Assembly (NCBI GenBank): GCA_963805855.1
Contig: CAWDVW010000007.1
Location: forward strand, 391,457-455,456
DNA from: Candidatus Dadabacteria bacterium
GTDB taxonomy: Bacteria; Desulfobacterota_D; UBA1144; Nemesobacterales; CSP1-2
DNA: 64,000 bases
Direction of reading: 5' to 3'
In this document: positions 1 through 64,000 of the stretch, piece by piece
How positions within the stretch are numbered: position 1 is the first letter of the stretch
Layout: each line of letters opens with the position of its first letter
Notes under the pieces: model-generated
Database searches by the model: none
The model's input: only the letters and a program-made list of their open reading frames with translations
Told to the model about the DNA's origin: nothing
Program-made: the position numbers and the translations under genes

Positions 1-543
1 CCGAAGGGTACGGAATTCGTTGCACCCAGACACGAGACAATAGAAGAGAACAGTGTCATCAATATCGGGAAGCAACAAATAAATGTCATTTATACGCCGG
101 GTCATTGTCCTGAGCATATTTCATTAATCTTGGGGAGCAATATTTTTGTCGGCGACACATTATTCTTATCCGGTTGCGGCACCACAAAATTCAGGGGGGA
201 TGTTGACGAGCTTTATGAAACTATTGCCTTTAAATTAAGGACCCTTCCGGATAATTTTAGGATTTTCTGTGGGCACAATTATGCTGAGAAAAACTTGCTG
301 TTTGCCCTGAATATTGAGCCTGAAAACAGAGCAGCAAAGGCTAAGCTTGAAGAGGTGAGAAAGTTTTTTGACAAAGGCAAAGAACCTCCACCCACAACCA
401 TTGGAGAAGAAAAGCAATATAATCCATTTCTCAGGTTTGATGAGGCTTCCCTGATTACTGAAATAAAAAAAAGGAAACCTTCTCTTGAACAAGAGCCTGA
501 AACAATATTTCGAGAGCTTCGAGAGATGCGGAATAATTGGTGA
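1..543 (+). CDS. gloB: Hydroxyacylglutathione hydrolase (glyoxalase II, MBL fold), 5'-truncated by the window edge
   Basis: Frame 1 is open from nt 1 and reads ...NVIYTPGHCPEHISLILG... (MBL-fold His motif). The C-terminal GHNYAEKNLLFALNIEPEN...EKQYNPFLR resembles the GloB C-terminus. A C-terminal extension follows NPFLR. Confidence 0.75.
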   Translation, partial: PKGTEFVAPRHETIEENSVINIGKQQINVIYTPGHCPEHISLILGSNIFVGDTLFLSGCGTTKFRGDVDELYETIAFKLRTLPDNFRIFCGHNYAEKNLLFALNIEPENRAAKAKLEEVRKFFDKGKEPPPTTIGEEKQYNPFLRFDEASLITEIKKRKPSLEQEPETIFRELREMRNNW

Positions 544-550
544 CATAAAA

Positions 551-578
551 GTAGGGAACGCATATATGCGTTCCCTAC
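551..578. repeat. Perfect 28-bp palindrome GTAGGGAACGCATATATGCGTTCCCTAC (REP-like hairpin, 12-bp stem and 4-nt loop), copy 1
   Basis: Read directly in the sequence. The identical sequence recurs at 13642-13669. Variants occur at 32416-32443 (loop GATC) and 7699-7748 (loop replaced by a 26-nt insert). It lies between the gloB stop and the metH start. Confidence 0.9.
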
Positions 579-625
579 ACTAATACGCATCCAATAAAAC
601 CACTTTCATCGCAATCGCAATTATT

Positions 626-634
626 TGGTATAAT
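626..634 (+). promoter_or_regulatory. Extended -10 promoter element TGGTATAAT ending 7 nt upstream of the metH ATG (possible leaderless transcript)
   Basis: tggtataat at 626-634 and ATG at 642. No Shine-Dalgarno sits between them. Confidence 0.3.
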
Positions 635-641
635 CTTAGCC

Positions 642-3600
642 ATGGATCAGAAGCTGGAAACGGAAAAATTCAAAATTCTTCGTCAATTGCTCAGAGAGCG
701 CATCCTCATTATGGATGGCGCAATGGGGACCATGATCCAATCTTACAAACTTGACGAGGCGGATTTTAGAGGTGGAAGATTCAAGGATCATCAGAAGGAC
801 CTGAAGGGCAATAACGACATCTTATGCCTTACAAAACCGGATTTGGTCGAAAAAATACACAGTCAATACCTTGATGCCGGAGCGACAATTATTGAAACGA
901 ACTCATTTAACAGCACCGGAATCTCGCAGTCTGATTATGGGCTTGAAGATATTGTCTATGAGCTCAATAAAGAAGCGGCGAGAATTGCGAGAAAAGCCAT
1001 AGATGAATTCTCCGCGCAAAATCGGGGGCTGAACTGTTTTGTAGCCGGGGCCCTGGGGCCGACAAACAAGACGGCTTCTATGTCTCCGGATGTAAACAAT
1101 CCGGCGTACAGGAATATCACATTCGGTGAACTTTCCGATGCATATTATGAACAAATCAGGGGTCTTGTTGAGGGAGGTGTTGATATCTTACTGGCGGAGA
1201 CTGTATTCGACACGCTAAATGTAAAGGCGGTTATTTTCGCGATTGAAAGGTTCTTTGATGAGCATCATTTTAGATTGCCGGTGATGATTTCGGTGACTAT
1301 TACGGATGCGTCCGGCAGGACCCTTTCAGGACAGACCGTTGAAGCGTTTTGGAACTCAGTCAGGCATGCCAGGCCTCTTTCCGTCGGGATAAACTGTTCA
1401 TTAGGTGCTAAAGAAATGCGTCCGTATATGGATGAGTTGTCCGCTATCGTAGATTGCTACACAAGTTGCTATCCGAATGCCGGACTCCCGAATCCCTTGA
1501 GCGAAACAGGATACGATCAAAGCCCCGAAGAGACCTCCACATTCCTTGAGGAGTTTGCAAAAAGTGGGTTTGTAAATATCGTTGGAGGATGTTGTGGCAC
1601 CACACCGGATCATATTAGTGCAATAGCAACAAAAATCAGGGACATTCCTCCTCGAAAAATACCGATAATCCCTCCCGCTACCCGTCTCAGCGGGTTAGAA
1701 CCCCTGAACATAGTAGAGGATCCGGCTCCATTCGTGTTGATAGGAGAGCGGACAAACGTTACCGGATCTCCACAATTTGCTAACCTCATCAAGGCCGACA
1801 GGTTTGAAGATGCTCTCGGAGTTGCCAAACAACAGGTGGAAAACGGTGCGAATATTCTTGACGTCAACTTTGACGAGGCGTTGCTGGATAGCGGCGCCTG
1901 TATGATACGCTTCCTTAATCTGATCGCGTCCGAACCCGAAATCTCAAAGATTCCTATCATGATAGATAGCTCGAAGTGGTCGGTGATAGAGGCCGGACTT
2001 CAATGCGTACAGGGCAAATGCATAGTCAACTCGATCAGCCTAAAGGAAGGTGAGGAAAAATTTCTGGAACAAGCACGGCTCGTCATGCGTTACGGCGCGG
2101 CTACGATTGTTATGGCATTTGATGAGAAAGGACAGGCTGCCGATAAAAAGGACAAGGTACGAATTTGTCAACGCGCCTACAAGCTCTTAACTGAAAAGGC
2201 AGGGATGGATCCTACGGATATAATCTTCGATCCAAATATCCTGACTGTTGCGACGGGAATTGAAGAGCACAACAACTACGCAGTCGATTTCATCGAATCC
2301 CTCGGAGAAATAAAGGCCACATGCCCAGGGGCCCGCACCAGCGGAGGTGTCAGTAATATATCTTTCTCGTTCCGCGGTAACAATCTAGTCAGGGAGGCCA
2401 TGCACTCTGCCTTTTTGTATCATGCCATAAACGCTGGCCTTGACATGGCGATCGTGAATGCAGGAATGCTAGCAGTCTATGAGGAGATCGACAAAGAGCT
2501 TCTTGAGATGGTCGAAGACGTACTCTTGAACAGGAGAACGGATGGTACCGAGCGACTCGTTGAATACGCGGAGAAAATTAGGGGTACAGAAAAAGCAAGG
2601 CTGAAAGACGAAGAGTCGTGGCGAAAGGGAAGTGTTAAGGAACGGCTATCGCACTCACTCGTTAAAGGAATAGTAGACTTTATTGAGGAGGATACCGAAG
2701 AGGCGCGTACGAAATACGAAAAGCCACTTGACGTTATTGAAGGTCCTCTCATGGACGGTATGAAGATCGTTGGGGAACTATTCGGAGAGGGCAAAATGTT
2801 TCTGCCCCAGGTGGTCAAGAGCGCGAGGGTAATGAAGAAAGCAGTTGCATATCTAGAACCCTTCATGGAGGCCGAAAAGAGAAACGCTAATGATCCCAGA
2901 GCTAAGGGAAAGTTTGTGATCGCAACTGTGAGGGGAGACGTACACGACATCGGGAAGAACATTGTATCGGTTGTCCTGGGTTGTAATAATTACGAGGTAA
3001 TAGATCTCGGTGTGATGGTACCGTGCGATAAAATCCTTCAAACGGCCAAAGAGGTAAATGCCAATATAATTGGAATGAGCGGCTTGATAACACCGTCTCT
3101 TGATGAAATGATCCACAATGCAAAAGAGATGGAGAGGAATGGTTTCGAGGTGCCGCTACTCATAGGGGGTGCTACCACCAGTGACGCACATACAGCTATC
3201 AAGATTGCCCCAAATTATAGTGGACCTACAATACATGTTCTGGACGCATCATTGGTGGTAGGAGTATGCAGCAATCTGATGAATCCGGATAAGCGTAAAG
3301 TCCTTGAAGCAGAAACCATTGCAAAACAAAAGGCAACCAGAGAACAATATGCTGCACTATCCCATAAGAAGCATTTCATACCCATTGATGAAGCCCGTCG
3401 AGAGAAATTCAAAACCAATTGGCAAGACATTCACATAGACGTGCCTAAAAGGCTGCGAATCGAGATATCGAAGGATATACCACTCGAAGAAGTAGTACCC
3501 TATATCGACTGGACTCCGTTCTTCTGGGTATGGGATCTAAAGGGAGTCTATCCGAAGATATTCGAGCATAAAAAGTGGGGGGAGCAGGCGCGGGCTCTTT

Positions 3601-4391
3601 ACAATGACGCTCAAGATTTATTAAAAGAGATCATAGCCGAAAAACGATTCCGGGTGGGAGCGGTGACCGGCATCTGGCCGGCCAACAGCGTAGGGGACGA
3701 CATCGAAGTTTATGTTCATGAAAAGAGTAATAAGATTTTAGGTACATTTCACTTCCTCAGACAGCAGCAGGACGACGCCGATAAACACGTATTTCATAGT
3801 TTGGCGGATTTTATAGCGCCCAAAGGTTCAGGGCGAAATGATTACTTTGGGGGTTTTGTAGTGACTGCCGGTTGGGAAGTGGAGACATTCGCGGCTACCT
3901 TTTCTTCTAAACATGATGACTACCATGCAATTATGGTAAAAGCCCTCGGTGATAGATTTGCTGAGGCGCTGGCGGAATTGATGCATAAACGGGCGCGTGA
4001 TAATTGGGGATTTGGAATGGACGAAGGTCTTACCTACGATGACTTAATAAAGGAAAGGTATAGGGGGATACGTCCGGCGCCGGGTTACCCATCATGTCCT
4101 GATCATACGGAGAAAGCCCTGCTATGGAAGCTACTCAAACCGGATGAAAATATTGGTGTAGTTCTTACTGAAAATTTTGCGATGAATCCACCCAGCTCGG
4201 TTTCTGGTTGGTATATCGCTCACCCGGAAGCTAAGTATTTTCATTTAGGAAAAATAGACCGTGATCAGGTTGAGGATTATGCTAAGAGGAAGAACATGCC
4301 TCTGCATGTCGTTGAAAAATGGCTGCAGCCAAATCTCGGATATGAACCTTCGGAATTCTCACAGCAAATAAAAGTAGCAGGGAAGCCCTAA
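642..4391 (+). CDS. metH: Cobalamin-dependent methionine synthase (1249 aa: Hcy-binding, pterin-binding, B12-binding and AdoMet-activation domains)
   Basis: Full-length MetH architecture. The N-terminus [12 protein letters not shown] is Hcy-methyltransferase-like, GCCGTTP is the Zn-site Cys motif, and a B12-binding region (..[10 protein letters not shown].., GGATTS) precedes the C-terminal activation domain. Confidence 0.95.
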
Positions 4392-4436
4392 ATATTTCTG
4401 GTAATTAAGATAAAGTCGAAAGAGTTATCCGTTTAT

Positions 4437-4838
4437 TCAGCCCTCAGCAGGTAGTACGGAATACTTTCTGAGTATCTCCCGGAGATCTATTGAAAATCTT
4501 GATCTGGGAATTACAAGATCACAACCCGCTCTATCAGCTTCCTTTTTTAATTCGATTTGAACGTGCGATAAAAATCCGATCACTGGAATCTGTTTAAGCT
4601 CACTGCTAGATTTAATGCTTTTTATAATTTCGAGAGGGCTGCCGGCTCTGGAATTGAGATCAAATATGATCAGAGAGGGTTTTTCTGATAATATTTTCTC
4701 TTTAAACCCGTCCGGGGTTTTTACAAATTCCAGGTCTATGTCAAGAGTCTTGGCGGCTTCTCTAATCTTCGACGAGAAGAAGAGATCATCCAATACAGCT
4801 AGAATCTTTTTTCTGTGATTTTTCCTTTCACTAATCAT
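4437..4838 (-). CDS. Single-domain response regulator (CheY-like receiver only)
   Basis: 133 aa. Acidic pocket LAVLDD and phospho-acceptor LIIFDLN are present. No output domain and no kinase gene lies adjacent. Confidence 0.7.
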   Translation of the reverse strand: MISERKNHRKKILAVLDDLFFSSKIREAAKTLDIDLEFVKTPDGFKEKILSEKPSLIIFDLNSRAGSPLEIIKSIKSSSELKQIPVIGFLSHVQIELKKEADRAGCDLVIPRSRFSIDLREILRKYSVLPAEG

Positions 4839-5083
4839 TAACCTTTACGTAAATAGAGTGTATATTAAAGGTGTTTTTTATCAATATGATTTAGCCTGCT
4901 CAGATCCACTGAGAAATTTAGCTATTGCAAATCAGCAGTGAGAAGTTAATGATGTCTCTTAAGGGCCCCGAAGTTGTTGAGTTGTTCGAGGATTGATAAT
5001 ATGTGGATTGAAGGATGCCGACTCGCGACTTTGAACGTCTGATGTATGACTATTTCTCTTGATACCTCTGTGGTTGACTGGAA

Positions 5084-5806
5084 TTGCAAGTGAAAGACAA
5101 TAATCGAATCAAGGCTATTTTTTTCGATGCCGCCGATACCCTATTTTATATAAGTGATGGTCTCGGGAATGTCTATTCTTCGGTAGCAGCGAAATACGGA
5201 TCAACCCCGGATCCCAAATTGGTCAAGGCCGCGTTTTCAAATGCCTTCCACTCAGCACCACCTTTAGTTTTTGGTCGACTTTCTTCTGAAGAAAGAAGGG
5301 TATCTGAAAAGAAATGGTGGTACCGCGTGGTTGAAGACGTTTTTCAAGAAGTGGGCATGTTTGACAGATTTGACTCATACTTTGACGAGCTATTTGAGCT
5401 TTTTAGACATGGTGCATGGAAATTATTTCCTGAAACTCATGGTGTATTAAACTCGCTCGAGAAGCGGGGCTTCAAATTAGGCTTAATTTCAAACTTTGAT
5501 ACGAGGGTGTACGATGTCTGCCAAGCGCTGGGTATATATAAATATTTCAGGTCGTTTGTGATCTCTAGTGAAGCTGGATTCGCAAAACCCTCACCCCAAA
5601 TTTTTGAAATCGCCCTTAATGAGCAGGGTGTATTGGCGGAGGAGTCTATTCATATAGGCGATAGTATAGAACATGATATACTGGGGGCAAAAACCCTGGG
5701 CATAAATGCTGTGTTGCTTGATAGGGAAGGAAAACATAAACACAGGGATGATATCTGGAAAATAAAAGATCTGAGAGGCGTTTTTCAAATTTTAGGTGAC
5801 TCTTGA
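5084..5806 (+). CDS. HAD-superfamily hydrolase
   Basis: N-terminal IFFDAADTLFY (motif I variant), ISNFD (motif II-like) and a C-terminal GDSxxHD motif. A TTG start is predicted at 5084, with an alternative GTG at 5090. Confidence 0.7.
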   Translation: MQVKDNNRIKAIFFDAADTLFYISDGLGNVYSSVAAKYGSTPDPKLVKAAFSNAFHSAPPLVFGRLSSEERRVSEKKWWYRVVEDVFQEVGMFDRFDSYFDELFELFRHGAWKLFPETHGVLNSLEKRGFKLGLISNFDTRVYDVCQALGIYKYFRSFVISSEAGFAKPSPQIFEIALNEQGVLAEESIHIGDSIEHDILGAKTLGINAVLLDREGKHKHRDDIWKIKDLRGVFQILGDS

Positions 5807-5836
5807 ACATGTAAATTAATTCCTTGGAGGATCATC

Positions 5837-6277
5837 ATGAAGACTGCAGGATTAGCCTTACTCGTAGCATCAATATGGGGCATTACGCCAATATTTGAAA
5901 AACTAAGTTTGGAAAGGGCTTCCCCTCTTACCGTGATAACGTTGCGTTTTATATTTACGGCTACGTGTTTTGGCGTTTATTCGGCCATAACGGGAGGGTA
6001 TAAGGATTTCGGCTCTTTAGACGGGAAAACTCTACTCTACATCATTCTTGCCGCCGTTTTCGGCGGCATTATTGGTCTACTCATATTTTTCACCGCGCTC
6101 AAGCAGGATTTTACCACGAAGATAGTACCTATAGCTGCTACTTTCCCACTGTTTACCGCCCTCTATGCCTTTATGTTCCTCAACGAGCATATCTCATCTC
6201 CGAGGCTTGTCGGAATTATCCTCATAGTAATTGGATTGATTCTAGTAAATTGGAATAGCCTTAGCTATTCGGATTAG
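5837..6277 (+). CDS. Small EamA/DMT-family membrane protein (single EamA repeat, about 4 TM)
   Basis: 146 aa, strongly hydrophobic, with EamA-like glycine-rich helices. A good SD GGAGGA lies 5 nt upstream. Confidence 0.6.
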   Translation: MKTAGLALLVASIWGITPIFEKLSLERASPLTVITLRFIFTATCFGVYSAITGGYKDFGSLDGKTLLYIILAAVFGGIIGLLIFFTALKQDFTTKIVPIAATFPLFTALYAFMFLNEHISSPRLVGIILIVIGLILVNWNSLSYSD

Positions 6278-6468
6278 TCATGTTTTTTAGTTTTTCCAAT
6301 ACGAGTAAAGAGTACGAACGCCATGGCCGGTCTTTTCGAGGAATCTCTCATAGCAAATTGAACAGTATCTAATTTCCAGCCCTTATTAACCCACGTATTT
6401 ATCACAGCTTCCAGGTCCTCTGCCGTCACGGTTGCTAATTCTACCACCTTGTAAGTAGTCTTTGTCAT
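6274..6468 (-). CDS. Small DUF4177-like protein
   Basis: 64 aa, [11 protein letters not shown]...KGWKL pattern. It overlaps hemB by 4 nt (translationally coupled). Confidence 0.5.
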
Positions 6469-7472
6469 TGCGCGTGCTTGGAAGAGCCCAATAATCTTGC
6501 GGCTTCCTTGGCAAAATAGGAAATAATGATATCTGCCCCCGCTCTCTTTATGCTAGTTAACATCTCCATAACCACTAGTTTTTCATCTATCCAACCGAGC
6601 CTGCCTGCAGCCTTAACCATCGAATATTCACCACTGACGTTATAGGCGGCAAGCGGATAGTCGAACTCTTCCCTGGCCGCTCTTATAACATCAAGATATG
6701 ACATTGCGGGTTTCACCATCACGATGTCCGCACCCTCCTCAATGTCGAGGGCAATTTCACGCAAAGCCTCTCTAACGTTGGGCGGATCCATCTGATATTC
6801 TTTCCTGTCGCCAAATTCGGGCGAGGACTTCGCAGCCTCTCTAAATGGTCCATAGAATGCGGATGCGTATTTCGCTGAATACGACATTATTGCCGTATCA
6901 ATTAAACCATTCTCGTCCAGTGCGCTTCTAATAGCTCCAACACGGCCGTCCATCATGTCAGACGGGGCGACAATATCAGCCCCAGCCCGTGCATGCGATA
7001 ATGCGATCTGTCCCAGATACTCGAGTGTTTCATCGTTATCCACTTTACCCCCTCTGATTATCCCGCAATGGCCGTGACTGGTATATCCACACATGCAAAT
7101 GTCGGTTATTAGCACGATGCTATCAAACCTCTCCCTTATTTCCCTTAACGCCCTCTGGATAATGCCGTTTTCATCGTAAGCCTCCGATCCCAATTCATCT
7201 TTCAACTCAGGAACCCCAAACAAAAGGATCGCCTTAATTCCAAGTTCCTTTAACTGTTTTATCTCCTTTATTGCATTGTCTATTGACTGTCTGAATATTC
7301 CCGGCATAGAGGTAATCTCCTCTTTAAATCTCTTACCGGGAGCGACGAACATCGGATAGACGAAATCATCCACGCTTAATTTAGTCTCACAAACCATTTC
7401 ACGGATGTGTTTATTTTTCCGCAGTCTTCTTGGACGATAATCAGGGAAGTGCATATTAAATCTGATTCTCAA
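6465..7472 (-). CDS. hemB: Porphobilinogen synthase (delta-aminolevulinate dehydratase)
   Basis: RPRRLR N-terminal motif, Zn-binding Cys cluster [14 protein letters not shown], and the active-site region VMVKPA.... Confidence 0.93.
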
Positions 7473-7698
7473 ATAATCTTATTTTAGATTTCAATATAAC
7501 AAGTTTTTATATTTATGAAAAGGCTTGTATGCGATAAATTAGTCAAGCAATCGCAAAAACAGATTGCCCCCATCACCACCCCGAGTGAAATAGTCCTGTA
7601 ATATTTTCGTTGCACCTGTTCCCGCAATTGTAGATGTTAGATACTGCGAGGATAGTCCCTTAGGTGCTAAATGGGCCTTCAAAAATGCCGACGAATTC

Positions 7699-7748
7699 GT
7701 AGGGAACGCATCCTTCGACCGAGCTCAGGACAGGTCTGCGTTCCCTAC
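7699..7748. repeat. Palindrome copy with a nested insert: GTAGGGAACGCA-[TCCTTCGACCGAGCTCAGGACAGGTC]-TGCGTTCCCTAC
   Basis: Both palindrome arms are intact. The 4-nt loop is replaced by a 26-nt module that also occurs at 13286-13307 and 51556-51578. Confidence 0.85.
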
Positions 7749-7768
7749 ATTTCGCCTCATATAATTTG

Positions 7769-7837
7769 TTGGTAACGCTCTGCTAATGTTAAAGGAGGTT
7801 GCTTCGACCGACAAAGTCAGTCTCGCAATGACATGAG
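7769..7837 (-). repeat. Element-1 repeat copy (TGTCATTGCGAGA...CGAAGCAACCTCC...CATTAGCAGAGCG), reverse orientation, adjacent to the palindrome
   Basis: The reverse complement aligns with copies at 29577-29632, 30048-30100, 30133-30200 and 32464-32530. Confidence 0.8.
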
Positions 7838-8026
7838 AGACCACTTCTACTGGTACCGATCCTTTAAACCTAGCCTGAGACTTATTGATTAAATTAATTC
7901 CTTCTTATTGAAATGCCTTCGTCCATTGAGTTAAATATAGCCTATTGAAAATTTAAAATAAAAAAGGACCAATTATTGGTTTAGTATTTTTTTAAGTCAT
8001 ATTTATCCACATAGAAATAATTCTCG

Positions 8027-9181
8027 ATGAAAGCGAAACATAACGAAAATCGACCCATCGTCGGCATCATAGGCGGAGGGCAGCTCGCCAGGATGACAGC
8101 CATTGCCGCATACAGACTCGGTATAGAAATAGCTATTTTGGACCCCGACATAAAAAGTCCTGCAGGACAAATAGTGCGAAAAATCGTGATTGGATCTATA
8201 AATGATATTAGAACGTTGGAAGAGCTATCCAGAATAAGCAGCTTGATTACACTAGAAAATGAGTTTGTCGATGCACCGTTGCTGGAAAAGATTGAGTCGT
8301 CAGGAGCTATTGTCTTTCCTTCGTCGAAGACCTTAGGATTGATACAGGACAAACTCACCCAAAAGCAGACTTTGGAGTCAAGTATGATAGGGGTTCCAAA
8401 ATTCATGGTGGTGTCGGATGAGAATGATATTCTTGAAGGCGGGAGAAAATATGGATGGCCGGTAATTCTCAAGGTTAGGAGGAACGCGTACGACGGTAGA
8501 GGCAATGAATCGATCAACGGTCCGGATGAGATACATTCGGCATGGAATAACCTTTACGGTGATAAACGTGATTTTATGGTTGAAGAATTTATTAGATTTA
8601 AAAAAGAGCTTGCAATTATGGTTGTAAGAAATACAAAGGGTGAGTCAGCAACATACCCTGTGGTTGAAACCATTCAAAAAGACCACATTTGCCACATAGT
8701 GAGGGCTCCCGCAGGTATCGGTGATGATATTAGTACAAACGCGGCAAATATGGCCAAGAAAGCGATTGAAGCGATTGATGGCATAGGGGTATTCGGAGTT
8801 GAAATGTTCCTCCTGGAAGATGATAGGGTACTCATAAATGAAATTGCTCCACGACCCCACAATTCAGGGCATTACACAATCGAGGCCTGCGTTACATCAC
8901 AATATGAAAATCATTTACGTGCCATTCTGGGTTATCCTTTGGGCTCGACCAGTATGGTGAGTCCCGCAGCCGTGATGGTTAACTTACTCGGCAGCGGCGA
9001 TGGAGAATCAGTTGTTAAGGGACTTGATGAGGCTTTAAAGGTTACAGGCGCTCATATTCATATATACTGTAAGGAGCACACTCGGCCGAATCGTAAGATG
9101 GGTCATCTCACAGTACTGGGGCAAAACATTGAAGAATCGTCCGACAGGGCACTTAAGGCTGCAGGCATGATATCCTTCTGA
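8027..9181 (+). CDS. purK: N5-carboxyaminoimidazole ribonucleotide synthase
   Basis: IVGIIGGGQLARM N-terminus, ATP-grasp fold, and the C-terminal MGHL motif. Confidence 0.92.
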   Translation: MKAKHNENRPIVGIIGGGQLARMTAIAAYRLGIEIAILDPDIKSPAGQIVRKIVIGSINDIRTLEELSRISSLITLENEFVDAPLLEKIESSGAIVFPSSKTLGLIQDKLTQKQTLESSMIGVPKFMVVSDENDILEGGRKYGWPVILKVRRNAYDGRGNESINGPDEIHSAWNNLYGDKRDFMVEEFIRFKKELAIMVVRNTKGESATYPVVETIQKDHICHIVRAPAGIGDDISTNAANMAKKAIEAIDGIGVFGVEMFLLEDDRVLINEIAPRPHNSGHYTIEACVTSQYENHLRAILGYPLGSTSMVSPAAVMVNLLGSGDGESVVKGLDEALKVTGAHIHIYCKEHTRPNRKMGHLTVLGQNIEESSDRALKAAGMISF

Positions 9182-9196
9182 AAAATTTCCAAGGAG

Positions 9197-9703
9197 GTGA
9201 GGGTACACGTGAATCCGTTAATAGGAATAGTTATGGGAAGTGATTCAGATTTGCCGACAATGATAGCCGCATCAAAGGTGTGTGGTGAATTCAATATTCC
9301 ATACGAAATGAGGATTCTGTCTGCCCACCGCACACCCGTAGATATGGCTAAATACGCCCAGGAAGCCCACGTGAGAGGTATTAAGGTGATTATCGCAGGC
9401 GCGGGAGGTGCCGCTCATCTTCCGGGAATGATTGCCGCACATTCACCTCTTCCTGTAATAGGTGTTCCTATCAGTACCGAAGCCCTAAGTGGCCTCGACT
9501 CCCTCTTGTCAATTGTACAGATGCCTAGTGGCGTGCCGGTTGCGACAGTCGCAATCGGGGGCGCGAAGAATGCTGCCCTCTTGGCCATCGAAATCCTTGG
9601 TACGTCGGATAAAAAGATACTTAAGAAGATGATAGATTATAAGCAAAATGCGGCGGAAGAATCGAGACAAAAGAATAAACGCATGCCAAAGAGTAAAAAA
9701 TAA
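9197..9703 (+). CDS. purE: N5-CAIR mutase
   Basis: [12 protein letters not shown] and [10 protein letters not shown] signatures. A GGAGGTGAGG SD lies upstream. It follows purK directly. Confidence 0.93.
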
Positions 9704-9783
9704 TATCCCTGACGTATGATCACGTGCGGGTCTGATTACAAAATCGTACCAGACTGATAATTCAGAACTTATAAGGAACTGCT

Positions 9784-12700
9784 ATGCATTCAAAGCCTAA
9801 GTTTAGAAAGAAGGTAAAACATTTTCAAAGAGTCCTGGTGGCAAATCGAGGAGAGATTGCAATTCGAGTATTTCGCGCGTGCACCGAGCTCGGCATAAAT
9901 ACAGTTGCAATCTATTCTGAAGAGGATTCTTTTTCTCTGCACAGAAGCAAGGCCGACGAAGCCTACTTAATCGGGAAAGACAAGGGTCCGGTCGAGGCGT
10001 ATTTGGATATAGATGGGATTATAAGTCTGGCGATTGAAAAGAATGTTGACGCCATTCATCCCGGATACGGATTCTTATCTGAAAATCCAGATCTCGCTAG
10101 GGCATGTATTGATGCGGGGATATCCTTCATTGGTCCCCCTCCAGAGGTGACTGAGCTGATGGGCGATAAGGCGGCAGCGAGGAGATTGGCCACCAGGTCG
10201 GGGGTACCTATCGTTCCCGGAACAGAGGGATTTGTGGAAAATGATGAACAAGCTATCAAGTTTTCAAGAGGCGCCGGGTTCCCGGTGATTATAAAGGCTG
10301 CCCACGGCGGGGGAGGCAGGGGAATTAGAATCAACTATGATCAAAAGTCTCTGATAGAGAACCTTCCACAGGCTAGGTCAGAGGCGAAGGCGGCATTCGG
10401 AAGTGATGCCGTACTACTAGAAAAATACATTGAAAATCCAAAACATGTAGAAGTGCAGGTCCTGGGTGATCAATACGGTAACGTGATTCATTTATTTGAA
10501 CGCGACTGTTCCGTTCAAAGAAGACATCAGAAGGTGACGGAACTGGCGCCCGCATTAACGCTTGACCGTGATTTTAAGGAGAGGATTTATGATGCGGCTC
10601 TCCGATTATCTAATGCCGCGAATTATACAAGTGCGGGCACGGTTGAATTTTTAGTCGACCTAAAGGGAAATTTCTATTTTATCGAGATGAACACCCGCAT
10701 CCAGGTAGAACACACCGTCACAGAACTGATTACCGGTGTGGATCTTGTCCAAGCCCAGATACGAATTGCAGAAGGTCATAGATTGCACGACCCCCAAACA
10801 GGGATTCCCAGGGGTTCCGCGTTAAGATGTAACGGATATGCGCTACAGTGCCGCATTACTACAGAAGATCCGACAAATAACTTTACCCCTGATATAGGTC
10901 GATTAATTGCGTATCGGTCCCCCGGTGGATTCGGAATAAGGCTTGATGCCGCCAGTGCCTATGTAGGTGCCGCGATCACGCCGTATTACGATTCCATGCT
11001 GGTAAAAGTTACCTCTTGGGGTTTAACATTTGATCAGTGTGTCAAGAAGATGGATAGGGCGCTGCAAGAGTTTCGCATCCGAGGGGTTAAAACAAATATC
11101 CCTTTCCTGATTAAGCTGATCAGGCATCCTGTGTTCAAAAGAGGGGAATGCACAACGAGTTTTCTCCAGGATCACCCGGAAGTCTTTGACATAAAGGAAC
11201 CACGGGACAGGGCTACCAGGCTTTTGAACTTTATTGGAGATGTCACTATAAACCAATCCCTTAAGAAGCCCAAGACCTGGGAAGAACATCCACCCCTAAG
11301 ACCGATTTTACCGTCAACAGACCACAACAGGTCAGTGGTTCCTGAACACAGACAGGTTTTTGACCGGGAGGGTCCGGAGGGATTATCAAAGTGGATTTTG
11401 AAACAAAAACGTTTGCTTGTGACAGACACGACATTTCGCGATGCTCATCAATCTCTGCTCGCGACGCGACTGAGAACCTATGATATGCATAATATCGCAA
11501 AGGCAACTGGCCATTTGGGGAGAAATATTTATTCATTCGAGATGTGGGGTGGGGCGACATTCGACGTATGTCTGAGATTTCTCAAAGAATGCCCCTGGAA
11601 CCGAGTTTCAAAGCTCCGGGAATCTATGCCTCACGCCATCCTCCAAATGCTGCTCCGCGGCGCTAATGCTGTCGGATATGCCAACTACCCGGATAATATC
11701 GTAAGAGAATTCATAAGAGAGGCAGCAAGGTGTGGGATAGACCTATTCAGAATCTTTGATTGCTTCAATTGGATCCCGAATATGAAGGTTTCAATAGAAA
11801 CGGCCCTTGACACAGGCAAGATAGTTGAAGCAGCAATATGTTATTCAGGAGATATTACCGACCCAAAACGGGATAAATACACGCTTAAGTACTACGTAGA
11901 TCTCGCGAGGGAACTTTCGAAAATGCATGTCCACCTTATCGCGATCAAGGATATGGCCGGACTATGTAAACCCTTTGCGGCGGAAAAGCTGGTCCGCGCT
12001 ATAAAAGAAGAAACGGGGCTCCCCTTGCATTTTCACACACATGCGACCAGCGGAAACGGGGAGGCAACAGTTCTCAAAGCTGCCGAAGCAGGCGCGGACA
12101 TTGTTGATTCGGCCATCAGCTCATTATCTGGACTGACCTCTCAGCCTAGTTTAAATGCGGTTGTCGCTGCCCTGGAAGGAACTGAGCGGGACACGTTGAT
12201 CGATGTAAAGGACTTAAACAAACTCTCAACATACTGGGAGGCGGTCAGAGGCTATTATGCGCCATTTGAAGGGGATATGAAATCTTCCAATGCAGATGTG
12301 TATCTATACGAAATCCCAGGCGGTCAATACACAAACCTGCGTTCACAGGCCCAATTGCTTGGATTAGGAGATAGGTGGGAAGATATAAAACAGATGTACG
12401 CCGAGGCAAATAAACTCTTTGGCGATATCATTAAGGTGACTCCATCTTCAAAGGCGGTGGGGGACATGGCCCTATTTTTGGTTCAGAACGATCTCAAACC
12501 AGATGATGTTATAGAGAAAGCCGACCAATTGACCTTTCCCAAATCTGTTATCGATATGATGGAGGGACACCTCGGGCAGACCCTGGGAGGATTTCCTCCT
12601 GACATTCAAAAGGCTATTTTAAGAGATAAAACACCGATAAATGTAAGACCAGGGGAGTTAATCCCACCGGCAGATTTCAATGGCAACAGAAAGAGATTAG

Positions 12701-13263
12701 AGCTGGAGCTAAATCATCGCATAACAGATCAGGATTTGGTCTCAGCCTTTCTTTATCCGGGAGTCTTTGAAGAATTCGATAAGCATAGGACGCTCTACGG
12801 AGACATTTCTGTCGTTCCCACATCCGCGTTCTATTATGGGATGGAGCCAGGAGAAGAGACCACTTTAGAGATTGAGGAAGGCAAAACGATTCTCGTAAAG
12901 CTTTTTGCCATTGGGGAAAGCGAGCCTGATGGAAGGGTGCCACTACTGTTTGAGGTTAATGGTCAGCCTCGACCGGTGAGGGTGTTGGATAAATCAGCTA
13001 CAGGCGCATCTATAAAGGCTAGACCAAGAGCAGACATAAAAAACCCTCTGGAAGTTGGGGCACCGCTAGGCGGCAAGGTAGTGAATCTGCTTGTTAAAGA
13101 GGGGGATAAAATAAGCCACGATCAGCCCTTGTTTACGATAGAAGCGATGAAGATGAGAACTAATATCAAAGCCATAAATGAGGGCGTTGTTTCGAAGGTT
13201 CTAATATCCGAGGGGGACAGTGTTGACGCGGGGGAGCTAGTTCTACGGCTGTCTGATGAATGA
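9784..13263 (+). CDS. pyc: Pyruvate carboxylase, single-chain (biotin carboxylase, carboxyltransferase and biotinyl domain)
   Basis: 1159 aa. The N-terminal BC domain reads ILVANRGEIAIRV. The TIM-barrel CT domain contains HFHTHATSGNG. The C-terminal biotin attachment site is EAMKM. Confidence 0.95.
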   Translation: MHSKPKFRKKVKHFQRVLVANRGEIAIRVFRACTELGINTVAIYSEEDSFSLHRSKADEAYLIGKDKGPVEAYLDIDGIISLAIEKNVDAIHPGYGFLSENPDLARACIDAGISFIGPPPEVTELMGDKAAARRLATRSGVPIVPGTEGFVENDEQAIKFSRGAGFPVIIKAAHGGGGRGIRINYDQKSLIENLPQARSEAKAAFGSDAVLLEKYIENPKHVEVQVLGDQYGNVIHLFERDCSVQRRHQKVTELAPALTLDRDFKERIYDAALRLSNAANYTSAGTVEFLVDLKGNFYFIEMNTRIQVEHTVTELITGVDLVQAQIRIAEGHRLHDPQTGIPRGSALRCNGYALQCRITTEDPTNNFTPDIGRLIAYRSPGGFGIRLDAASAYVGAAITPYYDSMLVKVTSWGLTFDQCVKKMDRALQEFRIRGVKTNIPFLIKLIRHPVFKRGECTTSFLQDHPEVFDIKEPRDRATRLLNFIGDVTINQSLKKPKTWEEHPPLRPILPSTDHNRSVVPEHRQVFDREGPEGLSKWILKQKRLLVTDTTFRDAHQSLLATRLRTYDMHNIAKATGHLGRNIYSFEMWGGATFDVCLRFLKECPWNRVSKLRESMPHAILQMLLRGANAVGYANYPDNIVREFIREAARCGIDLFRIFDCFNWIPNMKVSIETALDTGKIVEAAICYSGDITDPKRDKYTLKYYVDLARELSKMHVHLIAIKDMAGLCKPFAAEKLVRAIKEETGLPLHFHTHATSGNGEATVLKAAEAGADIVDSAISSLSGLTSQPSLNAVVAALEGTERDTLIDVKDLNKLSTYWEAVRGYYAPFEGDMKSSNADVYLYEIPGGQYTNLRSQAQLLGLGDRWEDIKQMYAEANKLFGDIIKVTPSSKAVGDMALFLVQNDLKPDDVIEKADQLTFPKSVIDMMEGHLGQTLGGFPPDIQKAILRDKTPINVRPGELIPPADFNGNRKRLELELNHRITDQDLVSAFLYPGVFEEFDKHRTLYGDISVVPTSAFYYGMEPGEETTLEIEEGKTILVKLFAIGESEPDGRVPLLFEVNGQPRPVRVLDKSATGASIKARPRADIKNPLEVGAPLGGKVVNLLVKEGDKISHDQPLFTIEAMKMRTNIKAINEGVVSKVLISEGDSVDAGELVLRLSDE

Positions 13264-13276
13264 AGTGATACGTATG

Positions 13277-13334
13277 GAACACATATCCTTCGACTACGCT
13301 CAGGACAGGTATGCGTTCCCAGGTTTTGTTTTTC
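13277..13334 (+). terminator. Rho-independent terminator for pyc, built from a degenerate palindrome/insert repeat copy
   Basis: Stem GGAACACATATCC ... GGTATGCGTTCC around a loop containing TCCTTCGACTACGCTCAGGACAG. It is followed by CAGGTTTTGTTTTTC, 14 nt after the stop codon. Confidence 0.6.
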
Positions 13335-13641
13335 AATAGATCAGGTTAACCATCGAGTATTTGAATCAGTCTACAAAATTAGCAATTAACTATTTTTCTA
13401 TAGTATTCCTTACTACTCGTACCGATATTAGTCAGATTTTCTATATCGGCTTCCCATTTTAGTGGATTATATCTGATATATTCCCTGATTTTGTTAAAGC
13501 TTCTTTCGGTTCTGATTATATGATCGTAGAATGATTTTTGCCATTGAAATTTACTATGTTCGCATGAATACCTGATTTTACGGGTAACAGATGATTTGTA
13601 TTATTGTACTATAGTCGATAATAGCATCTTTGTCCTGTTGG

Positions 13642-13669
13642 GTAGGGAACGCATATATGCGTTCCCTAC
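13642..13669. repeat. Perfect 28-bp palindrome GTAGGGAACGCATATATGCGTTCCCTAC, copy identical to 551-578
   Basis: Exact match. It lies between the convergent pyc and ICMT-methyltransferase genes and is a candidate bidirectional terminator hairpin. Confidence 0.9.
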
Positions 13670-13675
13670 ATGTAA

Positions 13676-14209
13676 TTATACATCTGTATGTCTGACTTGG
13701 TTTCTCCGTATATTGTCAAGAGCATTTTCTTCGATTTTAATTCTTCTTCGAATCAAAATCAAATTGACGATACTGAATAGTATTGACGTTAAATAACAGG
13801 AGAATATCAATGGGATGACCGCTATCTCCAATATGACTGCTATGTAATTTGGATGTTTAAGGTATTTATAGGGGCCCGTGCTTACGCGCTCGGAGCCTGG
13901 AACGACGAGGACCTTGGTATTCCAATACACCCCTAAGCTCGATATAGCCCAGTACCTGAGTATCTGGGCAATCAAAAAAATAAGCAGGAATACGAGCCAA
14001 AATTTGTTTAACTCCCTTTGAAGCGAAAATTTCTCGAGCACGAGAGAGATAAGAAAGGCAACGTGCGTGACCACAATGTACTTGTAACCATCTCTGTCGA
14101 ATTCGAGAGCCCCTTTTGATTTGACTATTTGCTCATTACGCTTTGCAAGACGTAGCTCTAGAAGGCGCTGTGAAACGAGAAGGGCGAGGAATATCCAAAA
14201 AAAGATCAT
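13676..14209 (-). CDS. ICMT-family (isoprenylcysteine carboxyl methyltransferase-like) integral-membrane methyltransferase, BpsB-like
   Basis: 177 aa, multi-TM, with a C-terminal region typical of ICMT/PEMT-family AdoMet methyltransferases. The start overlaps the type III PKS stop (ATGA). Confidence 0.7.
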   Translation of the reverse strand: MIFFWIFLALLVSQRLLELRLAKRNEQIVKSKGALEFDRDGYKYIVVTHVAFLISLVLEKFSLQRELNKFWLVFLLIFLIAQILRYWAISSLGVYWNTKVLVVPGSERVSTGPYKYLKHPNYIAVILEIAVIPLIFSCYLTSILFSIVNLILIRRRIKIEENALDNIRRNQVRHTDV

Positions 14210-15291
14210 ACAACCTGGAATAAAATTATTTCAGAGCTGAAGCCGGGACCCAGCGCTGAGATAAGACCATAATCGCCGGCGCCGTATTCGCCGCTATCGA
14301 GGAAATCTTTTAAAACATACAGTACAGTAGGTGAGGACATATTGCCATGATCGCGGAGTACGTTTCTGGAATGACCGAGTGCCCCGTCGGCAAGACCAAG
14401 AGATTCTTCATAGGAATTTATGACCTTAATCCCTCCAGGGTGAAAAACATAATGCTTGACATCATTAATCGAGAGGTCATACATTTCAAGTAGCTCTTCA
14501 ATATTCTCATGTACATATTTTCTCACAATTGTGGGGATGTCCTTACTGAAGATTGCCTTGAACCCCGCATCCACTATTTCCCAACCCATTACATCCAAAG
14601 AATCATAGTAAGTCGTAGTCAGGGAATGGATTAGCTTTATGCCTCCTAGTCCGTAAAGGCGGTGTTCGCATCCTGCCACCAGAGTAGCGGCGGCGCCATC
14701 GGAGAATAGAGCCATGGCAACTATATTACTTTTAGAGTAATCTTCCCTCAATATCGAAAGGCTGCAAATTTCCAGTGCGATCAGAAGAACCGCACTCCTC
14801 GGAAAAGCTGTTGTGTACTCCATAGCCCGACTCAGACCTACAGCCCCTCCTACGCAACCCAATCCCCAGACAGGTGATCGTTTCAGGTGAGGATCGAGTC
14901 TTAAGTTATTTATTATTATGGCATCTATGGAAGGGGTTGAAATGCCCGTACTCGATATATATATGATATGATCAAAATCCGACAGGTGGGCATCTATCTT
15001 GCCGATACACTTTCCGATGGCGTCTATTGATAAAGTAGAGGCATTCTTGACGTACTCCTCGTTTTTTTCAACAAAACTGTGAGCCTGAAAAAACCATTCC
15101 GGGGGCTGAGTGAAATGCCTGGATTCTATCATTGAGTTATCAAAAACTCTTATCATTTTATCTATATGATCGCGCTTATCGCTGAAAAGTTGATAGGTGA
15201 AATTCTTAATATCACTCTGAGAAAAGTGATATGGGACGTCAGCAAGTCCTACAGAAATCAGTTTCGGGTTACCCTCTGTCTTTGATAGCAA
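14206..15291 (-). CDS. Type III polyketide synthase (chalcone/stilbene synthase family, BpsA/alkylpyrone synthase-like)
   Basis: Catalytic Cys in GLGCVGG, plus FHPGG and GNMSS(P) motifs characteristic of the CHS-like thiolase fold. 361 aa. Confidence 0.85.
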   Translation of the reverse strand: MLSKTEGNPKLISVGLADVPYHFSQSDIKNFTYQLFSDKRDHIDKMIRVFDNSMIESRHFTQPPEWFFQAHSFVEKNEEYVKNASTLSIDAIGKCIGKIDAHLSDFDHIIYISSTGISTPSIDAIIINNLRLDPHLKRSPVWGLGCVGGAVGLSRAMEYTTAFPRSAVLLIALEICSLSILREDYSKSNIVAMALFSDGAAATLVAGCEHRLYGLGGIKLIHSLTTTYYDSLDVMGWEIVDAGFKAIFSKDIPTIVRKYVHENIEELLEMYDLSINDVKHYVFHPGGIKVINSYEESLGLADGALGHSRNVLRDHGNMSSPTVLYVLKDFLDSGEYGAGDYGLISALGPGFSSEIILFQVV

Positions 15292-15545
15292 TTGGCCTCA
15301 ATCTCGAAGGATAATGTTATTGGTCTAAGTTTACAAATAAAAGTTAGCTGACATATTATACTTATTCAATCAAAGGCTTAGATACGTAATGCATGACTAT
15401 TGGAATATCATTTCATCCTGCTGAGTCCTGTCGTCGATCTTATCAATCCTTTTACCATAGAGAATTTAGATCTGATAACTTGGGTAGAGGCTCTTTATGG
15501 TAAACTGAACTGTAATTATAATATCTTGAAAGGAGGGAAATCAAC

Positions 15546-17015
15546 TTGGACTTTAAGCTAAGCAAACGTGATCCACTGGAAGTGAAATGCGACGTGCTGG
15601 TTTTCGGGAAGTTTGAAAATGAGAGGATTGGAGGGTTGATTAAAAAGGCAGATAAGGCCATGGAGAATGTGCTGGATCGTACATTCGAGCAAGAAAAATT
15701 TAAGGGCGAAATAGGAAAGAGTGTAATGATAAATGCCCTGGGCAAATTAAAGGCTGACCGAATCCTGATAGTCGGCCTCGGGAAAAAGTCTAAATTTAAT
15801 CTCGACGTGTTAAGGAAGCTGGGAATTCACACCGCCAAAAGAACTAATTCACTTTCGCAAAGAACAGCCTTTGCTCTTGAAATCTCGGCGAATAGGGGAA
15901 ATTTCGCAGCAGTTGCTGAGGGAATGATGCTTGGGTGCTATAACTTCAATAAGTACAAGACAAACGATAAAGGCTCTGAGGGGGACCGGACGGTGGAGTT
16001 TATCACCGATAAGGTTAGGGAGAAAATGTTCAGCGGTGAGGTTGAATACGCAAAAATCATCGCAGAAGCGACCAATTTCGCGAGAGACTTGGTGAATGAA
16101 CCTCCCTTGGCCCTGACGCCAAAAAGGCTCGCCGAGATTGCAGCAGAGATTGCAAAAGATGGGAAACTCGGCTGTAAGATTTTCGATACAAAGGAGATCG
16201 AAAAGAGAGGAATGGGGGGTCTGACCGCAGTTTCAAAAGGAAGCGATGAGCCGCCAAAGTTTATACATCTAACATTTGAATCAACAAGAACGCCAAGAAA
16301 AACAGTTGCAATTGTGGGCAAGGGAATTACATTCGATTCGGGTGGCCTATGTATAAAACCCAGCGACAGCATGCGAACGATGAAGATGGACATGAGTGGA
16401 GCGGCCTGCATCCTGGGTGTCATGAAGGCACTTCCAAAGCTAAACCCCCCGGTAAGAGTCCATGGGCTCGTCTCTGCGGCTGAAAACATGCCCGGCGGAA
16501 AGGCGTATAAACCGGACGACATAATCCGCGCACTCGACGGGAAGACAATAGAGGTTGTCAACACAGATGCAGAGGGCAGAATTGTTCTCGCTGACGCCCT
16601 CTGCTATGCCGTTCAACTAAAGATCAAAGAAATAGTAGACCTCGCAACCCTTACCGGGGCATGCATAGTGGGACTGGGGAACTATACTGCGGGTGTAATG
16701 GGTAATAATCAACCATTGATAAATCGGATTCTCGATGCTGCAAACCTGGCAGGCGAAAAGGTATGGCAGCTTCCGCTCGACGAAGAACTCAGAAAGGAGA
16801 TTGATAGTGATGTTGCGGATGTTAAAAATGTTGGCAGTCGATGGGGAGGCGCGATTACAGCAGCAATGTTCTTAGAGAAGTTTGTCGGTGATACCCCGTG
16901 GGCGCACATCGACATTGCCGGACCAGCGTACTTAGAGAAGGGCGGCGATTGGTATCCCAAGGGCGGGACCGGTTTCGGGGTAAGAACAGTTATACGTTAC
17001 CTGCTGGGACGATAA
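15546..17015 (+). CDS. pepA: Leucyl aminopeptidase (M17)
   Basis: NTDAEGRIVLADAL signature and the VGKGITFDSGG motif. TTG start with an AAAGGAGG SD 8 nt upstream. Confidence 0.92.
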   Translation: MDFKLSKRDPLEVKCDVLVFGKFENERIGGLIKKADKAMENVLDRTFEQEKFKGEIGKSVMINALGKLKADRILIVGLGKKSKFNLDVLRKLGIHTAKRTNSLSQRTAFALEISANRGNFAAVAEGMMLGCYNFNKYKTNDKGSEGDRTVEFITDKVREKMFSGEVEYAKIIAEATNFARDLVNEPPLALTPKRLAEIAAEIAKDGKLGCKIFDTKEIEKRGMGGLTAVSKGSDEPPKFIHLTFESTRTPRKTVAIVGKGITFDSGGLCIKPSDSMRTMKMDMSGAACILGVMKALPKLNPPVRVHGLVSAAENMPGGKAYKPDDIIRALDGKTIEVVNTDAEGRIVLADALCYAVQLKIKEIVDLATLTGACIVGLGNYTAGVMGNNQPLINRILDAANLAGEKVWQLPLDEELRKEIDSDVADVKNVGSRWGGAITAAMFLEKFVGDTPWAHIDIAGPAYLEKGGDWYPKGGTGFGVRTVIRYLLGR

Positions 17016-17065
17016 TTAAATACCCAACAATACCAAAATATATCCGATGGAGAACCTTGCTATAA

Positions 17066-18712
17066 ATGCTGCAGAGAATAATTGACTCGCTTGGCAAATA
17101 TAACCTTATTGAGATAGTACTTGAAGGTGAATTGCCCGAAGAAGAAGAAAAATCTCTAATACCATTTTTTCCAAGAAAGAAAAAGCTCACCATATGGGAC
17201 TTAGAAAAAATATTTGATCATGCAGCGAAAAGCCAAAGCGTCAAAGGTGTCCTGCTGATAATTAGGAATCTCAAGATCGGTTTGGCGAGGGCATGGGGAA
17301 TTAGAAGAAATATATGCGAGTTAAGAGAAAGCGGGAAAATGGTTTCTGTCTATCTAGAAGCTGGTGGAAATATTGAATACCTGATCAGCTCGGCCGCTGA
17401 AATGATTTTCTTTTCGCCATGGTCAACACTGAATTTGGTAGGTCTCAAAGCGGAAGTCTCTTTTCTGAAAGACACGTTTGATAGACTCGGTATAGAGGCG
17501 CAGCTCAGGGGCCTTGGTCAGTATAAAAGCGCGGCCGAAACATTTACGAGAACAAGTATGTCAGATCCCCATAGAGAGATGCTGGCTTCAATTCTTGACG
17601 ACTTTTACGAGCAGTTTATTGAAAGTATTTCTCATGGCAGGGGAACCGAAGATAATTCAATAAGAGAATTGGTGGACAGGGGTCCTTTCACGGCGGAAGA
17701 CGCGCTTCGAGAGGGACTTGTGGACGGGATTGGTTATCAAGGTGATTTCGAGGAGAAAATACGGGAGTCGCTAGCCATTCAAATAAGAAAGATAGGTGCA
17801 TTAAGTTTATTGAGACTCATTAATTTTAAGGAGTTTATTCGACGTGTTATTGCAAAGATTAAAGGTAAATCTCAGGTCATCGCAATCGTGGCTGACTCAG
17901 GGATGATTTCTCACGGATCGAGCAAAGGCACCGGAATGGCAAAGATACTGGGTTCCCAGACAATCATTAGCCACCTGAATAATCTGGCCAAAGACCGCGA
18001 TGTAAAGGCGATTGTCTTACGGATTCTCACACCAGGGGGTTCTGGCCTAGCCTCTGATTTGATATGCCACCAGCTTAAGGTCATCGCCGAACAGAAACCG
18101 ATTGTTGTGTCAATGTCTGACGTAGCCGCTTCCGGCGGTTATCTCATTGGATTAGGAGCTAATAAAATAGTGGCCGAACCATTCACCCTAACCGGATCGA
18201 TTGGGATAATATCGGGAAAATTCAACCTACAAAAACTCTACGACAAACTGGGAGTGGTAAAGGAATCTGTTATACGCGGCAAGAGTGCCCTGATGTTTTC
18301 CAGCTCGAGGGGTTTTACGAAGACTGAAGAAGAGAATCTATTAAAAATGATGAAATCCCTCTATAATCGGTTTGTCGAAAGGGTTGCAAGAGAGAGAAAG
18401 AAGGATTTTGAGAATGCTGAAAGCCTGTCACGGGGAAGGGTGTGGACAGGGAGACAGGCGAAAAACCATGGTCTCATAGACGAGATTGGCGGCATGAGAT
18501 TAGCTATCGAAGTGGCGAAGAGAGAGGCCGGCATACCCGAGACTATTTCTCCTATTGTTAAGTTTATTTCAAAGCCAAAAGGACTTCAATTTGATCCTTT
18601 CGCAAAGAGTATTGCATTGAAACAGCAGTTCGAAACACTGATCGAATTAGCGACTAATCTGAACGATGAATCTGCTTTCGCACTGATGCCATTCTGGATC
18701 AGAATAAGATAA
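17066..18712 (+). CDS. sppA: Signal peptide peptidase SppA, 67K type (protease IV, S49)
   Basis: Two tandem S49 ClpP-like domains. The catalytic Ser is in the MSDVAASGGY context. 548 aa. Confidence 0.88.
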   Translation: MLQRIIDSLGKYNLIEIVLEGELPEEEEKSLIPFFPRKKKLTIWDLEKIFDHAAKSQSVKGVLLIIRNLKIGLARAWGIRRNICELRESGKMVSVYLEAGGNIEYLISSAAEMIFFSPWSTLNLVGLKAEVSFLKDTFDRLGIEAQLRGLGQYKSAAETFTRTSMSDPHREMLASILDDFYEQFIESISHGRGTEDNSIRELVDRGPFTAEDALREGLVDGIGYQGDFEEKIRESLAIQIRKIGALSLLRLINFKEFIRRVIAKIKGKSQVIAIVADSGMISHGSSKGTGMAKILGSQTIISHLNNLAKDRDVKAIVLRILTPGGSGLASDLICHQLKVIAEQKPIVVSMSDVAASGGYLIGLGANKIVAEPFTLTGSIGIISGKFNLQKLYDKLGVVKESVIRGKSALMFSSSRGFTKTEEENLLKMMKSLYNRFVERVARERKKDFENAESLSRGRVWTGRQAKNHGLIDEIGGMRLAIEVAKREAGIPETISPIVKFISKPKGLQFDPFAKSIALKQQFETLIELATNLNDESAFALMPFWIRIR

Positions 18713-18743
18713 GACGGTTGAGGAGGTTAAATCTTAGGGTCGG

Positions 18744-19670
18744 TTATCGGTTTAGAAATTCCAGCCATTTAAAAAACTTTTTATCTTTGCCTCGAATTAT
18801 ATCAAAAAATCTAGCCTGCAGTCTTTTTGTGATCCTTCCGGGTTTACCATTACCTATTTTTCTGCCGTCAACCTCCCGTAAGGGGGTAATTTCGGCTGCC
18901 GTGCCGGTGAGAAATGCCTCGTCGGCAATATATAGTTCGTCTCTGGTGAATCTCTCAGTCTCGATCTCAAGTCCCTCATCGTTCGCTATCTCGATGATAC
19001 AATTTCTCGTAATTCCCTCGAGTATTGAGGTGAGAGGAGGAGTCTTCAATCTCCCATTTCTCACGATGAAGATATTTTCACCGCTACCCTCTGCGACGTA
19101 GCCTTCGTTATCCAGCATTATAGCTTCATCGAATCCCAGGGATGTAACCTCAAGCTTCGCCAAAACGGAGTTAACATAGTTTCCGCTAATTTTCGCCTTG
19201 GTCATGAAGGAGTTTACGTTCATTCTGGTGTACGAGGAGATCTTGGCTTTTATGCCCTTTGTCACACCGTCACCACCGAAGTATGCGCCCCATGGGTACG
19301 CAGCGATAGCGACACGCACCGGGTTTTTCCCGGGATGCACTCCCATAATTCCCGAGCCGATGAAAACGATTGGTCTTATATAACCCTCTTGCAGCTTGTT
19401 TTTTATGAGTAGTTCGAATATAGCATTCCTTATTTCCTTTTTCGAGAAAGGTATGGCTATTTGTGCGATATGCGCAGATGAAAAAAGCCTGTCAATATGT
19501 TCAGTCAGTCGGAATATCGCGGGACGGTTATCCTGACATTTATAAGCTCTTATTCCTTCGAACACGCCCAATCCGTAGTGGAGCGTATGTGTAAGTACAT
19601 GTACGTCTGCCCGGTCCCATGGTACAAGTTTCCCATCAAACCAAATTTTATAAGCCTTACGGGACATCAA
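18744..19670 (-). CDS. ilvE: Branched-chain amino acid aminotransferase
   Basis: Fold-type IV PLP enzyme with an EGSGENIF-type motif (ExGxxNxF). 308 aa. Confidence 0.9.
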
Positions 19671-19791
19671 AATCTCCTAGAAAATGGCGAAGAGTAAAAA
19701 AGCACATAGAATATTGCTTACAATATACATGGTTGTCAAGTATATTCTGCCTATTTTCTTGACTACGGCGGTTTTCTGGGAATAATTATAT

Positions 19792-20418
19792 TTGCATATG
19801 CAAGAAAATTTATCCGGACACGTCGTAATTAAGAAATATAGCAACAGACGTCTCTATGATACCAAACATAAAAAATATGTTACCTTAGAAGAGATCGGCG
19901 CACTTATTCGCGAGGGTAGCGAGATTAAGGTGATCGACACTCAGACCGGAGAAGATATATCGAAGCTGATTCTGATTCAGGTGGTTTTGGAAAGCGAAAA
20001 AAATAAAGAAGATATACTTCCGGTATCCTTCCTGCACATGCTTATAAAATATGGCAATAAGATCGCAAGAGACTTTATCGAGAACTCATTCCTCATGATG
20101 TTCCAACCGTATTTATCGTTTCAAGATAGTTTGAAAAAGAACATGAGTTTGTGGAAGGGGACGGGGTTGATGCCGCCAGGGCTCGAGATGCCTTTTCCCT
20201 CTGAGGGACAGGATGTAACGTCAGAAAGAAAAAATGATCATGAGCCCGAGTCTTCGCCCGAGGCGGAAGAATCACAACCTTCGCCTTTGGAACTTGAGGC
20301 GCTGCGACAAAAGATAAAGGAACTCGATAACAAAATTCAGAAGTTGGATAGAGGTCATCGGGTTAAGTCGAAGAAGCGAGTTAGTCGCTCAAAAACTATT
20401 AAAGCCTCAAATCCCTGA
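19792..20418 (+). CDS. phaR: Polyhydroxyalkanoate synthesis repressor PhaR
   Basis: N-terminal IKKYSNRRLYDT is the hallmark PhaR DNA-binding motif, followed by a C-terminal coiled coil. Confidence 0.85.
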   Translation: MHMQENLSGHVVIKKYSNRRLYDTKHKKYVTLEEIGALIREGSEIKVIDTQTGEDISKLILIQVVLESEKNKEDILPVSFLHMLIKYGNKIARDFIENSFLMMFQPYLSFQDSLKKNMSLWKGTGLMPPGLEMPFPSEGQDVTSERKNDHEPESSPEAEESQPSPLELEALRQKIKELDNKIQKLDRGHRVKSKKRVSRSKTIKASNP

Positions 20419-20460
20419 AATTTACGATTTATACGTAAAGAGTCATAATCTGCGGTCACG

Positions 20461-21120
20461 CTATCTAATAGTCAGTGTACCGGCAGTCACAACATTATTT
20501 GATTCGAGGATTCCCCTGACTTTAACTTTTGTACCAATATCTTCACAAAAACAGGGTTCATTCCTGCAACCCGTTATATTGGTTGTGGGGGTAATATTTA
20601 CTATTACGAAAACCTTCGGATTACTGTTTCGCGTTTGTACCTCAAGCGTTCCGGTATTAACATCACAATTATTCTCTATTACAGTACCGTTAAAGTTAGT
20701 GACAATCTGATTAATAAAAATCACATTCCCGTTTTCAATGTTTATCGTACCGAGTTCAAGTGTCGCACCTCTGTAAACATTGAGGAAAGTTGTGGCAAAA
20801 GACGGAGGGTCTAGCTGTTCTCTAAAGTCCAGTCTGGTGGATGACCCTGAAAAAAGGCCCTCAATTATAAAGAATCCCGAGCTAGGCAGAGTGTCGGATA
20901 AGTCGGGGTTGTTATTCACAACTACAAAAGTCCCTTCGACCGGGATACTATCGGGCACTATGCTGGTTACGTTTCCCTGAACGGTCTCAAAGCTGTCCCC
21001 TCCATCCCCTCCACCTCCACCTCCACCAAACTCAATATCACATCCCAATAAGGCAATAAGTGTTATGAATATAATATTGAGCATAACAATTTTAGGTAAA
21101 ATAGAATTTTGAAGACTCAT
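20461..21120 (-). CDS. Lipoprotein of unknown function with a Gly-rich linker (GGGGGGGDGGD) after the lipobox Cys
   Basis: Signal peptide with lipobox LLGC. Beta-strand-rich, Asn/Thr-rich body with conserved Cys pairs (CRNEPCFC). The true start is probably the internal M13 (MLNIIF...). Confidence 0.6.
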   Translation of the reverse strand: MSLQNSILPKIVMLNIIFITLIALLGCDIEFGGGGGGGDGGDSFETVQGNVTSIVPDSIPVEGTFVVVNNNPDLSDTLPSSGFFIIEGLFSGSSTRLDFREQLDPPSFATTFLNVYRGATLELGTINIENGNVIFINQIVTNFNGTVIENNCDVNTGTLEVQTRNSNPKVFVIVNITPTTNITGCRNEPCFCEDIGTKVKVRGILESNNVVTAGTLTIR

Positions 21121-21257
21121 ACAAATCCTCCGATTTCTCGTCTATTTCAGCAGATCCTTAATTATAACCTTGGTAAATGAATTTTCCATTATGTTCGAAA
21201 CTAATCTCATGGTAAATTGATACGGGTAATATCCTGCTGGGTTACTGATCCTATCAA

Positions 21258-22505
21258 ATGAACACATTGGCAAAGGTTCTCTTTATAAACCACTCGGTAA
21301 GAGATGGAGGCCCGGGAAGAAGCCTTTATTATATCCTAAAGTATATTGATAAAACAAAGGTAAGCCCATACGTACTGGTCCCGAAACATGACGTCTTTTC
21401 AGACCTCCTTAGGAATGTCGGCCTAGCCGACAACATAATAGTCGATCGCAGGTTCCCGGAAAACATACTGAGGCCGCGATTCGAAGAAGATAAGCAGTTC
21501 AGGGAAAACGATGGCTCAAGATTATATCCGGGAGCATTGAAATTCATATCTGTTGCTTTAAACGTAATTGACCTACTATCTCTCATATTAACTTCTCCGT
21601 TTTCAAAGACTTTCAGAGACGAAGATCTAATATACTGCAACGGAACATTGGCTAAGATAACAGGCTCACTTATTGGCCTATTAAACCGTCGGCAGGTTAT
21701 CTGGCATGTAAGAAATGTACAACAAACAAAAACACTCCTGGCTACTATCAACCTCCTGTCTTTACTGCCCGTGGTGAAAAGGATTATTTGTGTCTCAACC
21801 GCCGCAGCGAGCCAGTTTCGTTACAGCAAAGACAAGATAACGGTTATTCATAACGGTATTGACACCGAAGAGTACGACCCCCGAAGATCTGTCGGAACGT
21901 TACGGAGAGAATACGATATCAAGAAGGGTACAGTGATCGTGGGCAGTGTAGGAAGGATTGTTCCAAGGAAAGGTTATGAATTTCTGATCGAAGCTGCGAA
22001 TGCAGTTCGCAATGAGCTTGGCGATAAAAACCCCAGGGTTAAATTTGTTGTGGTTGGTGACACACCCCATTTCTTTCGAAATGATCATCTCTATTATATA
22101 AAAGGATTGGTCAGTCAATGCGGTCTGGAGGACTACTTCATATTTACAGGTTACAAAACTGACATACGGCCTTATCTAAAAGATTTCGACATTTTTGTTA
22201 TACCATCGAATTATCCAGACCCTTTTCCACGTACGGTGATAGAAGCAATGTCTTTTGCAATTCCAGTCGTGGGTTTCAGGGTAGGGGGGGTAGTAGAATC
22301 TGTCGCGAATCAAGAAACTGGCCTCTTGAGCGATCCTGGAAATACCGGGGACATGGGCAAAAATATTTCAGATCTCATTCTTGATAAAGCGCTCAGAAAA
22401 AAAATGGGCATCGCGGGCAGGAAAAGGGCAAGCGAGTTATTTTCCGCAGAAGAGAGGTCAAAGGAAATTGAAAAGAACATTCTTGATCTCTTAAAAACCA
22501 CATGA
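21258..22505 (+). CDS. Glycosyltransferase family 4 (GT-B fold)
   Basis: The C-terminal half shows a GT4-like pattern (..VGRIVPRKG.., E-x7-E-like FVIPS..E..PRTVIEAM). Confidence 0.75.
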   Translation: MNTLAKVLFINHSVRDGGPGRSLYYILKYIDKTKVSPYVLVPKHDVFSDLLRNVGLADNIIVDRRFPENILRPRFEEDKQFRENDGSRLYPGALKFISVALNVIDLLSLILTSPFSKTFRDEDLIYCNGTLAKITGSLIGLLNRRQVIWHVRNVQQTKTLLATINLLSLLPVVKRIICVSTAAASQFRYSKDKITVIHNGIDTEEYDPRRSVGTLRREYDIKKGTVIVGSVGRIVPRKGYEFLIEAANAVRNELGDKNPRVKFVVVGDTPHFFRNDHLYYIKGLVSQCGLEDYFIFTGYKTDIRPYLKDFDIFVIPSNYPDPFPRTVIEAMSFAIPVVGFRVGGVVESVANQETGLLSDPGNTGDMGKNISDLILDKALRKKMGIAGRKRASELFSAEERSKEIEKNILDLLKTT

Positions 22506-22523
22506 TTGATACTTAACCTATTA

Positions 22524-23891
22524 TTATCGAGCAATTTGTTTATATCTTTTTCTCCGCGCCCTGAATATGAATTTCACAGGTACACCCTCAAGTGGGAGCT
22601 CATCCCGAAATCGATTTTCCAGATATCTCACATAATTATCAGGCACTCCCTTGATGGAGTTTGTAAATATCACATAAGTGGGAGGATTGCTCATGGGCTG
22701 GGATATATAATAGAACTTGATCTCCTTGCCGCCATAATGAGGAGGAGGATTGATAGACGTGGTCTTGTTGAGTAGATTATTTAGCACCTTGGTGGTGAGC
22801 CGTCGGTATAGGTTGTCGTAAACCAGATCAACCTTTTCAAAAATTTTATTTACGTTTTTCCCGGTCAGTGCTGAAACTAGCATTACAGGCGCGAAGTTTG
22901 TCGCTCTCAGTTTGTCTCTCACAATGTCCTGTATCCCTGGTATTTCAGAAACGTCTCTTGGCACAAGATCCCATTTGTTTAGCAAAATTATACATCCCTT
23001 ACCCTTATCCTTTATTAGTTCCGAGAGTCTGGCATCTTGATGAGTGGGGCCGTCCTGTGGCTCTATCATGTGTAAAACTACGTCGGTTCTCTCTATCGAT
23101 TTTATCGCCCTCATCACACTGAATCTTTCCACCGAAGAAGTGATCTTCGACCTTCTTCTGATGCCCGCTGTATCAATAAAGATGTACTTCTTCCCCCTCC
23201 TATCTAGTATAGTATCCACCGAGTCCCTCGTGGTTCCAGGTAGAGGACTTGTCAGCAATCGCTCCTCTCCGATGATTCGATTTATAAGAGTCGATTTGCC
23301 AACATTAGGTTTTCCTATTACAGCGACCCGTATTTCTTGTTTATCGGCGATATCATCGCTCCTGTATTCAACGACAGCTGTCCTATCCAGAATTGCGTCC
23401 AAGAGCTCGTCTATTTTCCTGCCATGTGCCGCCGATATAGTCATAGGGTCATCAATTCCCAGTGAATGAAAATCGACTGCCCTGATTTCGTGTTTCTCAT
23501 CGTCTATTTTATTGATAACACTTATTACGTTCTTATCTGATTTCCTTAGCATATCTAAGATCTCTCTATCCTGGGGCATCACACCGGACTGACCATCGAG
23601 AAGGAAGATTATCAAGTCGGCTTCTTCAATGGCTATCCGAATTTGGCCCCTAGATAGGGAAAGGTGGAGATCGTCGGTTTCGGGTTCAAACCCTCCTGTA
23701 TCAACGAGCTCAAACTCCAGCCCCCTCCATTCCGCCGTTGCATAATTCCGATCTCTCGTAACACCAGGAATATCCTCGACTATTGCCTTTCTCCACCCGA
23801 TTAGCCTATTAAAAAGAGAGGATTTACCTACGTTGGGTCTTCCAACAATTGCGACAAGAGGCTTTGTTCTCGAAATGGAATTTTGGTTCAT
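22524..23891 (-). CDS. der: Ribosome-biogenesis GTPase Der (EngA), two G domains and a KH-like domain
   Basis: GRPNVGKSSLFN and GKPNVGKSTLIN P-loops in tandem. Confidence 0.93.
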   Translation of the reverse strand: MNQNSISRTKPLVAIVGRPNVGKSSLFNRLIGWRKAIVEDIPGVTRDRNYATAEWRGLEFELVDTGGFEPETDDLHLSLSRGQIRIAIEEADLIIFLLDGQSGVMPQDREILDMLRKSDKNVISVINKIDDEKHEIRAVDFHSLGIDDPMTISAAHGRKIDELLDAILDRTAVVEYRSDDIADKQEIRVAVIGKPNVGKSTLINRIIGEERLLTSPLPGTTRDSVDTILDRRGKKYIFIDTAGIRRRSKITSSVERFSVMRAIKSIERTDVVLHMIEPQDGPTHQDARLSELIKDKGKGCIILLNKWDLVPRDVSEIPGIQDIVRDKLRATNFAPVMLVSALTGKNVNKIFEKVDLVYDNLYRRLTTKVLNNLLNKTTSINPPPHYGGKEIKFYYISQPMSNPPTYVIFTNSIKGVPDNYVRYLENRFRDELPLEGVPVKFIFRARRKRYKQIAR

Positions 23892-23902
23892 GGCAAATAA
23901 AT

Positions 23903-24742
23903 TCAGAACCCGATCCTTATCTTCCCATTAGAGGCTATGAGGTCATAACCTTTATCCGCTTCAAACTCTGACCAGTGATAGGGTACGCCGTCAAAATGTA
24001 GAATATCGCCACCGGCTTCCTTCACAAATAGCACTCCGGCGGCAATATCCCAGAGAGAGATTCGCGTAGTAATGTAGCAATCCGAGCTTCCCATACCCAC
24101 GTAAGCGAGCTCGATTGCCGCCGAGCCAAGCTTACGGGCATCTTTAACATCCAGGAAAACCCGTTTAATTATGCTTAATACACGCTCTTTATCCGTTTCG
24201 CCCCCTTCACAATACAAAACATAGGCTCGCTCAAGCATATCATTTTTGGACACATTAACCATTCTTGATATGCGTCTGAAAAGATCATGGTGATATGCGC
24301 CTTTGTTCCTCATAGCCACAAATCTTTCAGCTAACATTGGGGCCTCAATAACCCCTAGCAATGGCTCGCCATTAACCCACAGGGAAATTGATATTGCGAA
24401 CAGAGGGTTGTGATTTGCAAAGTTGCCTGTCCCGTCTAAAGGGTCAATAATCCAGAGGTAGTCCTTTTGTCTCGCTGTAAATCCGCTTTCTTCGGTAAGA
24501 TAAGAATGGTCCGGAAAATTGTTCTCAATTGCTTCCCTGATAATTTTATCTGAAGTTTCATCTTGAATGGTCTTTAATTCCTTTACAGTCCCCCTTTCAA
24601 CGGGCTCCTCGCTCCTGTAAGATTCCAGGATCTTTCGTCCCGCCTTTTTTGCGATTGATATAGCTCCCCTTAAAAATCGTCCCTCGTTTTTCGAAATCCT
24701 TTTGTAAATCATATCTTCCATAATTCCCATTAGGTTTATCAT
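23903..24742 (-). CDS. Inositol monophosphatase family protein (SuhB-like)
   Basis: WIIDPLDGTGNF metal-binding motif and a WDIAAG motif. It sits immediately upstream of der in the same orientation. The start may be an internal Met. Confidence 0.85.
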   Translation of the reverse strand: MINLMGIMEDMIYKRISKNEGRFLRGAISIAKKAGRKILESYRSEEPVERGTVKELKTIQDETSDKIIREAIENNFPDHSYLTEESGFTARQKDYLWIIDPLDGTGNFANHNPLFAISISLWVNGEPLLGVIEAPMLAERFVAMRNKGAYHHDLFRRISRMVNVSKNDMLERAYVLYCEGGETDKERVLSIIKRVFLDVKDARKLGSAAIELAYVGMGSSDCYITTRISLWDIAAGVLFVKEAGGDILHFDGVPYHWSEFEADKGYDLIASNGKIRIGF

Positions 24743-24946
24743 ACATAAAATTACTACGATACTTAAGTAAGCTTTCGCCGAATATGCGGATTATACATTC
24801 CCAAATCGTCAGAAAATCTGGGCAAACCGAAATCAGGAATCAGCAGATGTCTGGCGGAAGAAATAGATTGGACCTTGAGTTTCAGTTATTGTTAATATGT
24901 TCTTAACTTCTCCTCAAATGATGAAGTGTAAGCGGAGGGATGTGAA

Positions 24947-25876
24947 ATGAGGTTGTCGTACGCCCTGGCTTGGGTACTGATTTCCTTTTTTATTTTCAGA
25001 AATGTAGCCGCTCAACAGGATTTCATTCAAGAATACATTATATCTGGTAAGACTATTGAAGTCGTTTTTGGTGCCTATGGGTTCACTAATTCCGAATGGA
25101 TCGGACGATGTGAGCCTGAAATAGCCAGTAAATTATGCGGCAAAACATACACCGGGAATTACAATAAAGAGCTGCGTACATGGGAATTCAGTAAGCTCGA
25201 TGAAGATACGGGAAACGTCGAAACATTCAGCTCCCAGGCATTAACAAAGGGTGATCCTGCTAACTACAGGATCTTAATTTGGGACGAGGAGTTTAGCTTC
25301 GACGAGAAGGGTAATGTCGTACACTCGGGCGACGGAAAAGTCGCCCACATTTCGCCCGGCGATCTTACGCCGATAGCCCATAGACCCGAGACGGATGAAA
25401 TCGGAAAAACAGATATTAGAAATTACAGACAGGAGGGAATTGATTTTCTCCAAGATTATGAATACCAGAAAGCAATAGAAAGTTTCGACAAGGCGTTAGA
25501 GGCAAACCCAATGGATAAGATTCTTTATTTTTACAGGGGTTACTCATATTTGAGATTAGAAGAATACGAAAAGGCGGTGGCAGACCTGGAAAAGGCGACA
25601 ATCCTGGATCAAACTAATGCAGATGCATTTAGCAGCCTTGCAGCTGCATATCTGGAGCTAAAGGAATATGAAGATGTGATAAGAACCGCTACAAAAGCCA
25701 TTATCCTTAACCCAAAGGACGCCGCTAGCTATTTCAATAGAGGTATCGCATATAATTTCACACATAAATTTGATAAGGCTTACAGTGACTTCAGCGAGGT
25801 CGTTAGCCTGGAACCCACGAATGATGACGCGATCGTAAATCGGGATTTGTTATTAAAAAAGGTTCAGAGCGAATAG
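24947..25876 (+). CDS. Secreted TPR-repeat protein
   Basis: Signal peptide (..FRNVAAQQ). The C-terminal half contains several 34-aa TPR units (AIESFDKALEANP..., AVADLEKATILDQ..., AYSDFSEVVSLEP...). Confidence 0.7.
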   Translation: MRLSYALAWVLISFFIFRNVAAQQDFIQEYIISGKTIEVVFGAYGFTNSEWIGRCEPEIASKLCGKTYTGNYNKELRTWEFSKLDEDTGNVETFSSQALTKGDPANYRILIWDEEFSFDEKGNVVHSGDGKVAHISPGDLTPIAHRPETDEIGKTDIRNYRQEGIDFLQDYEYQKAIESFDKALEANPMDKILYFYRGYSYLRLEEYEKAVADLEKATILDQTNADAFSSLAAAYLELKEYEDVIRTATKAIILNPKDAASYFNRGIAYNFTHKFDKAYSDFSEVVSLEPTNDDAIVNRDLLLKKVQSE

Positions 25877-26241
25877 ATGAATCCTGAAATATCGAGTTCC
25901 ACTCGGGTTTTGTCAACGTTTAAATGGTTTTGAAGATGCCGGGTATAAATCGAACTTCAACTAATACTTTACTGGTTAATTTTTAGATGAAAACTAAGAA
26001 TGGGATAAGATACTTATATTGGAATGCTAAGAAAAAGATTTAGCTTCTTGTACGAAATCTAGGAGGAATTTAATAAAGATTCTAATAGATTACATTACGT
26101 ATATTAATGCTTAATATTAGCGTGTGGGTATAATTATCCTGATTTATGAGACTTTAATGTCAAATATTAAAAGTTAAATAAATATGTTAATAGTGTTTAT
26201 CGAATATTAGGTCTCATTCTCCAGGCATAAGAAAATTCATT

Positions 26242-26934
26242 ATGTTAAAGGCAATACTCTTCGACTTTGATGGAATTATTGTTGATGCCGAACCCGTTCA
26301 CCTGACGGCTTTTCAGGAGGTCTTGGGCTTGAACGGTATTTTTCTCTCCGAAGAGGAGTACTACGAAAGATATTTAGCGCTGGATGACAGGACGCTGTTT
26401 TCAAATATTCTAGGGGATAGGAACATGAATTTTGATGACTCCACAATTGAGGATTTGATGGAAAAAAAATCCGAAACTTATGAAAAATTAATACGAGAGG
26501 ACATTAAAATATTCCCCGGGGTTGTTGATTTTGTAAATTCGGTATATAAAAAGTATCTTTTGGGTATTGGCTCTGGCGCCCTAAAGCATGAGATAGAATT
26601 TATACTAGATTATGTCGGGATAAAAGATAGATTTAGTGTGATCGTGAGTGCCGAAGATGTACAAAAATGCAAGCCTGATCCTGAGGTCTTCGTAAAAGCT
26701 CTTCTCAAGATGAATAAGAAACTTCGCCAAGGATCAAAGCCTATACACCCCTCTGAATGTTTAGTCATAGAGGATTCGTCTGCCGGCATCAGGGCCGCAA
26801 ACCTTGCCGGGATGAGCACACTCGCAATAACTAACTCGTATTCGGCCTGCAAACTTTCCGAGGCAAACCTGATCGCCGCTAGCTTGCTAGAAGTGGAGAT
26901 TGGGCACTTAGAAGAGCTATTTAAGATTCCATAG
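26242..26934 (+). CDS. HAD-superfamily hydrolase, beta-phosphoglucomutase-like subfamily IA
   Basis: LFDFDGIIVD (DxDG motif I) and a C-terminal EDSSAGIRAA motif IV. Confidence 0.8.
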   Translation: MLKAILFDFDGIIVDAEPVHLTAFQEVLGLNGIFLSEEEYYERYLALDDRTLFSNILGDRNMNFDDSTIEDLMEKKSETYEKLIREDIKIFPGVVDFVNSVYKKYLLGIGSGALKHEIEFILDYVGIKDRFSVIVSAEDVQKCKPDPEVFVKALLKMNKKLRQGSKPIHPSECLVIEDSSAGIRAANLAGMSTLAITNSYSACKLSEANLIAASLLEVEIGHLEELFKIP

Positions 26935-27025
26935 ATACAAAGCGTTAATCTTTGTAATAAAATGGGGGAGGTTGTAGACCAATCTTACTTTAAAATTTAA
27001 CTAATATTACAAGTATAATTAAGTA

Positions 27026-27787
27026 TTATACGTAACCCGATGATATTAAATTAATTATTTCTGTAAATTTAGAAACTGTGTGATTAGGATGGTATTTTTG
27101 ATCATAGATTTCTTCATCTTTTCTATTAATCCAAATAACATCCATTCCGACCGCTTTTGCACCTACAACATCCGCATAATAATTATCGCCGACATATAAG
27201 GCGTCGGCGGGGCCTAAATTTAGCAGCTCCAGGGCCTTCAAAAATATCTCAGGCCTCGGCTTTCTCCACCCTACTTCTACCGATATTACAACTCTTTCGA
27301 AGTACCTTCGTATATCAAATTTGTTTAGGAGCATGTAGGCTGCGGGAGCGTAGTCGAAATTTGAGATAATAGCCATCCTATCATTCTTGTCGAAAATAAG
27401 ATCTAATACATCTCTGTTCTTCTCTGGAAACTCCATTGTGCTTGAAAGGCTCTTCATATGCGCCTTAACCATCTCATCTACTACCGGGTCGGCATCTGAA
27501 CTTAATTCAATTCCTAAACTGCTCATCAGAATCTTGAACCTTTCCCCATTGTAAAATTCCTTATTGTCAATGGATTTTAGTTGTTGGAATGTTTCATAGC
27601 TTTCGATGAATGAAACATGAAATTTATCCCTATCGTATCCTTGATAGTATTTTTGAAACACCTTATATACCTCGGTAAATGTCGAATTATGTTTCTCACC
27701 GTCTATAGAAAACTCCGGGAGACGAGATCGATTAAAATCAATAAGGGTATCGAAAAGGTCAAAGACGAATACTTTATAATCCTTCAT
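27026..27787 (-). CDS. HAD-superfamily hydrolase
   Basis: FVFDLFDTLIDF motif I, ISNFD motif II and GDNYYADVVGA motif IV. Confidence 0.75.
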   Translation of the reverse strand: MKDYKVFVFDLFDTLIDFNRSRLPEFSIDGEKHNSTFTEVYKVFQKYYQGYDRDKFHVSFIESYETFQQLKSIDNKEFYNGERFKILMSSLGIELSSDADPVVDEMVKAHMKSLSSTMEFPEKNRDVLDLIFDKNDRMAIISNFDYAPAAYMLLNKFDIRRYFERVVISVEVGWRKPRPEIFLKALELLNLGPADALYVGDNYYADVVGAKAVGMDVIWINRKDEEIYDQKYHPNHTVSKFTEIINLISSGYV

Positions 27788-27832
27788 AGAAATATACGAA
27801 ATGTTTTATAAGAAAGGTTTGTTGGTGATGCT

Positions 27833-28276
27833 TTACTTAAATCCGTTGCCATTTGCCCTCTCGAGAACAACTTTAAGGATTTTATTATGTAACCCAAGAG
27901 GTGCGGTGACTCTGTATGAAACTTGCGGATGCTTTTTTGCGGCTTCTTTCACCATATTCGGTATATCCTGTGTTGAGTGTTTGCCCGGGAAGAGAAAATA
28001 GGGATGCACTATAATTTCGTCTGCGCCATCGGCTACGCATGCGTCGAAGGTCTGCGAGATTGTCGGCTCGGCGAGTTCCATGTGGGAGTAGCGCACTATT
28101 TCAAAGTCGCACTCATGGTCTTCTCTCAACATTTGTATGATTTGCACAAGCATATCATTTGCTTCATCCACAACACTGCCATGATCTACAATTATTAAAG
28201 CCCTTTTCTTTTTTTCCATTTCGATATTTGAACTAACACAGAATACGCGAGGAAGACTATATCCCTCATCATGCAT
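27833..28276 (-). CDS. cbiX: Sirohydrochlorin cobalto/ferrochelatase, small CbiX type
   Basis: ALIIVDHGS N-terminus and HPYFLFPGKH motif. 147 aa. Confidence 0.8.
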   Translation of the reverse strand: MHDEGYSLPRVFCVSSNIEMEKKKRALIIVDHGSVVDEANDMLVQIIQMLREDHECDFEIVRYSHMELAEPTISQTFDACVADGADEIIVHPYFLFPGKHSTQDIPNMVKEAAKKHPQVSYRVTAPLGLHNKILKVVLERANGNGFK

Positions 28277-28302
28277 GGTGCATCATGTATCCTGCATCCT
28301 TT

Positions 28303-29451
28303 TCATTCCCCGCCGGCATTTAATTTTATTGTTTCTATAAGAATCTCTGCGGCTCGATAAAATTCCTCTAACACAAGGTATTCATTGACGGTATGAAGCT
28401 CATACATTCCGGTACCCAGGTTAGCGCATTCGATACCCATTTGATTGAAAAAGTTGGCGTCGCAACCTCCACCGCTGGTATGGTAGTTTATCTTATGTCC
28501 AAGGTCCTTAACTGCCCTGTCAATTATCTTTACAATCCTCGAATCTTCAGGAACATCCATCTTGTCGTAACTTCTTTCAAAAACCTCCTCGACACTGGCA
28601 GCCTGATTCTGACTATCAAGAACTACCTCGTAGTTTGAGACCGCGTTTCTGATACATTCCATCATGTGATTTTTCTGGGCGACCAGTTTAGCTTCATTGT
28701 GGCTTCTGACCTCGCCTACGATTTTCACAAAATTGGGAACTATGTTTGTAGCGATACCACCCTTTATTACTCCGATATTAGCCGTGGTTTCGTGATCTAT
28801 TCTACCAAGCTTCATTTTAGATATTGACTCGCTTGCAATCTTTATAGCATTAATACCGTTTTCCGGACATAAACCTGCGTGAGCTTCGAGACCGTGTACG
28901 TGGAATTCCAGCCTCTCAGCAGACGGGCATCTGAGTACGAGGCGAGAAGGAGAGCTGCTGTCGAGAACTATTCCGTACCTCGAGGTGAATTTTGATATGT
29001 CCATATGCTTTGCGCCCAGAAGGCCTATTTCCTCGCATATAGTAAACGCGACCTCTATATCTCCATGCGGGATATCCCGCTGCCTCAGGGTCCGCAGCGC
29101 TTCGACTATTACGGCTATGCCGCTCTTATCATCGCTTCCGAGAACCGTAGTACCATCGCTCTTAATAAAACCATTATCAATTCTTGGTTTAATTCCCTCC
29201 CCCGGACCAACGGTATCCATATGGGCAGACAGGAAGAAAGGCTCGATATTTGCTTTATTCCCCTTAATCTTTACAATCAGGTTCCCCGTATTTCCATTAA
29301 CCTTATTGCCCGCGTCGTCGAAAAAGCACTCGGCGCCCAGGTCCTCCATGTCGTGTTTCAATTTTAGTGCAACTTCTCTTTCCTTCCGCGAAAGGCTATC
29401 GATCCTGATCAGATCCAGTACGTATTCGGTCATCCTTTCCTTCTCGATCAT
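28303..29451 (-). CDS. M20-family metallopeptidase (peptidase T / tripeptidase-like)
   Basis: HMDTV metal site, the DDKSGIA motif and an EEIG general-base motif typical of M20. 382 aa. Confidence 0.8.
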   Translation of the reverse strand: MIEKERMTEYVLDLIRIDSLSRKEREVALKLKHDMEDLGAECFFDDAGNKVNGNTGNLIVKIKGNKANIEPFFLSAHMDTVGPGEGIKPRIDNGFIKSDGTTVLGSDDKSGIAVIVEALRTLRQRDIPHGDIEVAFTICEEIGLLGAKHMDISKFTSRYGIVLDSSSPSRLVLRCPSAERLEFHVHGLEAHAGLCPENGINAIKIASESISKMKLGRIDHETTANIGVIKGGIATNIVPNFVKIVGEVRSHNEAKLVAQKNHMMECIRNAVSNYEVVLDSQNQAASVEEVFERSYDKMDVPEDSRIVKIIDRAVKDLGHKINYHTSGGGCDANFFNQMGIECANLGTGMYELHTVNEYLVLEEFYRAAEILIETIKLNAGGE

Positions 29452-29576
29452 TATTTCAGTACTACTCCACTTTTTATGGTTTTTATCAAATCAAGTATAA
29501 CTAATTATTATTTGTCGGTTAAATTCAAATGAATAACCCTTGGGTAGGTTATCAAAACATAAAAACGCCTGAACCG

Positions 29577-29632
29577 TCATTGCGAGAAACGTTGTGCTTC
29601 GAAGCAATATCCTTCGGCATTGGCAGAGCGTT
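29577..29632 (+). repeat. Element-1 repeat copy (GTCATTGCGAGAAACG..TGCTTCGAAGCA..CGAAGCAATATCC..CATTGGCAGAGCGTT)
   Basis: Member of a family of six or more copies. It contains the internal palindrome TGCTTCGAAGCA. Confidence 0.8.
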
Positions 29633-29819
29633 TGATTATCCATTCCATTATAGGATTAACCTAGCAGATTGCTTCGCCAGCCGTTCGCTGTGCTCCGGCT
29701 TAGGCTCGCAATTGTAAATGTTAGATATTTCGTGGACAAAATCCTAACAAGAATAAATTTCCTGGAAATCTGCTTATCCGTCATCCTCGAATGTTTTAAT
29801 CGGGGATCCATTGTTTAAT

Positions 29820-30038
29820 CTTTCATTTTCTTTGTCTTGATACAAAGAAACAAAAATCAAGGGCTTACAAAAAATTAGGAATTATTAAATCAATTCCTCC
29901 AGCTAAAAATATTTAATCCAACCACAACCCCAAATCTTTTTTTAACGCTGGAGGAATTGATTTTGGCAATTTTTTGAATGCCCGTTTAAGAACTAAGATA
30001 CTGTCCCCGAATTACGTAACATCTACAGCAATGACAGG
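29820..30038. repeat. Copy 1 of a ~220-310 bp mosaic intergenic repeat unit (hairpin CTTTGTCTTGATACAAAG; CAAGGGCTTACAAAAAAT; TTTTTAACGCTGGAGGAATTGATTTTGGCAATTTTTTGAATGCCCGTTTAA; ACATCTACAGCAATGACAGG)
   Basis: Same module order as 51525-51836 (219 versus 312 nt, the difference being indels between modules). It contains a 17-bp perfect inverted repeat, AAATCAATTCCTCCAGC at 29887-29903 versus GCTGGAGGAATTGATTT at 29947-29963. Confidence 0.75.
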
Positions 30039-30047
30039 AATATGGCG

Positions 30048-30100
30048 TGTCATCGGGAAAAGGAAACCACGAAGCAATCTCCTCCACCTCTGGCAGAGCA
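30048..30100 (+). repeat. Element-1 repeat copy (degenerate left arm)
   Basis: ..CGAAGCAATCTCCTCCACCTCTGGCAGAGCATT.., same orientation as copies at 29577 and 30133. Confidence 0.7.
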
Positions 30101-30132
30101 TTGTGTTTTAGTTGCGATTAAGGACTTTTTAC

Positions 30133-30200
30133 TGTCATTGCGAGAAATCCCGAGCCAGATCGAAGGGCACGAAGCAATCTCCTAAAACATTGGCAGAGCG
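30133..30200 (+). repeat. Element-1 repeat copy (TGTCATTGCGAGAAATC...CGAAGCAATCTCCTAAAACATTGGCAGAGCG)
   Basis: Best-conserved copy. Together with 29577 and 30048 it forms a same-orientation three-copy cluster in the 818-bp gap upstream of the fetAB 3' end. Confidence 0.8.
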
Positions 30201-30269
30201 TCGCACAACGTGTTTTCAATGTTAGGGGGTCAAGACAATCAACGAATTGGGCGTTTTCCCCACCGGCCA

Positions 30270-31067
30270 TTATAGGGCTTCCTCAATAAGCTGATGATCC
30301 TGCGTGAAGTATCTCCTAAATCTGAGATGCGTAAGTATAAAGGATGAAGAAGCCACAGAGAACGCAATCATATACATTATGATGATCTGATACTTAACTG
30401 CTATAATAGGTGAAACACCCGAGAGGATTTGTCCGGTCATTATTCCTGGGAGAGACACTATTCCCACCACCATCATAGAGTTAATTGTTGGAATCATAGA
30501 AGCCTTCATCGCTGCTTTTATACACGAAGAAGCAGCCTGTTTGGCGGTTGCCCCCAGCGCCAGGTAGGCCTCAATCTCGCTTTTCTTATTCCTAATGTCC
30601 GAGTCAATTCTCTCGACCGCTAATGTGGCGCCATTCATGCTATTTCCGATTACCATACCTGCCAGCGGTATCAGATAATGTGGTTCATACCAGGGTTTTA
30701 TTTGCAGGATGACCTGTGTGACCAGAAAAACGCTGATTCCCGATCCTGTTGTCAGTGCGAAACCTACAAGGTACGGCAACTCCTTAGTGTGCTTTACCTG
30801 TCTTTGAGAAACTGTGATAGCAGCGATTATAATCATTACTGCGATCGTAATAAGGATTATGTACCATCTATCTAAAGCGAAAATGTATTTTAATATATAA
30901 CCTATAGCAACCAGTTGAATCAGGGTTCTCAGCGCCCCGATTGCGAATTCTCTTTCGAGCATCAAGTTTTGCCACCTTGACATTCCGATGGCTACAGAGA
31001 TTAATCCAAGTCCGATGAGAAGATCTATATAGCTTATATTTACAAGCGTGTAATTAAACGCTTCCAT
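30270..31067 (-). CDS. fetB: ABC-transporter permease, FetB/YbbM (UPF0014) family
   Basis: 265-aa multi-TM protein with the conserved LIGLGLISVAI..RTLIQL pattern of the YbbM/FetB family. It sits directly downstream of its ATPase gene. Confidence 0.7.
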   Translation of the reverse strand: MEAFNYTLVNISYIDLLIGLGLISVAIGMSRWQNLMLEREFAIGALRTLIQLVAIGYILKYIFALDRWYIILITIAVMIIIAAITVSQRQVKHTKELPYLVGFALTTGSGISVFLVTQVILQIKPWYEPHYLIPLAGMVIGNSMNGATLAVERIDSDIRNKKSEIEAYLALGATAKQAASSCIKAAMKASMIPTINSMMVVGIVSLPGIMTGQILSGVSPIIAVKYQIIIMYMIAFSVASSSFILTHLRFRRYFTQDHQLIEEAL

Positions 31068-31069
31068 AT

Positions 31070-31780
31070 TTATACAGTAATCCCCTGTGTGTTATGAGTC
31101 CTGAAAAACTCCTCCGATAAACCCTCGTGCAGTATCACGCCGTTATCTATCTGGATGATTTGTCCGCCAAAAAATCTCGCATGGGCGAGTTGATGAGTGA
31201 CCATAATAACCGTGATCCCGATGAGGCTGTTCAACTGACTTATTGACCGTAACAGGCTTATTGCGGAAGTGTGATCCAGGGCAGACGTTGGTTCATCCAA
31301 TAGCAGTACTTCAGGCTTGTTGATGAGCGTTCGTGCTATGCTCAGGCGTTGCTTCTCACCGACAGATAGCTCAGATGCTTTGCGTTCGAGAAAATCGACC
31401 TTGAGTTCAGACAACTTAAGAACATGCTTTATTTCGCTTTCATCAGGAGGGTTCTCAACAATCCCAAGTTCGTAAGGAACCATAAGGTTGTCCCTTACAG
31501 TTCCGTCAAACGTCACAGGAATCTGAAAAACCATTCCGACTTTCTTTCTGAGTTCGATAACCGGAATGTCTAAAATGTTTTGTTCATCAATCAATATATC
31601 TCCGGCAGTTGGATCATCCATCCGGTTCAGAAGCCTGAGGAGCGTTGTCTTGCCTGCTCCTGACGGACCCAGTATGTTGTATTTTTTCCCGGAGTGAAAT
31701 TTGAGATTTATATCCCTTAGTATCGGAATCCCGCTTTTGGACTTGCCAACATCTCTTAGCTCAAATTTTATATTGCTCAC
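31070..31780 (-). CDS. fetA: ABC-transporter ATP-binding protein (FetA-like)
   Basis: Walker A GPSGAGKTT, ABC signature LSVGEKQRLSIAR and Walker B LLLDEPTSALD. Confidence 0.85.
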   Translation of the reverse strand: MSNIKFELRDVGKSKSGIPILRDINLKFHSGKKYNILGPSGAGKTTLLRLLNRMDDPTAGDILIDEQNILDIPVIELRKKVGMVFQIPVTFDGTVRDNLMVPYELGIVENPPDESEIKHVLKLSELKVDFLERKASELSVGEKQRLSIARTLINKPEVLLLDEPTSALDHTSAISLLRSISQLNSLIGITVIMVTHQLAHARFFGGQIIQIDNGVILHEGLSEEFFRTHNTQGITV

Positions 31781-31872
31781 TTAATCTCTTTTTTGAGTAC
31801 AAGACCCAAGGCAAAGAAATTGTCTAACGCTCTTTTAAAAATAATTATTCCCGTGCAACAAAGCCATTTTTA

Positions 31873-32241
31873 ATCTATCAATTGTATGGCTTCATCGAAC
31901 TCTTCTGCCATGCCCGGGTGACCGTGCTTGTACGCAGCTTCTATCCCTTTTATATAAGCCTCTTTCGCTTCTTCCTTCCTGTCCAGCTTCAAGAGAGCCT
32001 CAGCCAGCATCCGGTACGCTGCCCCCTCATCGTCTTTTAACGTGAAATAAACCCTGATTTCATCTACAGCTTCCTTATACTTGCCCGCCTTGAAATATTC
32101 GTTAGCAAGTCCATACCTGTTCAGGGAATTACCTGGATTTTTTTCAACGAGCGCTTTGAAGGTTTCGATTCTATTTGTAATTGTTATTTGTCTCCCGTTT
32201 TCATTTTTTCGGATCGCATTCGAAAGAATAATATATGAATT
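31873..32241 (-). CDS. TPR-like helical-repeat protein ORF lacking a canonical start codon (possible ATT start at 32181, or a frameshifted gene)
   Basis: Open frame of 123 codons by my translation (...NRIETFKALVEKNPGNSLNRYGLANEYFKAGKYKEAVDEIRVYFTLKDDEGAAYRMLAEALLKLDRKEEAKEAYIKGIEAAYKHGHPGMAEEFDEAIQLID*). It is absent from the ORF track because the frame contains no ATG, GTG or TTG before Met at about residue 80. A strong SD GGGAGA sits 9 nt upstream of an in-frame ATT. An out-of-frame ATG (MKTGDK*) lies just upstream. Confidence 0.35.
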
Positions 32242-32415
32242 TCATCCGTTAGTACAAAAATGAATTTAGCCTGCGAGCTCCTTGCTGCCTCTACAGGGCT
32301 TCCACTGTCCGATTATTACCTTTCGAGCGCAGCCTAGAGGGTCCTCGCGGGCGACTTCGATTAACTCAGTGCAGGCTCGGCGAAGCAATCCATGATCATT
32401 TGCGTAAATACAATC

Positions 32416-32443
32416 GTAGGGAACGCAGATCTGCGTTCCCTAC
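32416..32443. repeat. Palindrome variant GTAGGGAACGCAGATCTGCGTTCCCTAC (loop GATC)
   Basis: The arms are identical to the copies at 551 and 13642; only the loop differs. It is followed by ACATTT...TTGGTAAC and an Element-1 copy, the same arrangement as at 7699-7837. Confidence 0.9.
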
Positions 32444-32463
32444 ATTTTTTTACATATAGTTTA

Positions 32464-32530
32464 TTGGTAACACTCTGCCTAGCGTGGAGTAGATTGCTTC
32501 GGAAAAAGCGTTTCTCGCAATGACAGTAAA
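32464..32530 (-). repeat. Element-1 repeat copy (reverse orientation), followed by a partial second copy at 32553-32595
   Basis: The reverse complement is CTGTCATTGCGAGAAACGC...CGAAGCAATCTACTCC...GGCAGAGTGTTACCAA. The partial copy is CAATGCTCTGCTAATGTTGAAGGAGAATGCTTC. Confidence 0.8.
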
Positions 32531-32757
32531 AAATATTCAATGGTAGCGGGTGGGCAATGCTCTGCTAATGTTGAAGGAGAATGCTTCAGGACTTTCTCAG
32601 TCCCTCCCAGCGCCGGGAAATTAAGAATTGACACAGTTGCATCTCCGATAGGTATGCGTTACGCTAAATGGATCGATAATGATTTTATGAAATAAGCTAT
32701 ACTCCTTCCGAGTAAAAATATATGATTTAAGAATTTAATTATAATTCATAAAACAAG

Positions 32758-33294
32758 TTGACGAAGGTTCATTTAGGAGGTCACACCATGTTAAAAGTTT
32801 ATAGACTGGTCCACTTGACACTTTTTCTTTGTCTAACTGTCACGTTTATTAGCTGTGGAAAGAAGGCGGCCAAGCCAATTAATCCGGAATCATTACCCCC
32901 TGCATTCTCACAAACTCTTATTCTAAAAAACGAAACTGCGGATGAAGTTCATATATTCCCGGCGCCAGGCTCAATCGGTGAACCTTTGGTATTAAAACCC
33001 GGCGAATCGATCAGCATGAATTTTATGGTTAACAGAAAAGCTTCTCTAGACGAATCCGGCAATCCAACAGAAGGTGGCTGGACCGTAGAGATAGATAAGC
33101 AGCATAAGTTTCTTGGCATGAGAGACACCGATGGTCTTCTGCGGATCAAAACCTCGAAGGGGGAGTTATGGGAGTATAAAATAGATTTGGGCAAGTGCTG
33201 GTTCGAAAATAAACCGCCGACCAAAGATCATGAGCTGACTATTCATGAAAAAGGACCGGATCAGAGTGCTCCCGCTCTTGTACTGTGTGAGTAA
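32758..33294 (+). CDS. Lipoprotein of unknown function
   Basis: Signal peptide with lipobox FISCG. 178 aa with no recognisable catalytic motif. It sits immediately upstream of the M64-like peptidase. Confidence 0.6.
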   Translation: MTKVHLGGHTMLKVYRLVHLTLFLCLTVTFISCGKKAAKPINPESLPPAFSQTLILKNETADEVHIFPAPGSIGEPLVLKPGESISMNFMVNRKASLDESGNPTEGGWTVEIDKQHKFLGMRDTDGLLRIKTSKGELWEYKIDLGKCWFENKPPTKDHELTIHEKGPDQSAPALVLCE

Positions 33295-33495
33295 CATTTA
33301 ATAATAATTAGCACGGGAGGTTAGACCCCATATATTAAGCGTGGCTTTATGTGTTATGAGTGACTATTATCTTAAAAGTCTGTCGTTATTTTGATCTATA
33401 AATCTTCGTAATTTTATACAGAATTTGAAACAATACATCGGCGGCCAGCCTCGACTTATTCGATTTATAAATTCTCAAATGAAGAAACTCTCGTC

Positions 33496-34797
33496 ATGAA
33501 ACACCCCTGGGATACAAGCACACGCTTAAATTTTGAATACCACGATAGAGATATAGAGCTCGTTTCCTGGAACAGGTTAAAGAAGATTTCGCCGCCGTCT
33601 GATCCAATGGAAAATTATGAAGATGAATCTGGATGGTGGGTAATCTTGACTGACGGAAGAGGTAATGTGGTTTATAGACAGGTAATCCACAATCCGATTC
33701 GTATTGACAAGGAATTATTCTCGTATGGAAGGAAAGGGGGTGTTAGCTGGGAGATCCCGAATGCTGCAGAACAAAATGCGGAGTTCTCAGTTTTAGTTCC
33801 TGACATTCCAACGGCTACCCACCTCTCTCTTTACGGCAGTTTTGAAGAGGATGAAGTATCAGTGCCCTCCTGGGAAATATTGACTTTGGAACTTGGGTTG
33901 GAGGATCTTGAATTAGATATTGAAACGCTAGCGGCGCCTCGGGATTTAGAAGAGGGAAGGCTTGTAGGGATTACAAAATTGGTCGATAATGGTTCCTCTA
34001 CCGAACAATGGAACCTTGTATTGCTTTCGGAGGGATATCGAGAGAGTGAGATTCCCGATTTCCGTCAGCATTCAGAGGATTTCGTTTCAAAATTGAAAGC
34101 TACACCTCCCTTTACGGAATTATGGGATTTAATAAATGTGTACCTTGTAAATGTTGCCTCAATAGACAGCGGGATTGCGGATCCAAAAAATCCACAGGAT
34201 AATCCGAGAACGTACTTCGATGCGCGTTTCTACAACTTTGCGCTGAATGACAGATTGATAGTGGCGAATCAGGATCTAGCATTGCTTGTCGTAAGACAAA
34301 ACGTTCCAGAATATAATGTGGCAATGATGATAGTGAATACGAAACTTTATGGTGGTTCAGGTGGAACAGTAGCCGTGTTTTCAGCTCATCCACAATCTGC
34401 TAAAATCGGCATTCATGAAATGGGTCACTCTGCGTTTGGATTGGCAGATGAATATGAATATGCGGGAAGCAATGGGCTGATTGGAAACCACTACTCCGGC
34501 CAGCCACGCTCAGAGTCTAATATCGCCACCTCAATCGAGCGCGCAAAGCTAAAATGGGGTCATTTGATTGATCAAGAGCTTGAAATCCCCTTTTTCCGGA
34601 ATCCCAATTGTAACGACTTCAGTCCTAATCCACCTCCTCATCTAACTGGCAAGGTGGGAGCCTTCGAGGGTGCTTTCCATCATCATTGCGGAGTTTACAG
34701 ACCAGAGGCATTCTGTATTATGCGATCACTGGGTCATAAATCTTTTTGTAAGGTTTGTGCGGACAGGATAAGAAGAATTATTTCATCAAACGTTTAA
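33496..34797 (+). CDS. Peptidase M64 family (IgA-peptidase-like) zinc metalloprotease with a Cys-rich C-terminus
   Basis: Motifs match the M64 family pattern: LVLLSEGY, INVYLVNV, YGGSGG and the zinc site HEMGHSAFGLADEY. C-terminal Cys cluster HHHCGVY..FCIM..FCKVC. No N-terminal signal peptide is evident. Confidence 0.65.
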   Translation: MKHPWDTSTRLNFEYHDRDIELVSWNRLKKISPPSDPMENYEDESGWWVILTDGRGNVVYRQVIHNPIRIDKELFSYGRKGGVSWEIPNAAEQNAEFSVLVPDIPTATHLSLYGSFEEDEVSVPSWEILTLELGLEDLELDIETLAAPRDLEEGRLVGITKLVDNGSSTEQWNLVLLSEGYRESEIPDFRQHSEDFVSKLKATPPFTELWDLINVYLVNVASIDSGIADPKNPQDNPRTYFDARFYNFALNDRLIVANQDLALLVVRQNVPEYNVAMMIVNTKLYGGSGGTVAVFSAHPQSAKIGIHEMGHSAFGLADEYEYAGSNGLIGNHYSGQPRSESNIATSIERAKLKWGHLIDQELEIPFFRNPNCNDFSPNPPPHLTGKVGAFEGAFHHHCGVYRPEAFCIMRSLGHKSFCKVCADRIRRIISSNV

Positions 34798-35900
34798 TTT
34801 GAGCGCCTACTACCTCTGTAGGAAATTTTATAAACTTTACCGCTTCGATCATCTGAAACATAAAGAGAACCATCCGGTCCCACTAATGCATCAACCGGCC
34901 TTCCCAAAACCTTAGTCCCCTGGAGCCAGCCCGTTGCAAAGTCCTCGATCCCCTCCGGTTTACCGTCTTTCATTCGGATACGCACAAGCTTATATCCGGT
35001 TGGGACTGACCTGTTCCAGGAACCATGATAAGCGACGAATAGGTCTCCCTTGTATTCTTCAGGAAATTGATCCGCTCCATAAAACGCGAGTCCTAGTGGA
35101 GCAGAGTGAGCCTGTAATTCAACTATCGGGGCGATGGTATTCTTGCATCTACGCGGGTCATTAAATTTAGGATCGGGAATCCCATTGCCGTAACAATACG
35201 GCCATCCATAATCCTTTCCTTCCCTAACGGTGTTTATCTCATCTGGTGGCAGATTATCCCCTAACCGGTCTCTTCCGTTGTCGCTGGCCCACATTTCCCC
35301 TCTGGCCGGATCCCAGGCCAGGCCTACGGAGTTTCTCAAACCCTCGGCAAATACCTTTCCATCACTTCCATCGGGATTGAATTGTAGAATTGCTGCTCGC
35401 CGTCTGTCTTTCTCTTCACAGACATTGCAGGAGGAGCCAATGGATACGTACATCTTTCCATCCGGGCCAAAGGTGACTGTCCTTGTAAAGTGCCCGCCGG
35501 TAGGGAGGTTTGGAACAATTATTTCTTTCTGACCCGGTTTCGAATTAATACCGCTATATTTATAGCGTACAATCTGATTAGTCTCACCGATATAGAGGTA
35601 ACCCTTGTAAAAGACTATGCCATGCGGACGATTTAGTCCTTTCAAGAACGTAATCTTTTTATCCGATTTACCGTCTTTATCTTTATCAGGAATTGCAACG
35701 ACTTCTCCTTCTCTTATGATAGTTGCAAAAAGAACACCGTCTGGACTAAATGCCATAAATCTTGGGCTGCCGAGACCGGTGGCAAATTCTTCAATAATAA
35801 ATCCTTGTGGTAGTTGGATTTTGTCGGCGAAAGAAAAAAGATCCCCGGAAAAGAACATAAAAAATAAAAATACAACCGAAGTAACAACATGGGTTCTCAT
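34794..35900 (-). CDS. PQQ-dependent sugar dehydrogenase (soluble glucose/sorbosone dehydrogenase beta-propeller family), secreted
   Basis: Signal peptide. GPDGKMYVSIG, GLRNSVGLAWDP and GPDGSLYVSDD propeller-blade motifs typical of the SGL/GDH-B family. Confidence 0.75.
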   Translation of the reverse strand: MRTHVVTSVVFLFFMFFSGDLFSFADKIQLPQGFIIEEFATGLGSPRFMAFSPDGVLFATIIREGEVVAIPDKDKDGKSDKKITFLKGLNRPHGIVFYKGYLYIGETNQIVRYKYSGINSKPGQKEIIVPNLPTGGHFTRTVTFGPDGKMYVSIGSSCNVCEEKDRRRAAILQFNPDGSDGKVFAEGLRNSVGLAWDPARGEMWASDNGRDRLGDNLPPDEINTVREGKDYGWPYCYGNGIPDPKFNDPRRCKNTIAPIVELQAHSAPLGLAFYGADQFPEEYKGDLFVAYHGSWNRSVPTGYKLVRIRMKDGKPEGIEDFATGWLQGTKVLGRPVDALVGPDGSLYVSDDRSGKVYKISYRGSRRSN

Positions 35901-35987
35901 GGAAACTATTCTAAGGCCAACGATTTGTTTATCAAGGTTGTAAGATTTCCTCGGGACTGGAAAGTCCCGACTATCTTTTCAATTCAC

Positions 35988-36665
35988 TCAAAGGGAAAAA
36001 GAATAATCACTTGATACGTGAGGATTCATCTCGAAAACGCGTGAAAAGGATCCGATTATACTATCTTTAACCTCGGACATCTCAATATCCTTTTTATTAC
36101 CTGACAGCTCTCTTATCGATGTCATTTTGATGCCCGGAATTCCGCAAGGCACTATCATCGCGAAATAAGATAAATCCGTATTCACGTTTAGAGCAAATCC
36201 ATGATAGGTTGTCCATTTCTTCACACCAATTCCGATTGATGCAATCTTTTCATCCCCCACCCAAACCCCGGTATAATCCCTTTTTCTCTCACCGGAAATG
36301 TTAAAATCGCCGAGCGCATTGATGATTACCTCTTCTATATTTCTCAAAAAGAGATGAATGTCACATTTGTGATTGTTCAGATCCAGAATCGGATAGCCGA
36401 CTAATTGTCCGGGTCCATGATATGTGATGTCGCCTCCTCTGCCCACAATTTCGAAATAGATACCACTATTCTTCAGTTCCTCGTGGTTCTTCAGGAGATT
36501 TTCCGGTTTGCCTCTTCTCCCCACTGTGAAGGTCGGAGGATGCTCTAGCAGTAAAAGAGTGTCCCCGACCTCGCCGCGCCTTATTTTGTTGAGAAGTGAT
36601 ATTTGGAGTTCTAGAGCCTTCTTATAATTCACTGTGCCTAGGTTGTAAACCGTTAGAACACTCAT
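35988..36665 (-). CDS. lipB: Octanoyltransferase (lipoyl(octanoyl) transferase)
   Basis: LEHPPTFTVGRRG motif, the catalytic Cys region PCGIPG and a Lys in GVKKWTTYHG. Confidence 0.88.
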   Translation of the reverse strand: MSVLTVYNLGTVNYKKALELQISLLNKIRRGEVGDTLLLLEHPPTFTVGRRGKPENLLKNHEELKNSGIYFEIVGRGGDITYHGPGQLVGYPILDLNNHKCDIHLFLRNIEEVIINALGDFNISGERKRDYTGVWVGDEKIASIGIGVKKWTTYHGFALNVNTDLSYFAMIVPCGIPGIKMTSIRELSGNKKDIEMSEVKDSIIGSFSRVFEMNPHVSSDYSFSL

Positions 36666-36745
36666 ACGTCTAGTCTAATCAAATCCCCCGTCCTGCATCG
36701 ACTGCACTCCTGCATCCTGTATCTTGAATCTTGCATCCTGTATCC

Positions 36746-38182
36746 TTACATATTCCGGGCCCGATCTAATGCTGATAAAGCGGCCTCCATGACTGCCTCT
36801 GAAAGAGTGGGATGAGCGTGTGGTGTCAATGCAATCTCCAGTGGAGTTGCCTCCAGGGTCTGTGCAACTCCGATTTCCGCAATGAGTTCTGTTGCGCCAT
36901 GACCAATAATATGGGTACCTATAATTTCACCCGTAATTGAATCTGATATTATCTTGACAAAACCATCAGTTTCACCCGTTGCAACTGCTTTCCCGGATGC
37001 TCTAAACGGGAACTTGCCAACTTTGATCTTGAGTCCTTTCTCCCTGGCTGCATCCTCCGTAATGCCGACGGATGCTATTTCTGGCTGGCAGTAAACACAG
37101 CTTGGTATCCTGTCATAACGGACCCTGTTTTCCTTCTGTCCAGATATCAACTCAACTGTGGTGATTCCCTCTTCTGAAGCCTTGTGAGCTAGGAGAGGTG
37201 GGCCAATCACATCGCCAATTGCGTACACATTGCTGCAGGTTGTTCTATAAGAGCCATCGGTCTTTATGAATCCCTGTTCATTAAGCTCTATATTCAAATC
37301 CTTGAGCCCTAGATCATCGGAGTCTTTATAATAGCTCAACGATGTCGGGGCGGTATTAGCTACAGCCTTCCGACCAACCGCGACCAGTAGCTTTGAAGCT
37401 TCGATTACCTTTAACTCTTTACTTGATATTTGTTCAACCGTTACATTAAGCGAATCCTTTAACCGTTTGTAACTATTATATTTACAGTTTATTAGGACCG
37501 TTATACCGGATTTCTTGAATACCCTTTCAAGCTCCGAAGCTACTTCAGAATCCGCCCCGGGAAGTAGATGACTTTCCATCTCAATAATTGTAACCTTACT
37601 GCCAAATGAATTATATACATAGGCGAATTCCGCACCTATATAACCTCCCCCTATGATGACAATCGATTTGGGAAAATCCTTTGACATGATTGCTTCATCA
37701 CTAGTGATTACCAGCTTCCCATCTATTTCGAGTCCGGGAAGCGTCTTAGGCACAGAACCTGTAGCTATCAGCACGTTCTCAGCCTCGATCTCATTCTGGT
37801 TCTTGTTGGTGATAATTCCTATTTTATTTCTCGTTATTAATTTACCCGTGCCCTGAAGGTGGGCGATTCCGTTTTTCTTGAAGAGAAATTCCACACCCTT
37901 ACTTAAAGTGGATGAGGCTTTTCGGCTTCTATCGATAACCTTTGAATAATCAAATGCAAGCCCCTCGACATTGATTCCATAGGAGTTAGACCTCTTAAAA
38001 TACTCATATATCTCGGCGCACTTGAGGATTGCTTTTGATGGAATGCATCCCCAGTTAAGACAGACTCCCCCAGGCTTATCCCTTTCAATAACGGCAACCT
38101 TCATTCCCAATTGCGCCGCGCGAATCGCCGCAAGATAACCGCCGGGACCCGATCCTATCACCGCTAAATTATATTTTTCCAT
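36746..38182 (-). CDS. lpdA: Dihydrolipoyl dehydrogenase (E3), copy 1
   Basis: FAD motif VIGSGPGGY, redox-active disulfide GGVCLNWGCIPSK, NAD motif IIGGGYIGAEFA and a C-terminal HAHPTLSE interface motif. Confidence 0.92.
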   Translation of the reverse strand: MEKYNLAVIGSGPGGYLAAIRAAQLGMKVAVIERDKPGGVCLNWGCIPSKAILKCAEIYEYFKRSNSYGINVEGLAFDYSKVIDRSRKASSTLSKGVEFLFKKNGIAHLQGTGKLITRNKIGIITNKNQNEIEAENVLIATGSVPKTLPGLEIDGKLVITSDEAIMSKDFPKSIVIIGGGYIGAEFAYVYNSFGSKVTIIEMESHLLPGADSEVASELERVFKKSGITVLINCKYNSYKRLKDSLNVTVEQISSKELKVIEASKLLVAVGRKAVANTAPTSLSYYKDSDDLGLKDLNIELNEQGFIKTDGSYRTTCSNVYAIGDVIGPPLLAHKASEEGITTVELISGQKENRVRYDRIPSCVYCQPEIASVGITEDAAREKGLKIKVGKFPFRASGKAVATGETDGFVKIISDSITGEIIGTHIIGHGATELIAEIGVAQTLEATPLEIALTPHAHPTLSEAVMEAALSALDRARNM

Positions 38183-38348
38183 GGCGTAGTATTATAGCTA
38201 CGGATTATTAATGGTCAATTATCCGCTTTTTTATTTACATTCCGTACTAGGTATAATAGGATAAAATTGAATAAATATGACGATCACTTAAGATAATAAT
38301 GACCGGTACGGTTTAAGATCTCTACATTAGCTTATAAAAGGCAGTAAA

Positions 38349-41033
38349 ATGAGCCGACTTGTAGAAAAAGGTAAAGAAATTTCTCAGCACGAAGCCATCG
38401 AAACCCAAGAGTGGATTGATTCGCTTGAGCAGGTTATAAAGACCAGTACACCCGAGAGGGTCAAACGGCTGATAAAGCAACTACACATCCATGCAAAGAA
38501 AGCGGGAATCGATGCCCCGTACGCCGCGAACACACCCTATATAAACACAATACCCGTAGACAAACAGCCCCCATTTCCAGGTAGCCGTGAAATAGAAAGG
38601 CGAATTAAGAGTCTGATTCGCTGGAATGCTATGGCTATGGTTGTCAGGGCTAACAGAATAGAAGAGGGGATTGGTGGACATATCTCTACTTACGCATCTA
38701 CGGCAACACTTTTTGAGATAGGCTTCAATCATTTCTTTCGAGCTAAGGGGGAAGACCGCGAAGGCGACATTATCTATTTTCAGGGCCATGCATCTCCCGG
38801 GGTTTATGCCAGGGCATTTCTGGAGGGACGCCTTTCAATTGAACAATTGGAAAATTTTCGAAGGGAGTTAAAACCAGGTGGAGGATTGTCATCCTATCCC
38901 CATCCATGGTTAATGCCCAATTTCTGGCAATTCCCTACAGTCTCTATGGGATTGAGTCCGATTATGGCAATCTATCAGGCACGGTTCAACCGTTATCTTG
39001 AGGATCGCGGGCTCAAGAAGCCGTCAGATGCAAAGGTGTGGTGTTTGATGGGAGACGGAGAAACAGATGAACCAGAATCTCTCGGTGCTATTACCTTAGC
39101 AGCAAGGGAGAAATTGGATAATCTGATTTTTGTGATAAATTGCAATTTGCAAAGATTGGATGGCCCTGTTCGGGGGAATGGCAAAATAATACAGGAACTT
39201 GAGACGATCTTCAGAGGAGCGGGCTGGAACGTAATTAAGGTGATTTGGGGAAGCGACTGGGATCCTCTCCTAGCAAAAGATCACGACGGCGTTCTTGTGA
39301 ATCGCATGGAGGAAGCTGTGGATGGCGATTATCAAAAGTATATAGTTGAATCGGGTAAATACATCCGCGATCACTTTTTTGGTACTGACCCTCGGCTATT
39401 GGATCTGGTTAAAAACCTATCCGATGAACAACTCCAAAAACTTAGGCGCGGTGGGCATGATCCCGAAAAGGTATACGCGGCATTCAAGGCTGCGATGGAT
39501 AATACGGGATCACCAACGGTGATCTTAGCTAAGACAATTAAGGGTTATGGTCTCGGCGAGAGCGGTGAGGGTAAAAACATAACTCATCAACAAAAGAAAT
39601 TAAATGAGGAAGAGCTCAGGGAATTTCGAACCCGTTTTGGTATCCCTATCTCTGATGAAGAAGTTTCCAAAGCGCCATTCTATAAGCCCCCTGACGAAAG
39701 TCCCGAAATAAATTATCTTCATGAGAGGCGAAAGGAACTTGGCGGATACATACCTCATAGGTCTGCTAACTGCGAGCCTCTCAAGACTCCTCCTGAAAAG
39801 GTTTTCGAAGAATTTCATAAGGGATCCGGAGATAGGGGTGTTGCCACGACAATGGCGTTTGTAAGACTGCTTTCTAAGTTACTCAAAGACGAGCAGATCG
39901 GGAAATTAATAGTTCCTATTATCCCGGACGAGGCCCGTACATTTGGAATGGAGTCCCTATTCCGCCAAGTTGGTATTTACTCTCATGTTGGACAGCTATA
40001 TGAGCCGGTAGATAAGGAGACCCTTCTCTACTATAGAGAGGCTTCAGATGGGCAGATTCTCGAAGAGGGCATTACGGAAGCTGGCTCAATGTCCTCATTT
40101 ATCGCTGCAGGGACAGCATATTCGACTCATGGCATAAACATGATACCTTTCTTCGTTTTTTACTCCATGTTTGGTTTTCAAAGAATAGGTGATCTTATAT
40201 GGGCTGCGGGTGACATGAGATGCCGAGGATTTTTGATAGGCGGAACCTCCGGTCGCACAACGCTGGCTGGTGAAGGGTTGCAACACCAGGATGGGCACAG
40301 CCACGTCTTGGCATATTCTGTGCCAAACTTAAAGACCTATGATCCGGCATTTGCGTACGAGATAGCCGTAATCATAAGGGACGGCATACGTCGGATGTAT
40401 GAGGAGCAACAGGATGTATTCTATTATCTGACCGTAATGAACGAACCCTATGTTCAACCCCCGATGCCCAAAGGGGTTACGGATGGCATTTTAAAAGGGA
40501 TGTACAAGTTTAGGGCATCTGCCAACAGAGAGACTAAACATCATGCGCAGATACTCGGAAGCGGGTCGATGCTGAACGAGGCTCTTAAAGCCCAGAAGAT
40601 TCTGGAAGAAAAATACGAAGTAGCCGCCGATGTTTGGAGTGTGACTAGCTATAAGGAACTCTATAGGGATGGATTGGATGTCGAGAGGTGGAACATGTTA
40701 CATCCCTCCGAGATAAATAAAATACCGTACATTACTCAATGCCTTGGTGACGCGCCAGGCGTTTTCGTTGCGGCTACAGATTACGTGAAAGCGCTACCGG
40801 ATTCTATCTCGCAATGGCTTCCACGACCCCTTGTCTCGCTGGGAACGGACGGTTATGGAAGAAGCGGTAGCCGATCTGCGCTTCGTGACTTTTTTGAAGT
40901 CGATTTTAGGTTTATAACCTTGGCGACGCTTGCTGCTCTTGCGAGAGAGAAAAAGATTCATACCGATGTAGTTCAAAATGCAATAGAAGACCTTGAAATC
41001 GAGCCAAACAAACCAAATCCAATGATTTCTTGA
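38349..41033 (+). CDS. aceE: Pyruvate dehydrogenase E1 component, homodimeric type
   Basis: 894 aa. ThDP-binding GDGE..E..NL region. Typical AceE N-terminus (..ETQEWIDSLE..). Confidence 0.93.
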   Translation: MSRLVEKGKEISQHEAIETQEWIDSLEQVIKTSTPERVKRLIKQLHIHAKKAGIDAPYAANTPYINTIPVDKQPPFPGSREIERRIKSLIRWNAMAMVVRANRIEEGIGGHISTYASTATLFEIGFNHFFRAKGEDREGDIIYFQGHASPGVYARAFLEGRLSIEQLENFRRELKPGGGLSSYPHPWLMPNFWQFPTVSMGLSPIMAIYQARFNRYLEDRGLKKPSDAKVWCLMGDGETDEPESLGAITLAAREKLDNLIFVINCNLQRLDGPVRGNGKIIQELETIFRGAGWNVIKVIWGSDWDPLLAKDHDGVLVNRMEEAVDGDYQKYIVESGKYIRDHFFGTDPRLLDLVKNLSDEQLQKLRRGGHDPEKVYAAFKAAMDNTGSPTVILAKTIKGYGLGESGEGKNITHQQKKLNEEELREFRTRFGIPISDEEVSKAPFYKPPDESPEINYLHERRKELGGYIPHRSANCEPLKTPPEKVFEEFHKGSGDRGVATTMAFVRLLSKLLKDEQIGKLIVPIIPDEARTFGMESLFRQVGIYSHVGQLYEPVDKETLLYYREASDGQILEEGITEAGSMSSFIAAGTAYSTHGINMIPFFVFYSMFGFQRIGDLIWAAGDMRCRGFLIGGTSGRTTLAGEGLQHQDGHSHVLAYSVPNLKTYDPAFAYEIAVIIRDGIRRMYEEQQDVFYYLTVMNEPYVQPPMPKGVTDGILKGMYKFRASANRETKHHAQILGSGSMLNEALKAQKILEEKYEVAADVWSVTSYKELYRDGLDVERWNMLHPSEINKIPYITQCLGDAPGVFVAATDYVKALPDSISQWLPRPLVSLGTDGYGRSGSRSALRDFFEVDFRFITLATLAALAREKKIHTDVVQNAIEDLEIEPNKPNPMIS

Positions 41034-41049
41034 TATGGACGGATGATCT

Positions 41050-42450
41050 ATGGTAACCGAATTCAAATTGCCTGAGCTGGGCGAAGATATTGCGACAGGA
41101 GACGTCATAAACGTTTATGTCTCTGCTGGCGACCGCGTATCGAAAGACCAGCCCATTATGGAAATTGAAACAGATAAGGCGGCGATTGAGGTTCCGGCAC
41201 CCGTAAGTGGTGTCATAACTGGAGTGCACGTAAAGGAGGGGGAAACTATAAATGTCGGACAATTATTAATTACTATAGAAGAATCCGGAGACGAAAAAAT
41301 AGAGCCTGAAGTTAAAGACGAGATTCACGAAAAGGAAGAACAATCAGCCGAAGAAAAGATCGAGGCTGAAGGGAAGAAGACTGAAGAAAAAATTGCGGAA
41401 GTGAAATCTAAAGTTGAGCCAAAAGGAAGGGACCGGGCAGAGATTGCAGAAGAAGAATACGAAGAGGAATCGGCCTCGAGGGAAGAAGGTAAAGTCGTGG
41501 AATTTGCTCGATCGTCGCAAGCAGATGTTGCGAAAGAATCTCCGAGAAAACTCGTCCCCGCCTCACCCTCGGTTCGGAGACTGGCTCGTGAGTTGGGAGT
41601 GGATATTAATCAGGTTAAGGGTTCGGGCCCGGGGGGACGGATTTCGGAAGAGGATGTAAAACATTATGCAAGCAAAAAGGTCTCAAAAGCCGGCCCAGAA
41701 GAAATTCAAGTTGGGAAAGCTGATACATCTTTACCTGATTTTACAAAGTGGGGAGAAATAGAGCGGAAGCAGATGTCCAAGGTAAGACGACTAACGGCAG
41801 AGCGGATGACCGCTGCCTGGCGGGCTCCTCATGTGACTCAGCATGACAAGGCCGATATTACAGAGTTAGAGAAAACAAGGAAACTCTTTGGCAGGGAAAC
41901 AGAAAAGGCCGGTGGAAAACTGACCGTGACCGCTATTCTAATCAAGGTAGTCGGCTCAGCACTTAAGATTTTCCCGCAATTCAACGCTAGCGTAGATATG
42001 ACAAACAGCGAGGTTATTTACAAGAAATACTATAACATTGCTGTCGCCGTGGACACTGACAGAGGCCTTCTAGCACCCGTCATAAAGGATGTGGATAAGA
42101 AGAATTTGATTGAGCTTGCTGTAGAGCTCACCCAATTGTCTGAAAGAGCGAGAGACAAAAAAGTCTCGGTCGAGGAACTGCAGGGAGGAACTTTTACGAT
42201 TAGCAATCTTGGCGGACTCGGGGGTACCTATTTTACACCAGTTATCTATTCTCCGGATGTTGCCCTGCTTGGGGTATCGCGCTCCAAAATCGAACCGGTC
42301 TTTATTGACGACAAATTTGAACCTCGCCTCATGTTACCGCTTTCACTATCTTATGATCACCGAATTATAGATGGGGCGGACGCGGTTCGTTTCTTACGGT
42401 GGACCGTTGAAGCCTTGGAACAGCCTTTCAAGGTCATGCTGGAGGGATGA
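41050..42450 (+). CDS. aceF: Dihydrolipoamide acetyltransferase E2 (single lipoyl domain, E3-binding domain and catalytic domain)
   Basis: Lipoyl-Lys context IETDKAAIEV, PSBD PSVRRLARELGVD and the catalytic DHRIIDGA motif. Confidence 0.93.
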   Translation: MVTEFKLPELGEDIATGDVINVYVSAGDRVSKDQPIMEIETDKAAIEVPAPVSGVITGVHVKEGETINVGQLLITIEESGDEKIEPEVKDEIHEKEEQSAEEKIEAEGKKTEEKIAEVKSKVEPKGRDRAEIAEEEYEEESASREEGKVVEFARSSQADVAKESPRKLVPASPSVRRLARELGVDINQVKGSGPGGRISEEDVKHYASKKVSKAGPEEIQVGKADTSLPDFTKWGEIERKQMSKVRRLTAERMTAAWRAPHVTQHDKADITELEKTRKLFGRETEKAGGKLTVTAILIKVVGSALKIFPQFNASVDMTNSEVIYKKYYNIAVAVDTDRGLLAPVIKDVDKKNLIELAVELTQLSERARDKKVSVEELQGGTFTISNLGGLGGTYFTPVIYSPDVALLGVSRSKIEPVFIDDKFEPRLMLPLSLSYDHRIIDGADAVRFLRWTVEALEQPFKVMLEG

Positions 42451-42603
42451 AGGGAGTTTTGCCACAAATCTTCAGCGAATTAACACAATTCTGTGAGTGA
42501 ACCCTTAATTCATGAAATTCTCAATGAATAAATGAAAATCTTATTATTAATCCTAATCTCGTGTATGCGAGTGTAACTAAGCCTGGAATGTTGGAATTAG
42601 CTT

Positions 42604-44040
42604 ATGAGCGAGAGAGCAAAAAAAACTCAAATCGCGGTAATTGGAGGGGGTCCTGGGGGATACCCCGCTGCTTTCCTGGCTGCTGATCGTGGACTTAATG
42701 TCACTTTAATTGACAATGAAGCTAACCCGGGAGGAGTATGCCTTTACCGCGGGTGCATACCTTCCAAGGCACTGTTACATGCTGCAAGAGTGATAACTGA
42801 GGCAAAGGAGGCGTCAAACTGGGGGATCGGATTTTCGGAGCCGGTTATCGATATTGATAAACTTCGTAGTTGGAAGGATAACGTCATTAAAAAGATGACT
42901 GGCGGGCTCGGTCAGCTATCAAAGCATCGGAAGATCAACTACATACAGGGTCACGCTAAATTCTCGGACAAAAATACTATTGAAATACAGAATCAAAATG
43001 GAAGCGAATTATTAGGCTTTGAGTACGCAATCGTAGCTACCGGTTCACGCCCTGCAAATCTTCCCGATCTTTCAATCGATTCTCGGCGCATACTGGATTC
43101 CACAACCGGGTTGGAACTACCAGATGTTCCAAAGAATATGCTGATAGTGGGAGGAGGTTACATAGGGCTTGAGCTTGGAACCGTGTATGCGGCTCTTGGC
43201 ACGAAGGTCTCTGTTGTGGAAATGACATCGGGTTTAATGCCTGGTGTTGATCGGGATCTTGTCTTGATTCTCTCAAAGAGGTTAGAGAAGATTTTTGACT
43301 CCATCATGCTGGACACCAAAGTAGTCGATATGAGTGAAGAGAAATCTGGACTGAGGGTTAAATTTGAGGGCTCCAAGGTTAAAAGCAGCGAACAGATATT
43401 CGATAAGGTTCTGGTCTCGGTCGGGAGAAGGCCCAATTCCGAGAACCTGGGTCTGGAAAATACCCGCGTCAAAACCGATTCCAAAGGCTTCATCCAGGTT
43501 GACCAGCAGCGGAAGACTTCGGAACCCACGATATTTGCGATAGGGGATGTTGCGGGCGAGCCGATGCTGGCACACAAGGCAACGCATGAGGGTAGGGTAG
43601 CAGCAGAGGTGATCGCGGGAAACAACGTCGCTTTTGAACCCAATGCAATACCGGCGGTAGTATTTACAGACCCCGAGATAGCATGGTGCGGTTTGACCGA
43701 GACAAATGCAAAAATGGCAAATCGTCCGGTAAAAATTGCTCGGTTCCCTTGGGGAGCTTCCGGCAGGGCAACGACCCTGGATCGAAACGACGGAGTGACC
43801 AAGCTGATAGTAGACCCGGATACCGAACAGATCCTGGGGGTAGGTATTGTTGGAACAGGGGCCGGGGAATTGATCGCAGAGGGGGTATTAGCCATCGAAA
43901 TGGGAGCAAACGTGTCGGATCTCAAGTTGACAATACACCCTCATCCGACCCTTTCAGAGACAATTATGGAAGCAGCTGAGGTATTTTTCGGGGAAAGCAC
44001 CCATGTATATCGGCCGAAAAAATCAGCCGTTAGAAAGTAA
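42604..44040 (+). CDS. lpdA: Dihydrolipoyl dehydrogenase (E3), copy 2, in operon with aceEF
   Basis: VIGGGPGGY, GGVCLYRGCIPSK, VGGGYIGLELG and HPHPTLSE. Confidence 0.92.
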   Translation: MSERAKKTQIAVIGGGPGGYPAAFLAADRGLNVTLIDNEANPGGVCLYRGCIPSKALLHAARVITEAKEASNWGIGFSEPVIDIDKLRSWKDNVIKKMTGGLGQLSKHRKINYIQGHAKFSDKNTIEIQNQNGSELLGFEYAIVATGSRPANLPDLSIDSRRILDSTTGLELPDVPKNMLIVGGGYIGLELGTVYAALGTKVSVVEMTSGLMPGVDRDLVLILSKRLEKIFDSIMLDTKVVDMSEEKSGLRVKFEGSKVKSSEQIFDKVLVSVGRRPNSENLGLENTRVKTDSKGFIQVDQQRKTSEPTIFAIGDVAGEPMLAHKATHEGRVAAEVIAGNNVAFEPNAIPAVVFTDPEIAWCGLTETNAKMANRPVKIARFPWGASGRATTLDRNDGVTKLIVDPDTEQILGVGIVGTGAGELIAEGVLAIEMGANVSDLKLTIHPHPTLSETIMEAAEVFFGESTHVYRPKKSAVRK

Positions 44041-44086
44041 CAACATGATTCAACTTCGTTACGCTACGCCGTAGACCTCCTTTGAT

Positions 44087-44992
44087 TTATGAGTAAGAAT
44101 TAATAAAACTCACAACCTCATTTACCATCACCTCAGGGTTCTCCATACAGTCGTGTCTTGCATTCGGAACAACTCTCAATCTTATGTTTTTATTCCCCGC
44201 CTTTTTCGCTATTTTTACGAGCTCGTCAACCTCCCACTGATCCACGATGAAATCATTTTCACCCCTCAAGAAAAGGATTGGTATTTTGATTTTAGGAATA
44301 TGTTTATGTGCCATAGCACCGCACGCGTGCGGCCCCATCATAAACCACCATGTCTTATAGGTGAAAATTTCGTTATTTTTGGGCTCGGGCGTCGGGCCTC
44401 TAGCTCTATAAACAACAAATATCTCGTCCCGCTTACTCTTGTGGGGATCGTCTCCCAGGACACATTTTGCGCTTTCGAATATTTCCTCATATGTCGGTGA
44501 TCCTCCCCACTTTTCCAAACGGGCCCTCTGTGCTTCAGACGTTGAATAATGAATTCCTTCCAATACGATTCCCCTCACGTTGTGAGGCCTTCTATTTGCT
44601 GTCCAATAAGCAAGCATACTTGCTCCCAGACTATAACCAAGGATATAGATATTATTAAATCCAGTGTCATTGAGAAACTTAAGCGCGGCATCGATATCCA
44701 TCAGAGTGTCATCGAAGATCCCCTTTCCAGTAAACTGTCCGGCGAAAGCAAGCCTGGTGTTTAAAGACATAGAACCAAATCCTCGCTCGAGCAGGGCATG
44801 GGGCAGGAGGCGAGGAGTTCCCCTTGCCAGAAAGTGACCCAACAAGCCATGAATTTGGAGTAAAATCGGACTGTCAAGGATTTCCTCTATTTTAACGTAA
44901 TCCTTGGTGACCAATAGGCTGCTGAGAAAATTCCCATCCGAGGCTCGAAGCCTTATCAATCTCTGTTTTTCGCGGACTCTTGACTCAGTCAT
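44087..44992 (-). CDS. Alpha/beta-hydrolase fold protein (canonical GxSxG: GYSLG), paralog A
   Basis: 301 aa. Nucleophile elbow ILGYSLGASM, with downstream Asp (ENDFIVD) and His (NARHDC). Confidence 0.7.
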   Translation of the reverse strand: MTESRVREKQRLIRLRASDGNFLSSLLVTKDYVKIEEILDSPILLQIHGLLGHFLARGTPRLLPHALLERGFGSMSLNTRLAFAGQFTGKGIFDDTLMDIDAALKFLNDTGFNNIYILGYSLGASMLAYWTANRRPHNVRGIVLEGIHYSTSEAQRARLEKWGGSPTYEEIFESAKCVLGDDPHKSKRDEIFVVYRARGPTPEPKNNEIFTYKTWWFMMGPHACGAMAHKHIPKIKIPILFLRGENDFIVDQWEVDELVKIAKKAGNKNIRLRVVPNARHDCMENPEVMVNEVVSFINSYS

Positions 44993-45031
44993 ATTCCTGC
45001 TTTACCAGGAGCTTAGTTGATGCCTTGATAT

Positions 45032-45946
45032 TTAGAACCTTTCGCCTAACCATTCAATAATTGCTTGCGCCAGTTCCTCATGCTTTCCGTCAAATGAATG
45101 GTTAGCATCGATATTCACATGTGTCACATCTTTATTGCCGCTACGCTTCGCTATTTCGCAAAGGTCCTCAGATTCTCGACCCTCGATTATTTCGTCCTTC
45201 GACGCATGAATTAAAAGTATAGGTGTATGTTTAACATTTCCAACCTGTTTATAAGCCTTAGCGCCTTCAGCCTCCGGGCCGGCAAGAGCCCACCACGTTT
45301 TCAACGTGTAAATCTCGGTATGTTCGGGGAGGCTTGTAGGTCCATGAGCCTTTTTTACTATTATGGTCTCGTCATGGACGCGCTCTTTTTTGTCATCGGG
45401 ATAGAAGGTTCTTCGTACCCTTTCATAAACCTCGTCGTAACTTGGTTGGCTCCCAAAACGTTCCCATCTCCTGCGAGTAGTATCAGGCATTGAAAATGGG
45501 GTCGCAATCGCTATTGCCCCGCTTAAATCGGGATATCTTTCGATGTCGTTTCTAAGCGCGCAGTATCTCAATGCAATACATCCTCCAAGTCCGTGACCTG
45601 CAATGATAATTTTCTTGTAACCAACCTTTCTAAGATATTCGCAGACAGCATCAATTTGGGGAATAGCGTCATCGAATATTCCAAAACCAAAAAAAAGTCC
45701 TAGATTTGCAAGAAGTGTGTTCATCGTAACAGAGGAGAAATCGTTATCAGCAAGTCTGCTTGGGAGGTAGTGTTCTGTCTCATCCAGGAGGTTTCCAAGG
45801 ATCCCGTGAAGACGAACAATCACAGGTTTATGCTCCCGGTGATTTGAATGAGTATCTATATGGTAATGAACGGCGTCAATCTTATGAGAATTAAATGGTA
45901 TCGATATAATCGTGCCTGAGTATTCTTCCATGTCGTTAAAATTCAC
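45032..45946 (-). CDS. Alpha/beta-hydrolase fold paralog B with the nucleophilic Ser replaced by Gly (GHGLGG)
   Basis: 304 aa, collinear with paralog A (LHGILGNLL.. versus IHGLLGHFL..; ..TWW..GP.. conserved). The elbow reads IIAGHGLGGCIA. Asp (SKDEII) and His (DANHSFDG) are retained. Confidence 0.65.
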   Translation of the reverse strand: MNFNDMEEYSGTIISIPFNSHKIDAVHYHIDTHSNHREHKPVIVRLHGILGNLLDETEHYLPSRLADNDFSSVTMNTLLANLGLFFGFGIFDDAIPQIDAVCEYLRKVGYKKIIIAGHGLGGCIALRYCALRNDIERYPDLSGAIAIATPFSMPDTTRRRWERFGSQPSYDEVYERVRRTFYPDDKKERVHDETIIVKKAHGPTSLPEHTEIYTLKTWWALAGPEAEGAKAYKQVGNVKHTPILLIHASKDEIIEGRESEDLCEIAKRSGNKDVTHVNIDANHSFDGKHEELAQAIIEWLGERF

Positions 45947-45967
45947 TTACTTTTATCCTCGAAGTGC

Positions 45968-46732
45968 TTATGCTTTTCCATAAACGGGAATACCGGCACC
46001 GCTTATAGGCTTTGAATCATCCGAAGAGAGAAAGACTATAACCCTCGCAATCTCTTCGGGTTTTACCCATTTTGAAAAATCAGCCTCAGGCATATCCCTT
46101 CTGTTTGCAGGGGTATCGATGGTGCTTGGAAGCACAGCATTCACATTTATCTCATAATCCTTTGTCTCGTCTGCGATTGTTTCCGTCAGGTTCAAAACCC
46201 CGGCCTTTGAAGCGGAGTAGGCACCCACTCCGGCCGAGCCTTTCAGGGCCGGCCGTGAGGATATATTGATTATTTTCCCATAATTTTGCTCAATCATCCG
46301 CGGGAGTACATATTTCGAGCATATAAAAGCAGATTTTAAATTTAAACTCATCATAAGATCCCAGGTTTTCTCATCCGTGTCCTTTATATAGGAGAAAGCA
46401 AAGCCGCCCACAACATTAACAAGGATATCGACCCTTTTAAATTTCCTAGTAGTATTTGTAATCATGTTGAATACATCCTTCTTCTTTGTAACATCAGCTT
46501 TAATAAAAACAATTTTGTCTTTATGCTCACTAGTCAATGAGAGACATTCTTTTTTCTCTTTATCAACAATATAAGTACAAACTACCTTCGCACCCTCTTC
46601 AAGAAACGCTATGGTGATCGCCTTTCCCAGCGCACCTGTGCCGCCGGTTACGATTGCTATTTTATTTTTAAGAGTATTCATTGGTCTCTCCTTAAGCTGT
46701 TCGGGTTTTCCCGGCAAATTCAATGATTTCAA
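45968..46732 (-). CDS. SDR-family oxidoreductase
   Basis: TGGTGALG Rossmann motif, NVVG and a YSASK catalytic Tyr-x3-Lys. Confidence 0.85.
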   Translation of the reverse strand: MKSLNLPGKPEQLKERPMNTLKNKIAIVTGGTGALGKAITIAFLEEGAKVVCTYIVDKEKKECLSLTSEHKDKIVFIKADVTKKKDVFNMITNTTRKFKRVDILVNVVGGFAFSYIKDTDEKTWDLMMSLNLKSAFICSKYVLPRMIEQNYGKIINISSRPALKGSAGVGAYSASKAGVLNLTETIADETKDYEINVNAVLPSTIDTPANRRDMPEADFSKWVKPEEIARVIVFLSSDDSKPISGAGIPVYGKA

Positions 46733-46907
46733 AATTAATTTAATTCAAGGGATTTATTTTAATCAAATAATGCGATGTCGCAATGATTCAGATGACCAGG
46801 GGGAACACATGAACTATGGTTTAATATAGCTTCAATATTCTGCTTGACATCCCAACTCACATGGTCTTAAAATAGAAAAGCTGAAAAATTCTATCGGAAG
46901 GAATAGG

Positions 46908-47243
46908 ATGGATATTCTCATTTCAATGAAGGCAGAAACGATTCAGAAAGGACTATATATGAATTGCAACATAATGCAGATGCCAACCGCTCAAGCAAAA
47001 CCCTACTTTATTATGGAGCTCCGAGAAGATAATGAGGTTAAGCTTAAACTTATCAAACAATATGCTCAAATTCTTCAAGAAAAATTTGATGAAGATGAGG
47101 AGTTTTTGATCGAGCACACAAATATCGGGATCATACTTAAGAAAAGGGTTGATGAAGGCGTGGAATACATGGAAGCGTGGGATAATTGGGTTCTGTTTTC
47201 GAGGAAAGTTTATGAAGAACTGGCGGAAATAGTGGGAGAATAA
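46908..47243 (+). CDS. Hypothetical protein (111 aa)
   Basis: Open frame between convergent and divergent neighbours. No recognisable motif and only a weak SD. Confidence 0.35.
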   Translation: MDILISMKAETIQKGLYMNCNIMQMPTAQAKPYFIMELREDNEVKLKLIKQYAQILQEKFDEDEEFLIEHTNIGIILKKRVDEGVEYMEAWDNWVLFSRKVYEELAEIVGE

Positions 47244-47398
47244 TTAACTAAAGTTATCCATTTTATTTCACAAGTATAACGTATATCTCAACTTGCATTT
47301 CCATCTATCTTGGCTAATATTCTTTTCACTTTATAAAGAATCCGCTAACCAACCATTGATATTTTGGCCAATCAGAAAAGCCGGAGAAAAATCACCAT

Positions 47399-50200
47399 AT
47401 GGCTGATGAGAAAACTATAGATTATAAGAGTACACTGAACCTTCCAAGAACTGATTTTAAGATGAAGGCCAACCTTAATCAGATGGAGCCCGAAATTCTA
47501 AAAGCCTGGGACAAGCACGAACTATATAAACAGATCAGACACACGTCGAAGGGGAATCCCAGATTTATTCTCCATGACGGACCGCCGTATGCGAACGGAC
47601 ACATACACCTTGGTCACTGTTTGAATAAGATACTAAAGGATATTATCGTAAAATCGAAGACAATGAGTGGGATGGATTGTTATTTTGTTCCAGGCTGGGA
47701 TTGCCACGGTCTTCCGATTGAATATCAAGTCACGAAAGATTTAGGATCTAAGAAGGAAGCCAAAACGATATATGAGATCAGAAATATGTGCAGGGAATAT
47801 GCCGATAAATTTGTAAACATTCAGCGTGATGAGTTCAAGCGAATAGGGATTTTTGGAGATTGGGAGAATCCCTATCTCACTATGGACTTTGACTACGAGG
47901 CCACAATAGCCAGTGAGCTCGGAAACTTTATCAAAGCAGGAAACGTGTATCGAGGGAAAAAACCGGTGTACTGGTGTTATCATTGTGAGACAGCACTGGC
48001 AGAGGCTGAGGTTGAATATGACGATAAGATGTCCCCGTCCATCTATGTTAAATTTCCTTTTGATCCTGAGACATTGATTTCAAGATTTCCTTCCCTCAAA
48101 GGTAAGAAGGTTTATGCTTTGATTTGGACAACAACCCCCTGGACACTTCCGGCAAATCTGGCTCTTGCTTTTAATCCCGAGTACACATACGTTGCAGTTG
48201 ATTATAAAGAAGAAGTCCTGATATTGGCAGAAGCACTTGCCGAAAAAGTCTTGGGAAATGAGATTCAAATAATCGAGAGGTTTAAGGGAAACGAAATGGA
48301 GGGGATAGAGGTCAAGCATCCTTTTTATAACAGAAACTCCATGGTGACGCTCGGAACCTTTGTCACCCTTGATGCTGGCACCGGAATCGTTCATATCGCC
48401 CCGGGACATGGACAGGATGACTATGAAATTGGCATGAAGCACAATCTTGAGATTTATGCTCCGGTAGATAAAAAGGGTGTATTTACGAATGAAGTCGAAT
48501 ACTTTGCCGGCATGTTCGTCTATGACGCGAACAAAAGTATTATCGACAAATTAAGAGAGGTTGGAAATCTTCTCGATGAGGGTCATTTGACTCACTCATA
48601 TCCCCACTGCTGGAGATGTAAGAACCCGATTATTTTCAGGGCTACGCCGCAGTGGTTTATATCGATGGAGGAAAACAGTCTGAGGTCGAAGGCGCTAAGG
48701 GAAATTGATAAAGTGAAATGGATTCCCCCGTGGGGTAAGGAAAGGATATACAACATGGTTCAGAATCGCCCGGATTGGTGTGTCTCGAGGCAGAGGGCCT
48801 GGGGTGTGCCGATAGCAATCTTCTATTGTTCAGGATGCGACCACGCATTACTGGATCCGGAAATTGTTTATCATGTCTCCGAAATTTTTAAAGAGCATGG
48901 TTCGGATGTGTGGTTTAAATTAGATGTGAATGAACTTATTCCTGCCGGAACCAAATGCCCCGAATGCGGCAGTGACAATTTTGTAAAGGAAACCGATATC
49001 CTGGATGTCTGGTTTGATTCAGGCGTTAGCTTTTCGTCTGTGCTTGAAAGAAACCCGGAGCTATATATGCCGGCCGATATGTACCTCGAGGGAAGCGATC
49101 AACACCGAGGATGGTTTCACTCAAGTCTGCTTGTGTCGGTGGGAACCAGGGATAAGGCACCTTATAAATCAGTCCTCACGCACGGCTTCGTCGTAGACAA
49201 GGAAGGCGAAAAGATGTCAAAGTCAAAGGGCAATGTGATTTCTCCCTCTGACATTCTCGGTAAGTACGGAGCCGAAATACTGAGGTTATGGGTAGCAGCG
49301 GAGGATTACAGGGGAGATATTAGAATCTCTACTGAGATACTAGATAGACTTATTGAATCGTACAGAAAGATAAGAAATACCTTCCGATACCTCCTCGGAA
49401 ATCTATTTGATTTTGATCCTTCGAAAGAGCTAGTGGAATATGACAACCTTTATGAAATTGACAAATGGATACTCCATAAGCTGGGAACATCAAGCGATAC
49501 GATTTTGACAGCGTTTGATCGCTATGAATTCCATGTCGTATACCATGAGTTGCAAAGGTTTTGCATTGTTGATTTGAGTTCTGTATACATGGATGTTCAA
49601 AAGGATCTTCTATACACTTATCATGCAAATTCGCGAAGGAGAAAATCTTCTCAAACCGCAATGTATATAATCTTGAGCTGGCTCACAAAACTTTCTGCTC
49701 CCATCCTCACATTTACGGCGGATGAGGTTTGGAGATTTATTCCCGGGATCTTCGAGGAAAGTGTCCATCTCACAACATTCCCGGAAGTTGACTTTATTAA
49801 TAATGACCTTGAAGAAAAGTGGAATAAGTTGATAGCCTTCAGAGACGAGATCTTAAAAGCGCTGGAGATGGCAAGAGGCGATAAACTCATAAGGAGCTCC
49901 CTTGAAGCCGGCATTGAGATATACGGCGATCCCGACACTGTCTCGTTTATATCCGAAAACCTTGAACTAATAAGGGTACTTTCAATTGTATCGCATATAG
50001 AAATCCTAGATGAGCCGCCTCAAGGGGTTAATTTCATACATAAAAGCACTGAATTTGAGAGACTGATCGTAAAGGTCGTGAAAGCACCGGGAGAGAAATG
50101 CGAAAGGTGCTGGACCTATAGAATTTCTGTCGGGGACAACCCGGATCATCCAACAATTTGTCATGTATGCTTAGATAATCTTGGGGGAAGGGATATTTAA
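47399..50200 (+). CDS. ileS: Isoleucyl-tRNA synthetase (type 1, C-terminal zinc finger)
   Basis: HIGH-class motif PYANGHIHLGH, KMSKS and the C-terminal CERC...CHVC zinc ribbon. 933 aa. Confidence 0.95.
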   Translation: MADEKTIDYKSTLNLPRTDFKMKANLNQMEPEILKAWDKHELYKQIRHTSKGNPRFILHDGPPYANGHIHLGHCLNKILKDIIVKSKTMSGMDCYFVPGWDCHGLPIEYQVTKDLGSKKEAKTIYEIRNMCREYADKFVNIQRDEFKRIGIFGDWENPYLTMDFDYEATIASELGNFIKAGNVYRGKKPVYWCYHCETALAEAEVEYDDKMSPSIYVKFPFDPETLISRFPSLKGKKVYALIWTTTPWTLPANLALAFNPEYTYVAVDYKEEVLILAEALAEKVLGNEIQIIERFKGNEMEGIEVKHPFYNRNSMVTLGTFVTLDAGTGIVHIAPGHGQDDYEIGMKHNLEIYAPVDKKGVFTNEVEYFAGMFVYDANKSIIDKLREVGNLLDEGHLTHSYPHCWRCKNPIIFRATPQWFISMEENSLRSKALREIDKVKWIPPWGKERIYNMVQNRPDWCVSRQRAWGVPIAIFYCSGCDHALLDPEIVYHVSEIFKEHGSDVWFKLDVNELIPAGTKCPECGSDNFVKETDILDVWFDSGVSFSSVLERNPELYMPADMYLEGSDQHRGWFHSSLLVSVGTRDKAPYKSVLTHGFVVDKEGEKMSKSKGNVISPSDILGKYGAEILRLWVAAEDYRGDIRISTEILDRLIESYRKIRNTFRYLLGNLFDFDPSKELVEYDNLYEIDKWILHKLGTSSDTILTAFDRYEFHVVYHELQRFCIVDLSSVYMDVQKDLLYTYHANSRRRKSSQTAMYIILSWLTKLSAPILTFTADEVWRFIPGIFEESVHLTTFPEVDFINNDLEEKWNKLIAFRDEILKALEMARGDKLIRSSLEAGIEIYGDPDTVSFISENLELIRVLSIVSHIEILDEPPQGVNFIHKSTEFERLIVKVVKAPGEKCERCWTYRISVGDNPDHPTICHVCLDNLGGRDI

Positions 50201-50289
50201 TATAACCCAGCATTCTCTGAGTCAATCAATCACACGTGGTTTGGATAAAAATAAACAGAATGTCCTGTTAGGCTTGACGTAATAATCAA

Positions 50290-51360
50290 CTATTCCAAAC
50301 CTGGCCAGCTCATGATAGGGTCAGTCGAGCTCACAACATGCATCCCGGCGCTCTCAAATCTTTCAAACGCCATATCAGCCTCCTCCGTATAGTCTATAAT
50401 TCCCGGAATCACAACAGGCGATGTGCAATCTTCCAATAGATAGATCTTTTCTACCAGGCTTTTATCGACTTTCATTACTCCATCCAGCAAATCAGATATT
50501 GTCCATGCAACACAATGACTCTTTGCCTGACCGGCTATTACAATTGCGTCAAAGGCCCTAAATTCGTGAAGTATTTCCTCTGACTGGGTACTTTTCTGAA
50601 ATAGGGACTGTGTTCTTAATCCAATGGGTTCACCTTCGGGACCTGATTTCACTTCCGGGGCTAAAACCGAGTAATGCTCAGTAAAAGGATTATCCCCCTT
50701 AACATGAATATGAGGCTGGCTGTACCTTGCGACTGTATGGAAAAAGATTGCCTCCTCAACAGATGAGACTAAGGCGTGACCGATACCGCCCAACATCGCA
50801 TGATAGGGCCAGACTGTGAGTTCATATTTCCCCGTTTTTTTCAGTTCCTCAGTGTAATGAAGTAAATGACTATTAACATACTGTGGACTTCGTTTTATGT
50901 TATGGCTCAGCAACTCATTGAATCGCCAGCGACCCTCCCTGATATCGTCATGTGAGATCAAGGTAAAAGGGGAGGGGTGCTCTCCATTTTCATCTACAAG
51001 AAATATGCTATGGAAAATCTGCATTGCCTGGTGTGTGTCCATCGTCGGCATGATCTGGGTAATTAGATTCAGATTCCGGTATATGAAATCGCATAATTTT
51101 TGATTGTCATGTACCGCGCCTTTTCCAGACCTTCCACCAACAAAAAGCTCAAATTCCGGAATGCAAAAGGTATTCTGAGCGTCGACAATCACGAGGCAAA
51201 GCTTGAAGCTGTCATTACTCGAGGGCTCGATATTATGCTTGTTAGACCAGTCGCTTGCGGCTTTGGCAATTTTTTGATAATCCACCCTCCATACCCTCGA
51301 TACCATGTCTGGATCGAAATGGGGAGGAAGCGGAAGCTCATTTTGGTTCGGCTTAACCAT
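50290..51360 (-). CDS. Cysteine-hydrolase (isochorismatase/nicotinamidase) family protein with a long N-terminal extension
   Basis: LVIVDAQNTFC (Asp motif) and a catalytic Cys in GQAKSHCVAWT. 356 aa, versus about 200 aa for typical family members. Confidence 0.65.
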   Translation of the reverse strand: MVKPNQNELPLPPHFDPDMVSRVWRVDYQKIAKAASDWSNKHNIEPSSNDSFKLCLVIVDAQNTFCIPEFELFVGGRSGKGAVHDNQKLCDFIYRNLNLITQIMPTMDTHQAMQIFHSIFLVDENGEHPSPFTLISHDDIREGRWRFNELLSHNIKRSPQYVNSHLLHYTEELKKTGKYELTVWPYHAMLGGIGHALVSSVEEAIFFHTVARYSQPHIHVKGDNPFTEHYSVLAPEVKSGPEGEPIGLRTQSLFQKSTQSEEILHEFRAFDAIVIAGQAKSHCVAWTISDLLDGVMKVDKSLVEKIYLLEDCTSPVVIPGIIDYTEEADMAFERFESAGMHVVSSTDPIMSWPGLE

Positions 51361-51524
51361 AGAATTGATATTTTACATATCGCCTGTAGAAACGTAAATA
51401 TCATTTCTCGGTGGCGAGGGAGAATATTAGGTTTAATATGAGTGGTGATATCACCGTAGACGTTAGATCTTTGGGGGGCTAGAATCTATAGGTATTTATT
51501 TCAAATTAACCATAACTTTTACAA

Positions 51525-51836
51525 TATTTACTTTGTCTTGATGCAAAGTAACAACCCTTCGACTGTGCTCAGGACAAGGGCTAACAAAAAATGCTTGCGT
51601 ATCGAGCGAATGCGAGATATCAATTGCTAAAATATTTAATTAGTTCTCTCAGTCACTTTGTTCCTTCGAGAGATGACAGTAATGATCGTCACTTTTTTTA
51701 ACGCTTCCGGAATTGATTTTGGTAATTTTTTGAATGCCCATTTAAACCAATTCAATTGGGCGAAGGTTCAGGAAATAGTGCGTTAAAAATTAAGATGTTA
51801 TCCACAAATAATGTGACATCTCCAGCAATGACTGCG
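51525..51836. repeat. Copy 2 of the ~220-310 bp mosaic intergenic repeat unit (CTTTGTCTTGATGCAAAG; CAAGGGCTAACAAAAAAT; TTTTTAACGCTTCCGGAATTGATTTTGGTAATTTTTTGAATGCCCATTTAA; ACATCTCCAGCAATGACTGCGG)
   Basis: Module order and sequence match 29820-30038. It additionally carries the TCCTTCGACTGTGCTCAGGACAAGG module seen inside the palindrome at 7711-7736. Confidence 0.75.
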
Positions 51837-51969
51837 GGGTCGGACGTGATTGACAGCGGGGACACTATAGCAATTTAGAGGGAATTGACTAGTTAAATAA
51901 ATCTTGTACAAACACCGTTTCGATAACATCACGGTTTGTAATCTCTGAAAATCCGCTTCAGGTTATCAT

Positions 51970-52731
51970 TTATTTTTGGGCGAGGAGTTTATCAATTTCT
52001 GCCTTAAACGCCTGAAACGGCTGTGCTCCGCGGATGTATACACCGGTCATTTCATTTTGGTCATCTTCGGTTTTTCCGATGAAGAAACTCGGGGTCCCCC
52101 TCACGCCGTATAATTGACCTTCCTGAAAGTCTTTATTAATCTCGGTTTCTTTTGACTTATCGTTCAGACATTTCTCAAATTTCTCGCGATTTAGATTTAA
52201 CTGATCTGTCGAGCTTAGTATGCTGGCGGTATCGAGCTTATCAGGGTTTTCAAATAAAAAGTCGTGGACTCCCCAGTATTTTCCCTGTTCCTGAGCACAG
52301 TTGGCAGCAATGGCAGCGGGAAGGGCATTTTTATGAAATTCCAGTGGATAGTCTCTGAACACAAGCCTGACTTTCCCTGTGCTGATATATTCTTTATCCA
52401 AAGATGGCAAGACCTGATCATAAAACCTTTTGCAGAACGGACATTGGAAATCACTAAACTCAATTATCGTTACGGGTGCCTTTGGATCCCCCTTTATAGG
52501 GTCGTCATCTACACTAACTTTAACATTTTGAGGACTGGGCGGGGTTGGAGGTGTGGAAGGCCGAGTCGCAGCTAACTTCTTCAACTCTACAACCGCGGTG
52601 GAAATTTCTTGATTCCGCACAGTCATGTCGGTCTTGACTGATTCCAATTCTCGGAGTATCCATGCACTAAGCACGATGCTTATTAAAACACCAACGGTGA
52701 TCAATCCTAAAAATATCTTCATAAATGGCAT
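51970..52731 (-). CDS. Membrane-anchored DsbA-family thiol:disulfide oxidoreductase
   Basis: N-terminal TM helix, Pro/Thr-rich linker (TPPTPPSP), a thioredoxin fold with the CPFC active site, and a conserved GTPSFFIG cis-Pro loop region. Confidence 0.85.
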   Translation of the reverse strand: MPFMKIFLGLITVGVLISIVLSAWILRELESVKTDMTVRNQEISTAVVELKKLAATRPSTPPTPPSPQNVKVSVDDDPIKGDPKAPVTIIEFSDFQCPFCKRFYDQVLPSLDKEYISTGKVRLVFRDYPLEFHKNALPAAIAANCAQEQGKYWGVHDFLFENPDKLDTASILSSTDQLNLNREKFEKCLNDKSKETEINKDFQEGQLYGVRGTPSFFIGKTEDDQNEMTGVYIRGAQPFQAFKAEIDKLLAQK

Positions 52732-52870
52732 CTCCCTAAAAAGTGTTAAGTTATTTTAATTTATCTATGCATAATATCAATACATGTAAAAGCATCCCGC
52801 AGTTCTTGACATTGGGATTCCTAATAGAAATAATCAAGATGGGATCTACAATCAATCGGCTCTTTTTAAC

Positions 52871-53638
52871 TTGCTCTCAAAAAAGGAAGGTACCGAAATA
52901 AAAGCCTACATATTTATAACTTGCCTAGTCGACACCTTTTTTCCCCATGTCGGTGAAAGCATGGTTGCGGTTCTCAGAAGAATTGGGGTAGATTTAGATT
53001 TTCTTGAAGACCAAACCTGCTGCGGACAGCCTGCTTTTAATAGCGGTTATCATTCCGATGCCAAAATACTCGCAAAGAGATTTCTCTCGATATTTGATAA
53101 TGACGACTATATCGTCTGTCCCTCTGGTTCATGCACGAGCATGGTAAAGATTTTTTATAAAGAACTGTTTAAGAATGATCCAGAAATGCATGAGATCACA
53201 CAGAGGGTATCGGCGAGGACTCGTGAATTTTCTGATTTCATCGTTAACGTACTAAACAAGGAGGATGTGGGGGCTTCTTTTAATGGGAAGGTTACCTATC
53301 ACGACTCCTGCCATCTTTTAAGAGAGCTAAGGGTTAAAGATGAGCCACGAAAACTGATTAATTCCGTGAAAGGGATTGATTTTATTGACATGAGCAACAG
53401 CGATACATGCTGTGGGTTCGGCGGAGCATTCTCAATAAAGTTCCCGGAGGTATCCGTCTCAATTTTAGATGAGAAGATAGAAAATATCACAAACACAGGT
53501 GCGGATGCCGTCATATCAGGCGATATGGGATGTCTTATGCAGATTGGCGGAGCGTTAAGGAGAAGAAAGATCCCTATCAAGACGATGCATCTGGCGGAAC
53601 TACTCGCCTCGGATGAAACCCAAAAATCAATAATTTGA
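52871..53638 (+). CDS. lutA: Lactate utilization protein A (CCG-domain Fe-S oxidoreductase subunit)
   Basis: FITCLVD and DQTCCGQP near the N-terminus and DTCCGFGG in the second CCG repeat. The start is uncertain: TTG at 52871 has no SD, whereas the AAGGAAGG at 52883-52890 would serve an ATA at 52898. Confidence 0.85.
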   Translation: MLSKKEGTEIKAYIFITCLVDTFFPHVGESMVAVLRRIGVDLDFLEDQTCCGQPAFNSGYHSDAKILAKRFLSIFDNDDYIVCPSGSCTSMVKIFYKELFKNDPEMHEITQRVSARTREFSDFIVNVLNKEDVGASFNGKVTYHDSCHLLRELRVKDEPRKLINSVKGIDFIDMSNSDTCCGFGGAFSIKFPEVSVSILDEKIENITNTGADAVISGDMGCLMQIGGALRRRKIPIKTMHLAELLASDETQKSII

Positions 53639-55080
53639 TGTTAAAAATGAATGTATATAGTCACGATTTTAAAAAGCACTCGGACAGGGCCTTGAAAAAT
53701 GAAAAGCTCCAGAAGGCCTTGAGATATACCACAGATCGCTTTAGGGAAAGAAGAAAATCCGCAGTAGCGGGCGTGGGTAATTGGGAGGACTTAAGATCCC
53801 TCGCAAGAGAAATAAAACAGGAAACGATTTCAAATCTTGATAAGTACCTGGAGTTGCTGGAAGAAAATGTCGTTAAAGCTGGAGGAATTGTTCACTGGGC
53901 AACCGATGCCGATGAAGCGGCCAAAGTAATCTTAGAAATCGCCTTGAAGTCAGGGGTAAAGTCGGTTGTGAAGAGTAAGTCAATGGCAACCGAAGAAATA
54001 GAACTCAACCACGCACTCAATCAAGCAGGAATAGAGGCTATTGAAACAGACCTTGGTGAGTACATTATTCAACTTGCCAAAGAAACTCCGTCGCATATAA
54101 TCGCTCCTGCTATTCACAAATCGAAAGAAGATATTTCAAAACTATTTTCAGAAACGTTGAATATTCCCTACTACACTGAACCTGAGGATTTAACAAAGAT
54201 AGCCAGGGAAAAATTGAGACAAAAGTTTCTGACTGCAGATATGGGAGTCTCAGGAGCAAACTTTGCCGTGGCGGAGACCGGTACTATCGTGATTGTCGAA
54301 AATGAAGGAAATGCTAGGCTGACAACTACTTTGCCCAGGCTACATGTAGCCTTGATGGGTATAGAAAAGGTTATTCCGCGCTTCGAGGATCTGGCAGTAT
54401 TTCTCAGCATACTGGCAAGAAGCGCCACGGGTCAAAAGATGTCCTCATATGTGTCTCTCATAACCGGTCCGACGAGAAAAGGTGAAAAGGATGGCCCTGA
54501 AGAATTTCACCTCGTTTTACTGGATAATGGACGATCAAATATTCTAGCCACTGATGAAACCAGGGAATCCCTTTATTGTATAAGGTGTGGAGCCTGTCTT
54601 AACATCTGTCCTGTTTACAGAAAGGTTGGGGGACATTCGTATGGATGGGTCTATTCCGGTCCTATTGGTGCGATTATTTCTCCGCAACTCCTGGGGTTTG
54701 ACAAAGCACCTGACCTTCCATTCGCTTCCTCTCTCTGTGGAGCGTGTAAGGATGTTTGTCCTGTGAAAATCGATATACCAAAGGTTTTGCTGGAACTCAG
54801 GAAAAGGGTTATCGAAGAAAAATCCCGAGCGAATAGGGTAGGGGTGGATAAGCTAGAGAAGCTAGGAATAAAGATCTGGCGGTTAGCAATGGAGCATCCC
54901 TGGGTTTATAGTCATTTATTGACATTGGCATATTACGGCCAGCGGCTGTGGCTCCGCGGACTTGGAGATGAAAGGAAATCCCAGCCCCTCGCATTTAAAC
55001 AATGGACAAAAAGCCGGGAGTTTCCGACGATAGCAAAAAGACCCTTCAGAAAGAGATGGAAGGAAATGAGAGAAAAGTAA
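53635..55080 (+). CDS. lutB: Lactate utilization protein B (4Fe-4S ferredoxin-type)
   Basis: CIRCGACLNICPVY and CGACKDVCPV ferredoxin motifs, plus DUF162/LUD domain. Confidence 0.88.
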   Translation: MMLKMNVYSHDFKKHSDRALKNEKLQKALRYTTDRFRERRKSAVAGVGNWEDLRSLAREIKQETISNLDKYLELLEENVVKAGGIVHWATDADEAAKVILEIALKSGVKSVVKSKSMATEEIELNHALNQAGIEAIETDLGEYIIQLAKETPSHIIAPAIHKSKEDISKLFSETLNIPYYTEPEDLTKIAREKLRQKFLTADMGVSGANFAVAETGTIVIVENEGNARLTTTLPRLHVALMGIEKVIPRFEDLAVFLSILARSATGQKMSSYVSLITGPTRKGEKDGPEEFHLVLLDNGRSNILATDETRESLYCIRCGACLNICPVYRKVGGHSYGWVYSGPIGAIISPQLLGFDKAPDLPFASSLCGACKDVCPVKIDIPKVLLELRKRVIEEKSRANRVGVDKLEKLGIKIWRLAMEHPWVYSHLLTLAYYGQRLWLRGLGDERKSQPLAFKQWTKSREFPTIAKRPFRKRWKEMREK

Positions 55081-55082
55081 AT

Positions 55083-55805
55083 ATGGAGTCTGGTTCGAGG
55101 GATAAAGTACTAAGCAGGATAAAGAGCGCCCTTTACAGGCCAAGTGATGACAGCGGGCCCGGCTCTGAACCCGCAGCTCATAAGCCTGGTTGTTTTGTCA
55201 AGGGAAAGATGCGCATCGAGTCTGACAATAACCTTAAGCGAGAAGACCAGAACCTTATTGACATATTCACAAATGAGCTTGGTAAGGTAAACGGGCTATC
55301 TAAAGTCCTGAATAACGAGGATGAACTCGGGCAATATCTATCTAATGTAACTGCCGAACATGATTCAAAATCCTTCATAGTATGGGAAACGCCTCTAATC
55401 AAGCAATTGAAGGTTATTGAATATCTTAAAAGTAATGGACTAAGGGTGATTAAGTCACATGATAAAAAACACCTTGAAAGAGCAGATATAGGCATTACCG
55501 AGGCAGACTATGCAATCGCGGACTCGGGCACATTGGTTTTGTTCTCAAATCCAAAGAAACCAAGGTTGGTATCGCTCATAACGCCGATCCATATAGCTAT
55601 TTTAGACCCGAAAAATGTCGTTCCTAATATTTTTGATTTATTTCAGGTAATAACGCAAGAATCTGATGAGGAATTACACCCTAAAGACATAGTGAGTTGT
55701 ATTACCTTTATCACAGGCCCAAGCAGAACCGCCGACATAGAGCTGAACCTTACATTGGGAGTACACGGGCCCAAGGAAGTTCATATTTTGATATACCAGA
55801 AATGA
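55083..55805 (+). CDS. lutC: Lactate utilization protein C (LUD domain)
   Basis: The ORF track starts this frame at 55002 inside lutB. The ATG at 55083 (MESGSRDKVLSRIKSAL) fits the usual LutC N-terminus and abuts the lutB stop. Confidence 0.75.
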   Translation: MESGSRDKVLSRIKSALYRPSDDSGPGSEPAAHKPGCFVKGKMRIESDNNLKREDQNLIDIFTNELGKVNGLSKVLNNEDELGQYLSNVTAEHDSKSFIVWETPLIKQLKVIEYLKSNGLRVIKSHDKKHLERADIGITEADYAIADSGTLVLFSNPKKPRLVSLITPIHIAILDPKNVVPNIFDLFQVITQESDEELHPKDIVSCITFITGPSRTADIELNLTLGVHGPKEVHILIYQK

Positions 55806-55979
55806 CTGCTAGACCTTAAGCCACGATTAATATAATGGTTCAGGCAGGTTATATCTACCTTATAATCTTATACCTTATTTTGTGAATGAAGATTGCTAAT
55901 AACTGTATTGCGATATAATAGGGCTCTTACATGAGTTATATAATGTAATATATAAGACTATTTATCTATCATCCTGATG

Positions 55980-56729
55980 TTATTGAATACTTTCAGGTTC
56001 GTGCATCCAATCTCTCGCATTGAAGGCTTCACCGGTCACATTAATTGAGTCATCAGATGCTAGATATACAAAAATCGGCGCTATATCATCCGGGGTTGGA
56101 AGCGTTTCAGGATCCTCCTCTGGATAGGCCGCAGCACGCATCTCTGTTCTTGTACCGCCCGGATTGACAGAATTAACCCGTACTTTTGGCTTTAATTCAT
56201 CTGCAAGCACCTGCGTTAAGCCCTCGAGTCCGAATTTTGACGCAGCATAGGCTCCCCAGCCGGCTTTGCCACGTCTCCCCACGCTCGAACTTACGTTGAT
56301 TATCGAGGACTTATTTCCATTCAATAAAAGAGGGAGGAGTGCCTTGGTCACGAAAAATTGAGCGTTCAGGTTTATTTGAATTGTCTTTTCCCAAATATCC
56401 TCATCATAATCCATGATAGGTTTACGAAGCCCAAGTATGCTGGCATTATTCACGAGGATATCAAGCCTGCCAAACCTGTCCTCAATTTCGTCCTTCACTG
56501 ACTTAACCTGATTCCTCTTAGATATGTCTGCTTTGATATATGAGATATTCCCATATTTCGTCAATTCCTCTTGCGTCCTTTTTAAATATCTTTCATTTCT
56601 TCCACAGATAATAACGGTAGCGCCTTCCTCGAGAAAGGCCTTGGCGATACCTTTACCAACGCCTTTGCTACCTCCGGTAATGAGTGCAGTCTTATTATTG
56701 AGCTTCATATAACAGAATATACCACACAT
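55980..56729 (-). CDS. SDR-family oxidoreductase
   Basis: TGGSKGVGKGIA Rossmann motif, NNAS and YAASK. Confidence 0.85.
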   Translation of the reverse strand: MCGIFCYMKLNNKTALITGGSKGVGKGIAKAFLEEGATVIICGRNERYLKRTQEELTKYGNISYIKADISKRNQVKSVKDEIEDRFGRLDILVNNASILGLRKPIMDYDEDIWEKTIQINLNAQFFVTKALLPLLLNGNKSSIINVSSSVGRRGKAGWGAYAASKFGLEGLTQVLADELKPKVRVNSVNPGGTRTEMRAAAYPEEDPETLPTPDDIAPIFVYLASDDSINVTGEAFNARDWMHEPESIQ

Positions 56730-57376
56730 TCGGAAATAATGTTATGTCCGATAAGGTATATTATGTCAACTCATATTATTGGGTTTCCCAGCGTATCCCC
56801 CCTGCTTAGATTAGCTCAGACCTCAAACATAACACATATTCGTGGATCATTGCGGTACATTCGACGTAATTACTTATTCCCCGATATGCTTATTAGTTTC
56901 AATGTTCTATGTAGGTTACAACAGTTTTTGACAGATATTAAGCTAAATCGCTTTGAAATTCCTCGCACTTCCACTCGTTTTACAAGACGTCTCATTTAGC
57001 GCTGTATTGTTAGGTATACTATACTTAAGGCATCTTTACCCACAGAAGCTCTTAAAAGCAGCAAATTTTGAGCCAAGAAGCACTAATGAATCATATTATA
57101 TAATAATATGAGCATGTTAAATAGAGTACGTTATTTAATGGATTAGCTAAGGTAAGACACGCAATTAGGTGTGATACCTAAGTCGCCGTGAGAAATGAAT
57201 ATTATATGAGATTTGTTATAGATTTTCCTTCCGTATCTTAAGTAACATCCGTCGATCTTGAACAGACTTATTTTTTAAAGTTACCCCTACCCTTTCAGAA
57301 TAAAAAATTTTAATCCTTTAGAAATTCGGCGGTTTTGGGTTAATCTAGTAAGGGATCCAATATAGATGAATAACTT

Positions 57377-58372
57377 TTGGTTGAGGATATGACAGAGATT
57401 ATAGGAATTGATGCAGGTGGTTCAAAAACTACGGTGATCCACGCATCTGTCGCAGACACCATTAAGACAGAATTCCAATTAATAAGAGAATCCGACTTGA
57501 ATTCCTATAATTATAGACAGGATGGAATTACCGCTCTCAATAGTCTTATTAAAGAAATCCTGGGCACTTTTCAGATCGGGGACATAAAGAGTACCCGTCT
57601 GCTCGGTGGATTTGCCGGTGCCGGAACGGACAAATGTCATACAGATATTCAAAGATCATTCGAGAAACACGGCTTTCGTAGAAACCTGACCACTATTACA
57701 AGCGATGCAGGGCTGCTTTTAATGGCAATAGGCAATACCGGCATAGTCTTAACTGCTGGCACAGGCTCGATATGTATAGGTAGAGGAAGGGTTTCCGAGG
57801 ACGGGAGGGAAATAAATGGCCGCGCGGGCGGCTACGGCTTTCGGACGTACTCAGAACCGGGGGGATATCAATTGGGAATGAGAGCGATTGATGCTGCGCT
57901 AAAGATAGAAGATGGGAGAGGACACGAACCTACCGTTTTATATACCAGAATTAAGGATTATTTTGGTGTTAGCCGTCTTGAAGAGATAATTCCATTGCTA
58001 TATCCTCAGTCAGGTAAAAACAGTAATGTTAACAGGCAGATAGCGGGTGTTTCTAAGGTCGTACTTAAAGCCGCTCACGAAGGCGACAGAACAGCAATTC
58101 ATCTCGTTAAAGAGCTGGTTTATAATTTTGCGGGCCATATCCATGCCGTGTACCGCAAACTGGGACTAGAAAGCTCTCTAGTCGGGCTGCATGGTGGGCT
58201 TTTTGCCGACCCACACGGTGAGGAACTCCTCATAAAACCATTGACACGACACCGGCTCTTGCATAAATATGATTTGAAATTTATCACACTGGGAGTCAAA
58301 ACAGGCGATACCGATCCCCTGATAGAGGCCATGAAGCACGTGGTAGTAGTGAACGAACACTTGAAGACATAA
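57377..58372 (+). CDS. BadF/BadG/BcrA/BcrD-type ATPase (N-acetylglucosamine kinase-like, ASKHA fold)
   Basis: N-terminal IGIDAGGSKT phosphate-1 motif and a second glycine-rich motif TAGTGS. 331 aa. Confidence 0.7.
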   Translation: MVEDMTEIIGIDAGGSKTTVIHASVADTIKTEFQLIRESDLNSYNYRQDGITALNSLIKEILGTFQIGDIKSTRLLGGFAGAGTDKCHTDIQRSFEKHGFRRNLTTITSDAGLLLMAIGNTGIVLTAGTGSICIGRGRVSEDGREINGRAGGYGFRTYSEPGGYQLGMRAIDAALKIEDGRGHEPTVLYTRIKDYFGVSRLEEIIPLLYPQSGKNSNVNRQIAGVSKVVLKAAHEGDRTAIHLVKELVYNFAGHIHAVYRKLGLESSLVGLHGGLFADPHGEELLIKPLTRHRLLHKYDLKFITLGVKTGDTDPLIEAMKHVVVVNEHLKT

Positions 58373-58655
58373 ATCTAGGCTAAAATAGAACTCATCGGAG
58401 CAATCTTTTTATTTGACTCTGGCCTCCCTTTAGCAGCTTTCAAGGGATTAAATCTAAGTCAAATAGGATTGAATTCAGTGCTCAAAAAGAAGATAATTTT
58501 AAGGCAATGCTGACTTTTAAAAGTACATCAGCCGAAAAGAATTCTCAAAATAGCTCCATGTTATATCGAATGTCATCCTATATTCATTCCTTAAGATTAA
58601 TGCTTATTTCGGTGTTCTTTGCATCGAATGCCTATGCCCAGTTCTCCCCTAACCC

Positions 58656-59027
58656 ATGAAAAATGAATTCGATGTATTTACAGAAATTTGCAAAGAAACC
58701 TTCGAATTCCTTAAAAATCAATATGGGTTTTGCGAATTAATGGAGGAGCGGGAATCTTATGTCGTTTATCTTACTTATAAGAACAATACAACTGGTGTAA
58801 GAATTAGTTATGAGCCTATCGAAGAAGGGGTTTTTGTCCTACTAGCTCGCTCGGTAAGTGGTGAGGTTCCCAAAGAGCCTATTTTCATTAAATCAGATAT
58901 TGAATTGAACTCATTCTATCTTGATGATCTGGTTAAATTAAGAAAACCGGAAATATTGGTTGAACGTAAACCGAAGATTGAATCATCAGGAGAAGGGCTG
59001 AGACAATACTTAGTTATAATCAGCTAA
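58656..59027 (+). CDS. Hypothetical protein (123 aa, acidic)
   Basis: ORF only. It lies within the AT-rich low-density segment and has no recognisable motif. Confidence 0.35.
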   Translation: MKNEFDVFTEICKETFEFLKNQYGFCELMEERESYVVYLTYKNNTTGVRISYEPIEEGVFVLLARSVSGEVPKEPIFIKSDIELNSFYLDDLVKLRKPEILVERKPKIESSGEGLRQYLVIIS

Positions 59028-59272
59028 GGAAATGTGCTGGAGATGTGCTTTCAGGGAAATTCGACGTCTTTAGAAAATTAGATCGTGTTGTAAAGGACAG
59101 ACATAGAGAATTAAATCAAGCCTGATTGTCAATCAATCGGTGAACCGTACCCAAGAAAAAGGAGAAAAAGATAAGGCTAGGGATCACCCACCAGCCAGTC
59201 CCTGTCAATAGAAATTAAAGAGGATGCAGCCCTTTATTTAGAGATGATTCATTCATTCACGCCTGACCCCCT

Positions 59273-59662
59273 CTAATTCTCCACCTTGAGTTGTTTATCA
59301 AAAGTTATCAATTTAGCCTCTTCATCCCTCACAAACTTCAGAAGCAGCACATCATTGTAATTAAGCTCTCCATTACTCTCAATAACCCCATCTGCTACCT
59401 CAGCATGAATTTCCTGCATGTTTTCGAGCCAGATAACATTTATGTTTGCCTCAAGCTCTTTCAACTTTCCTAGGGCTTCTTTACAGTCGTATTTCCTTTC
59501 CCTACACCTTCTTGCTATAACCGAGTATATTTCTGAAAGATTGGTACTAAGAACATAAACTCTCTCATTCCCGAGATCTTCTATTATTCCTACCGCATTT
59601 TTGTGATGGGCGTCTTTTTTATCAAGAAGAGCCACTATGATGTTTGTATCTAGAACTATCAC
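59273..59662 (-). CDS. PIN-domain ribonuclease (VapC-like toxin)
   Basis: MIVLDTNIIV (first acidic residue), central E, and YNDVLL / FDKQL acidic residues in PIN spacing. The GTG start overlaps the upstream gene's TGA (GTGA). Confidence 0.8.
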   Translation of the reverse strand: MIVLDTNIIVALLDKKDAHHKNAVGIIEDLGNERVYVLSTNLSEIYSVIARRCRERKYDCKEALGKLKELEANINVIWLENMQEIHAEVADGVIESNGELNYNDVLLLKFVRDEEAKLITFDKQLKVEN

Positions 59663-60018
59663 TTATACAGCCTCTGTTCATCCTCTACAGCATCACCCCC
59701 CATTGCCAAAGACCCTGCAAGCTTTAAAAGGCTTTTCGCAGTCCCTATTTCTCTTTCTTCTACAATTTCAACATCGAGTTTCCTGAGTATCCTCACCGCA
59801 TCCTGAGTCGTGAAATCGAGGAGCGTCACATCATAACCCTTTTCCTTAAAGACCTCATAAAGCAAGTTTTTGACCGGGATTCTTTTCCCGTCGATTAAAG
59901 CATAATAAGATTTCCCCCTTCCCGGTATTCTTTTCTTGGCAACCTTTTCAATATCTTTCTTTGAGAGGTAAGCTTCTTTACCCCTCAGTATAAATTTCTT
60001 TGCCGATCTAACTGTCAT
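59659..60018 (-). CDS. Atypical PIN-associated partner protein (putative antitoxin, 119 aa from the ATG at 60018)
   Basis: A GGAGGT SD lies 7 nt upstream of the ATG at 60018 (MTVRSAKKFIL...); the GTG at 60033 in the ORF track has no SD. GKRIPVKNLLYEV...GYDVTLL is loosely reminiscent of DUF433-type PIN partners. The acidic C-terminal tail is AVEDEQRLYK. Confidence 0.5.
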   Translation of the reverse strand: MTVRSAKKFILRGKEAYLSKKDIEKVAKKRIPGRGKSYYALIDGKRIPVKNLLYEVFKEKGYDVTLLDFTTQDAVRILRKLDVEIVEEREIGTAKSLLKLAGSLAMGGDAVEDEQRLYK

Positions 60019-60765
60019 GCACTTTACCTCCACTTACAGTTATCAATAAGTGTATATTTATCTCACAATTAATCAAGAAGGGAAGTTTACTCGTTATTCG
60101 AGATATTTAGGAGAACACTCAAGACTAATTCTCAATTAACGTTAGTTAATCGGTACCTCTTCCGCTTTCAACGTTACCCCTTCTTGTAATTAAAGGGGAC
60201 GCATGTAGATGCTCAGTAATTATGTCCCTCTTTTCCAATAACGAAGAAATCTTAATTTAACAAATAGAGGAGCTGAACTTTTATCTCTAAAAACCATATA
60301 ATAATTTATTTAATCAAATAATTGTGTGTCTAAGTAGTGTGTTATCTTAAATTTGTGATTTTCATTTTTGAATTAAGTGATCTAAGAAACCTTTTTTGAA
60401 CGAATAATGAATCACTTACTAATAAGTCGCAAAAAGTTACCGAATTAGTGAGCTAGTACAACGCATGTACTTTATTTGGAGATAACTCATTTATTCGCGA
60501 CACCATTCAGGAAGGAACAATAATTCGAGGTCTGTACGGCATTGATTATCCAGCCTTTTAGAACAAGGTCGGGAATTTGGTGGGTGGAAGTCGATTGATG
60601 TTCCCCATTTTTCTCCCCCTACCCTTTTCACATATCTTCTATAATACGGTCGGTTCTTGCGTTTTTTGTTGAAATCAATTAATCTAAGACCTTGAAAAAT
60701 AAGGTCTATATATATATATTAAAACTATTTAATAACCTGCAACATCGAAATCAGAGGTTCTTAAC

Positions 60766-61113
60766 ATGCCGATATATGAATATGAATGTACTAAATGTGG
60801 TGAGATAACCGAAGCACTCCAGGGCTTTAATGACAAGCCGCTTAAAAGATGCAAGTCTTGTAAGGGAAAACTGGAAAGAATAGTATCCCTCTCTTCCTTC
60901 CACTTAAAGGGGCACGGGTGGTATTCAACTGATTATGCAAAGAATGCTGGAATCCCCCCCATGGCCGAAGCACAGAATAATCCGGCCATTTCTGACAGCA
61001 CAAACGGGACCAAACCGAGTGGGGATATGGATAAGAAACCGGCTGTCGAGCCAAAACCCGCGAGCTCATCCAGAAGGGTTATCCAGAAAAACGGCGTACA
61101 AAGGTCTGAATAG
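60766..61113 (+). CDS. FmdB-family zinc-ribbon protein
   Basis: MPIYEYECTKCG....CKSCKG double CxxC at the N-terminus, followed by a disordered tail. Confidence 0.8.
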   Translation: MPIYEYECTKCGEITEALQGFNDKPLKRCKSCKGKLERIVSLSSFHLKGHGWYSTDYAKNAGIPPMAEAQNNPAISDSTNGTKPSGDMDKKPAVEPKPASSSRRVIQKNGVQRSE

Positions 61114-61297
61114 TATCTCTAAGACAACCCTGTCTTCTTAGTCGTTTCAGCAGAGTTCCAACATACAAAGTTCCTTAAATCGAACTTATCCAATTAGTCT
61201 TTATGTGTACGCCTATTCTTGATATATTCTTTCCCGGTATCCTTTTTCTTCGTTTTCGACTTATACTTTAATTCAAGCAAGGGGGAAAAATCGAAAA

Positions 61298-62089
61298 ATG
61301 GATCTTGGAATAAAAAATAAGGTCGCAATAGTAGCAGCATCCAGTAAAGGCCTGGGTAAAGGGGTCGCGCTTGGACTCGCCGAGGAAGGCGTGAATTTGA
61401 CGATCTGCGCACGGGGCACAGAGGCATTAAAAGCAACCGCCGAAGAAATAAGGTCCAAAACCGGCGTAGGTGTTTTACCGATCCAGGCCGACGTCTCGAA
61501 TACCGATGACATTAAGCGGGTTGTTTCCGAGACGTTGCGTCATTACTCAAAGCTTCACATACTCGTAAACAATGCAGGGGGGCCTCCCCTCGGATATTTT
61601 GCCGATTTCTCTCTTGAGGATTGGAAGCAAGCCTTAGGACTTAACCTTTTGAGCACTATAACCTTCATCAAGGAATCAATTCCGCACATGAGAGAACAGA
61701 AATGGGGAAGGATCGTAAACATTACTTCAGTAGCTGTTAAACAGCCAATCGACGGGCTAATCCTATCGAATACTTCAAGGGCGGGGGTCATAGGCCTCAC
61801 CAAAACATTATCCAACGAATATGCTAAGGATAACATCTTATTCAACAATGTTTGCCCCGGCAGGATACTTACCGACAGGATCATCCAGCTTGCCGAAGCC
61901 AGAGCCAAGACTGCCAATATGAGCGTTGAAGAAGTGTTATCCTCCATGGAAAAAGACATCCCGATTGGAAGGATTGGAAAACCGAAAGAATTGGCTGACC
62001 TCGTTGTATTCCTCTCTTCAGAAAGGGCGAGTTACATAACCGGAACAACGATACAGGTAGACGGAGGAGCTGTGAAAGGAGTATATTAG
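61298..62089 (+). CDS. SDR-family oxidoreductase (FabG-like)
   Basis: VAASSKGLGKGVA Rossmann variant, NNAG, catalytic Ser in ITSVA, and IQVDGG C-terminus. The Tyr of YxxxK appears replaced (SRAG), unusual for an SDR. Confidence 0.75.
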   Translation: MDLGIKNKVAIVAASSKGLGKGVALGLAEEGVNLTICARGTEALKATAEEIRSKTGVGVLPIQADVSNTDDIKRVVSETLRHYSKLHILVNNAGGPPLGYFADFSLEDWKQALGLNLLSTITFIKESIPHMREQKWGRIVNITSVAVKQPIDGLILSNTSRAGVIGLTKTLSNEYAKDNILFNNVCPGRILTDRIIQLAEARAKTANMSVEEVLSSMEKDIPIGRIGKPKELADLVVFLSSERASYITGTTIQVDGGAVKGVY

Positions 62090-62108
62090 ATCCATGGCTT
62101 AATTCAGG

Positions 62109-62636
62109 ATGAAGGACAATTATGAATTCAAAAAATCATACAACAGATCAATCTTGCTTCTGTCTTTGCTCGCGACGGTCTTTTATGTACTGGTTACTTA
62201 CATTCCAAATATAAGTACTCGTGAAGAAAGACCCCCGATTTCCGAACCTGTTTACGTAGAAATAGCAATGGAGAACGAGTCCTCATATATCGTTGAATTA
62301 GATGGTGATAATCAAGCCAATAAATTTGTCGAATCATACCGACTCCGCAGGCTCCCAAGGAATGGTGATAAGTTGATTATCAGCGGGCAAGATAAAATAA
62401 TGCTCTCCAGGATGAACGGAAGAAAGAGCTTAGCCCTGGGAGTTCCCATCGGAATCAATTCCGCTACCGTCGAGGATCTCGTAATACTGCCGGGAATAGG
62501 ACCGAAGTTGGCTAAAAAAATTATCGAGTATAGAGAATTTAACGGCCGTTTTAAAAATCCGTCTGAGCTGCAGAAAGTAGATGGAATAGGAGAGAAGAAG
62601 TTTAAATCGATAAAGCGGCTTATAAGCCTCGATTAA
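62109..62636 (+). CDS. comEA: ComEA-like DNA-binding protein (SLBB plus helix-hairpin-helix)
   Basis: N-terminal TM anchor. C-terminal INSATVEDLVILPGIGPKLAKKIIEYR...FKNPSELQKVDGIGEKKF tandem HhH motifs. Confidence 0.8.
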   Translation: MKDNYEFKKSYNRSILLLSLLATVFYVLVTYIPNISTREERPPISEPVYVEIAMENESSYIVELDGDNQANKFVESYRLRRLPRNGDKLIISGQDKIMLSRMNGRKSLALGVPIGINSATVEDLVILPGIGPKLAKKIIEYREFNGRFKNPSELQKVDGIGEKKFKSIKRLISLD

Positions 62637-64000
62637 TGACGAAATAAGAAGTCAATATTGACCTCGTCATTATCCTTTTTTTTCGCTTCACTAGCGTTCC
62701 CACTGTAACTACTCTGGATGTAGTCATTATTCGAATCTGCAACATCAGTAACTGTCTCACGAATTATCGAATCCGACGTGTATGGAATATTACCATAGGG
62801 CGTATTGGCAATTCGTATTCCATTCGGGACTTCAAATTCGCCACCGGGAATTTTGTTCAAAACTGTCTGCATAAAATCCTTCCATATAGGAAGAGCAGCC
62901 CTCGAGCCAGCCTCACCCTTCCCTAACGAAGTGTGGTTATCCTTACCCACCCAGACACCGGCTGTAATGCGGGGACTAAATCCGATAAACCATGCATCCG
63001 TAAACTCGTTCGTAGTACCTGTTTTCCCGGCGACGGGCGCAATAGAGTTGAGATCACTTGCCCTTCGTCCGGTGCCTTCGTTAATAACTGCTTCCAGTAA
63101 ATCAGTGACGATAAATGCTGTTTCGGGGCTTATAACCTGGTTTTCGGGATTTGAACTTGATAGGCTAATTGATTTTGATCTCAACCCTCTGAGAAAATCT
63201 TGAGGCGATGAATATGTCAACGCTTCATCTCTATAATTGAAGTCTTTATTCGCGACATCTTCCTCCTTCAGGTAATCCTCATCGTCGTCGGATCTGCTCC
63301 TAAATGTACTGCCAATGCTCTTAGCAATCTTCTCTAAAATTTTTATGCGTTTTTTTCCCCTATCTTCCCTATCTTCCCTTGCAATCTCGTCATTGGACCG
63401 TAACTTGCCCGAAACGTTATCCTCTATCATCGTCCCATTCCGATCATATACACGAAGTATTAATCGAGGCTCTACAAGCTTACCGCCGGACGCGAACACA
63501 TTATAAGCATTTACTAATTCTAATAAAGTTACGTCTGAACCTCCGAGTGCAAGGGACGGGTACGGGTATAGATGAGATTTAAATCCAAATCTCTTTGCAT
63601 ATTCTACCACTCGTCTGGCACTTATATCTAAAAGTATCCTCACGGTTGCCATATTCCTCGATCTAGCAAGGGCATTCCGTAGAATCATCGGCCCCAAATA
63701 CTCTCCATCATAGTTCTTAGGAGCCCAGTCCTTGATTGCCACAGGCATGTCATATACGACGGATGTTTCAGTGTACCCTTTAGCAATCGCTGCAGCATAA
63801 ACAAACGGTTTAAATGCAGATCCAGGCTGCCTTAGTGCTTGCGTAACCCTGTTAAATTGAGAATCTAGAAAATCGTAACCGCCCACCAACGCCGTTACAT
63901 TACCGGAGACATCCATGGCCATTAAGGCCCCCTGGACCTTAGGCTTCGCGTCCAATGAAACCCGATAGACCCCATTTTCGCTATCATTAACCTTTACTTT
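62633..64000 (-). CDS. mrcA: Penicillin-binding protein 1A, C-terminal transpeptidase portion, 5'-truncated by the window edge
   Basis: The frame stays open upstream of the annotated Met to nt 64000. Transpeptidase motifs are present (...RQPGSAFKPFVY, the SxxK context and KTGTTN). Confidence 0.85.
   Translation of the reverse strand, partial: KVKVNDSENGVYRVSLDAKPKVQGALMAMDVSGNVTALVGGYDFLDSQFNRVTQALRQPGSAFKPFVYAAAIAKGYTETSVVYDMPVAIKDWAPKNYDGEYLGPMILRNALARSRNMATVRILLDISARRVVEYAKRFGFKSHLYPYPSLALGGSDVTLLELVNAYNVFASGGKLVEPRLILRVYDRNGTMIEDNVSGKLRSNDEIAREDREDRGKKRIKILEKIAKSIGSTFRSRSDDDEDYLKEEDVANKDFNYRDEALTYSSPQDFLRGLRSKSISLSSSNPENQVISPETAFIVTDLLEAVINEGTGRRASDLNSIAPVAGKTGTTNEFTDAWFIGFSPRITAGVWVGKDNHTSLGKGEAGSRAALPIWKDFMQTVLNKIPGGEFEVPNGIRIANTPYGNIPYTSDSIIRETVTDVADSNNDYIQSSYSGNASEAKKKDNDEVNIDFLFRH

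Follow-up and report, generated by a model that had tools for sequence, protein, structure and literature searches.

A palindrome recurs in the gaps of the window

The gap between gloB and metH at the start of this 64-kb stretch of Dadabacteria DNA (the whole stretch is referred to as the window) contains a perfect 28-bp palindrome that returns elsewhere in the same stretch, which raises the question of what kind of element it is and how its copies came to be dispersed. A scan of the 64-kb window located the 28-mer GTAGGGAACGCATATATGCGTTCCCTAC exactly at 551-578 and 13642-13669, together with a third short-loop copy at 32416-32443 that has the same arms and the loop GATC; the arms, GTAGGGAACGCA-N4-TGCGTTCCCTAC, are exact in all three. 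An earlier reading of the letters alone (referred to as the sequence-only reading) had reported these three copies and described them as having identical arms and variable loops, and both observations were reproduced. It had further listed 7699-7748 as an interrupted copy, of which the position held; the copy is, however, not broken, since it has exact 12-nt arms (7699-7710 and 7737-7748) on either side of a 26-nt loop and belongs to a recurrent long-loop variant with a 24-nt insert. A fifth copy at 13272-13320, degenerate and likewise long-looped (arms GTATGGAACACA ... TGCGTTCCC), was absent from that reading's list and brings the total to five copies in 64 kb, none of them inside an intact gene. 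The palindrome had no match in 100 dinucleotide-preserving shuffles. No Rfam family was matched at the gathering threshold in the whole window. The features of the window are as follows (REP denotes a copy of the palindrome, RAYT the associated transposase, and REPtron a RAYT gene with its flanking REPs).

551-578, no strand: REP copy with loop TATA, an exact match, 8 nt past the gloB stop and 63 nt ahead of the metH ATG.
7699-7748, no strand: long-loop REP with exact arms and a 26-nt loop, in the divergent hemB-purK gap.
7711-7734, plus strand: 24-nt loop insert TCCTTCGAC-CGA-GCTCAGGACAGG, 8 codons long, its central triplet hypervariable among copies.
13272-13320, no strand: degenerate long-loop REP, the downstream REP of a decayed REPtron, 9 nt past the pyc stop, with the 24-nt insert at 13286-13309.
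13379-13669, minus strand: RAYT (TnpAREP, Y1 HUH transposase) pseudogene, C-terminal half only, identified by tblastn, translation and alignment to an intact ortholog.
13642-13669, no strand: REP copy with loop TATA that encodes VGNAYMRSL, the start of the RAYT remnant, and marks the junction of a 275-bp deletion.
32416-32443, no strand: REP copy with loop GATC, followed by seven T; an ABC-transporter ATPase gene and ORF 32758 diverge from the gap in which it lies.

All copies begin with a GTAG foot (5' GT[AG]G) and every full copy closes with CTAC (3' C[TC]AC, the reverse-complement foot), the two feet standing around an 8-bp stem and a self-complementary 4-nt loop. With a self-complementary loop, as all the common ones are, the palindrome forms a perfect dyad over its full 28 bases, and because it is its own reverse complement, both strands offer the same substrate. 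As single-stranded DNA the hairpin folds with -13.1 kcal/mol (z = -8.4), and as RNA with -20.1 kcal/mol.

The flanking genes were labelled HAGH_C (gloB, ending at 543), MetH (starting at 642), pyruvate carboxylase (ending at 13263) and ICMT (ending at 13676), with ALAD/hemB and PurK beside the copy at 7699, so that the names gloB, metH, pyc and ICMT given in the sequence-only reading were correct. Its statement that all copies sit in gene-free gaps applies to 551, 7699 and 32416, which lie between genes, but not to the gap between pyc and the ICMT gene, which holds the RAYT pseudogene.

The gap between pyc and the ICMT gene holds a decayed REPtron

The presence of this pseudogene at 13379-13669, opening at the copy 13642-13669, overturns the earlier claim that no RAYT or transposase gene exists in the window. 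On the minus strand, 13669 to 13382 aligns with the C-terminal half of the RAYT of locus L054 (tblastn E = 3e-28; L and P numbers refer to other loci and proteins), and over 96 aa the remnant is 84% identical to protein P0112 (tblastn E = 4.6e-52). The alignment begins exactly at the palindrome, here read as VGNAYMRSL. The remnant is without the HUH half, retains WQKSFYDHIIR and YIRYNP (WQ motif FQWQKSFYDHIIR, Y motif YIRYNP), and is interrupted by a premature in-frame stop (IVQ*YK, CAA to TAA, at 13601-13603). It is bracketed by the REPs 13272-13320 and 13642-13669, and the ICMT gene ends 6 nt from it. In the window, this REPtron is dead. No intact RAYT was found in the 64-kb window, nor did the best 120 matches of either homolog search include one from the window's own 727.6-kb contig. 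The lost HUH half was not found beside the other window copies, for which tblastn returned only the palindrome-coded peptide.

The contig encoding P0112 (L121) carries an intact ortholog at the same locus, in the order ICMT-side flank, REP, N-terminal half, REP, C-terminal half, short-loop degenerate REP and pyc end. On its left side the window REP 13642-13669 shares 87% identity with the sequence flanking L121's upstream REP, and on its right side 92% with the sequence flanking L121's internal REP, from which it follows that 275 bp (the HUH half) have gone exactly from REP to REP. This deletion could equally be the product of RecA-mediated recombination or of slippage between 28-bp repeats as of catalysis by the RAYT. 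In L127, a syntenic Thermodesulfobacteriota MAG with ~91% DNA identity, the gap between pyc and the ICMT gene is 58 bp long and contains one REP without a RAYT. One locus is thus found in three states, namely an intact REPtron (L121), a half-deleted REPtron (the window) and a solo REP (L127), although in L127 the RAYT may have been lost or may never have been gained. Half genes broken exactly at the palindrome occur in the window and in L046, L062 and L067, and annotators should be warned that RAYT genes are often split at precisely this point.

The same syntenic contig was compared with the window at two other copies. The copy 551-578 is absent at this site from L127, although this filled-versus-empty comparison is confounded by a toxin-antitoxin insertion: a PIN/RHH pair occupies the gloB-metH gap there (L127 958-1589), whereas the window has the REP alone (544-641). 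A clean empty site for the copy 7699 was not obtained, the centre of the hemB-purK gap being non-homologous mosaic repeat DNA in comparison with L127.

A family of Y1 transposases carries the palindrome in frame

All ORFs within 2.5 kb of palindrome copies were clustered. RAYT was the only gene recurring with the palindrome, and a single family of ~190 aa holds it in frame, as VGNADLRSL or VGNAYMRSL. Members scored 31.2 and 25.5 bits against Pfam Y1_Tnp PF01797 (gathering cut-off 23). The best NCBIfam match, NF047646 (REP-associated tyrosine transposase, an equivalog), scored 55.1 and 57.8 bits, which is below its cut-off of 80, and the protein was therefore not filed under NF047646, a relative from another subclass. 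At E <= 1e-5, 2,474 homologous proteins were retrieved, and in a further search at E <= 1e-10 at least 7,912; several sources label homologs as 'REP element-mobilizing transposase RayT'. Recurrent peptides such as RERIYAFPT in predicted proteins are explained by the palindrome.

An AlphaFold model based on a 48-sequence alignment (pLDDT 83, pTM 0.80) had only Y1 HUH transposases among its best 30 PDB fold matches (IS608, ISDra2, IS200 and TnpAREP 4er8), with the TnpA proteins of IS608 and ISDra2 at the top. When the family profile was compared with PDB sequences, 4er8 alone was matched (E = 0.0016), and the WQ..(E/D)H..R residues of the family align with those of 4er8; according to Quentin 2018 (PMC6006769), these are the GTAG-recognition residues. 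The family consensus reads VMPNHIHGI / WQKSFYDHIIR / YIxNNPLKW, and the HuH motif MPNH[IV]HG is present in the consensus and in intact relatives, within the half that is deleted from the window remnant. Intact REPtrons were found in L121, L123, L038, L110 and L054. The palindrome-coded residues directly follow the HUH strand and have low pLDDT, as a peripheral loop would give; VGNA(Y/D)(M/L)RSL stood directly after the HUH strand in 129 of 216 family proteins sampled by protein similarity alone.

A tblastn search of plasmids yielded four distant relatives only (32-41% identity), all on non-mobilizable replicons, and no internal palindrome was detected in the three that were inspected. One of these, a RAYT of 38% identity encoded by a plasmid from a cultured Spirosoma (L158, NZ_CP087141.1), has a different double-foot REP, GTAGAGACAAGGCATGCCTTGTCTCTAC, that overlaps the stop codon of its gene at 1993-2026.

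The internal hairpin is conserved and mostly matches the extragenic copies

Where family members have other peptides at the position of the palindrome, each of these variant peptides is again encoded by a perfect palindrome:

GTAGGGGACGCAGATCTGCGTCCCCTAC, encoding VGDADLRPL: compensatory A:T to G:C swap relative to the window type.
GTAGAGACAGGTCGCGACCTGTCTCTAC and GTAGGGACAGAACAGTGTTCTGTCCCTAC: RAYT-internal, at the same position.
GGGAACAACGATCGTTGTTCCC, encoding VGNNDRCSL: in L123, internal, upstream and downstream.

The step from VGNADLRSL to VGDADLRPL, for instance, corresponds to an A:T pair becoming G:C. In the 48-sequence alignment, V-G (coded by GTAGG) is at least 90% conserved, and the stem-coded residues are variable. 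Third codon positions were 100% identical in the nine palindrome codons, as against 38% elsewhere, in six RAYT genes with 47-59% amino acid identity, a comparison biased in that an exact DNA pattern match had picked out four of the six. To judge from these sequences, it is apparently the hairpin, and not the peptide, that is conserved. Moreover, internal copies were read in one frame (VGNA..RS, 126 cases) and never in the other open frame (RER..AFP, 0 cases), and this single reading frame argues for common ancestry or constraint over repeated random insertion.

Within REPtrons, the internal and flanking palindromes are of one type. The L121 REPtron has the GGAACGCA type three times; in L123 the GGAACAAC type stands inside the gene, 70 nt upstream of it and directly after the stop; and in L122 the GGGGACGCA type stands inside the gene and recurs downstream as a partial copy. 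Beyond the REPtron itself, no further variant-palindrome copies were found within 10 kb of the RAYT genes of L122, L125 and L126. Among genomes with both extragenic copies and a whole or half RAYT, the loop of the extragenic copies was that of the RAYT-internal copy in 16 of 20 cases, examples being TATA throughout in two Thermodesulfobacteriota and Falkowbacteria MAGs, and GATC in Poribacteria.

We tentatively propose that the in-frame REP might serve as a built-in master copy, perhaps also as an autoregulatory hairpin, that keeps enzyme and substrate inherited together (horizontal transfer included) and that re-seeds or homogenises the extragenic copies. Such a role, to which we give rather less than even chances, would explain why 24 arm nucleotides are invariant in RAYT genes of 47-59% identity from more than ten phyla, why the frame is constant, why the extragenic loop tracks the internal loop genome by genome, and why gene breaks fall exactly at the internal REP. 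If the internal copy is functional, it would reveal how a domesticated transposase remains paired with its hairpin through deep time.

In-frame tandem duplications of half-sites were also seen inside the RAYT proteins P0095, P0085, P0044 and P0051, and REP doublets are common within the family. In a Spirochaetes MAG (L040, 6080-6148), the left half-site GTAGGGAACGCAATCCCCG occurs three times in tandem and is then followed by a full REP.

The palindrome is dispersed over many phyla

A collection holding one genome per species was scanned with the pattern GTAGGGAACGCA-N(2-32)-TGCGTTCCCTAC. At least 118 stretches of genome DNA, spread over more than ten phyla, contained the palindrome; the taxon labels are those of the MAG depositors, with single mis-binned contigs possible. 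The matches listed included Candidatus Poribacteria (many chromosomes), Thermodesulfobacteriota, Syntrophaceae, Aminicenantes, Elusimicrobiota and several Patescibacteria, and further Clostridia/Bacillota, a gammaproteobacterial MAG, Spirochaetes/Leptospiraceae, Dadabacteria, Omnitrophica and others. One Poribacteria chromosome had at least 12 copies, and in several MAGs the motif was on three or four contigs with a lineage-specific loop. Among the matches listed, the loops were GATC (78), TATA (22), AATT (6) and a few of 5-7 nt, and 109 of the 122 copies listed lay outside ORFs of at least 150 aa. The flanks are unrelated between genomes, and the unit is therefore the palindrome itself. Viral contigs gave no match to the palindrome, so that phage carriage is without evidence.

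Nine of the 122 copies listed form the exact middle of a larger palindrome, which extends them by 4-26 base pairs; chance would give 0.5 such cases, and the excess hints at insertion into the tips of hairpins. Examples are:

L091, 464-509.
L099, 3349-3394.
L059, 431-472.
L113.
L104.
L102, 1-80.

REPs of Poribacteria usually adjoin a 17-nt motif, TAGGA(G/C)TTACGCACTTC, which is GTAG-like (L018 2408-2453, L032 2412-2460, L037 and L083). The REP and this motif together suggest composite, BIME-like clusters.

A long-loop variant propagates alongside the short-loop form

The loops of 7699-7748 and 13272-13320 share the 24-nt insert TCCTTCGAC-NNN-GCTCAGGACAGG, which is absent from the orthologous downstream REP of L121, where the loop is short. 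In a metagenome scan, the composite GTAGGGAACGCA-TA-insert-TA-TGCGTTCCCTAC was found in 28 contigs with unrelated flanks, again with a hypervariable central triplet. Because so many contigs with unrelated flanks carry the composite, the long-loop form is a propagating REP variant and not a damaged copy.

The window holds further repeats. The 24-nt motif of the REP loops, here CCTTCGAC-NNN-GCTCAGGACA(A/G)G, also stands alone at 51555-51580 and at ~1139 of L024 (minus strand, a Falkowbacteria MAG). A second family of short intergenic repeats, with the core GGTAACGCTCTGC..GTTRAAGGAG.TTGCTTCG ... CTCGCAATGAC, is often beside a REP, is present in L127 too, and has no Rfam match at the gathering threshold:

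7768-7840, 32463-32530 and 32550-32587: second repeat family, direct orientation.
29589-29632, 30070-30103 and 30170-30201: second repeat family, inverted orientation.

A segment of ~314 bp at 29714-30027 is 88.5% identical to L127 7135-7446, in a non-syntenic place, and has partial copies at 51526-51832 and (inverted) at 7629-7685. It looks like a MITE-like mobile segment in unusually long, repeat-laden intergenic gaps.

The palindrome as the probable REP of a RAYT system

The palindrome is very probably the double-foot REP of a TnpAREP subclass 2.4 / RAYT group 4 system, of which the window holds a dead REPtron and, in its other copies, the dispersed progeny. A REP/RAYT-type element had been the leading idea of the sequence-only reading, and the GTAG foot, the multiple extragenic copies and the tie to Y1 (IS200-like) RAYT genes, here and in many genomes, bear it out. 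The same RAYT association, in the window and in many genomes, supports its view that the copies are not merely incidental terminators.

The best-surviving alternative, that the copies are RNA hairpins selected by the host as terminators or as stabilisers of mRNA 3' ends and that the link with RAYT is secondary, would be in keeping with several properties of the palindrome. Its RNA fold is stable, the copy 551-578 lies very close to the gloB stop, the copy 32416-32443 with its T run is terminator-like on both strands, and in other genomes most copies are in gaps between tandem genes (61 of the 89 classified); in addition, effects of this sort are described for E. coli REPs. However, a T run follows the copy 32416-32443 only, so that the copies do not have the make-up of intrinsic terminators, and this copy, like 7699, sits in a divergent promoter gap (two of four copies) where no transcript ends. 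Furthermore, identical 24-nt arms over unrelated contexts and phyla are not expected of terminators, and both the in-frame copy in RAYT genes and the REP-bounded deletion would be left unexplained. We therefore regard host selection as an improbable origin of the palindrome.

The symmetry of the element also calls to mind an operator, read as a perfect dyad by a dimeric protein that binds double-stranded DNA, such as a regulator or a restriction- or partition-like factor, since the dyad spans the entire 28-mer, GATC, TATA and AATT loops included. The flanking genes nevertheless have no common function, either in the window or across loci; the 12-bp arms are far longer than operator half-sites; the loops of 5-7 nt and the 24-nt inserts that are tolerated would break the dyad spacing; and the sole gene that recurs with the palindrome is RAYT, all of which makes an operator very unlikely. 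There is equally little chance that the copies are ends or remnants of a classical IS200/IS605 element or of another MITE outside the REP/RAYT class. The associated protein does share the Y1 HUH fold with its top fold matches, IS608 and ISDra2 TnpA, but a tnpB partner and distinguishable left and right ends are both lacking, one and the same GTAG palindrome both flanks and interrupts the gene, and the motifs are those of TnpAREP subclass 2.4 rather than TnpAIS200, the only sequence-level relative in the PDB being TnpAREP 4er8. Solo 28-bp copies with unrelated flanks also mean that there is no longer MITE body. Finally, an assembly or sequencing artefact (fold-back chimeras or collapsed reads) can practically be dismissed: the L102 copy, 27 nt from a contig end and central in an 80-bp perfect palindrome, could have arisen by fold-back during assembly, but the motif is not confined to the window, copies lie inside long-read complete chromosomes, the orthologous position has a copy in three independent assemblies (the window, L121 and L127), and in-frame copies are found in thousands of predicted proteins from independent sources.

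In the REP/RAYT system, a gene for a Y1 HUH transposase of ~180-200 aa carries one REP in frame, in the loop after the HUH strand, and usually has the same REP on its flanks as well, which makes it a REPtron. If the enzyme works like E. coli TnpAREP and IS608, it would bind the hairpin extruded on single-stranded DNA, read the GTAG foot, and cut and rejoin next to the hairpin. Such cutting and rejoining may scatter copies into intergenic DNA and cause rearrangements from REP to REP. In the window, the HUH half of the REPtron was removed by an exact deletion from upstream REP to internal REP. The copies 551, 7699 and 32416 would be dispersed progeny that are now immobile unless the genome holds another RAYT and that, when transcribed, would act only as stable RNA hairpins.

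Ideas on how REPs spread still rest largely on in-vitro experiments with a single E. coli enzyme. The present system offers unusually clean natural material, with a perfectly symmetrical REP, an enzyme gene containing its own in-frame substrate, a three-step decay series, and a REP conserved over distant phyla.

Comparison with known systems

The E. coli system of REP/BIME and TnpAREP (RayT/YafM, 4er8; PMC3333891, PMC3479197) resembles the one described here in its GTAG foot, in its Y1 HUH enzyme with aligned WQ..(E/D)H..R residues, in its REPtron layout, and in the loss of tnpAREP from some lineages. In vitro, the E. coli enzyme cleaves single strands of REP/BIME DNA and recombines them, such proof being available for E. 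coli only (PMC3333891). E. coli REPs differ in having a single foot, imperfect bulged stems and an arrangement in BIME pairs, and the E. coli enzyme is of subclass 2.2, without an in-frame REP and of marginal sequence similarity (the profile match to 4er8 given above).

The transposases of IS200/IS605 elements (TnpA of IS608 and ISDra2) share the fold and presumably act on single-stranded hairpins by the same chemistry, whereas the present system is without an IS body, tnpB, or distinct left and right ends. Integron attC sites were rejected on sequence grounds alone, their purine/pyrimidine pattern being reversed, and CRISPR repeats, dif sites and sequencing adapters were rejected on sequence grounds alone as well.

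REPIN sequences are lineage-specific. The REPIN/RAYT systems of Pseudomonas (PMC3116915) are similar in that a domesticated RAYT, usually single-copy, is believed to copy short palindromic repeats. REPINs are, however, inverted REP doublets in one long hairpin, whereas the element studied here is a single perfect palindrome, identical in many phyla, and REPINs are mostly vertically inherited according to the REPIN literature. A REPIN was rejected as the identity of the element, the copies being single 28-bp palindromes and the long-loop form having an asymmetric 24-nt insert without a second REP.

The closest system is TnpAREP subclass 2.4, defined in 2018 by Quentin, Siguier, Chandler and Fichant (PMC6006769) and equivalent to the RAYT group 4 that Bertels et al. 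2017 (PMC5581495) described. Its signature is NH[IFV]H, WQ and YIxNNP in a protein of ~194 aa, its double-foot REP is defined by 5' GT[AG]G and 3' C[TC]AC, it includes REPs inserted in frame within the transposase gene, and its distribution is patchy, consistent with horizontal transfer (PMC6006769). The family described here shares the NH[IFV]H, WQ and YIxNNP motifs, a length of ~190 aa, an in-frame REP in the beta3-alphaC variable insertion, the double foot, and patchy occurrence over phyla. The family consensus fits the subclass 2.4 signature, and the element therefore belongs to a described kind. It differs in its hosts, which are Thermodesulfobacteriota, Poribacteria, Aminicenantes, Patescibacteria and others as against the Cyanobacteria, Bacteroidetes and Chlorobia emphasised in those papers, and in two features not described there, the invariance of the arms over RAYTs of ~50% identity and the variant with a 24-nt loop insert. 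A full-text literature search gave no match to the 12-mer arm (the GGAACGCA stem), and neither the supplements of Quentin 2018 nor the text of Di Nocera 2013 contain it. To our knowledge, what goes beyond earlier texts is the very broad host range, the invariant arms over RAYTs that are themselves only ~50% identical, the decay series bounded by REPs, and the long-loop variant.

Follow-up and report, generated by a model that had tools for sequence, protein, structure and literature searches.

Composite repeats in two intergenic regions

The stretch of DNA analysed here (hereafter the window) is 64 kb long and carries a composite repeat at 7699-7748, in the spacer of 554 bp that separates the divergent genes hemB (6465-7472, minus strand) and purK (8027-9181, plus strand). 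The two 12-nt arms of this repeat, GTAGGGAACGCA and TGCGTTCCCTAC, form a perfect inverted repeat, and 26 nt (TCCTTCGACCGAGCTCAGGACAGGTC) lie between them in place of the usual loop of 4 nt, just as an earlier note on this DNA had described. The proteins closest to the purK product of the window are metagenomic and 83-94% identical to it, and the named ones among them belong to Thermodesulfobacteriota MAGs; no identical protein was retrieved for either the purK or the pyc product of the window.

The earlier note had also claimed that one module occurs three times in the window. Its core, CCTTCGAC-N3-GCTCAGGACA, has three exact matches (at 7712, 13287 and 51556), all on the plus strand, whereas 0.03 are expected by chance and none of 100 shuffled sequences reached three. 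A search of the window at up to three mismatches gave no other copy. As a discrete unit, the module measures 22-24 nt, (T)CCTTCGAC-N2-3-GCTCAGGACARG. The TC at the end of the 26-nt insert is probably a remnant of a GATC loop, as judged from the empty paralogue at 32416-32443.

The second copy lies at the centre of a degenerate palindrome, GTATGGAACACA-TA / 24-nt module / TA-TGCGTTCCCAGG (13272-13323), which starts 9 nt past the stop codon of pyc and is followed by TTTTGTTTTT. The module had been placed in the terminator hairpin of pyc. The position within a palindrome after pyc holds; the status as a terminator is not established, a simple terminator scan being empty there but by design blind to loops of 24 nt. 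The third copy, reported as lying without palindrome arms in a large mosaic unit at 51556-51578, was confirmed in that setting at 51555-51578. The window contains five copies of the palindrome and a second hairpin family, GTCATTGCGAG...CGAAGCAATC, which is alike in outline to the Neisseria NTS repeat (CGTCATTCCCGCG...GCGGGAATC). Every repeat copy in the window lies between genes or within a pseudogene, and these copies are most likely old, inert footprints without effect on the neighbouring genes.

Table 1 Repeat elements and associated features in the window.
Feature	Position	Strand
Empty palindrome, loop TATA	551-578	.
Left arm of the REP-like palindrome, filled copy, GTAGGGAACGCA	7699-7710	+
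24-nt module TCCTTCGACCGAGCTCAGGACAGG: stem TCCT/AGGA, loop TCGAC-CGA-GCTC, tail CAGG	7711-7734	+
TC dinucleotide, probable leftover half of a GATC loop (from comparison with the empty paralogue 32416-32443)	7735-7736	+
Right arm of the palindrome, TGCGTTCCCTAC	7737-7748	+
Remainder of the mosaic unit, common to 32444-32524	7749-7835	.
Neisseria NTS-like hairpin GTCATTGCGAG...CGAAGCAA, end of the mosaic unit	7799-7832	-
Degenerate left arm and half loop, GTATGGAACACA-TA, second filled palindrome	13272-13285	+
24-nt module TCCTTCGACTACGCTCAGGACAGG at the TA/TA centre	13286-13309	+
Half loop and degenerate right arm, TA-TGCGTTCCCAGG	13310-13323	+
Truncated RAYT-like (Y1 transposase) pseudogene, starting exactly at the empty palindrome 13642-13669	13382-13669	-
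Empty palindrome, loop TATA	13642-13669	
NTS-like hairpin GTCATTGCGAG...CGAAGCAA with a module-like hairpin in its loop	30134-30177	+
Module-like hairpin CCC-GAGCCAGATCGA-AGGG in the loop of the NTS-like hairpin	30149-30167	reverse orientation
Empty palindrome, loop GATC, paralogue of the filled 7699-7748	32416-32443	.
Module copy CCCTTCGACTGTGCTCAGGACAAG in a mosaic unit, without palindrome arms	51555-51578	+

The outer palindrome resembles REP sequences

The outer repeat is a perfect palindrome of 28 bp, GTAG-GGAACGCA-N4-TGCGTTCC-CTAC. REP sequences, the targets of RAYT transposases, characteristically carry GTAG at their 5' end. The palindrome folds at -13.1 kcal/mol (z = -8). A genome scan that permitted a gap of 0-30 nt gave, among the matches listed, about 126 copies in at least 118 genome stretches from Candidatus Poribacteria, Thermodesulfobacteriota, Aminicenantes, Patescibacteria, Elusimicrobiota, Clostridia, Spirochaetes, Dadabacteria and others, and none of these loci overlaps the window. 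Their loops are GATC (79 copies), TATA (22), AATT (6) and a few variants. No palindrome filled with the module was present among the matches listed in these at least 118 stretches, the 909 kb of listed palindrome stretches held no module with up to three mismatches, and the viral-contig collection held no palindrome.

In the RAYT-like pseudogene of the window, the palindrome is read as VGNAYMRSL, the reading frame contains a stop codon and the N-terminal half is absent. In six of the listed palindrome loci, from at least five phyla, this fragment has full-length homologues, ORFs of ~190 aa, each of which contains the palindrome directly after an H-x-H-G-I motif. Since a TATA loop is translated there as VGNA-YM-RSL and a GATC loop as VGNA-DL-RSL, the palindrome is conserved at the level of DNA and not of protein. 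Seven palindromes lie in or against RAYT-like ORFs (in L109, L117, L125, L139, L175, L181 and the pseudogene of the window), while 114 of the 126 listed palindromes have no RAYT-like gene within their 8-kb locus; this solo-to-gene ratio is as expected of a REP family. The ORF of L125 matches Pfam Y1_Tnp with 25.5 bits (cut-off 23) and NCBIfam REP_Tyr_transpos with 57.8 bits, the latter under the family cut-off of 80. Judged by sequence, the outer repeat is REP-like and RAYT-associated, with what appears to be an unusual intragenic master copy.

The systems of REP, RAYT and BIME, as reportedly described in Nunvar 2010 and Ton-Hoang 2012, share with the outer palindrome the GTAG start, a stable hairpin, dispersal between genes, membership of mosaic units and a tie to Y1-transposase-like genes. 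On the other hand, the outer palindrome is perfect over its 28 bp, so that GTAG is read on both strands, and it lies within the transposase-like ORF after the HUH motif, whereas the classical repeats flank the gene. A further difference is that identical copies of it are found across many phyla.

The inner module belongs to a covarying hairpin family

The 18 fixed bases of the module have 74 exact matches in 71 loci of viral contigs, and the flanks and G+C contents of these loci are wholly unlike each other. The consensus of the viral copies runs on to ...GGACAGGC, and some module copies are nested in short tandem repeats. The exact composite had 23 matches in viral contigs, all of them chance matches in unrelated sequence. 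The palindrome and the module are independent, each existing without the other, and among the matches listed the pair of palindrome and module is confined to the lineage of the window itself. Two independently mobile or recombining modules had been proposed; their independent distribution (71 viral loci for one, at least 118 genome stretches for the other) stood, and their spread may be by transposition or by recombination.

The hairpin family of the module combines a covarying 4-bp stem with conservation of the loop TCGAC-N2-3-GCTC and of the 3' tail. In 170 instances gathered regardless of pairing, stem pairs 2-4 are 82-91% Watson-Crick with double-sided exchanges, namely C-G 124 and G-C 28 at pair 2, C-G 105, G-C 32 and T-A 5 at pair 3, and C-G 67 and T-A 67 at pair 4. 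When the partner was shifted by one or two columns, pairing ranged from 4% to 78%: most of it was lost at pairs 1, 3 and 4, but pair 2 was still 78% paired at a shift of +1. By itself, the module has a folding energy of -0.3 to -0.9 kcal/mol, which does not surpass that of shuffled sequences. The module hairpin is supported by covariation, not by energy.

The window module differs from the family consensus chiefly in its tail, which reads CAGG for CGAACGG, and a GGACAGG tail variant is present beside GIY-YIG genes. By its sequence, the inner module is a solo member of a hairpin family that forms inverted repeats around small single-domain GIY-YIG genes.

Filled and empty sites, and nesting at hairpin apexes

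The earlier note had called for pairs of filled and empty sites, and such pairs were found both inside the window and in an unrelated contig. The filled 7699-7806 pairs with the empty 32416-32501, with ~76% identity over ~130 nt to the right of the palindrome, and 51526-51745, with the module, pairs with 29825-29989, without it. The viral contig L022 has a different GTAG...CTAC palindrome, one copy of which (2185-2236; GTAGGGGCGCAATA / TCCTTCGACTTCGCTCAGGACAAG / TATTGCGCCCCTAC) is filled and another (3490-3517) empty. The module occupies the exact centre of three different palindromes. Perfect flanking arms of at least 8 bp were observed for 3 of 70 distinct module copies (about 4%), compared with 0.14% of control positions.

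Other hairpins are filled in the same manner. In six distinct cases beside GIY-YIG genes, a module lies exactly at the N2-3 position of the loop of another module, and in two more the GGACAGG variant occupies the loop of an oppositely oriented module. The NTS-like hairpin at 30134-30177 is filled, while its three paralogues (29576-29607, 32494-32524 and 7799-7832) are unfilled. In all nested contexts the inserted unit keeps the same ends, (T)CC...CARG. This recurrence of nesting at the apex across palindromes, modules and an NTS-like hairpin supports the idea of the hairpin loop as an insertion target. Nesting is recurrent, for the units and for the cassettes, but not the rule, and most module copies and full cassettes lie outside palindromes.

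The target-site duplications sought at the junctions were absent: TA/unit/TA occupies a TATA centre, and the empty copies have 28 nt, not 26.

Three states of the palindrome downstream of pyc

The site just past the pyc stop codon takes three states among the window and its relatives. L190 carries the palindrome alone (GTAGGGAACGCATAAATGCGTTCCCTGT); in the window, the palindrome contains the 24-nt module with a TA on either side of it; and L193 has the same arms and junctions with the module split after nucleotide 14 by ~715 bp (first 14 nt TCCTTCGACTAAGC; last 9 nt CAGGACAGG). The ~715-bp segment encodes a GIY-YIG protein of 96 aa (Pfam PF01541, 71 bits), whose nearest solved structures are the UPF0213 proteins 1zg2 and 1ywl. 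A perfect inverted repeat of 30 bp, CCGTTCACACTGAGTTCATCGAAGTGTGAA and its complement, encloses the gene, and each half of this repeat is itself a hairpin of the module design, with a stem, a loop TCGAY-N2-3-RCTC and a complementary stem.

A later insertion into a module already in place is the best reading of the L193 state. We rejected the reverse, namely that the 24-nt module is a deletion from an L193-like cassette, since this would require chance re-creation of a consensus that is seen in more than 70 unrelated contexts. Rather than a pre-insertion site, the empty state of L190 could be a product of recombination between the palindromes on either side of the RAYT-like pseudogene: a crossover of left arm with left arm between the two pyc-side palindromes would yield the L190 state, and one of right arm with right arm would yield a single filled palindrome of the L193 type.

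An intron-like insertion into a hairpin had been suggested as well; the window has no Rfam signal of an intron or a ribozyme. At the gathering score no Rfam family was found in the window, L190 or L193, and at E values up to 10 the L193 insert gave chance-level matches only.

The spacer between hemB and purK has a different set of repeats in each relative. No empty site for 7699 was found in the spacers of L190, L192/L193, L274, L275 and L280, which are too rearranged. Only L281, whose purK is 94% identical, aligns at the 7699 site, where it carries a diverged and further rearranged composite; the insertion at 7699 is therefore old.

GIY-YIG gene cassettes and their flanking hairpins

Ssn proteins are single-domain GIY-YIG nucleases of ~94 aa (CDD cd10448) that bind a hairpin repeat as single-stranded DNA only and cut one strand just upstream of it (Chenal et al. 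2025, Nat Commun 16:2388, PMC11893778). Ssn genes typically lie between two Ssn-related motifs (SRM), a class of repeat that is also scattered in hundreds of copies and includes the Neisseria NTS repeat, and the layout of repeat, gene and repeat was likened to an insertion sequence and to IS200/IS605, RAYT, REP and BIME; mobility of Ssn and SRM is given there as a hypothesis only (PMC11893778).

A metagenome scan with the L193 GIY-YIG protein gave 510 relatives, and the loci of the best 80 of these were analysed. Among these 80 loci, 45 have a flanking exact inverted repeat of 12-35 nt, and nearly all of the 45 repeats are one motif (for example, CCGTTCGTCCTGAGCTTGTCGAAGGATGAAC). Several contain the reverse complement of the window core (TCCTGAGC..GTCGAAGGA; TCCTTCGAC..GCTCAGGA). 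The density of the motif is 0.9 per kb within 200 nt of the GIY-YIG gene versus 0.13 per kb beyond 1 kb, and 104 of 141 motif copies are in the canonical inverted orientation. In 34 cassettes of 330-800 bp, which are bounded by CCGTTCG...CGAACGG, no palindromic target was found around the full cassette, the outer flanks pairing over at most 5 bp; on this ground the cassettes were rejected as general palindrome inserters.

The units described here resemble Ssn/SRM systems in architecture. A GIY-YIG gene of ~95 aa lies between inverted hairpin repeats in the manner of an insertion sequence, the same hairpins exist as many solo intergenic copies, asymmetric conserved parts set the orientation of the hairpin, and the module, with its 22-24 nt, falls within the class of 20-50 nt hairpins. 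The hairpin type is different, namely CCGTTCG-stem-GAGC-N2-3-GTCGA-stem', and the published SRM pattern HGTCWYN(0-2)YYVSBRHN(0-5)WNVSBRGN(0-2)RNCYNB has no match on either strand of the window, the three module sites included. A second difference is that PMC11893778 contains neither nesting at the apex nor states of one site with and without the repeat. No Ssn-type nuclease gene was detected in the 64-kb window by tblastn or by profile HMM, and no Ssn homologue in the listed palindrome loci. Among the 71 viral loci, one (L007) has an Ssn-like gene near the module, a distant one at 2.6 kb.

Discussion

We consider, with moderate confidence, that the solo module is a GIY-YIG-linked non-autonomous hairpin unit that was inserted in the loop of a REP-like palindrome. 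The solo units would be non-autonomous derivatives of GIY-YIG cassettes that spread while DNA is single-stranded, for example, during replication or DNA uptake. The unit would prefer the exposed apex of an extruded hairpin and enter it without duplication of the target. The joining would be done by host functions, since we know of no strand transfer by GIY-YIG enzymes, and this leaves the joining step unexplained in our preferred reading. The nicks may be supplied by the nuclease, by analogy with Ssn (PMC11893778).

The nested 24-nt module supports, but does not prove, the view that tiny repeats insert into hairpin loops, and we infer the manner of its insertion. Several points count against the GIY-YIG-linked insertion: the absence of an Ssn gene from the window, its presence near the module in only 1 of 71 viral loci, the misfit to the SRM pattern, the weak fold of the module, the low share (~4%) of copies in long palindromes, the cassettes outside palindromes, the ambiguous L190 and the UPF0213 proteins as nearest structures.

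A stronger form of this reading, to which we give only tentative credence, is that Ssn-type cassettes and the solo hairpins of 22-24 nt are genuinely mobile DNA and enter extruded hairpins, whether REP centres or the loops of sister hairpins, at the single-stranded apex and with no target duplication.

The main rival involves no transposition. BIME-like mosaics would be shuffled by homologous or microhomology recombination, gene conversion and template switching, and the nesting would be one product of the shuffling. The palindrome indeed forms the leading module of a ~135-nt mosaic, which has copies at 7699-7835 and 32416-32524 and also occurs in L281, and the variable repeat content of the hemB-purK spacer among the relatives fits the same process. 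All three states downstream of pyc can be derived from the arrangement of the window by arm-to-arm crossovers, and the junction at 7711 shows possible microhomology of CA/CAG. However, the unit has the same ends, (T)CC...CARG, twice in the window and in L022, L038, L224 and L250, which belong to unrelated hosts, and it stands at the exact centre of three unlike palindromes. Recombination of dispersed repeats alone would leave unexplained a discrete unit of 22-24 nt across phyla and viral contigs. We consider shuffling as the sole process unlikely; it may act alongside the GIY-YIG-linked insertion.

The module has a precedent in size and setting. Elhai et al. 2008 (Genome Res 18:1484) reportedly described, in heterocyst-forming cyanobacteria (Nostoc), the small dispersed repeats SDR1-8, which are 21-27 nt long, nested in other repeats and also found in short tandem repeats, with a predicted hairpin that shows compensatory changes. 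These repeats are reportedly confined to Nostocaceae, with no enzyme proposed. Compared with them by description, the module is alike in its 22-24 nt and in its nesting in palindromes, other hairpins and tandem repeats, and unlike in its occurrence in a Thermodesulfobacteriota-like genome and in many unrelated contigs. A cyanobacterial origin and a direct assignment to the SDRs were rejected because the organism is Thermodesulfobacteriota-like by purK.

It is improbable, in our view, that the module is a small dispersed repeat of this type that was moved via an RNA intermediate or by an enzyme other than a GIY-YIG nuclease, with its link to the gene secondary and due to common junk regions. 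The size, the nesting in other repeats and in short tandem repeats, and the distance of most solo copies from any nuclease gene would suit such an origin. At most loci, though, the motif is not merely nearby but directly borders the GIY-YIG genes as oriented inverted repeats; moreover, the host is not a cyanobacterium and no structured-RNA family was matched.

It is very improbable that a selected hairpin is at work, as a terminator or mRNA stabiliser of pyc or as a regulatory site between hemB and purK with the insert as a tolerated or useful loop variant: the location right behind pyc, ahead of TTTTGTTTTT, and the fold of the 7699 composite as single-stranded DNA (-14.2 kcal/mol, z = -5) would suit it, but the relatives have quite different sequences at both sites, the decayed arms at 13272 fold weakly (-5.6 kcal/mol, z = -1.2), the module unit is found in hundreds of unrelated contexts and the terminator scan, for all its blindness to long loops, was empty.

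Two further classes of element offer partial likenesses to the GIY-YIG-linked unit. Insertion sequences that target the loops of REP or palindromic units, such as IS1397 and ISKpn1, were reportedly treated by Tobes and Pareja in 2006. Elements of this kind are full insertion sequences of more than 1 kb with DDE transposases and target duplications. They share with the present case the insertion in the central loop of a REP-type hairpin; the insert here, by contrast, has 22-24 nt, encodes nothing and is accompanied by no target duplication. MITEs, to which the earlier note had likened the pattern, resemble the module in being short, non-coding, dispersed, sometimes nested and related to the ends of a gene-carrying unit. 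The module is nevertheless not a classical MITE: it has no target-site duplication and no terminal inverted repeats beyond its 4-bp stem, and it is about a tenth of the typical MITE size.

The kinds of repeat found here are known ones, REP/RAYT-like palindromes and Ssn/SRM-like hairpins, and small-repeat nesting is already known from Nostoc. The interpretation in the earlier note is in essence correct. The apparent novelties are the hairpin type, its link to GIY-YIG cassettes and the comparative evidence for nesting directed to the apex. At one palindrome centre beside pyc, three conditions are observed: nothing inserted, a solo 24-nt hairpin, and that hairpin with a nuclease-gene segment inside it. 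The locus is comparative evidence toward a mobility of Ssn that was only hypothesised in 2025. If confirmed, the GIY-YIG-linked insertion would provide a landing rule, namely hairpin loops, for a class of very small mobile DNA, and it would place REP/RAYT repeats and Ssn/SRM repeats together as layers in a single intergenic ecosystem.

Repeat-derived spurious peptides of the PFDFAQDRL and FDKLRANG types are present in many genome annotations, and annotators would gain from a confirmed insertion rule a means to recognise a common source of spurious ORFs. If the stronger form is true and these units are mobile DNA that integrates at hairpin apexes, they would rank with the smallest bacterial mobile elements, would account for spurious peptides of these two types and would supply the missing enzyme for small dispersed repeats of the Elhai type.

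Conservation of the palindrome within RAYT-like genes

RAYT-like Y1 transposase genes of several phyla contain the 28-bp palindrome within their coding sequence, directly behind the HxHGI motif. In the window, the corresponding copy is a pseudogene that has been truncated and whose start coincides exactly with the palindrome. Since the intragenic palindrome is translated as VGNA(YM or DL)RSL, with YM or DL set by the loop, its conservation is at the DNA level, not the protein level. Nearly all palindrome loops across L072-L189 are self-complementary tetranucleotides (GATC 79, TATA 22 and AATT 6 among the matches listed), which makes the full 28-mer perfectly palindromic; GATC, in addition, is the target of Dam methylation. 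At ~6080-6170 of L111, a Spirochaetes MAG, a complete palindrome is preceded by two additional left arms with spacer (GTAGGGAACGCAATCCCCG); the palindrome may itself be tandemly arranged or nested here.

Features with internal palindromes, NTS-like hairpins and hemB-purK spacers in the window and other loci (L-numbers)
Feature	Locus	Positions	Strand
RAYT-like pseudogene with palindrome	Window	13382-13669	-
RAYT-like gene with internal palindrome	L125	1924-2502	
RAYT-like gene with internal palindrome	L175	6114-6764	
RAYT-like gene with internal palindrome	L139	7026-7613	
RAYT-like gene with internal palindrome	L181	4014-4532	
RAYT-like gene with internal palindrome	L109	6218-6802	
NTS-like hairpin	Window	7799-7832	-
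NTS-like hairpin	Window	29576-29607	+
NTS-like hairpin	Window	30134-30177	+
NTS-like hairpin	Window	32494-32524	-
hemB-purK spacer	Window	7473-8026	
hemB-purK spacer	L190	1275-1891	
hemB-purK spacer	L192	9251-10000	
hemB-purK spacer	L274	9025-10000	
hemB-purK spacer	L275	3804-4464	
hemB-purK spacer	L280	6645-7260	

Nested and shifting repeats

A second hairpin family in the window, GTCATTGCGAG...CGAAGCAATC (four copies versus none expected), is alike in outline to the Neisseria NTS repeat and does not match the published regex of the Ssn-related motif (SRM). One of its window copies carries a module-like hairpin within its loop. A further nesting case may exist in the relative L274 (~9560-9610), where the loop of an NTS-like hairpin, GTCATTGCGAGC...CGAAGCAATCTCC, is enlarged and includes ...GCGAACGG..., which is the tail motif of the hairpins associated with GIY-YIG genes. 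In viral contigs (L009, L013, L023, L030, L036, L060 and L068), the module frequently breaks up short tandem repeats, such as GGGCAAAC heptamers, as cyanobacterial small dispersed repeats are reported to do.

The divergent hemB-purK spacer varies widely among close relatives (554-976 bp), and its set of short hairpin repeats is different in each, while the gene-adjacent ~100-130 nt at both ends are conserved. A larger mosaic unit (...CTTTTTTTAACGCT..GGAATTGATTTTGG.AATTTTTTGAATGCCC.TTTAA) occurs twice in the window (29825-29989 and 51526-51745). By eye, a stretch of the L280 spacer (~6870-6950) is very similar to this unit, unlike the window's own spacer, which lacks it. The mosaic unit therefore also shifts location between relatives.

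Follow-up and report, generated by a model that had tools for sequence, protein, structure and literature searches.

The locus consists of two overlapping genes on the minus strand. It lies in a 64-kb stretch of DNA, hereafter the window, from an uncultured, presumably non-sporulating diderm of the Dadabacteria/Thermodesulfobacteriota lineage. Analysis by ORF calling, Pfam and BLASTP identifies the upstream gene (14206-15291) as that of a type III (CHS-like) polyketide synthase (PKS) of the BpsA type, 361 amino acids in length, and the downstream gene (13676-14209) as that of an ICMT-family polytopic membrane methyltransferase (MT) of the BpsB type, 177 amino acids in length. The PKS frame opens with a TTG codon at 15291-15289 and closes with a TGA at 14208-14206; the MT frame extends from an ATG at 14209-14207 to a TAA at 13678-13676. 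As an earlier note on this DNA had claimed, the ORFs and the sequence place the PKS stop codon on the MT start codon, in a 4-nt ATGA overlap at 14206-14209 of the minus strand. A weak AGG is found 5 nt upstream of the MT ATG, and translation of the two genes is presumably coupled across the junction. An ENA contig of 98% identity (L026), for which an independent gene call exists, likewise encodes products of 361 and 177 amino acids with a 4-nt overlap. The exact PKS protein of the window was not found in the assembly collection, where a protein 98% identical to it was.

The TTG is the sole canonical in-frame start that retains the conserved N-terminus of the PKS, and a Shine-Dalgarno-like GAGG element is located 4 nt upstream of it (15296-15299, minus strand). 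When the upstream regions of the window and its closest relatives were compared, this element was seen in the window, L001 and L026, and was missing in L002. Most PKS homologues are 7 amino acids shorter than the window protein, and the exact start is therefore uncertain. Further upstream, 64 nt before the PKS start, the sequence and the upstream alignment reveal a TATAAT box (15355-15360, minus strand), which reads TATAAT, TATAGT or TATAAC among the window, L001, L002 and L026; the box may serve as the −10 element of the operon promoter; no good −35 element accompanies it. At the other end, 7 nt past the MT stop codon, the transcript would form a perfect 12-bp hairpin, GUAGGGAACGCA-UAUA-UGCGUUCCCUAC (13642-13669, minus strand). 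Its folding free energy is −24.6 kcal/mol (z −5.9), and none of 200 shuffled sequences was as stable. This hairpin, which has no U-tract, is a candidate operon-end stem-loop; the terminator scan did not report it because the T-run is missing. Neither the promoter scan nor the terminator scan produced a convincing element for the operon. With permissive thresholds, an Rfam scan of positions 13200-15600 yielded no match; neither the 254-nt upstream region nor the AT-rich downstream region of about 410 nt therefore contains a known riboswitch or sRNA.

The family of the first enzyme is clear. Both Pfam domains, PF00195 (Chal_sti_synt_N, 67.1 bits) and PF02797 (Chal_sti_synt_C, 66.4 bits), exceed the cut-off of 27, and 103 type III PKS sequences in the PDB match the window protein at E < 1e-5. 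The best solved relatives in that search are Mycobacterium tuberculosis (Mtb) Pks11 (E 1.4e-57), CylI and THNS, the first two of which are lipid-primed. Pks11 (PDB 4JAO), an alkylpyrone synthase, is the closest solved structure and aligns over residues 19-358 with 32% identity. By contrast, the FabH models of NCBIfam score far below their cut-offs (TIGR00747, 48.4 bits versus 292; NF006829, 51 versus 249), in agreement with the earlier claim of a CHS-like rather than a FabH-like enzyme; the protein also falls short of the DpgA equivalog NF042429 (176.6 bits versus 425). Judged by sequence, the assignment of this protein to the type III PKSs is far beyond chance, and so is that of the MT to its family.

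The motifs quoted for this protein in the earlier note were all located, namely GLGCVGG at residues 143-149, FHPGG at 283-287 and GNMSSP at 316-321. The catalytic triad, Cys146, His284 and Asn317, aligns with C138/H277/N310 of Pks11 and with C144/H285/N318 of BpsA. Residue mapping places Phe196 as the gatekeeper, Lys289 after the HPGG motif, and Trp237 at the position of Trp281 in ArsB and Leu266 in Pks18. Across 33 aligned PKS homologues, C146, F196, W237, H284, K289 and N317 are all invariant. In addition to the triad, Pks11 shares this tryptophan (W230), which lines its lipid-binding cavity. The putative acyl-tunnel residues are Thr115, Cys176 and Ile180, of which the first two correspond to T113 and C174 in BpsA. 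The third is characteristic of the window lineage, the equivalent residue being Phe in 29 of the 33 homologues, including BpsA (Phe178); this substitution could change the preference for the starter or for chain length. It has been suggested that Trp at the position of ArsB residue 281 favors resorcinol formation, yet DquA and Pks11 have this Trp and make pyrones (PMC9827899). The cyclization mode of the window PKS is thus not predictable from sequence.

The second protein matches the Pfam ICMT family (PF04140) over residues 75-164 with 95.8 bits, relative to a cut-off of 24, and PEMT as a secondary family with 34.8 bits. Hydropathy analysis indicates four to five hydrophobic segments, and the AF2 model comprises five long helices (pLDDT 79.5). 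In Foldseek searches with this model, the only confident matches were the ICMT structures 5vg9/5v7p (probability 1.00, TM 0.50-0.52), with a weak E of 0.03; the archaeal Ma-ICMT (4A2N) was absent from the top matches. Sequence matches to solved ICMTs are also weak (E 0.0007-0.07), so that the main grounds for placing the protein in the ICMT family are Pfam, the motifs and the match to BpsB. The C-terminal AdoMet-binding motifs that the family assignment of the earlier note requires, G-x-Y, R/K-H-P-x-Y and E-E, are present on alignment with solved ICMTs, as G112-P-Y114, K118-H-P-N-Y122 and E160-E161. Specifically, GPYKYLKHPNY and IEEN align with GVYAWFRHPSY and IEES of Tribolium ICMT, and the same motifs with GIYKNIRHPMY and EEE of Ma-ICMT; the cofactor motifs line up with their counterparts in 5V7P, 4A2N and AtTam46. 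Lys118 replaces the canonical Arg of RHPxY. This position is Arg in 11 of the 23 cassettes compared and Lys or Arg in 17, with Ser, Asn and Pro also found. Ten residues are invariant among the MTs compared (H119, P120, N121, Y122, E160, R85, Y86, W87, W96 and N97), HPNY and E160 being so in all 23 cassettes. The protein does not reach the threshold of NF040696, the NCBIfam equivalog for the Ste14/ICMT protein-S-isoprenylcysteine O-methyltransferase (28.4 bits versus 160). The enzyme is a member of the ICMT family outside its protein-prenylcysteine subfamily, as would suit a small-molecule or lipid O-methyltransferase.

The two genes are strictly associated and have diverged together. In all 22 related loci that extend past the PKS gene, from Dadabacteria/Thermodesulfobacteriota, Ignavibacteria and Rubrobacter, the MT gene directly follows it; the stop and start codons overlap in 15 of them, by 4 nt in 12 and by 1 nt in the other 3. 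Moreover, the pairwise identities of the PKS and of the MT across 23 loci are correlated, with r = 0.94. The adjacency thus spans at least three phyla, in addition to Bacillus, Rhizobium and Streptomyces.

Among characterized homologues, Bacillus subtilis BpsA and BpsB (bcsA-ypbQ) score best against the window proteins. In BLASTP, the PKS is 42% identical to BpsA over its full length (303 bits, E 1e-105; the reference, P0361, is the protein named 'type III polyketide synthase BpsA [Bacillus subtilis]' at NCBI), compared with 241 bits for the Rhizobium protein, 231 for that of the Streptomyces Srs-type system and 201 for Pks11. The MT is 47% identical to a Bacillus BpsB orthologue, taken as the MT encoded directly after bpsA in Bacillus locus L024 (160-162 bits, E 2e-55), versus 127 bits for its Rhizobium counterpart and 110 for that of Streptomyces. 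In a neighbor-joining tree, which is based on distances only and left out Streptomyces griseus SrsA, ArsB/ArsC, DquA and PkqA, the window PKS falls within a clade with BpsA from which, in 173 of 200 bootstrap replicates, the Streptomyces and Rhizobium proteins and Pks11 are excluded. By BLASTP, both window proteins resemble BpsA/BpsB more than they do the Streptomyces srsABC-type system, the Rhizobium pair or Pks11. BpsA is identical to the window PKS at the triad, the Phe gate, the Trp, the Lys and the Thr/Cys tunnel residues, and BpsB shares with the window MT the KHPNY variant of RHPxY, including its Lys. The partner in Bacillus is likewise an ICMT-family membrane MT of about 170 amino acids, and the two loci have the same gene order, the same strand and an overlapping junction, as two-gene systems without a hydroxylase. 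They differ in the length of the overlap, which is 16 nt in Bacillus L024 and 4 nt in the window; in their flanks, which are pbuX and a dynamin-like gene in Bacillus and pyc and pepA in the window; and in the host, the Bacillus pair being that of a spore-forming Firmicute. The earlier note had described the arrangement as the same as that of bpsA-bpsB and srsA-srsB. That description stands for gene order and strand and fails for the ATGA junction: because the genes overlap by 16 nt in Bacillus and are separated by 12 nt in the Streptomyces example, 'same arrangement' can refer only to order and strand.

A conserved two-gene locus of anaerobic diderm bacteria, DquA/DquB, combines a type III PKS with an ICMT-like MT (PMC9827899); as described there, its architecture equals that of the window. 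In the Streptomyces SrsA/SrsB/SrsC and the mycobacterial and streptomycete PkqA/PkqB/PkqC systems, the first two genes are homologous, an ICMT-family MT coming after the PKS (PMC6669644, PMC9927152); unlike the window, these systems have a third gene directly after the MT, for an FAD-dependent monooxygenase or oxidoreductase. The plasmid operon of Streptomyces NBC_00184 (L027) encodes, along with an FAD monooxygenase, a PKS and an MT that are each 35% identical to those of the window (231 and 110 bits, respectively); its PKS lies outside the BpsA-type clade of the tree. HidABC, planctomycetal operons and CepA/CepB of 'Entotheonella' also join an alkylresorcinol or alkylpyrone type III PKS to an adjacent methyltransferase (PMC10896814, PMC7064976). 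In contrast to the window, the cyanobacterial HidABC and planctomycetal operons have the reversed order MT-oxidoreductase-PKS and include the oxidoreductase, and CepB, a glycine-rich SAM methyltransferase, is soluble and does not belong to the ICMT family of membrane proteins.

BpsA is reported to produce triketide pyrones and minor resorcinols from long-chain acyl-CoA, and BpsB, when co-expressed with BpsA, to yield the methyl ethers (PMC4901931, PMC5686519, PMC9827899). The most likely function of the window pair is the synthesis of long-chain alkylpyrones and/or alkylresorcinols followed by their O-methylation in the membrane. The hints to this product class in the sequence are the T115/C176 tunnel residues, shared with BpsA, and W237. 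We consider it probable, with good confidence, that the two genes make up a complete BpsA/BpsB-type operon for alkylpyrone and/or alkylresorcinol methyl ethers, even though identity to BpsA/BpsB reaches just 42-47%. According to the mechanism that we propose, the PKS, a soluble homodimer, would be primed at Cys146 with a medium- or long-chain fatty acyl group from its CoA or ACP thioester and would add two or three malonyl-CoA units by means of its Cys-His-Asn triad. Release by lactonization would give tri- or tetraketide 4-hydroxy-6-alkyl-2-pyrones, and aldol cyclization 5-alkylresorcinols, either or both of which may form. The integral-membrane MT, translated from the overlapping ATGA junction, would then use S-adenosylmethionine to O-methylate the lipid, by then partitioned into the membrane, at its free ring hydroxyl, and the resulting methyl ethers would remain in the envelope. 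In this scheme, we infer the starter chain length, the pyrone or resorcinol outcome, the O-methylation of the PKS product and the membrane-modifying role.

An alternative is that the pair forms the core of a polyketide-quinone pathway of the PkQ/Srs type. In those pathways, an alkylresorcinol is converted to a methoxy-alkylquinone (PMC6669644, PMC9927152). Here, the alkylresorcinol made by the PKS and methylated by the MT would be turned into an alkyl-methoxy-benzoquinone, an alternative respiratory electron carrier, by a hydroxylase or oxidoreductase whose gene lies in another part of the genome. A PKS-ICMT core is indeed common to srsABC, pkqABC (PMC9927152, PMC6669644) and the Streptomyces locus L027; Trp237 occupies a position tied to resorcinol formation; and the conserved core-genome neighborhood might suit a primary-metabolism lipid. 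Some relatives also carry redox-type neighbors: in Rubrobacter, a nitroreductase-family gene overlaps the PKS start, and in Ignavibacteria a VOC/glyoxalase gene follows the MT. Nevertheless, no SrsC-like or FAD_binding_3-type monooxygenase was found among the approximately 50 ORFs of the 64-kb window, as the earlier note had stated in reporting no hydroxylase; a tblastn search of the window with an SrsC-like query gave no matches other than to the Rossmann motif in two dihydrolipoamide dehydrogenases. The neighbors of the cassette in the window, pyc and pepA, are housekeeping genes. Of the accessory genes that adjoin the PKS-MT pair at other loci, homologues of UbiA, nitroreductase, VOC and the MFS exporter were searched for in the window and not found. 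Many Dadabacteria loci have an ArsR-type regulator gene ahead of the PKS, and tblastn at E ≤ 10 detected no remnant of it in the window. No third gene is conserved beside the pair in the Dadabacteria loci, which also speaks against a quinone pathway, as does the closer relationship of both proteins to a two-gene pyrone system, BpsA/BpsB, than to the three-gene system of Streptomyces. Thus, we regard both the quinone end product and its completion by an enzyme encoded elsewhere as improbable.

A second alternative concerns the MT alone, which might act on another membrane lipid or on a protein carboxylate and share no more than co-expression with the PKS, or might be catalytically silent, so that the end products would be unmethylated alkylpyrones or alkylresorcinols. 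The DquA/DquB locus offers a precedent: DquA produces long-chain alkylpyrones, and no methylated pyrones were obtained with DquB, the ICMT-like partner, in E. coli (PMC9827899). Methylation of the PKS product by the window MT is therefore not guaranteed. The variation at position 118 of the RHPxY motif among cassettes (K, R, S, N or P) and the low confidence of the AF2 model in the loop beside it (residues 111-117) point in the same direction. Weighed against this are the adjacency of the genes in 22 of 22 loci, the frequent overlap of stop and start codons and the co-divergence of the two proteins, while the ten invariant residues, HPNY and E160 among them, argue for a conserved and probably active enzyme. 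In addition, methylation of BpsA products by BpsB has been reported (PMC4901931), and a score of 28 bits against the 160 of the protein-S-isoprenylcysteine O-methyltransferase equivalog disfavors a protein substrate of that kind. Taken together, these observations make a silent MT, or one with another substrate, very unlikely. A fortuitous pairing of the MT with a FabH-like KAS III of fatty-acid initiation has a negligible probability and is refuted as an identity for the PKS: weak secondary Pfam and NCBIfam matches to ACP_syn_III and FabH models exist, and some homologues are recorded as '3-oxoacyl-ACP synthase III C-terminal domain-containing protein', but FabH models reach only 23-51 bits against cut-offs of 249-437, whereas the CHS domains pass theirs, type III PKSs match in the PDB, and the FHPGG and GNMSS motifs, like the full-length alignment with BpsA, mark a type III PKS.

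With the assignment to a BpsA/BpsB-type operon preferred, the gene pair is an ordinary and well-known two-gene operon, notable only for its Dadabacteria-like host lineage; the locus is a phylogenetically distant addition to a well-characterized system and raises no new mechanistic question. If the prediction is true, methylated lipids of the alkylpyrone or alkylresorcinol class are made by uncultured Dadabacteria as well as by related lineages of Ignavibacteria and Rubrobacter; they could alter membrane properties and serve as lipid biomarkers in soils and sediments. A restriction to sporulating lineages has been proposed for the DquA/DquB locus, and the counterparts in Dadabacteria, Ignavibacteria and Rubrobacter do not agree with it; that the pair is strictly conserved where sporulation is not known weakens the case for a role of the cassette in sporulation. 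Rather unlikely, in our estimation, is the further idea that the bpsAB-type pair of the non-sporulating diderm Dadabacteria, with pepA-sppA-ilvE on one side, belongs to the syntenic core of the genome and is inherited vertically, and is not an accessory secondary-metabolite cluster. Were this so, the product might be a methylated phenolic lipid made constitutively for the membrane, or a redox-active lipid that an enzyme from another locus completes; such a locus would contradict the sporulation tie proposed for Firmicutes and Negativicutes and would suggest a general, ancient function in the envelope. As to prior reports, PMC12795557 states, second-hand, that some Dadabacteria MAGs commonly carry type III PKS clusters; such wording is absent from the main text of PMC8115339, the source that it cites.

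On its minus strand, the window carries a 361-aa ORF with a TTG start for a type III polyketide synthase (PKS; 14206-15291) and a 177-aa ORF with an ATG start for an ICMT-family membrane methyltransferase (MT; 13676-14209). As the earlier note had claimed, the stop of the first overlaps the start of the second; at the junction, ...GTTGTATGATCTTT..., the ATG of the MT (14209-14207) and the TGA of the PKS (14208-14206) share the sequence ATGA. An independent gene call on an ENA contig of 98% identity yields the same two products with the same 4-nt overlap. The TTG is the sole canonical in-frame start that retains the conserved N-terminus of the PKS, with GAGG four bases 5' of it; because homologues are mostly of 354 aa, the first seven residues are uncertain. 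The MT start is preceded at 5 nt by a weak AGG, which together with the ATGA overlap suggests that the two genes are translationally coupled. A conserved TATAAT 64 nt 5' of the PKS and a perfect 12-bp hairpin without a U-tract, 7 nt past the MT stop (13642-13669; dG -24.6 kcal/mol, z -5.9), plausibly mark the limits of the transcript. This hairpin ends the spacer of about 410 nt between the convergent pyruvate carboxylase and MT genes (13264-13675), which is AT-rich (GC ~0.35), non-coding and free of Rfam matches.

Judged from its sequence, the first gene product is a CHS-like type III PKS. The Pfam domains Chal_sti_synt_N and Chal_sti_synt_C score 67 and 66 bits (cut-off 27), and 103 type III PKS sequences among solved structures match at E < 1e-5, led by M. 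tuberculosis Pks11 (1.4e-57), CylI (2.7e-43) and S. coelicolor THNS (7.4e-40). FabH-type Pfam domains reach 38 and 19 bits, and the NCBIfam FabH models just 23-51 bits against cut-offs of 249-437; the Pfam and NCBIfam scores and the structure matches thus refute a FabH-like identity, which the earlier note had singled out as the outcome to check for. The NCBIfam DpgA model also stays below its cut-off (177 bits vs 425). The motifs GLGCVGG, FHPGG and GNMSSP, read from the sequence beforehand, are located at residues 143-149, 283-287 and 316-321, and the catalytic triad falls at Cys146, His284 and Asn317 when the protein is aligned with Pks11 and BpsA. These three residues, the gatekeeper Phe196, Trp237 within an MGW motif and Lys289 after HPGG are invariant among 33 aligned homologues. 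Trp237 lies where ArsB has Trp281 and Pks18 has Leu266, and its offset of +91 from the catalytic Cys is that found in Pks18. A Trp at this position has been proposed to favor resorcinols (PMC7064976; PMC9927152), yet DquA, the PKS of a two-gene locus from anaerobic diderm bacteria, has the Trp and yields only pyrones (PMC9827899); the ring type is therefore not callable from sequence. The lipid-tunnel-equivalent positions, Thr115 and Cys176, carry the same residues in BpsA. Position 180 (codon ~14752-14754, minus strand), a predicted acyl-tunnel position, is Ile in the window and its two closest relatives, L001 and L002, while its equivalent is Phe in 29 of the 33 homologues, including BpsA (F178), and Tyr in Pks11; a lineage-specific shift of substrate or chain-length preference is possible.

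The downstream protein is a member of the ICMT family. It matches Pfam ICMT PF04140 at 95.8 bits (cut-off 24), with a secondary PEMT match of 34.8 bits, and fails the NCBIfam equivalog of true protein-S-isoprenylcysteine O-methyltransferase (28 bits vs 160). Alignment of its C-terminal half with Tribolium ICMT (5V7P), Ma-ICMT (4A2N) and AtTam46 recovers their cofactor-binding motifs, so that the AdoMet-binding motifs, whose absence would have told against the assignment, are present; G112-P-Y114...K118-H-P-N-Y122 is aligned with G-V-Y...R-H-P-S-Y, and I-E160-E161-N with I-E-E-S. H119, P120, N121, Y122 and E160 are invariant in 23 cassettes, and position 118 is Arg in 11 of them and Lys in 6. 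Four to five membrane-spanning segments are predicted from hydropathy; an AlphaFold2 model (pLDDT 79.5) has five long helices and, by Foldseek against the PDB, is matched with confidence only by ICMT 5vg9 and 5v7p (probability 1.00, TM 0.50-0.52).

Bacillus references were found via an approximate query sequence, and only the database's own named entries were taken; the BpsA reference, P0361, is named 'type III polyketide synthase BpsA [Bacillus subtilis]'. In B. spizizenii (L024), between pbuX and a dynamin-like gene, the BpsA orthologue is followed by a 168-aa ICMT-family gene with a 16-nt overlap. The window PKS is 42% identical to BpsA over residues 11-358 (303 bits, E 1e-105), compared with 35% for a Rhizobium pair (L028; 241 bits), 35% for a Streptomyces Srs-type locus (L027; 231 bits) and 32% for Pks11 (201 bits). 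Likewise, the MT is 47% identical to the Bacillus BpsB orthologue (160 bits, E 2e-55), 42% to the Rhizobium MT (127 bits) and 35% to the Streptomyces MT (110 bits). L027 and L028 were taken from annotated plasmid records; the former, with UbiA, PKS, ICMT and an FAD-dependent monooxygenase, agrees with the srsABC layout, and the latter has a PKS-ICMT pair with a 4-nt overlap, followed by an MFS exporter. In a neighbor-joining tree built without S. griseus SrsA, ArsB/ArsC, DquA and PkqA, the window and the Dadabacteria, Ignavibacteria and Rubrobacter sequences group with the Bacillales BpsA clade, leaving Streptomyces, Rhizobium and Pks11 outside in 173 of 200 bootstraps. The reading of the cassette as a bpsA/bpsB-like pair is supported.

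When one genome per GTDB species was scanned, 23 related loci emerged; their labels are Thermodesulfobacteriota/Dadabacteria, 'Spirochaetia' MAGs, Ignavibacteria and Rubrobacter. The nearest, at 92% identity, is a Thermodesulfobacteriota MAG, and the window was therefore assigned to the Thermodesulfobacteriota/Dadabacteria lineage. A same-strand MT homologue follows the PKS in all 22 loci that extend beyond it; 12 loci share the ATGA junction, 3 have a 1-nt overlap, and in two Dadabacteria loci and the actinobacterial loci the genes are separated by 34-85 nt. Pairwise identities of PKS and MT across the 23 loci correlate with r = 0.94, which indicates that the two genes are inherited as a unit. 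Two MAGs labelled 'uncultured Spirochaetia bacterium' (L012, CAZUDM010000013; L013, CAZPHQ010000004) have the full Dadabacteria order, i.e., sppA, pepA, ArsR, PKS, MT, DoxX and M20 peptidase, and their PKS branches within the Dadabacteria group; these labels look wrong.

The pair is bounded by a convergent pyruvate carboxylase gene (9784-13263) and a divergent leucyl aminopeptidase gene (15546-17015). The wider surroundings comprise hemB, purK and purE to one side and sppA, ilvE, a PhaR-like regulator and a glycosyltransferase to the other, and synteny across the Dadabacteria loci is seen on the pepA-sppA-ilvE side. Accessory genes vary with lineage. Many Dadabacteria have an ArsR-family HTH gene (92 aa; Pfam HTH_5, 58.7 bits) about 230 nt 5' of the PKS on the same strand (5490-5768 in L003, equivalent position in L004-L013), and many have a second copy farther downstream. 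The window, L001 and L002 have just a 254-nt intergenic region there (15292-15545 in the window, which holds no ArsR remnant), so that regulation probably differs in these three. In Rubrobacter, a nitroreductase-family gene and the PKS start share 4 nt (L019, 5150-5998; also L020-L022), and in Ignavibacteria the MT is followed, 5 nt on, by a VOC/glyoxalase-superfamily gene (L014, 7600-7956; also L015 and L017); either could modify the phenolic lipid in its own lineage.

BpsA converts long-chain acyl-CoA to triketide pyrones, and BpsB converts these to methyl ethers (PMC4901931; PMC5686519). By homology, the window PKS would be primed by a long-chain acyl thioester, add two or three malonyl-CoA units and release alkylpyrones and/or alkylresorcinols, after which the membrane MT would O-methylate a ring hydroxyl. 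That the MT acts on something other than the PKS product, as the inactivity of DquB in E. coli might suggest, is unlikely given the strict PKS-MT linkage and the invariant motifs. A quinone pathway of the Srs/Pkq type would require a hydroxylase in trans, and is disfavored both by the absence of one from the window and by the closer kinship of both proteins to the two-gene Bacillus system. The absence of a hydroxylase, already claimed for the cassette, extends to all 64 kb: Pfam annotation of ~50 ORFs across the whole window reveals no FAD_binding_3-type monooxygenase, and an SrsC-like query in tblastn matches two dihydrolipoamide dehydrogenases and nothing else, in both cases only at the Rossmann motif.

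Pairs of a type III PKS and an ICMT-like MT are already well documented in Bacillaceae, Sporomusaceae, actinomycetes and others. Dadabacteria MAGs have been said to carry type III PKS clusters (PMC12795557); this statement is not found in the main text of the source cited there. One point is mildly interesting: in lineages without known sporulation, the cassette is conserved and syntenic as a core locus, which fits awkwardly with a role linked to sporulation, as proposed for bpsAB and dquAB.

Elsewhere in the window, the pyruvate dehydrogenase E1 (38349-41033) and E2 (41050-42450) genes sit between two dihydrolipoamide dehydrogenase paralogues, of which the upstream one (36746-38182) is on the opposite strand and the other (42604-44040) lies downstream; a LplA/LipB-type lipoate-protein ligase gene (35988-36665) adjoins this cluster (36746-44040). 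A LutABC-like lactate-utilization set (52871-55805) encodes CCG-domain, LUD/4Fe-4S and LUD-domain proteins, and its last two ORFs (53635-55080 and 55002-55805) overlap by ~80 nt; either this overlap is genuine, or the mechanical ORF list has the start of the third gene wrong. A minus-strand PIN-domain ORF (59273-59662) is overlapped by 4 nt by an upstream 124-aa ORF without a Pfam match (59659-60033), and the two (59273-60033) resemble a toxin-antitoxin pair of the VapBC type, although the putative antitoxin would be unusually long. Pfam matches at E <= 1e-5 are also lacking for several ORFs of 120-220 aa, namely 4437-4838 and 20461-21120 (both minus), 32758-33294 and 58656-59027. One of these, the 219-aa ORF at 20461-21120 (family F22), is conserved beside the phaR-like gene not only in the closest relatives but also in L005 and L007.

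Follow-up and report, generated by a model that had tools for sequence, protein, structure and literature searches.

A gene-free intergenic gap is most probably a nest of two small interspersed repeats, one of them a miniature transposon inserted into the other

Introduction

Families of REP sequences are species- or genus-specific, while bacterial MITEs are represented by Correia/NEMIS, RUP, ERIC and Nezha. In Streptococcus pneumoniae the BOX elements, and in cyanobacteria the small dispersed repeats, exemplify modular short boxes and tiny units lodged inside the hairpins of other repeats. Ends of the TG...CA type together with a 5-bp duplication are traits of Tn7/Tn402-like families. Insertion of elements into REPs occurs in Pseudomonas and enterobacteria. 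The REP catalogue shows GTAG/GTGG heads 5' of the palindrome (PMC2817692).

The stretch of DNA analysed here (the window, 64 kb in full, with coordinates counted from its first base) contains a gene-free gap of 818 nt at 29452-30269, the median gap in the window being 121 nt, and repeats make up about 73% of it. We conclude that this gap is most probably a nest in which small interspersed repeats of two types are superimposed on ordinary gene-end signals, rather than a hidden gene or RNA locus. Copies of a short repeat, Element-1 (E1), make up one layer, and a MITE, for which E1 would act as the landing pad, makes up the other. Metagenome loci used for comparison are designated by L-numbers (e.g. 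L002).

The gene-free gap and its neighbouring genes

The genes flanking the gap are housekeeping ones, and an ABC ATPase gene (fetA-like) is found behind the fetB ORF (Table 1). The original prediction that no credible gene lies between the peptidase start and the fetB stop was confirmed; the 62-aa frame that it had pointed out at 29529-29717 is present and has no Pfam match. A tRNA/tmRNA scan returned none, a terminator scan of the gap was equally negative, with no fetB terminator nameable, and neither a recombinase nor a transposase, Y1 transposases (RAYT) included, was found among the 18 window ORFs scanned.

Non-repeat sequence forms the leader at 29452-29572, which contains a promoter-like site and is collinear at high identity with L002 (85% over 29440-29633), where the same site occurs at 2997-3025 with a TG before the -10. 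This leader is probably the sole gap sequence serving the neighbouring genes, its conserved promoter-like site presumably acting for the peptidase.

Table 1. Features of the gap, its flanks and related repeat copies in the window (coordinates from the first base of the window)
Feature	Position	Strand	Remarks
MITE end remnant	7623-7685	+	outside gap; orthologous hemB-purK gap of L049 has a full copy
E1 copy outside gap	7774-7832	-	proper central hairpin ACTGAC-TTT-GTCGGT
M20 peptidase ORF	28303-29451	-	gap begins at peptidase start
Promoter-like site TTAACC-17-TATACT	29494-29522	-	~43 nt upstream of peptidase ATG; consensus match only
E1 copy A	29573-29632	+	box 1 GTCATTGCGAG 29576-29586, box 2 CGAAGCAATATCC 29600-29612, box 3 TTGGCAGAGCGT 29620-29631
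E1 copy X, distal part	29633-29712	-	box 1 cut by MITE; inverted matches to other copies
Target-site duplication copy 1, GCAAT	29708-29712	.	copy 2 at 30028-30032
MITE	29713-30027	+	315 bp; terminal inverted repeats 26 nt
MITE left terminal repeat	29713-29738		TGTAAATGTTAGATATTTCGTGGACA
9-bp stem hairpin TTTCTTTGT/ACAAAGAAA	29827-29850	.	inside nearly invariant MITE core; fold z = -2.7
Inner inverted repeat	29861-29983	.	29861-29876 vs 29968-29983, 16 nt, 88%; encloses exchangeable cassette
MITE right terminal repeat	30002-30027		TGTCCCCGAATTACGTAACATCTACA
E1-X box 1 stub + target-site duplication copy 2	30028-30038	-	reads cctGTCATTGC; GCAAT = 30028-30032
E1 copy B	30049-30102	+	degenerate box 1 GTCATCGGGA (30049-30058), box 2 30070-30082, box 3 30090-30101
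E1 copy C	30134-30201	+	box 1 (30134-30144) and first 10 nt of box 2 (CGAAGCAATC) exact; then box 3
UPF0014/FetB ORF (fetB)	30270-31067	-	gap ends at fetB stop
E1 copy outside gap	32469-32527	-	boxes 1 and 2 exact
Second MITE copy	51455-51824	+	alternative-cassette subfamily, outside gap; paralogue of gap MITE

E1 copies in the window

E1 is a three-box repeat of the form GTCATTGCGAG-N-CGAAGCAATCTCC-N-TGGCAGAGCGT. The three copies first proposed for the gap, A, B and C, are all real, but that count was incomplete, a fourth copy (X) being present on the - strand. For two E1 box patterns the window gives counts of 5 and 7, where 0.6-0.7 would be expected, and none of 100 shuffles scored as high. 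Exact GTCATTGCGAG and CGAAGCAATC placed 4-34 nt apart are found at 30134-30179 and 32492-32524 (- strand), about 1e-6 such exact cores being expected by chance in 64 kb according to our own estimate, and cores with one mismatch are found at 29576-29609 and 7797-7832 (- strand). A degenerate neighbour of the copy at 32469-32527 was also observed at ~32551-32610.

Copy X comprises 29663-29712 plus 30028-30038 on the - strand, split by an insertion, and stands head-to-head with E1-B. Read on its own strand it shows ATTGCGAG, then the hairpin cctaaGCCG..CGGCtgg, then CGAAGCAATCTGC and finally a tail, taggttaatcctataatggaatggataatcaaac; the same E1-plus-tail sequence is carried by L043. The central stem-loop, whose closing pair is the G of GAG with the C of CGAA, is formed in the copy at 7832, in E1-X and in L002 (position 166), and is poor in E1-A, B and C, whose folds are no better than those of shuffled sequence (z from -1.1 to +0.8). 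E1 copies inside the gap may thus be decayed.

The 315-bp MITE and its target site

A mosaic unit of 219 bp had been recognized in the gap. Its second copy is real, 29825-30035 matching 51526-51832 in blocks, but the 219 bp cover only the shared portion of an element that is 315 bp long when complete. The terminal repeats of this element match each other at 21 of 26 positions and end in TG...CA, and the same ends, of the TGTAGATGTTA... and TGTAGATGTTAGATATTTCGTGGACA types, delimit 17 complete copies. In the gap it splits the reverse-oriented E1-X at box 1 with duplication of 5 bp (GTC/ATTGC/GAG), the duplication and the split E1-X halves fitting exactly. Its coding capacity is restricted to overlapping ORFs of at most 51 aa, no transposase among them, and the indels that separate its copies do not come in multiples of three.

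Thirty-eight metagenome loci carry the element at 70-93% identity and with differing flanks, the window copy being 93% identical to that of L002 and 91% to those of L032 and L036. The insertion site usually falls within E1 box 1, since by our own count about 27 of the 38 right flanks are either half of that box, and both orientations relative to E1 are found. Among 16 distinct complete copies, three are bordered by exact 5-bp direct repeats: those of the window and L043 by GCAAT, and that of L039 by a variant, ATTTC/ATTTC. Exact GCAAT is also present in L050, outside that set, and L036 and L041 are off by one base. In 4 of ~14 complete copies the flanks are inverted, not direct (GTCATTGC...GCAATGAC), and a simple duplication model does not explain these copies. 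Being small and non-coding, with inverted ends, a 5-bp duplication, dispersed copies and filled and empty sites, the 315-bp element is a MITE, and its sequence defines a new family, seen in metagenome lineages that are Thermodesulfobacteriota-like. A Tn7/Tn402-like targeted origin was considered but does not fit the insertions in both orientations relative to E1. No autonomous element with the MITE ends was found in the ~0.4 Mb searched, where the largest paired-end spacing is 575 nt, or in phage contigs.

Internally the MITE is modular. Its core (~29828-29865, ~38 nt), which lies outside the search pattern, is nearly invariant, only 3 of the 16 copies aligned having isolated substitutions there, in contrast to the variable terminal repeats; this block hints at a constraint beyond the insertion model. 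One pair of the 9-bp hairpin shows a compensatory change in L038/L049 and in the copy at 51526. The inner arms enclose either of two alternative cassettes, depending on the copy, and optional inserts of 20-30 nt are seen in hairpin loops. The 17-bp perfect inverted repeat of the original prediction (29887-29903 and 29947-29963) proved genuine and internal to the MITE, within the inner inverted repeat, and the structure prediction suggested for this region returned a fold at z = -6.6. Its arms match perfectly in no copy but that of the window, the others having CTTCCGG where the window has CTGGAGG.

Altogether the window holds two full MITE copies and one remnant. An orthologue of the copy at 51455-51824 exists in L020 with the same flanks, the two gaps being collinear end to end at high identity; when MITE conservation was compared there with neutral sequence, the whole gap appeared similarly well conserved.

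Filled and empty sites in relatives

Two relatives share the order fetA-fetB-gap-peptidase, with gaps of 713 and 785 nt that are rich in modules and differently arranged. A short, repeat-free gap, which the original prediction named as the outcome that would leave an insertion hotspot in place of a functional locus, was not seen in these syntenic regions; instead the gaps are long and filled with modules. Even so, as module content and positions differ, the relatives argue for a hotspot.

In L002, a 91%-identical relative, the MITE stands in the opposite orientation and inside the counterpart of E1-C, so that window positions 29667-30036 match L002 inverted relative to the collinear flanks. 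Once its 365-nt MITE is subtracted, the L002 gap is collinear with window 29440-29633 plus 30100-30285. The L002 insertion point reads GTCATTGC/../AT-CGAG, its duplication being imperfect (AT-C for ATTGC, 2 nt lost), and E1-C, intact in the window, is the matching empty site. The 466 nt that separate E1-A from E1-B are absent from L002, as is E1-X, the site of the MITE in the window. The independent Logan assembly L001 confirms window 30009-32440 at 99.9%, a span that covers the right MITE/E1-X junction, and breaks inside the right MITE terminal repeat at 30009, as expected for a multi-copy repeat. The other end of L001 lies inside a GTAG palindrome.

The MITE with its 5-bp duplication inside E1 box 1 and the rearranged relatives thus support the repeat nest, or insertion hotspot, that had been proposed as one of two readings of the gap, and E1 is supported as the landing site of the hotspot. 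The four E1 copies form a first layer of the gap, and the insertion of the 315-bp MITE into box 1 of the reverse-oriented E1-X a second one. The MITE would be moved by a DDE transposase whose gene lies elsewhere in the genome and which probably recognises E1 box 1, either as sequence or as hairpin; by virtue of such recognition, E1 arrays would behave as landing pads and the gaps holding them as hotspots. E1 copies might in addition be recombination substrates, and the 466 nt missing from L002 could have been lost by deletion between direct E1 copies.

The E1 core as a wider family

The E1 core is a hairpin consisting of the stem ATTGC/GCAAT, a purine-rich internal loop (GA opposite GAA) and a variable stem-loop, framed by the conserved boxes GTCATTGCGAG and CGAAGCAATC, with a third box, TGGCAGAGCGT, added in this lineage. 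Exact box 1 plus the 10-nt CGAAGCAATC, 21 specified bases in all, occurs in at least 120 phage contigs, where about one would be expected by chance on our own estimate; among the matches listed, these contigs range from 30 to 72% GC. Near-identical copies lie in unannotated stretches of cyanobacterial and proteobacterial plasmids (Calothrix, Aulosira, Tolypothrix, Methylosinus, Methylocystis and Halomonas), and the boxes are conserved letter for letter across phages and at least three bacterial phyla. The E1-A sequence of the window, searched against plasmids, gave one match, at chance level. The commonest centre in the wider family is a GNA triloop. A hammerhead stem II or a kink-turn was compared by hand with the internal loop and rejected, there being no three-way junction and no 3-nt bulge.

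The central stem covaries across this wider family. Double changes affect 5 of 6 pairs, 90.9% of cells pair (15-51% when the partner is slid), and the covariation score is 0.38 against 0.10, with no shuffle out of 500 reaching it; consecutive pairs over all E1 copies average 1.84 against 0.33, again unmatched in 500 shuffles. Of 183 copies, 107 lie between genes, even though 88% of the sequence is covered by crude ORF calls. Their strand shows no bias relative to neighbouring genes, and since G-T and A-C mismatches are balanced (5 vs 8), no single E1 strand is favoured. Inverted doublets resembling REPINs are common. Rfam searches of 14 phage loci with canonical E1, and of L090 at E<=1, gave no match; no recurrent gene other than ordinary structural ones was found beside E1 in 120 phage loci, and no Y1 transposase as a recurrent neighbour there; and a literature search with E1 DNA, RNA and peptide strings yielded no relevant paper.

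These observations allow a tentative proposal, which we hold to be possible rather than probable, namely that the E1 core is an uncatalogued nucleic-acid element common to phages and to bacteria across phyla, its box invariance arising from a conserved trans-acting partner (e.g. a single-strand DNA enzyme or a host factor), that the MITE family homes to it, and that the gap is one instance of a cosmopolitan repeat system, which would include the CCTTCGAC-N3-GCTCAGGAC module. The target hairpin is conserved from AT-rich to GC-rich phages and across phyla and is absent from Rfam; should its box conservation stem from a partner common to all of them, that partner could be identified by a comparative census.

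Alternative explanations

E1 could also be a true REP, substrate of a RAYT (Y1 tyrosine transposase), in which case the gap would be a BIME-type cluster hit by an insertion element; this explanation, which we regard as rather unlikely, is compatible with the main one and concerns only the spread of E1. E1 is indeed a short, imperfect, multi-copy intergenic palindrome, clustered and in both orientations, with common inverted doublets and no strand bias. However, its boxes are identical across phyla and phages, at odds with the restricted range of REP families, no Y1 transposase was found either among the window genes scanned or as a recurrent neighbour in the phage loci, and a separate family of GTAG-type palindromes in the window conforms better to what defines a REP. 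Insertion sequences have been documented to target REPs (PMC1525189), but E1, which starts GTCATTGC, has no 5' GTAG/GTGG before the palindrome, unlike the catalogued ones (PMC2817692).

The other reading offered in the original prediction, that the gap encodes one or several structured non-coding RNAs with the repeats as structural domains, was not borne out and we consider it improbable. The strong fold of the 17-bp inverted repeat, the near invariance of the ~38-nt MITE block in 16 copies and the covariation of the E1 central stem could be taken in its favour. Nevertheless, (i) Rfam 15 gave no match in the window at gathering score, and in the gap, with the threshold relaxed to E<=5, nothing but generic hairpin (miRNA-like) noise, made up of matches to the 17-bp inverted repeat and set aside, (ii) RNAalifold on the 16 MITE copies returned -19.6 kcal/mol with a covariation term of -0.15, paired columns hardly varying, (iii) the 17-bp arms are imperfect in all other MITE copies, (iv) the MITE is found at many unrelated sites and differs in orientation and position between the window and L002, where it is reversed, and (v) E1 shows neither a strand bias to genes nor an imbalance of G-T and A-C mismatches.

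That the central segment might be an invertible DNA switch, flipping between inverted repeats and controlling the peptidase gene, is very improbable. The inversion of 29667-30036 in L002 between collinear flanks, the inverted ends of the segment and the outward promoter-like hexamers (TTGTCC-17-TACAAT on the left and, in L002, TTGGCA-18-TAAAAT on the right) would agree with it, but such promoter-like matches are no more numerous than in shuffles, no recombinase gene is present among the neighbours examined, and the MITE is present at ~30 further sites, where it faces either way with respect to E1. Above all, the junctions differ, the window MITE lying in E1-X, which L002 lacks, and the L002 MITE in E1-C, which is intact in the window. 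These differing insertion sites rule out a simple inversion between inverted E1 copies and, at the level of sequence comparison, largely refute the switch.

An assembly artefact, in which a metagenome contig was collapsed or mis-joined at repeats, is barely credible: repeats do break assemblies here, L001 ending inside the MITE terminal repeat and the GTAG palindrome, but L001 agrees with the window over the shared span, gene order is shared and module content comparable in two independent relatives, and the target-site duplication and split E1 halves fit exactly.

The repeat nest is accordingly the reading that we retain. It provides a clean filled/empty case of a miniature transposon targeting a specific 11-nt box inside another repeat, and such box-targeted insertion shows why certain intergenic gaps gather modules and rearrange between close relatives. 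Long empty gaps with short low-complexity ORFs, as at 29529-29717, become recognisable as repeat nests and not as genes or RNAs, and repeat nests explain contig breaks in metagenome assemblies.

Comparison with known systems

With BOX elements and cyanobacterial small dispersed repeats only an analogy in mosaic, nested architecture is drawn, and no sequence relationship is claimed. The gap MITE resembles described bacterial MITEs (PMC3184786) in being small and non-coding, in its terminal inverted repeats and target-site duplications, in its many dispersed intergenic copies, in its presence or absence between relatives and in that it may carry outward promoter-like hexamers. It differs from them in being strongly modular, with two alternative cassettes and optional hairpin-loop inserts of 20-30 nt, and in how markedly it favours a single 11-nt target inside another repeat.

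E1, in turn, shares with REP/BIME and REPIN sequences (PMC2817692, PMC3333891, PMC3116915) the nature of a short intergenic hairpin that enters mosaics with other short motifs, occurs in both orientations and as inverted doublets, and points to action at the DNA level rather than through a strand-specific RNA. In contrast to them, it has no GTAG/GTGG head and no RAYT gene was found among the window ORFs scanned, its boxes remain the same letter for letter over 30-72% GC, phages and at least three phyla, and it displays the purine-rich internal loop (GA opposite GAA) with, most commonly, a GNA triloop at its centre.

The IS110 family is not known to have ends of the kind seen in the MITE. ISPpu9 belongs to that family (PMC12288879). 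Unlike the REP-targeting insertion sequences, the MITE described here is non-autonomous, with 315 bp and no transposase, is found in both orientations, possesses 26-nt terminal repeats and a 5-bp duplication, and takes E1, not a GTAG-type REP, as its target. It is nonetheless alike to IS1397/ISKpn1, ISPpu9/ISPpu10, ISPa11, ISPsy8 and ISRm19/22 (PMC1525189) in that an element inserts specifically into a short interspersed palindrome, whereby intergenic repeat clusters become hotspots and safe landing sites.

Repeat content of the gap

The gap separating the M20 peptidase start from the fetB stop (29452-30269) spans 818 nt, against a median of 121 nt for gaps in the window, only one of which is longer. 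It had been proposed to be gene-free, and both bounding genes indeed lie where proposed, with no Pfam match for any ORF inside it. Annotated repeats account for 598 of the 818 nt. The leader at 29452-29572 is free of repeats and carries a TTAACC-17-TATACT site, conserved in the relative L002, which, judging from its sequence, is a likely candidate for the peptidase promoter.

Element-1 (E1) is a multi-copy hairpin repeat arranged as GTCATTGCGAG (box 1), 10-26 variable nt, CGAAGCAATCTCC (box 2), 7-8 nt and TGGCAGAGCGT (box 3). Four copies occur in the gap, namely A, B and C, all found at the positions given in the original prediction, and a fourth, split one, X. The two E1 box patterns have counts of 5 and 7 in the window, 0.6-0.7 being expected. 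Also located as described were the perfect inverted repeat of 17 bp and the copy of a "mosaic unit" (a partial match to 51526-51832) claimed for the gap.

Coordinates of genes and repeats in the window
Feature	Position	Strand	Remarks
M20 peptidase ORF	28303-29451	-	left boundary of gap
UPF0014/FetB ORF	30270-31067	-	right boundary of gap; ABC ATPase gene next
E1 copies A, B, C	in gap	+	B has degenerate box 1
E1 copy X	29663-29712; 30028-30038	-	box 2 and good GCCG/CGGC hairpin; first eight box-1 bases
Other E1 copies	7774-7832, 32469-32527, ~32551-32610		in other long gaps
MITE	29713-30027		315 bp
9-bp hairpin	29827-29850		internal to MITE
16-nt inverted repeat	29861-29876 / 29968-29983		internal to MITE
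17-bp perfect inverted repeat	29887-29903 / 29947-29963		internal to MITE
GTAGGGAACGC-N6-GCGTTCCCTAC palindrome	551-578, 13642-13669, 32416-32443; 7699-7709 / 7738-7748		last copy split
CCTTCGAC-N3-GCTCAGGAC module	7712-7731, 13287-13306, 51556-51575		~20 nt; in loops or stems of other repeats

A miniature transposon within Element-1

The mosaic unit is the shared part of a non-coding miniature transposon (MITE) with terminal inverted repeats and a 5-bp duplication, which separates the two halves of E1-X. Its ends, TGTAAATGTTAGATATTTCGTGGACA and TGTCCCCGAATTACGTAACATCTACA, match as inverted repeats at 21 of 26 positions, GCAAT is present on both flanks, and in silico deletion of the element together with one GCAAT yields CTCGCAATGAC, the reverse complement of box 1. 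Each end carries promoter-like hexamers facing outward that could affect neighbouring genes, although such matches are no commoner than in shuffled sequence.

Scanning of metagenome contigs with a 27-base core of the MITE returned 38 loci, whose flanks differ save for a few duplicate contigs. The 17 complete copies measure 292-460 nt and share 70-93% pairwise identity, the window copy being 93% identical to that of L002 and 91% to those of two unrelated loci (L032 and L036). When aligned, they are seen to carry one of two alternative cassettes in the centre, enclosed by a common pair of inner inverted repeats, and optional inserts of 20-30 nt within hairpins. Exact direct repeats of 5 bp are present beside the copies in the window, L043 and L050 (GCAAT) and in L039, whose variant ATTTC on either side is what duplication of the target sequence itself would give; the flanks of the L036 and L041 copies are one base off an exact repeat. 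By our count, the right flank is GCAATGAC or ATTGCGAG, the two box-1 halves, in ~27 of the 38 loci, and insertion thus occurs in both orientations. Four copies have GTCATTGC...GCAATGAC flanks instead of direct repeats, one possibility being recombination between oppositely inserted copies. No MITE end pairs more than 575 nt apart were found in the sequences searched, and the phage contigs lack the end pattern. A second window copy (51455-51824) has an orthologous counterpart in L020, and the hemB-purK gap holds a full MITE in L049 and only a remnant in the window.

Elements of 284 and 575 nt with the MITE terminal repeats and without its core pattern were also observed (L023 5489-6063; L025 1573-1856; L041 7903-8186); several non-autonomous families therefore appear to be mobilised through one type of end. 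Additionally, a ~38-nt block, TTCTTTGTCTTGATACAAAGAAACAAAAATCAAGGGC (~29828-29865), is near-invariant among 16 aligned MITE copies, with isolated substitutions in three. It lies outside the search pattern and is common to both subfamilies despite their different cassettes, the terminal repeats of those copies being visibly more variable.

Comparison with related genomes

The source lineage belongs to Thermodesulfobacteriota. The order fetA-fetB-gap-peptidase is kept in the relatives L002 and L003 (peptidase identity to the window of 91% and 73%, gaps of 713 and 785 nt, respectively). BLAST aligned window 29667-30036 to L002 in opposite orientation between collinear flanks; the inversion that this suggested was rejected, the two genomes having different insertion sites. 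Once its 365-nt MITE is removed, the L002 gap aligns over its full length with window segments 29440-29633 and 30100-30285 placed side by side. In L002 the element interrupts the equivalent of E1-C, at GTCATTGC|...|AT-CGAG. E1-C itself is intact in the window, which thus represents the empty site for the L002 insertion, and the MITE occupies box 1 of different E1 copies in these two close relatives. A 466-nt segment comprising E1-X, the MITE and E1-B, and hence the window's own insertion, is missing from L002, most simply explained by deletion between E1-A and E1-B, which are direct repeats. In L003 the MITE unit lies in another context with extra modules, and the rest of the gap is unalignable. 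The L003 peptidase match is split into overlapping tblastn pieces (6001-7017 and 6965-7138 within 6001-7138; listed ORF of 333 aa), which suggests a frameshift or sequencing error.

The strain is also covered by an independent Logan assembly, L001, which corresponds to window 30009-32440 at 99.9% identity and breaks at one end inside the MITE right terminal repeat and at the other inside the GTAG palindromic repeat. Both repeats fragment short-read assemblies.

The 977-nt "gap" upstream of fetA contains ~360 nt of conserved coding-like sequence (~31870-32230, minus strand), highly similar in L002 and ending in a 46-aa TPR-like ORF at 31870-32010; the gene there is probably longer than the listed ORF. 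In the remainder, window and L002 differ by whole repeat modules; this gap and the two with MITE copies in L020 and L049 behave like the peptidase-fetB gap.

Structured RNA or insertion hotspot

The original prediction left two readings of the gap, a structured non-coding RNA locus or a repeat nest acting as insertion hotspot. The former is not supported. Rfam returned nothing for the whole window; for the gap, its only matches were weak ones between models of miRNA precursors and the 17-bp hairpin. RNAalifold on 16 MITE copies gave -19.6 kcal/mol (covariation term, -0.15), paired columns being nearly unvarying, and the E1 copies of the gap show no better folding than shuffles do. Only the window copy has perfect 17-bp arms, others showing 11 matching pairs followed by mismatches. 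The 3' arm reads CTGGAGG in the window versus CTTCCGG elsewhere, changes that render this arm the exact complement of the 5' arm, as expected from template-switch correction of a quasi-palindrome; at the sequence level, the change looks like such a correction rather than a conserved RNA helix.

The repeat-nest or insertion-hotspot reading is supported by the MITE within box 1 of E1-X and by relatives with long gaps and a MITE at another E1 or in another context. A DDE transposase encoded elsewhere would move the MITE and recognise E1 box 1, in which case E1 arrays would turn a gap into a hotspot, while E1 copies may mediate deletions. The TG...CA ends and 5-bp duplication are compatible with several transposase families.

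The wider Element-1 family

The core pattern GTCATTGCGAG-N(4-34)-CGAAGCAATC was found in at least 120 phage contigs (at least 183 copies; ~1 match by chance, by our estimate), those listed ranging from 30% to 72% GC and many having portal, capsid, tail-tube or terminase genes within 1.5 kb. The canonical variant also occurs in four phage records and in unannotated plasmid stretches of Calothrix, Aulosira, Tolypothrix, Methylosinus, Methylocystis and Halomonas. The commonest variable centre, CGNAG, forms a GC-closed GNA triloop; otherwise the stem is longer and both sides change together. In twelve 15-nt centres, double changes affect five of six pairs, 90.9% of cells are paired versus 15-51% with the partner slid, and the covariation score is 0.38 versus 0.10, with none of 500 shuffles as high. 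After Watson-Crick pairs, G·A and A·G are the next commonest oppositions, T·G (5) and A·C (8) being balanced. Among the matches listed, 107 of 183 copies are intergenic, with crude ORF calls covering 88%, orientation relative to neighbouring genes is unbiased (48 vs 51), and no gene recurs beside E1 in phage loci.

In phage contigs the core is frequently doubled in inverted orientation (L064, L080, L082, L084, L085, L097, L117, L119, L130 and L132), with a spacing of 10-25 nt and in most cases a CCAG...CTGG junction, an arrangement resembling REPIN architecture; L100 (2695-2818) displays a four-unit tandem array of 33-nt period. The core is absent from Rfam, and the literature search found no paper printing it. 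Such features, among them intergenic enrichment, point to a hairpin repeat acting at the DNA level and REP-like in behaviour, of unusually wide taxonomic conservation and without the GTAG head of catalogued REPs. Matched to no described family or partner, this cross-phylum hairpin may merit separate follow-up.

That GTAG head is shared by the GTAGGGAACGC-N6-GCGTTCCCTAC palindrome (PMC2817692), which is absent from the phage contigs and is therefore lineage-specific, unlike E1. At 7699-7748, the loop of the palindrome is interrupted by a 28-nt module. The CCTTCGAC-N3-GCTCAGGAC module, also seen within E1 centres and MITE hairpins (L002, L003, L025, L050), occurs as an exact pattern in 92 phage contigs versus fewer than 10 by chance, by our estimate, and appears to be a second cosmopolitan module.

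Relation to known systems

The nearest precedents are insertion sequences targeting REPs (PMC1525189), REP/BIME and REPIN clusters (PMC2817692, PMC3333891, PMC3116915) and bacterial MITEs in general (PMC3184786). As a locus the gap is ordinary, one more case of a known kind of structure built from new sequence families, and it provides a useful, clear illustration of MITE insertion into a different repeat.
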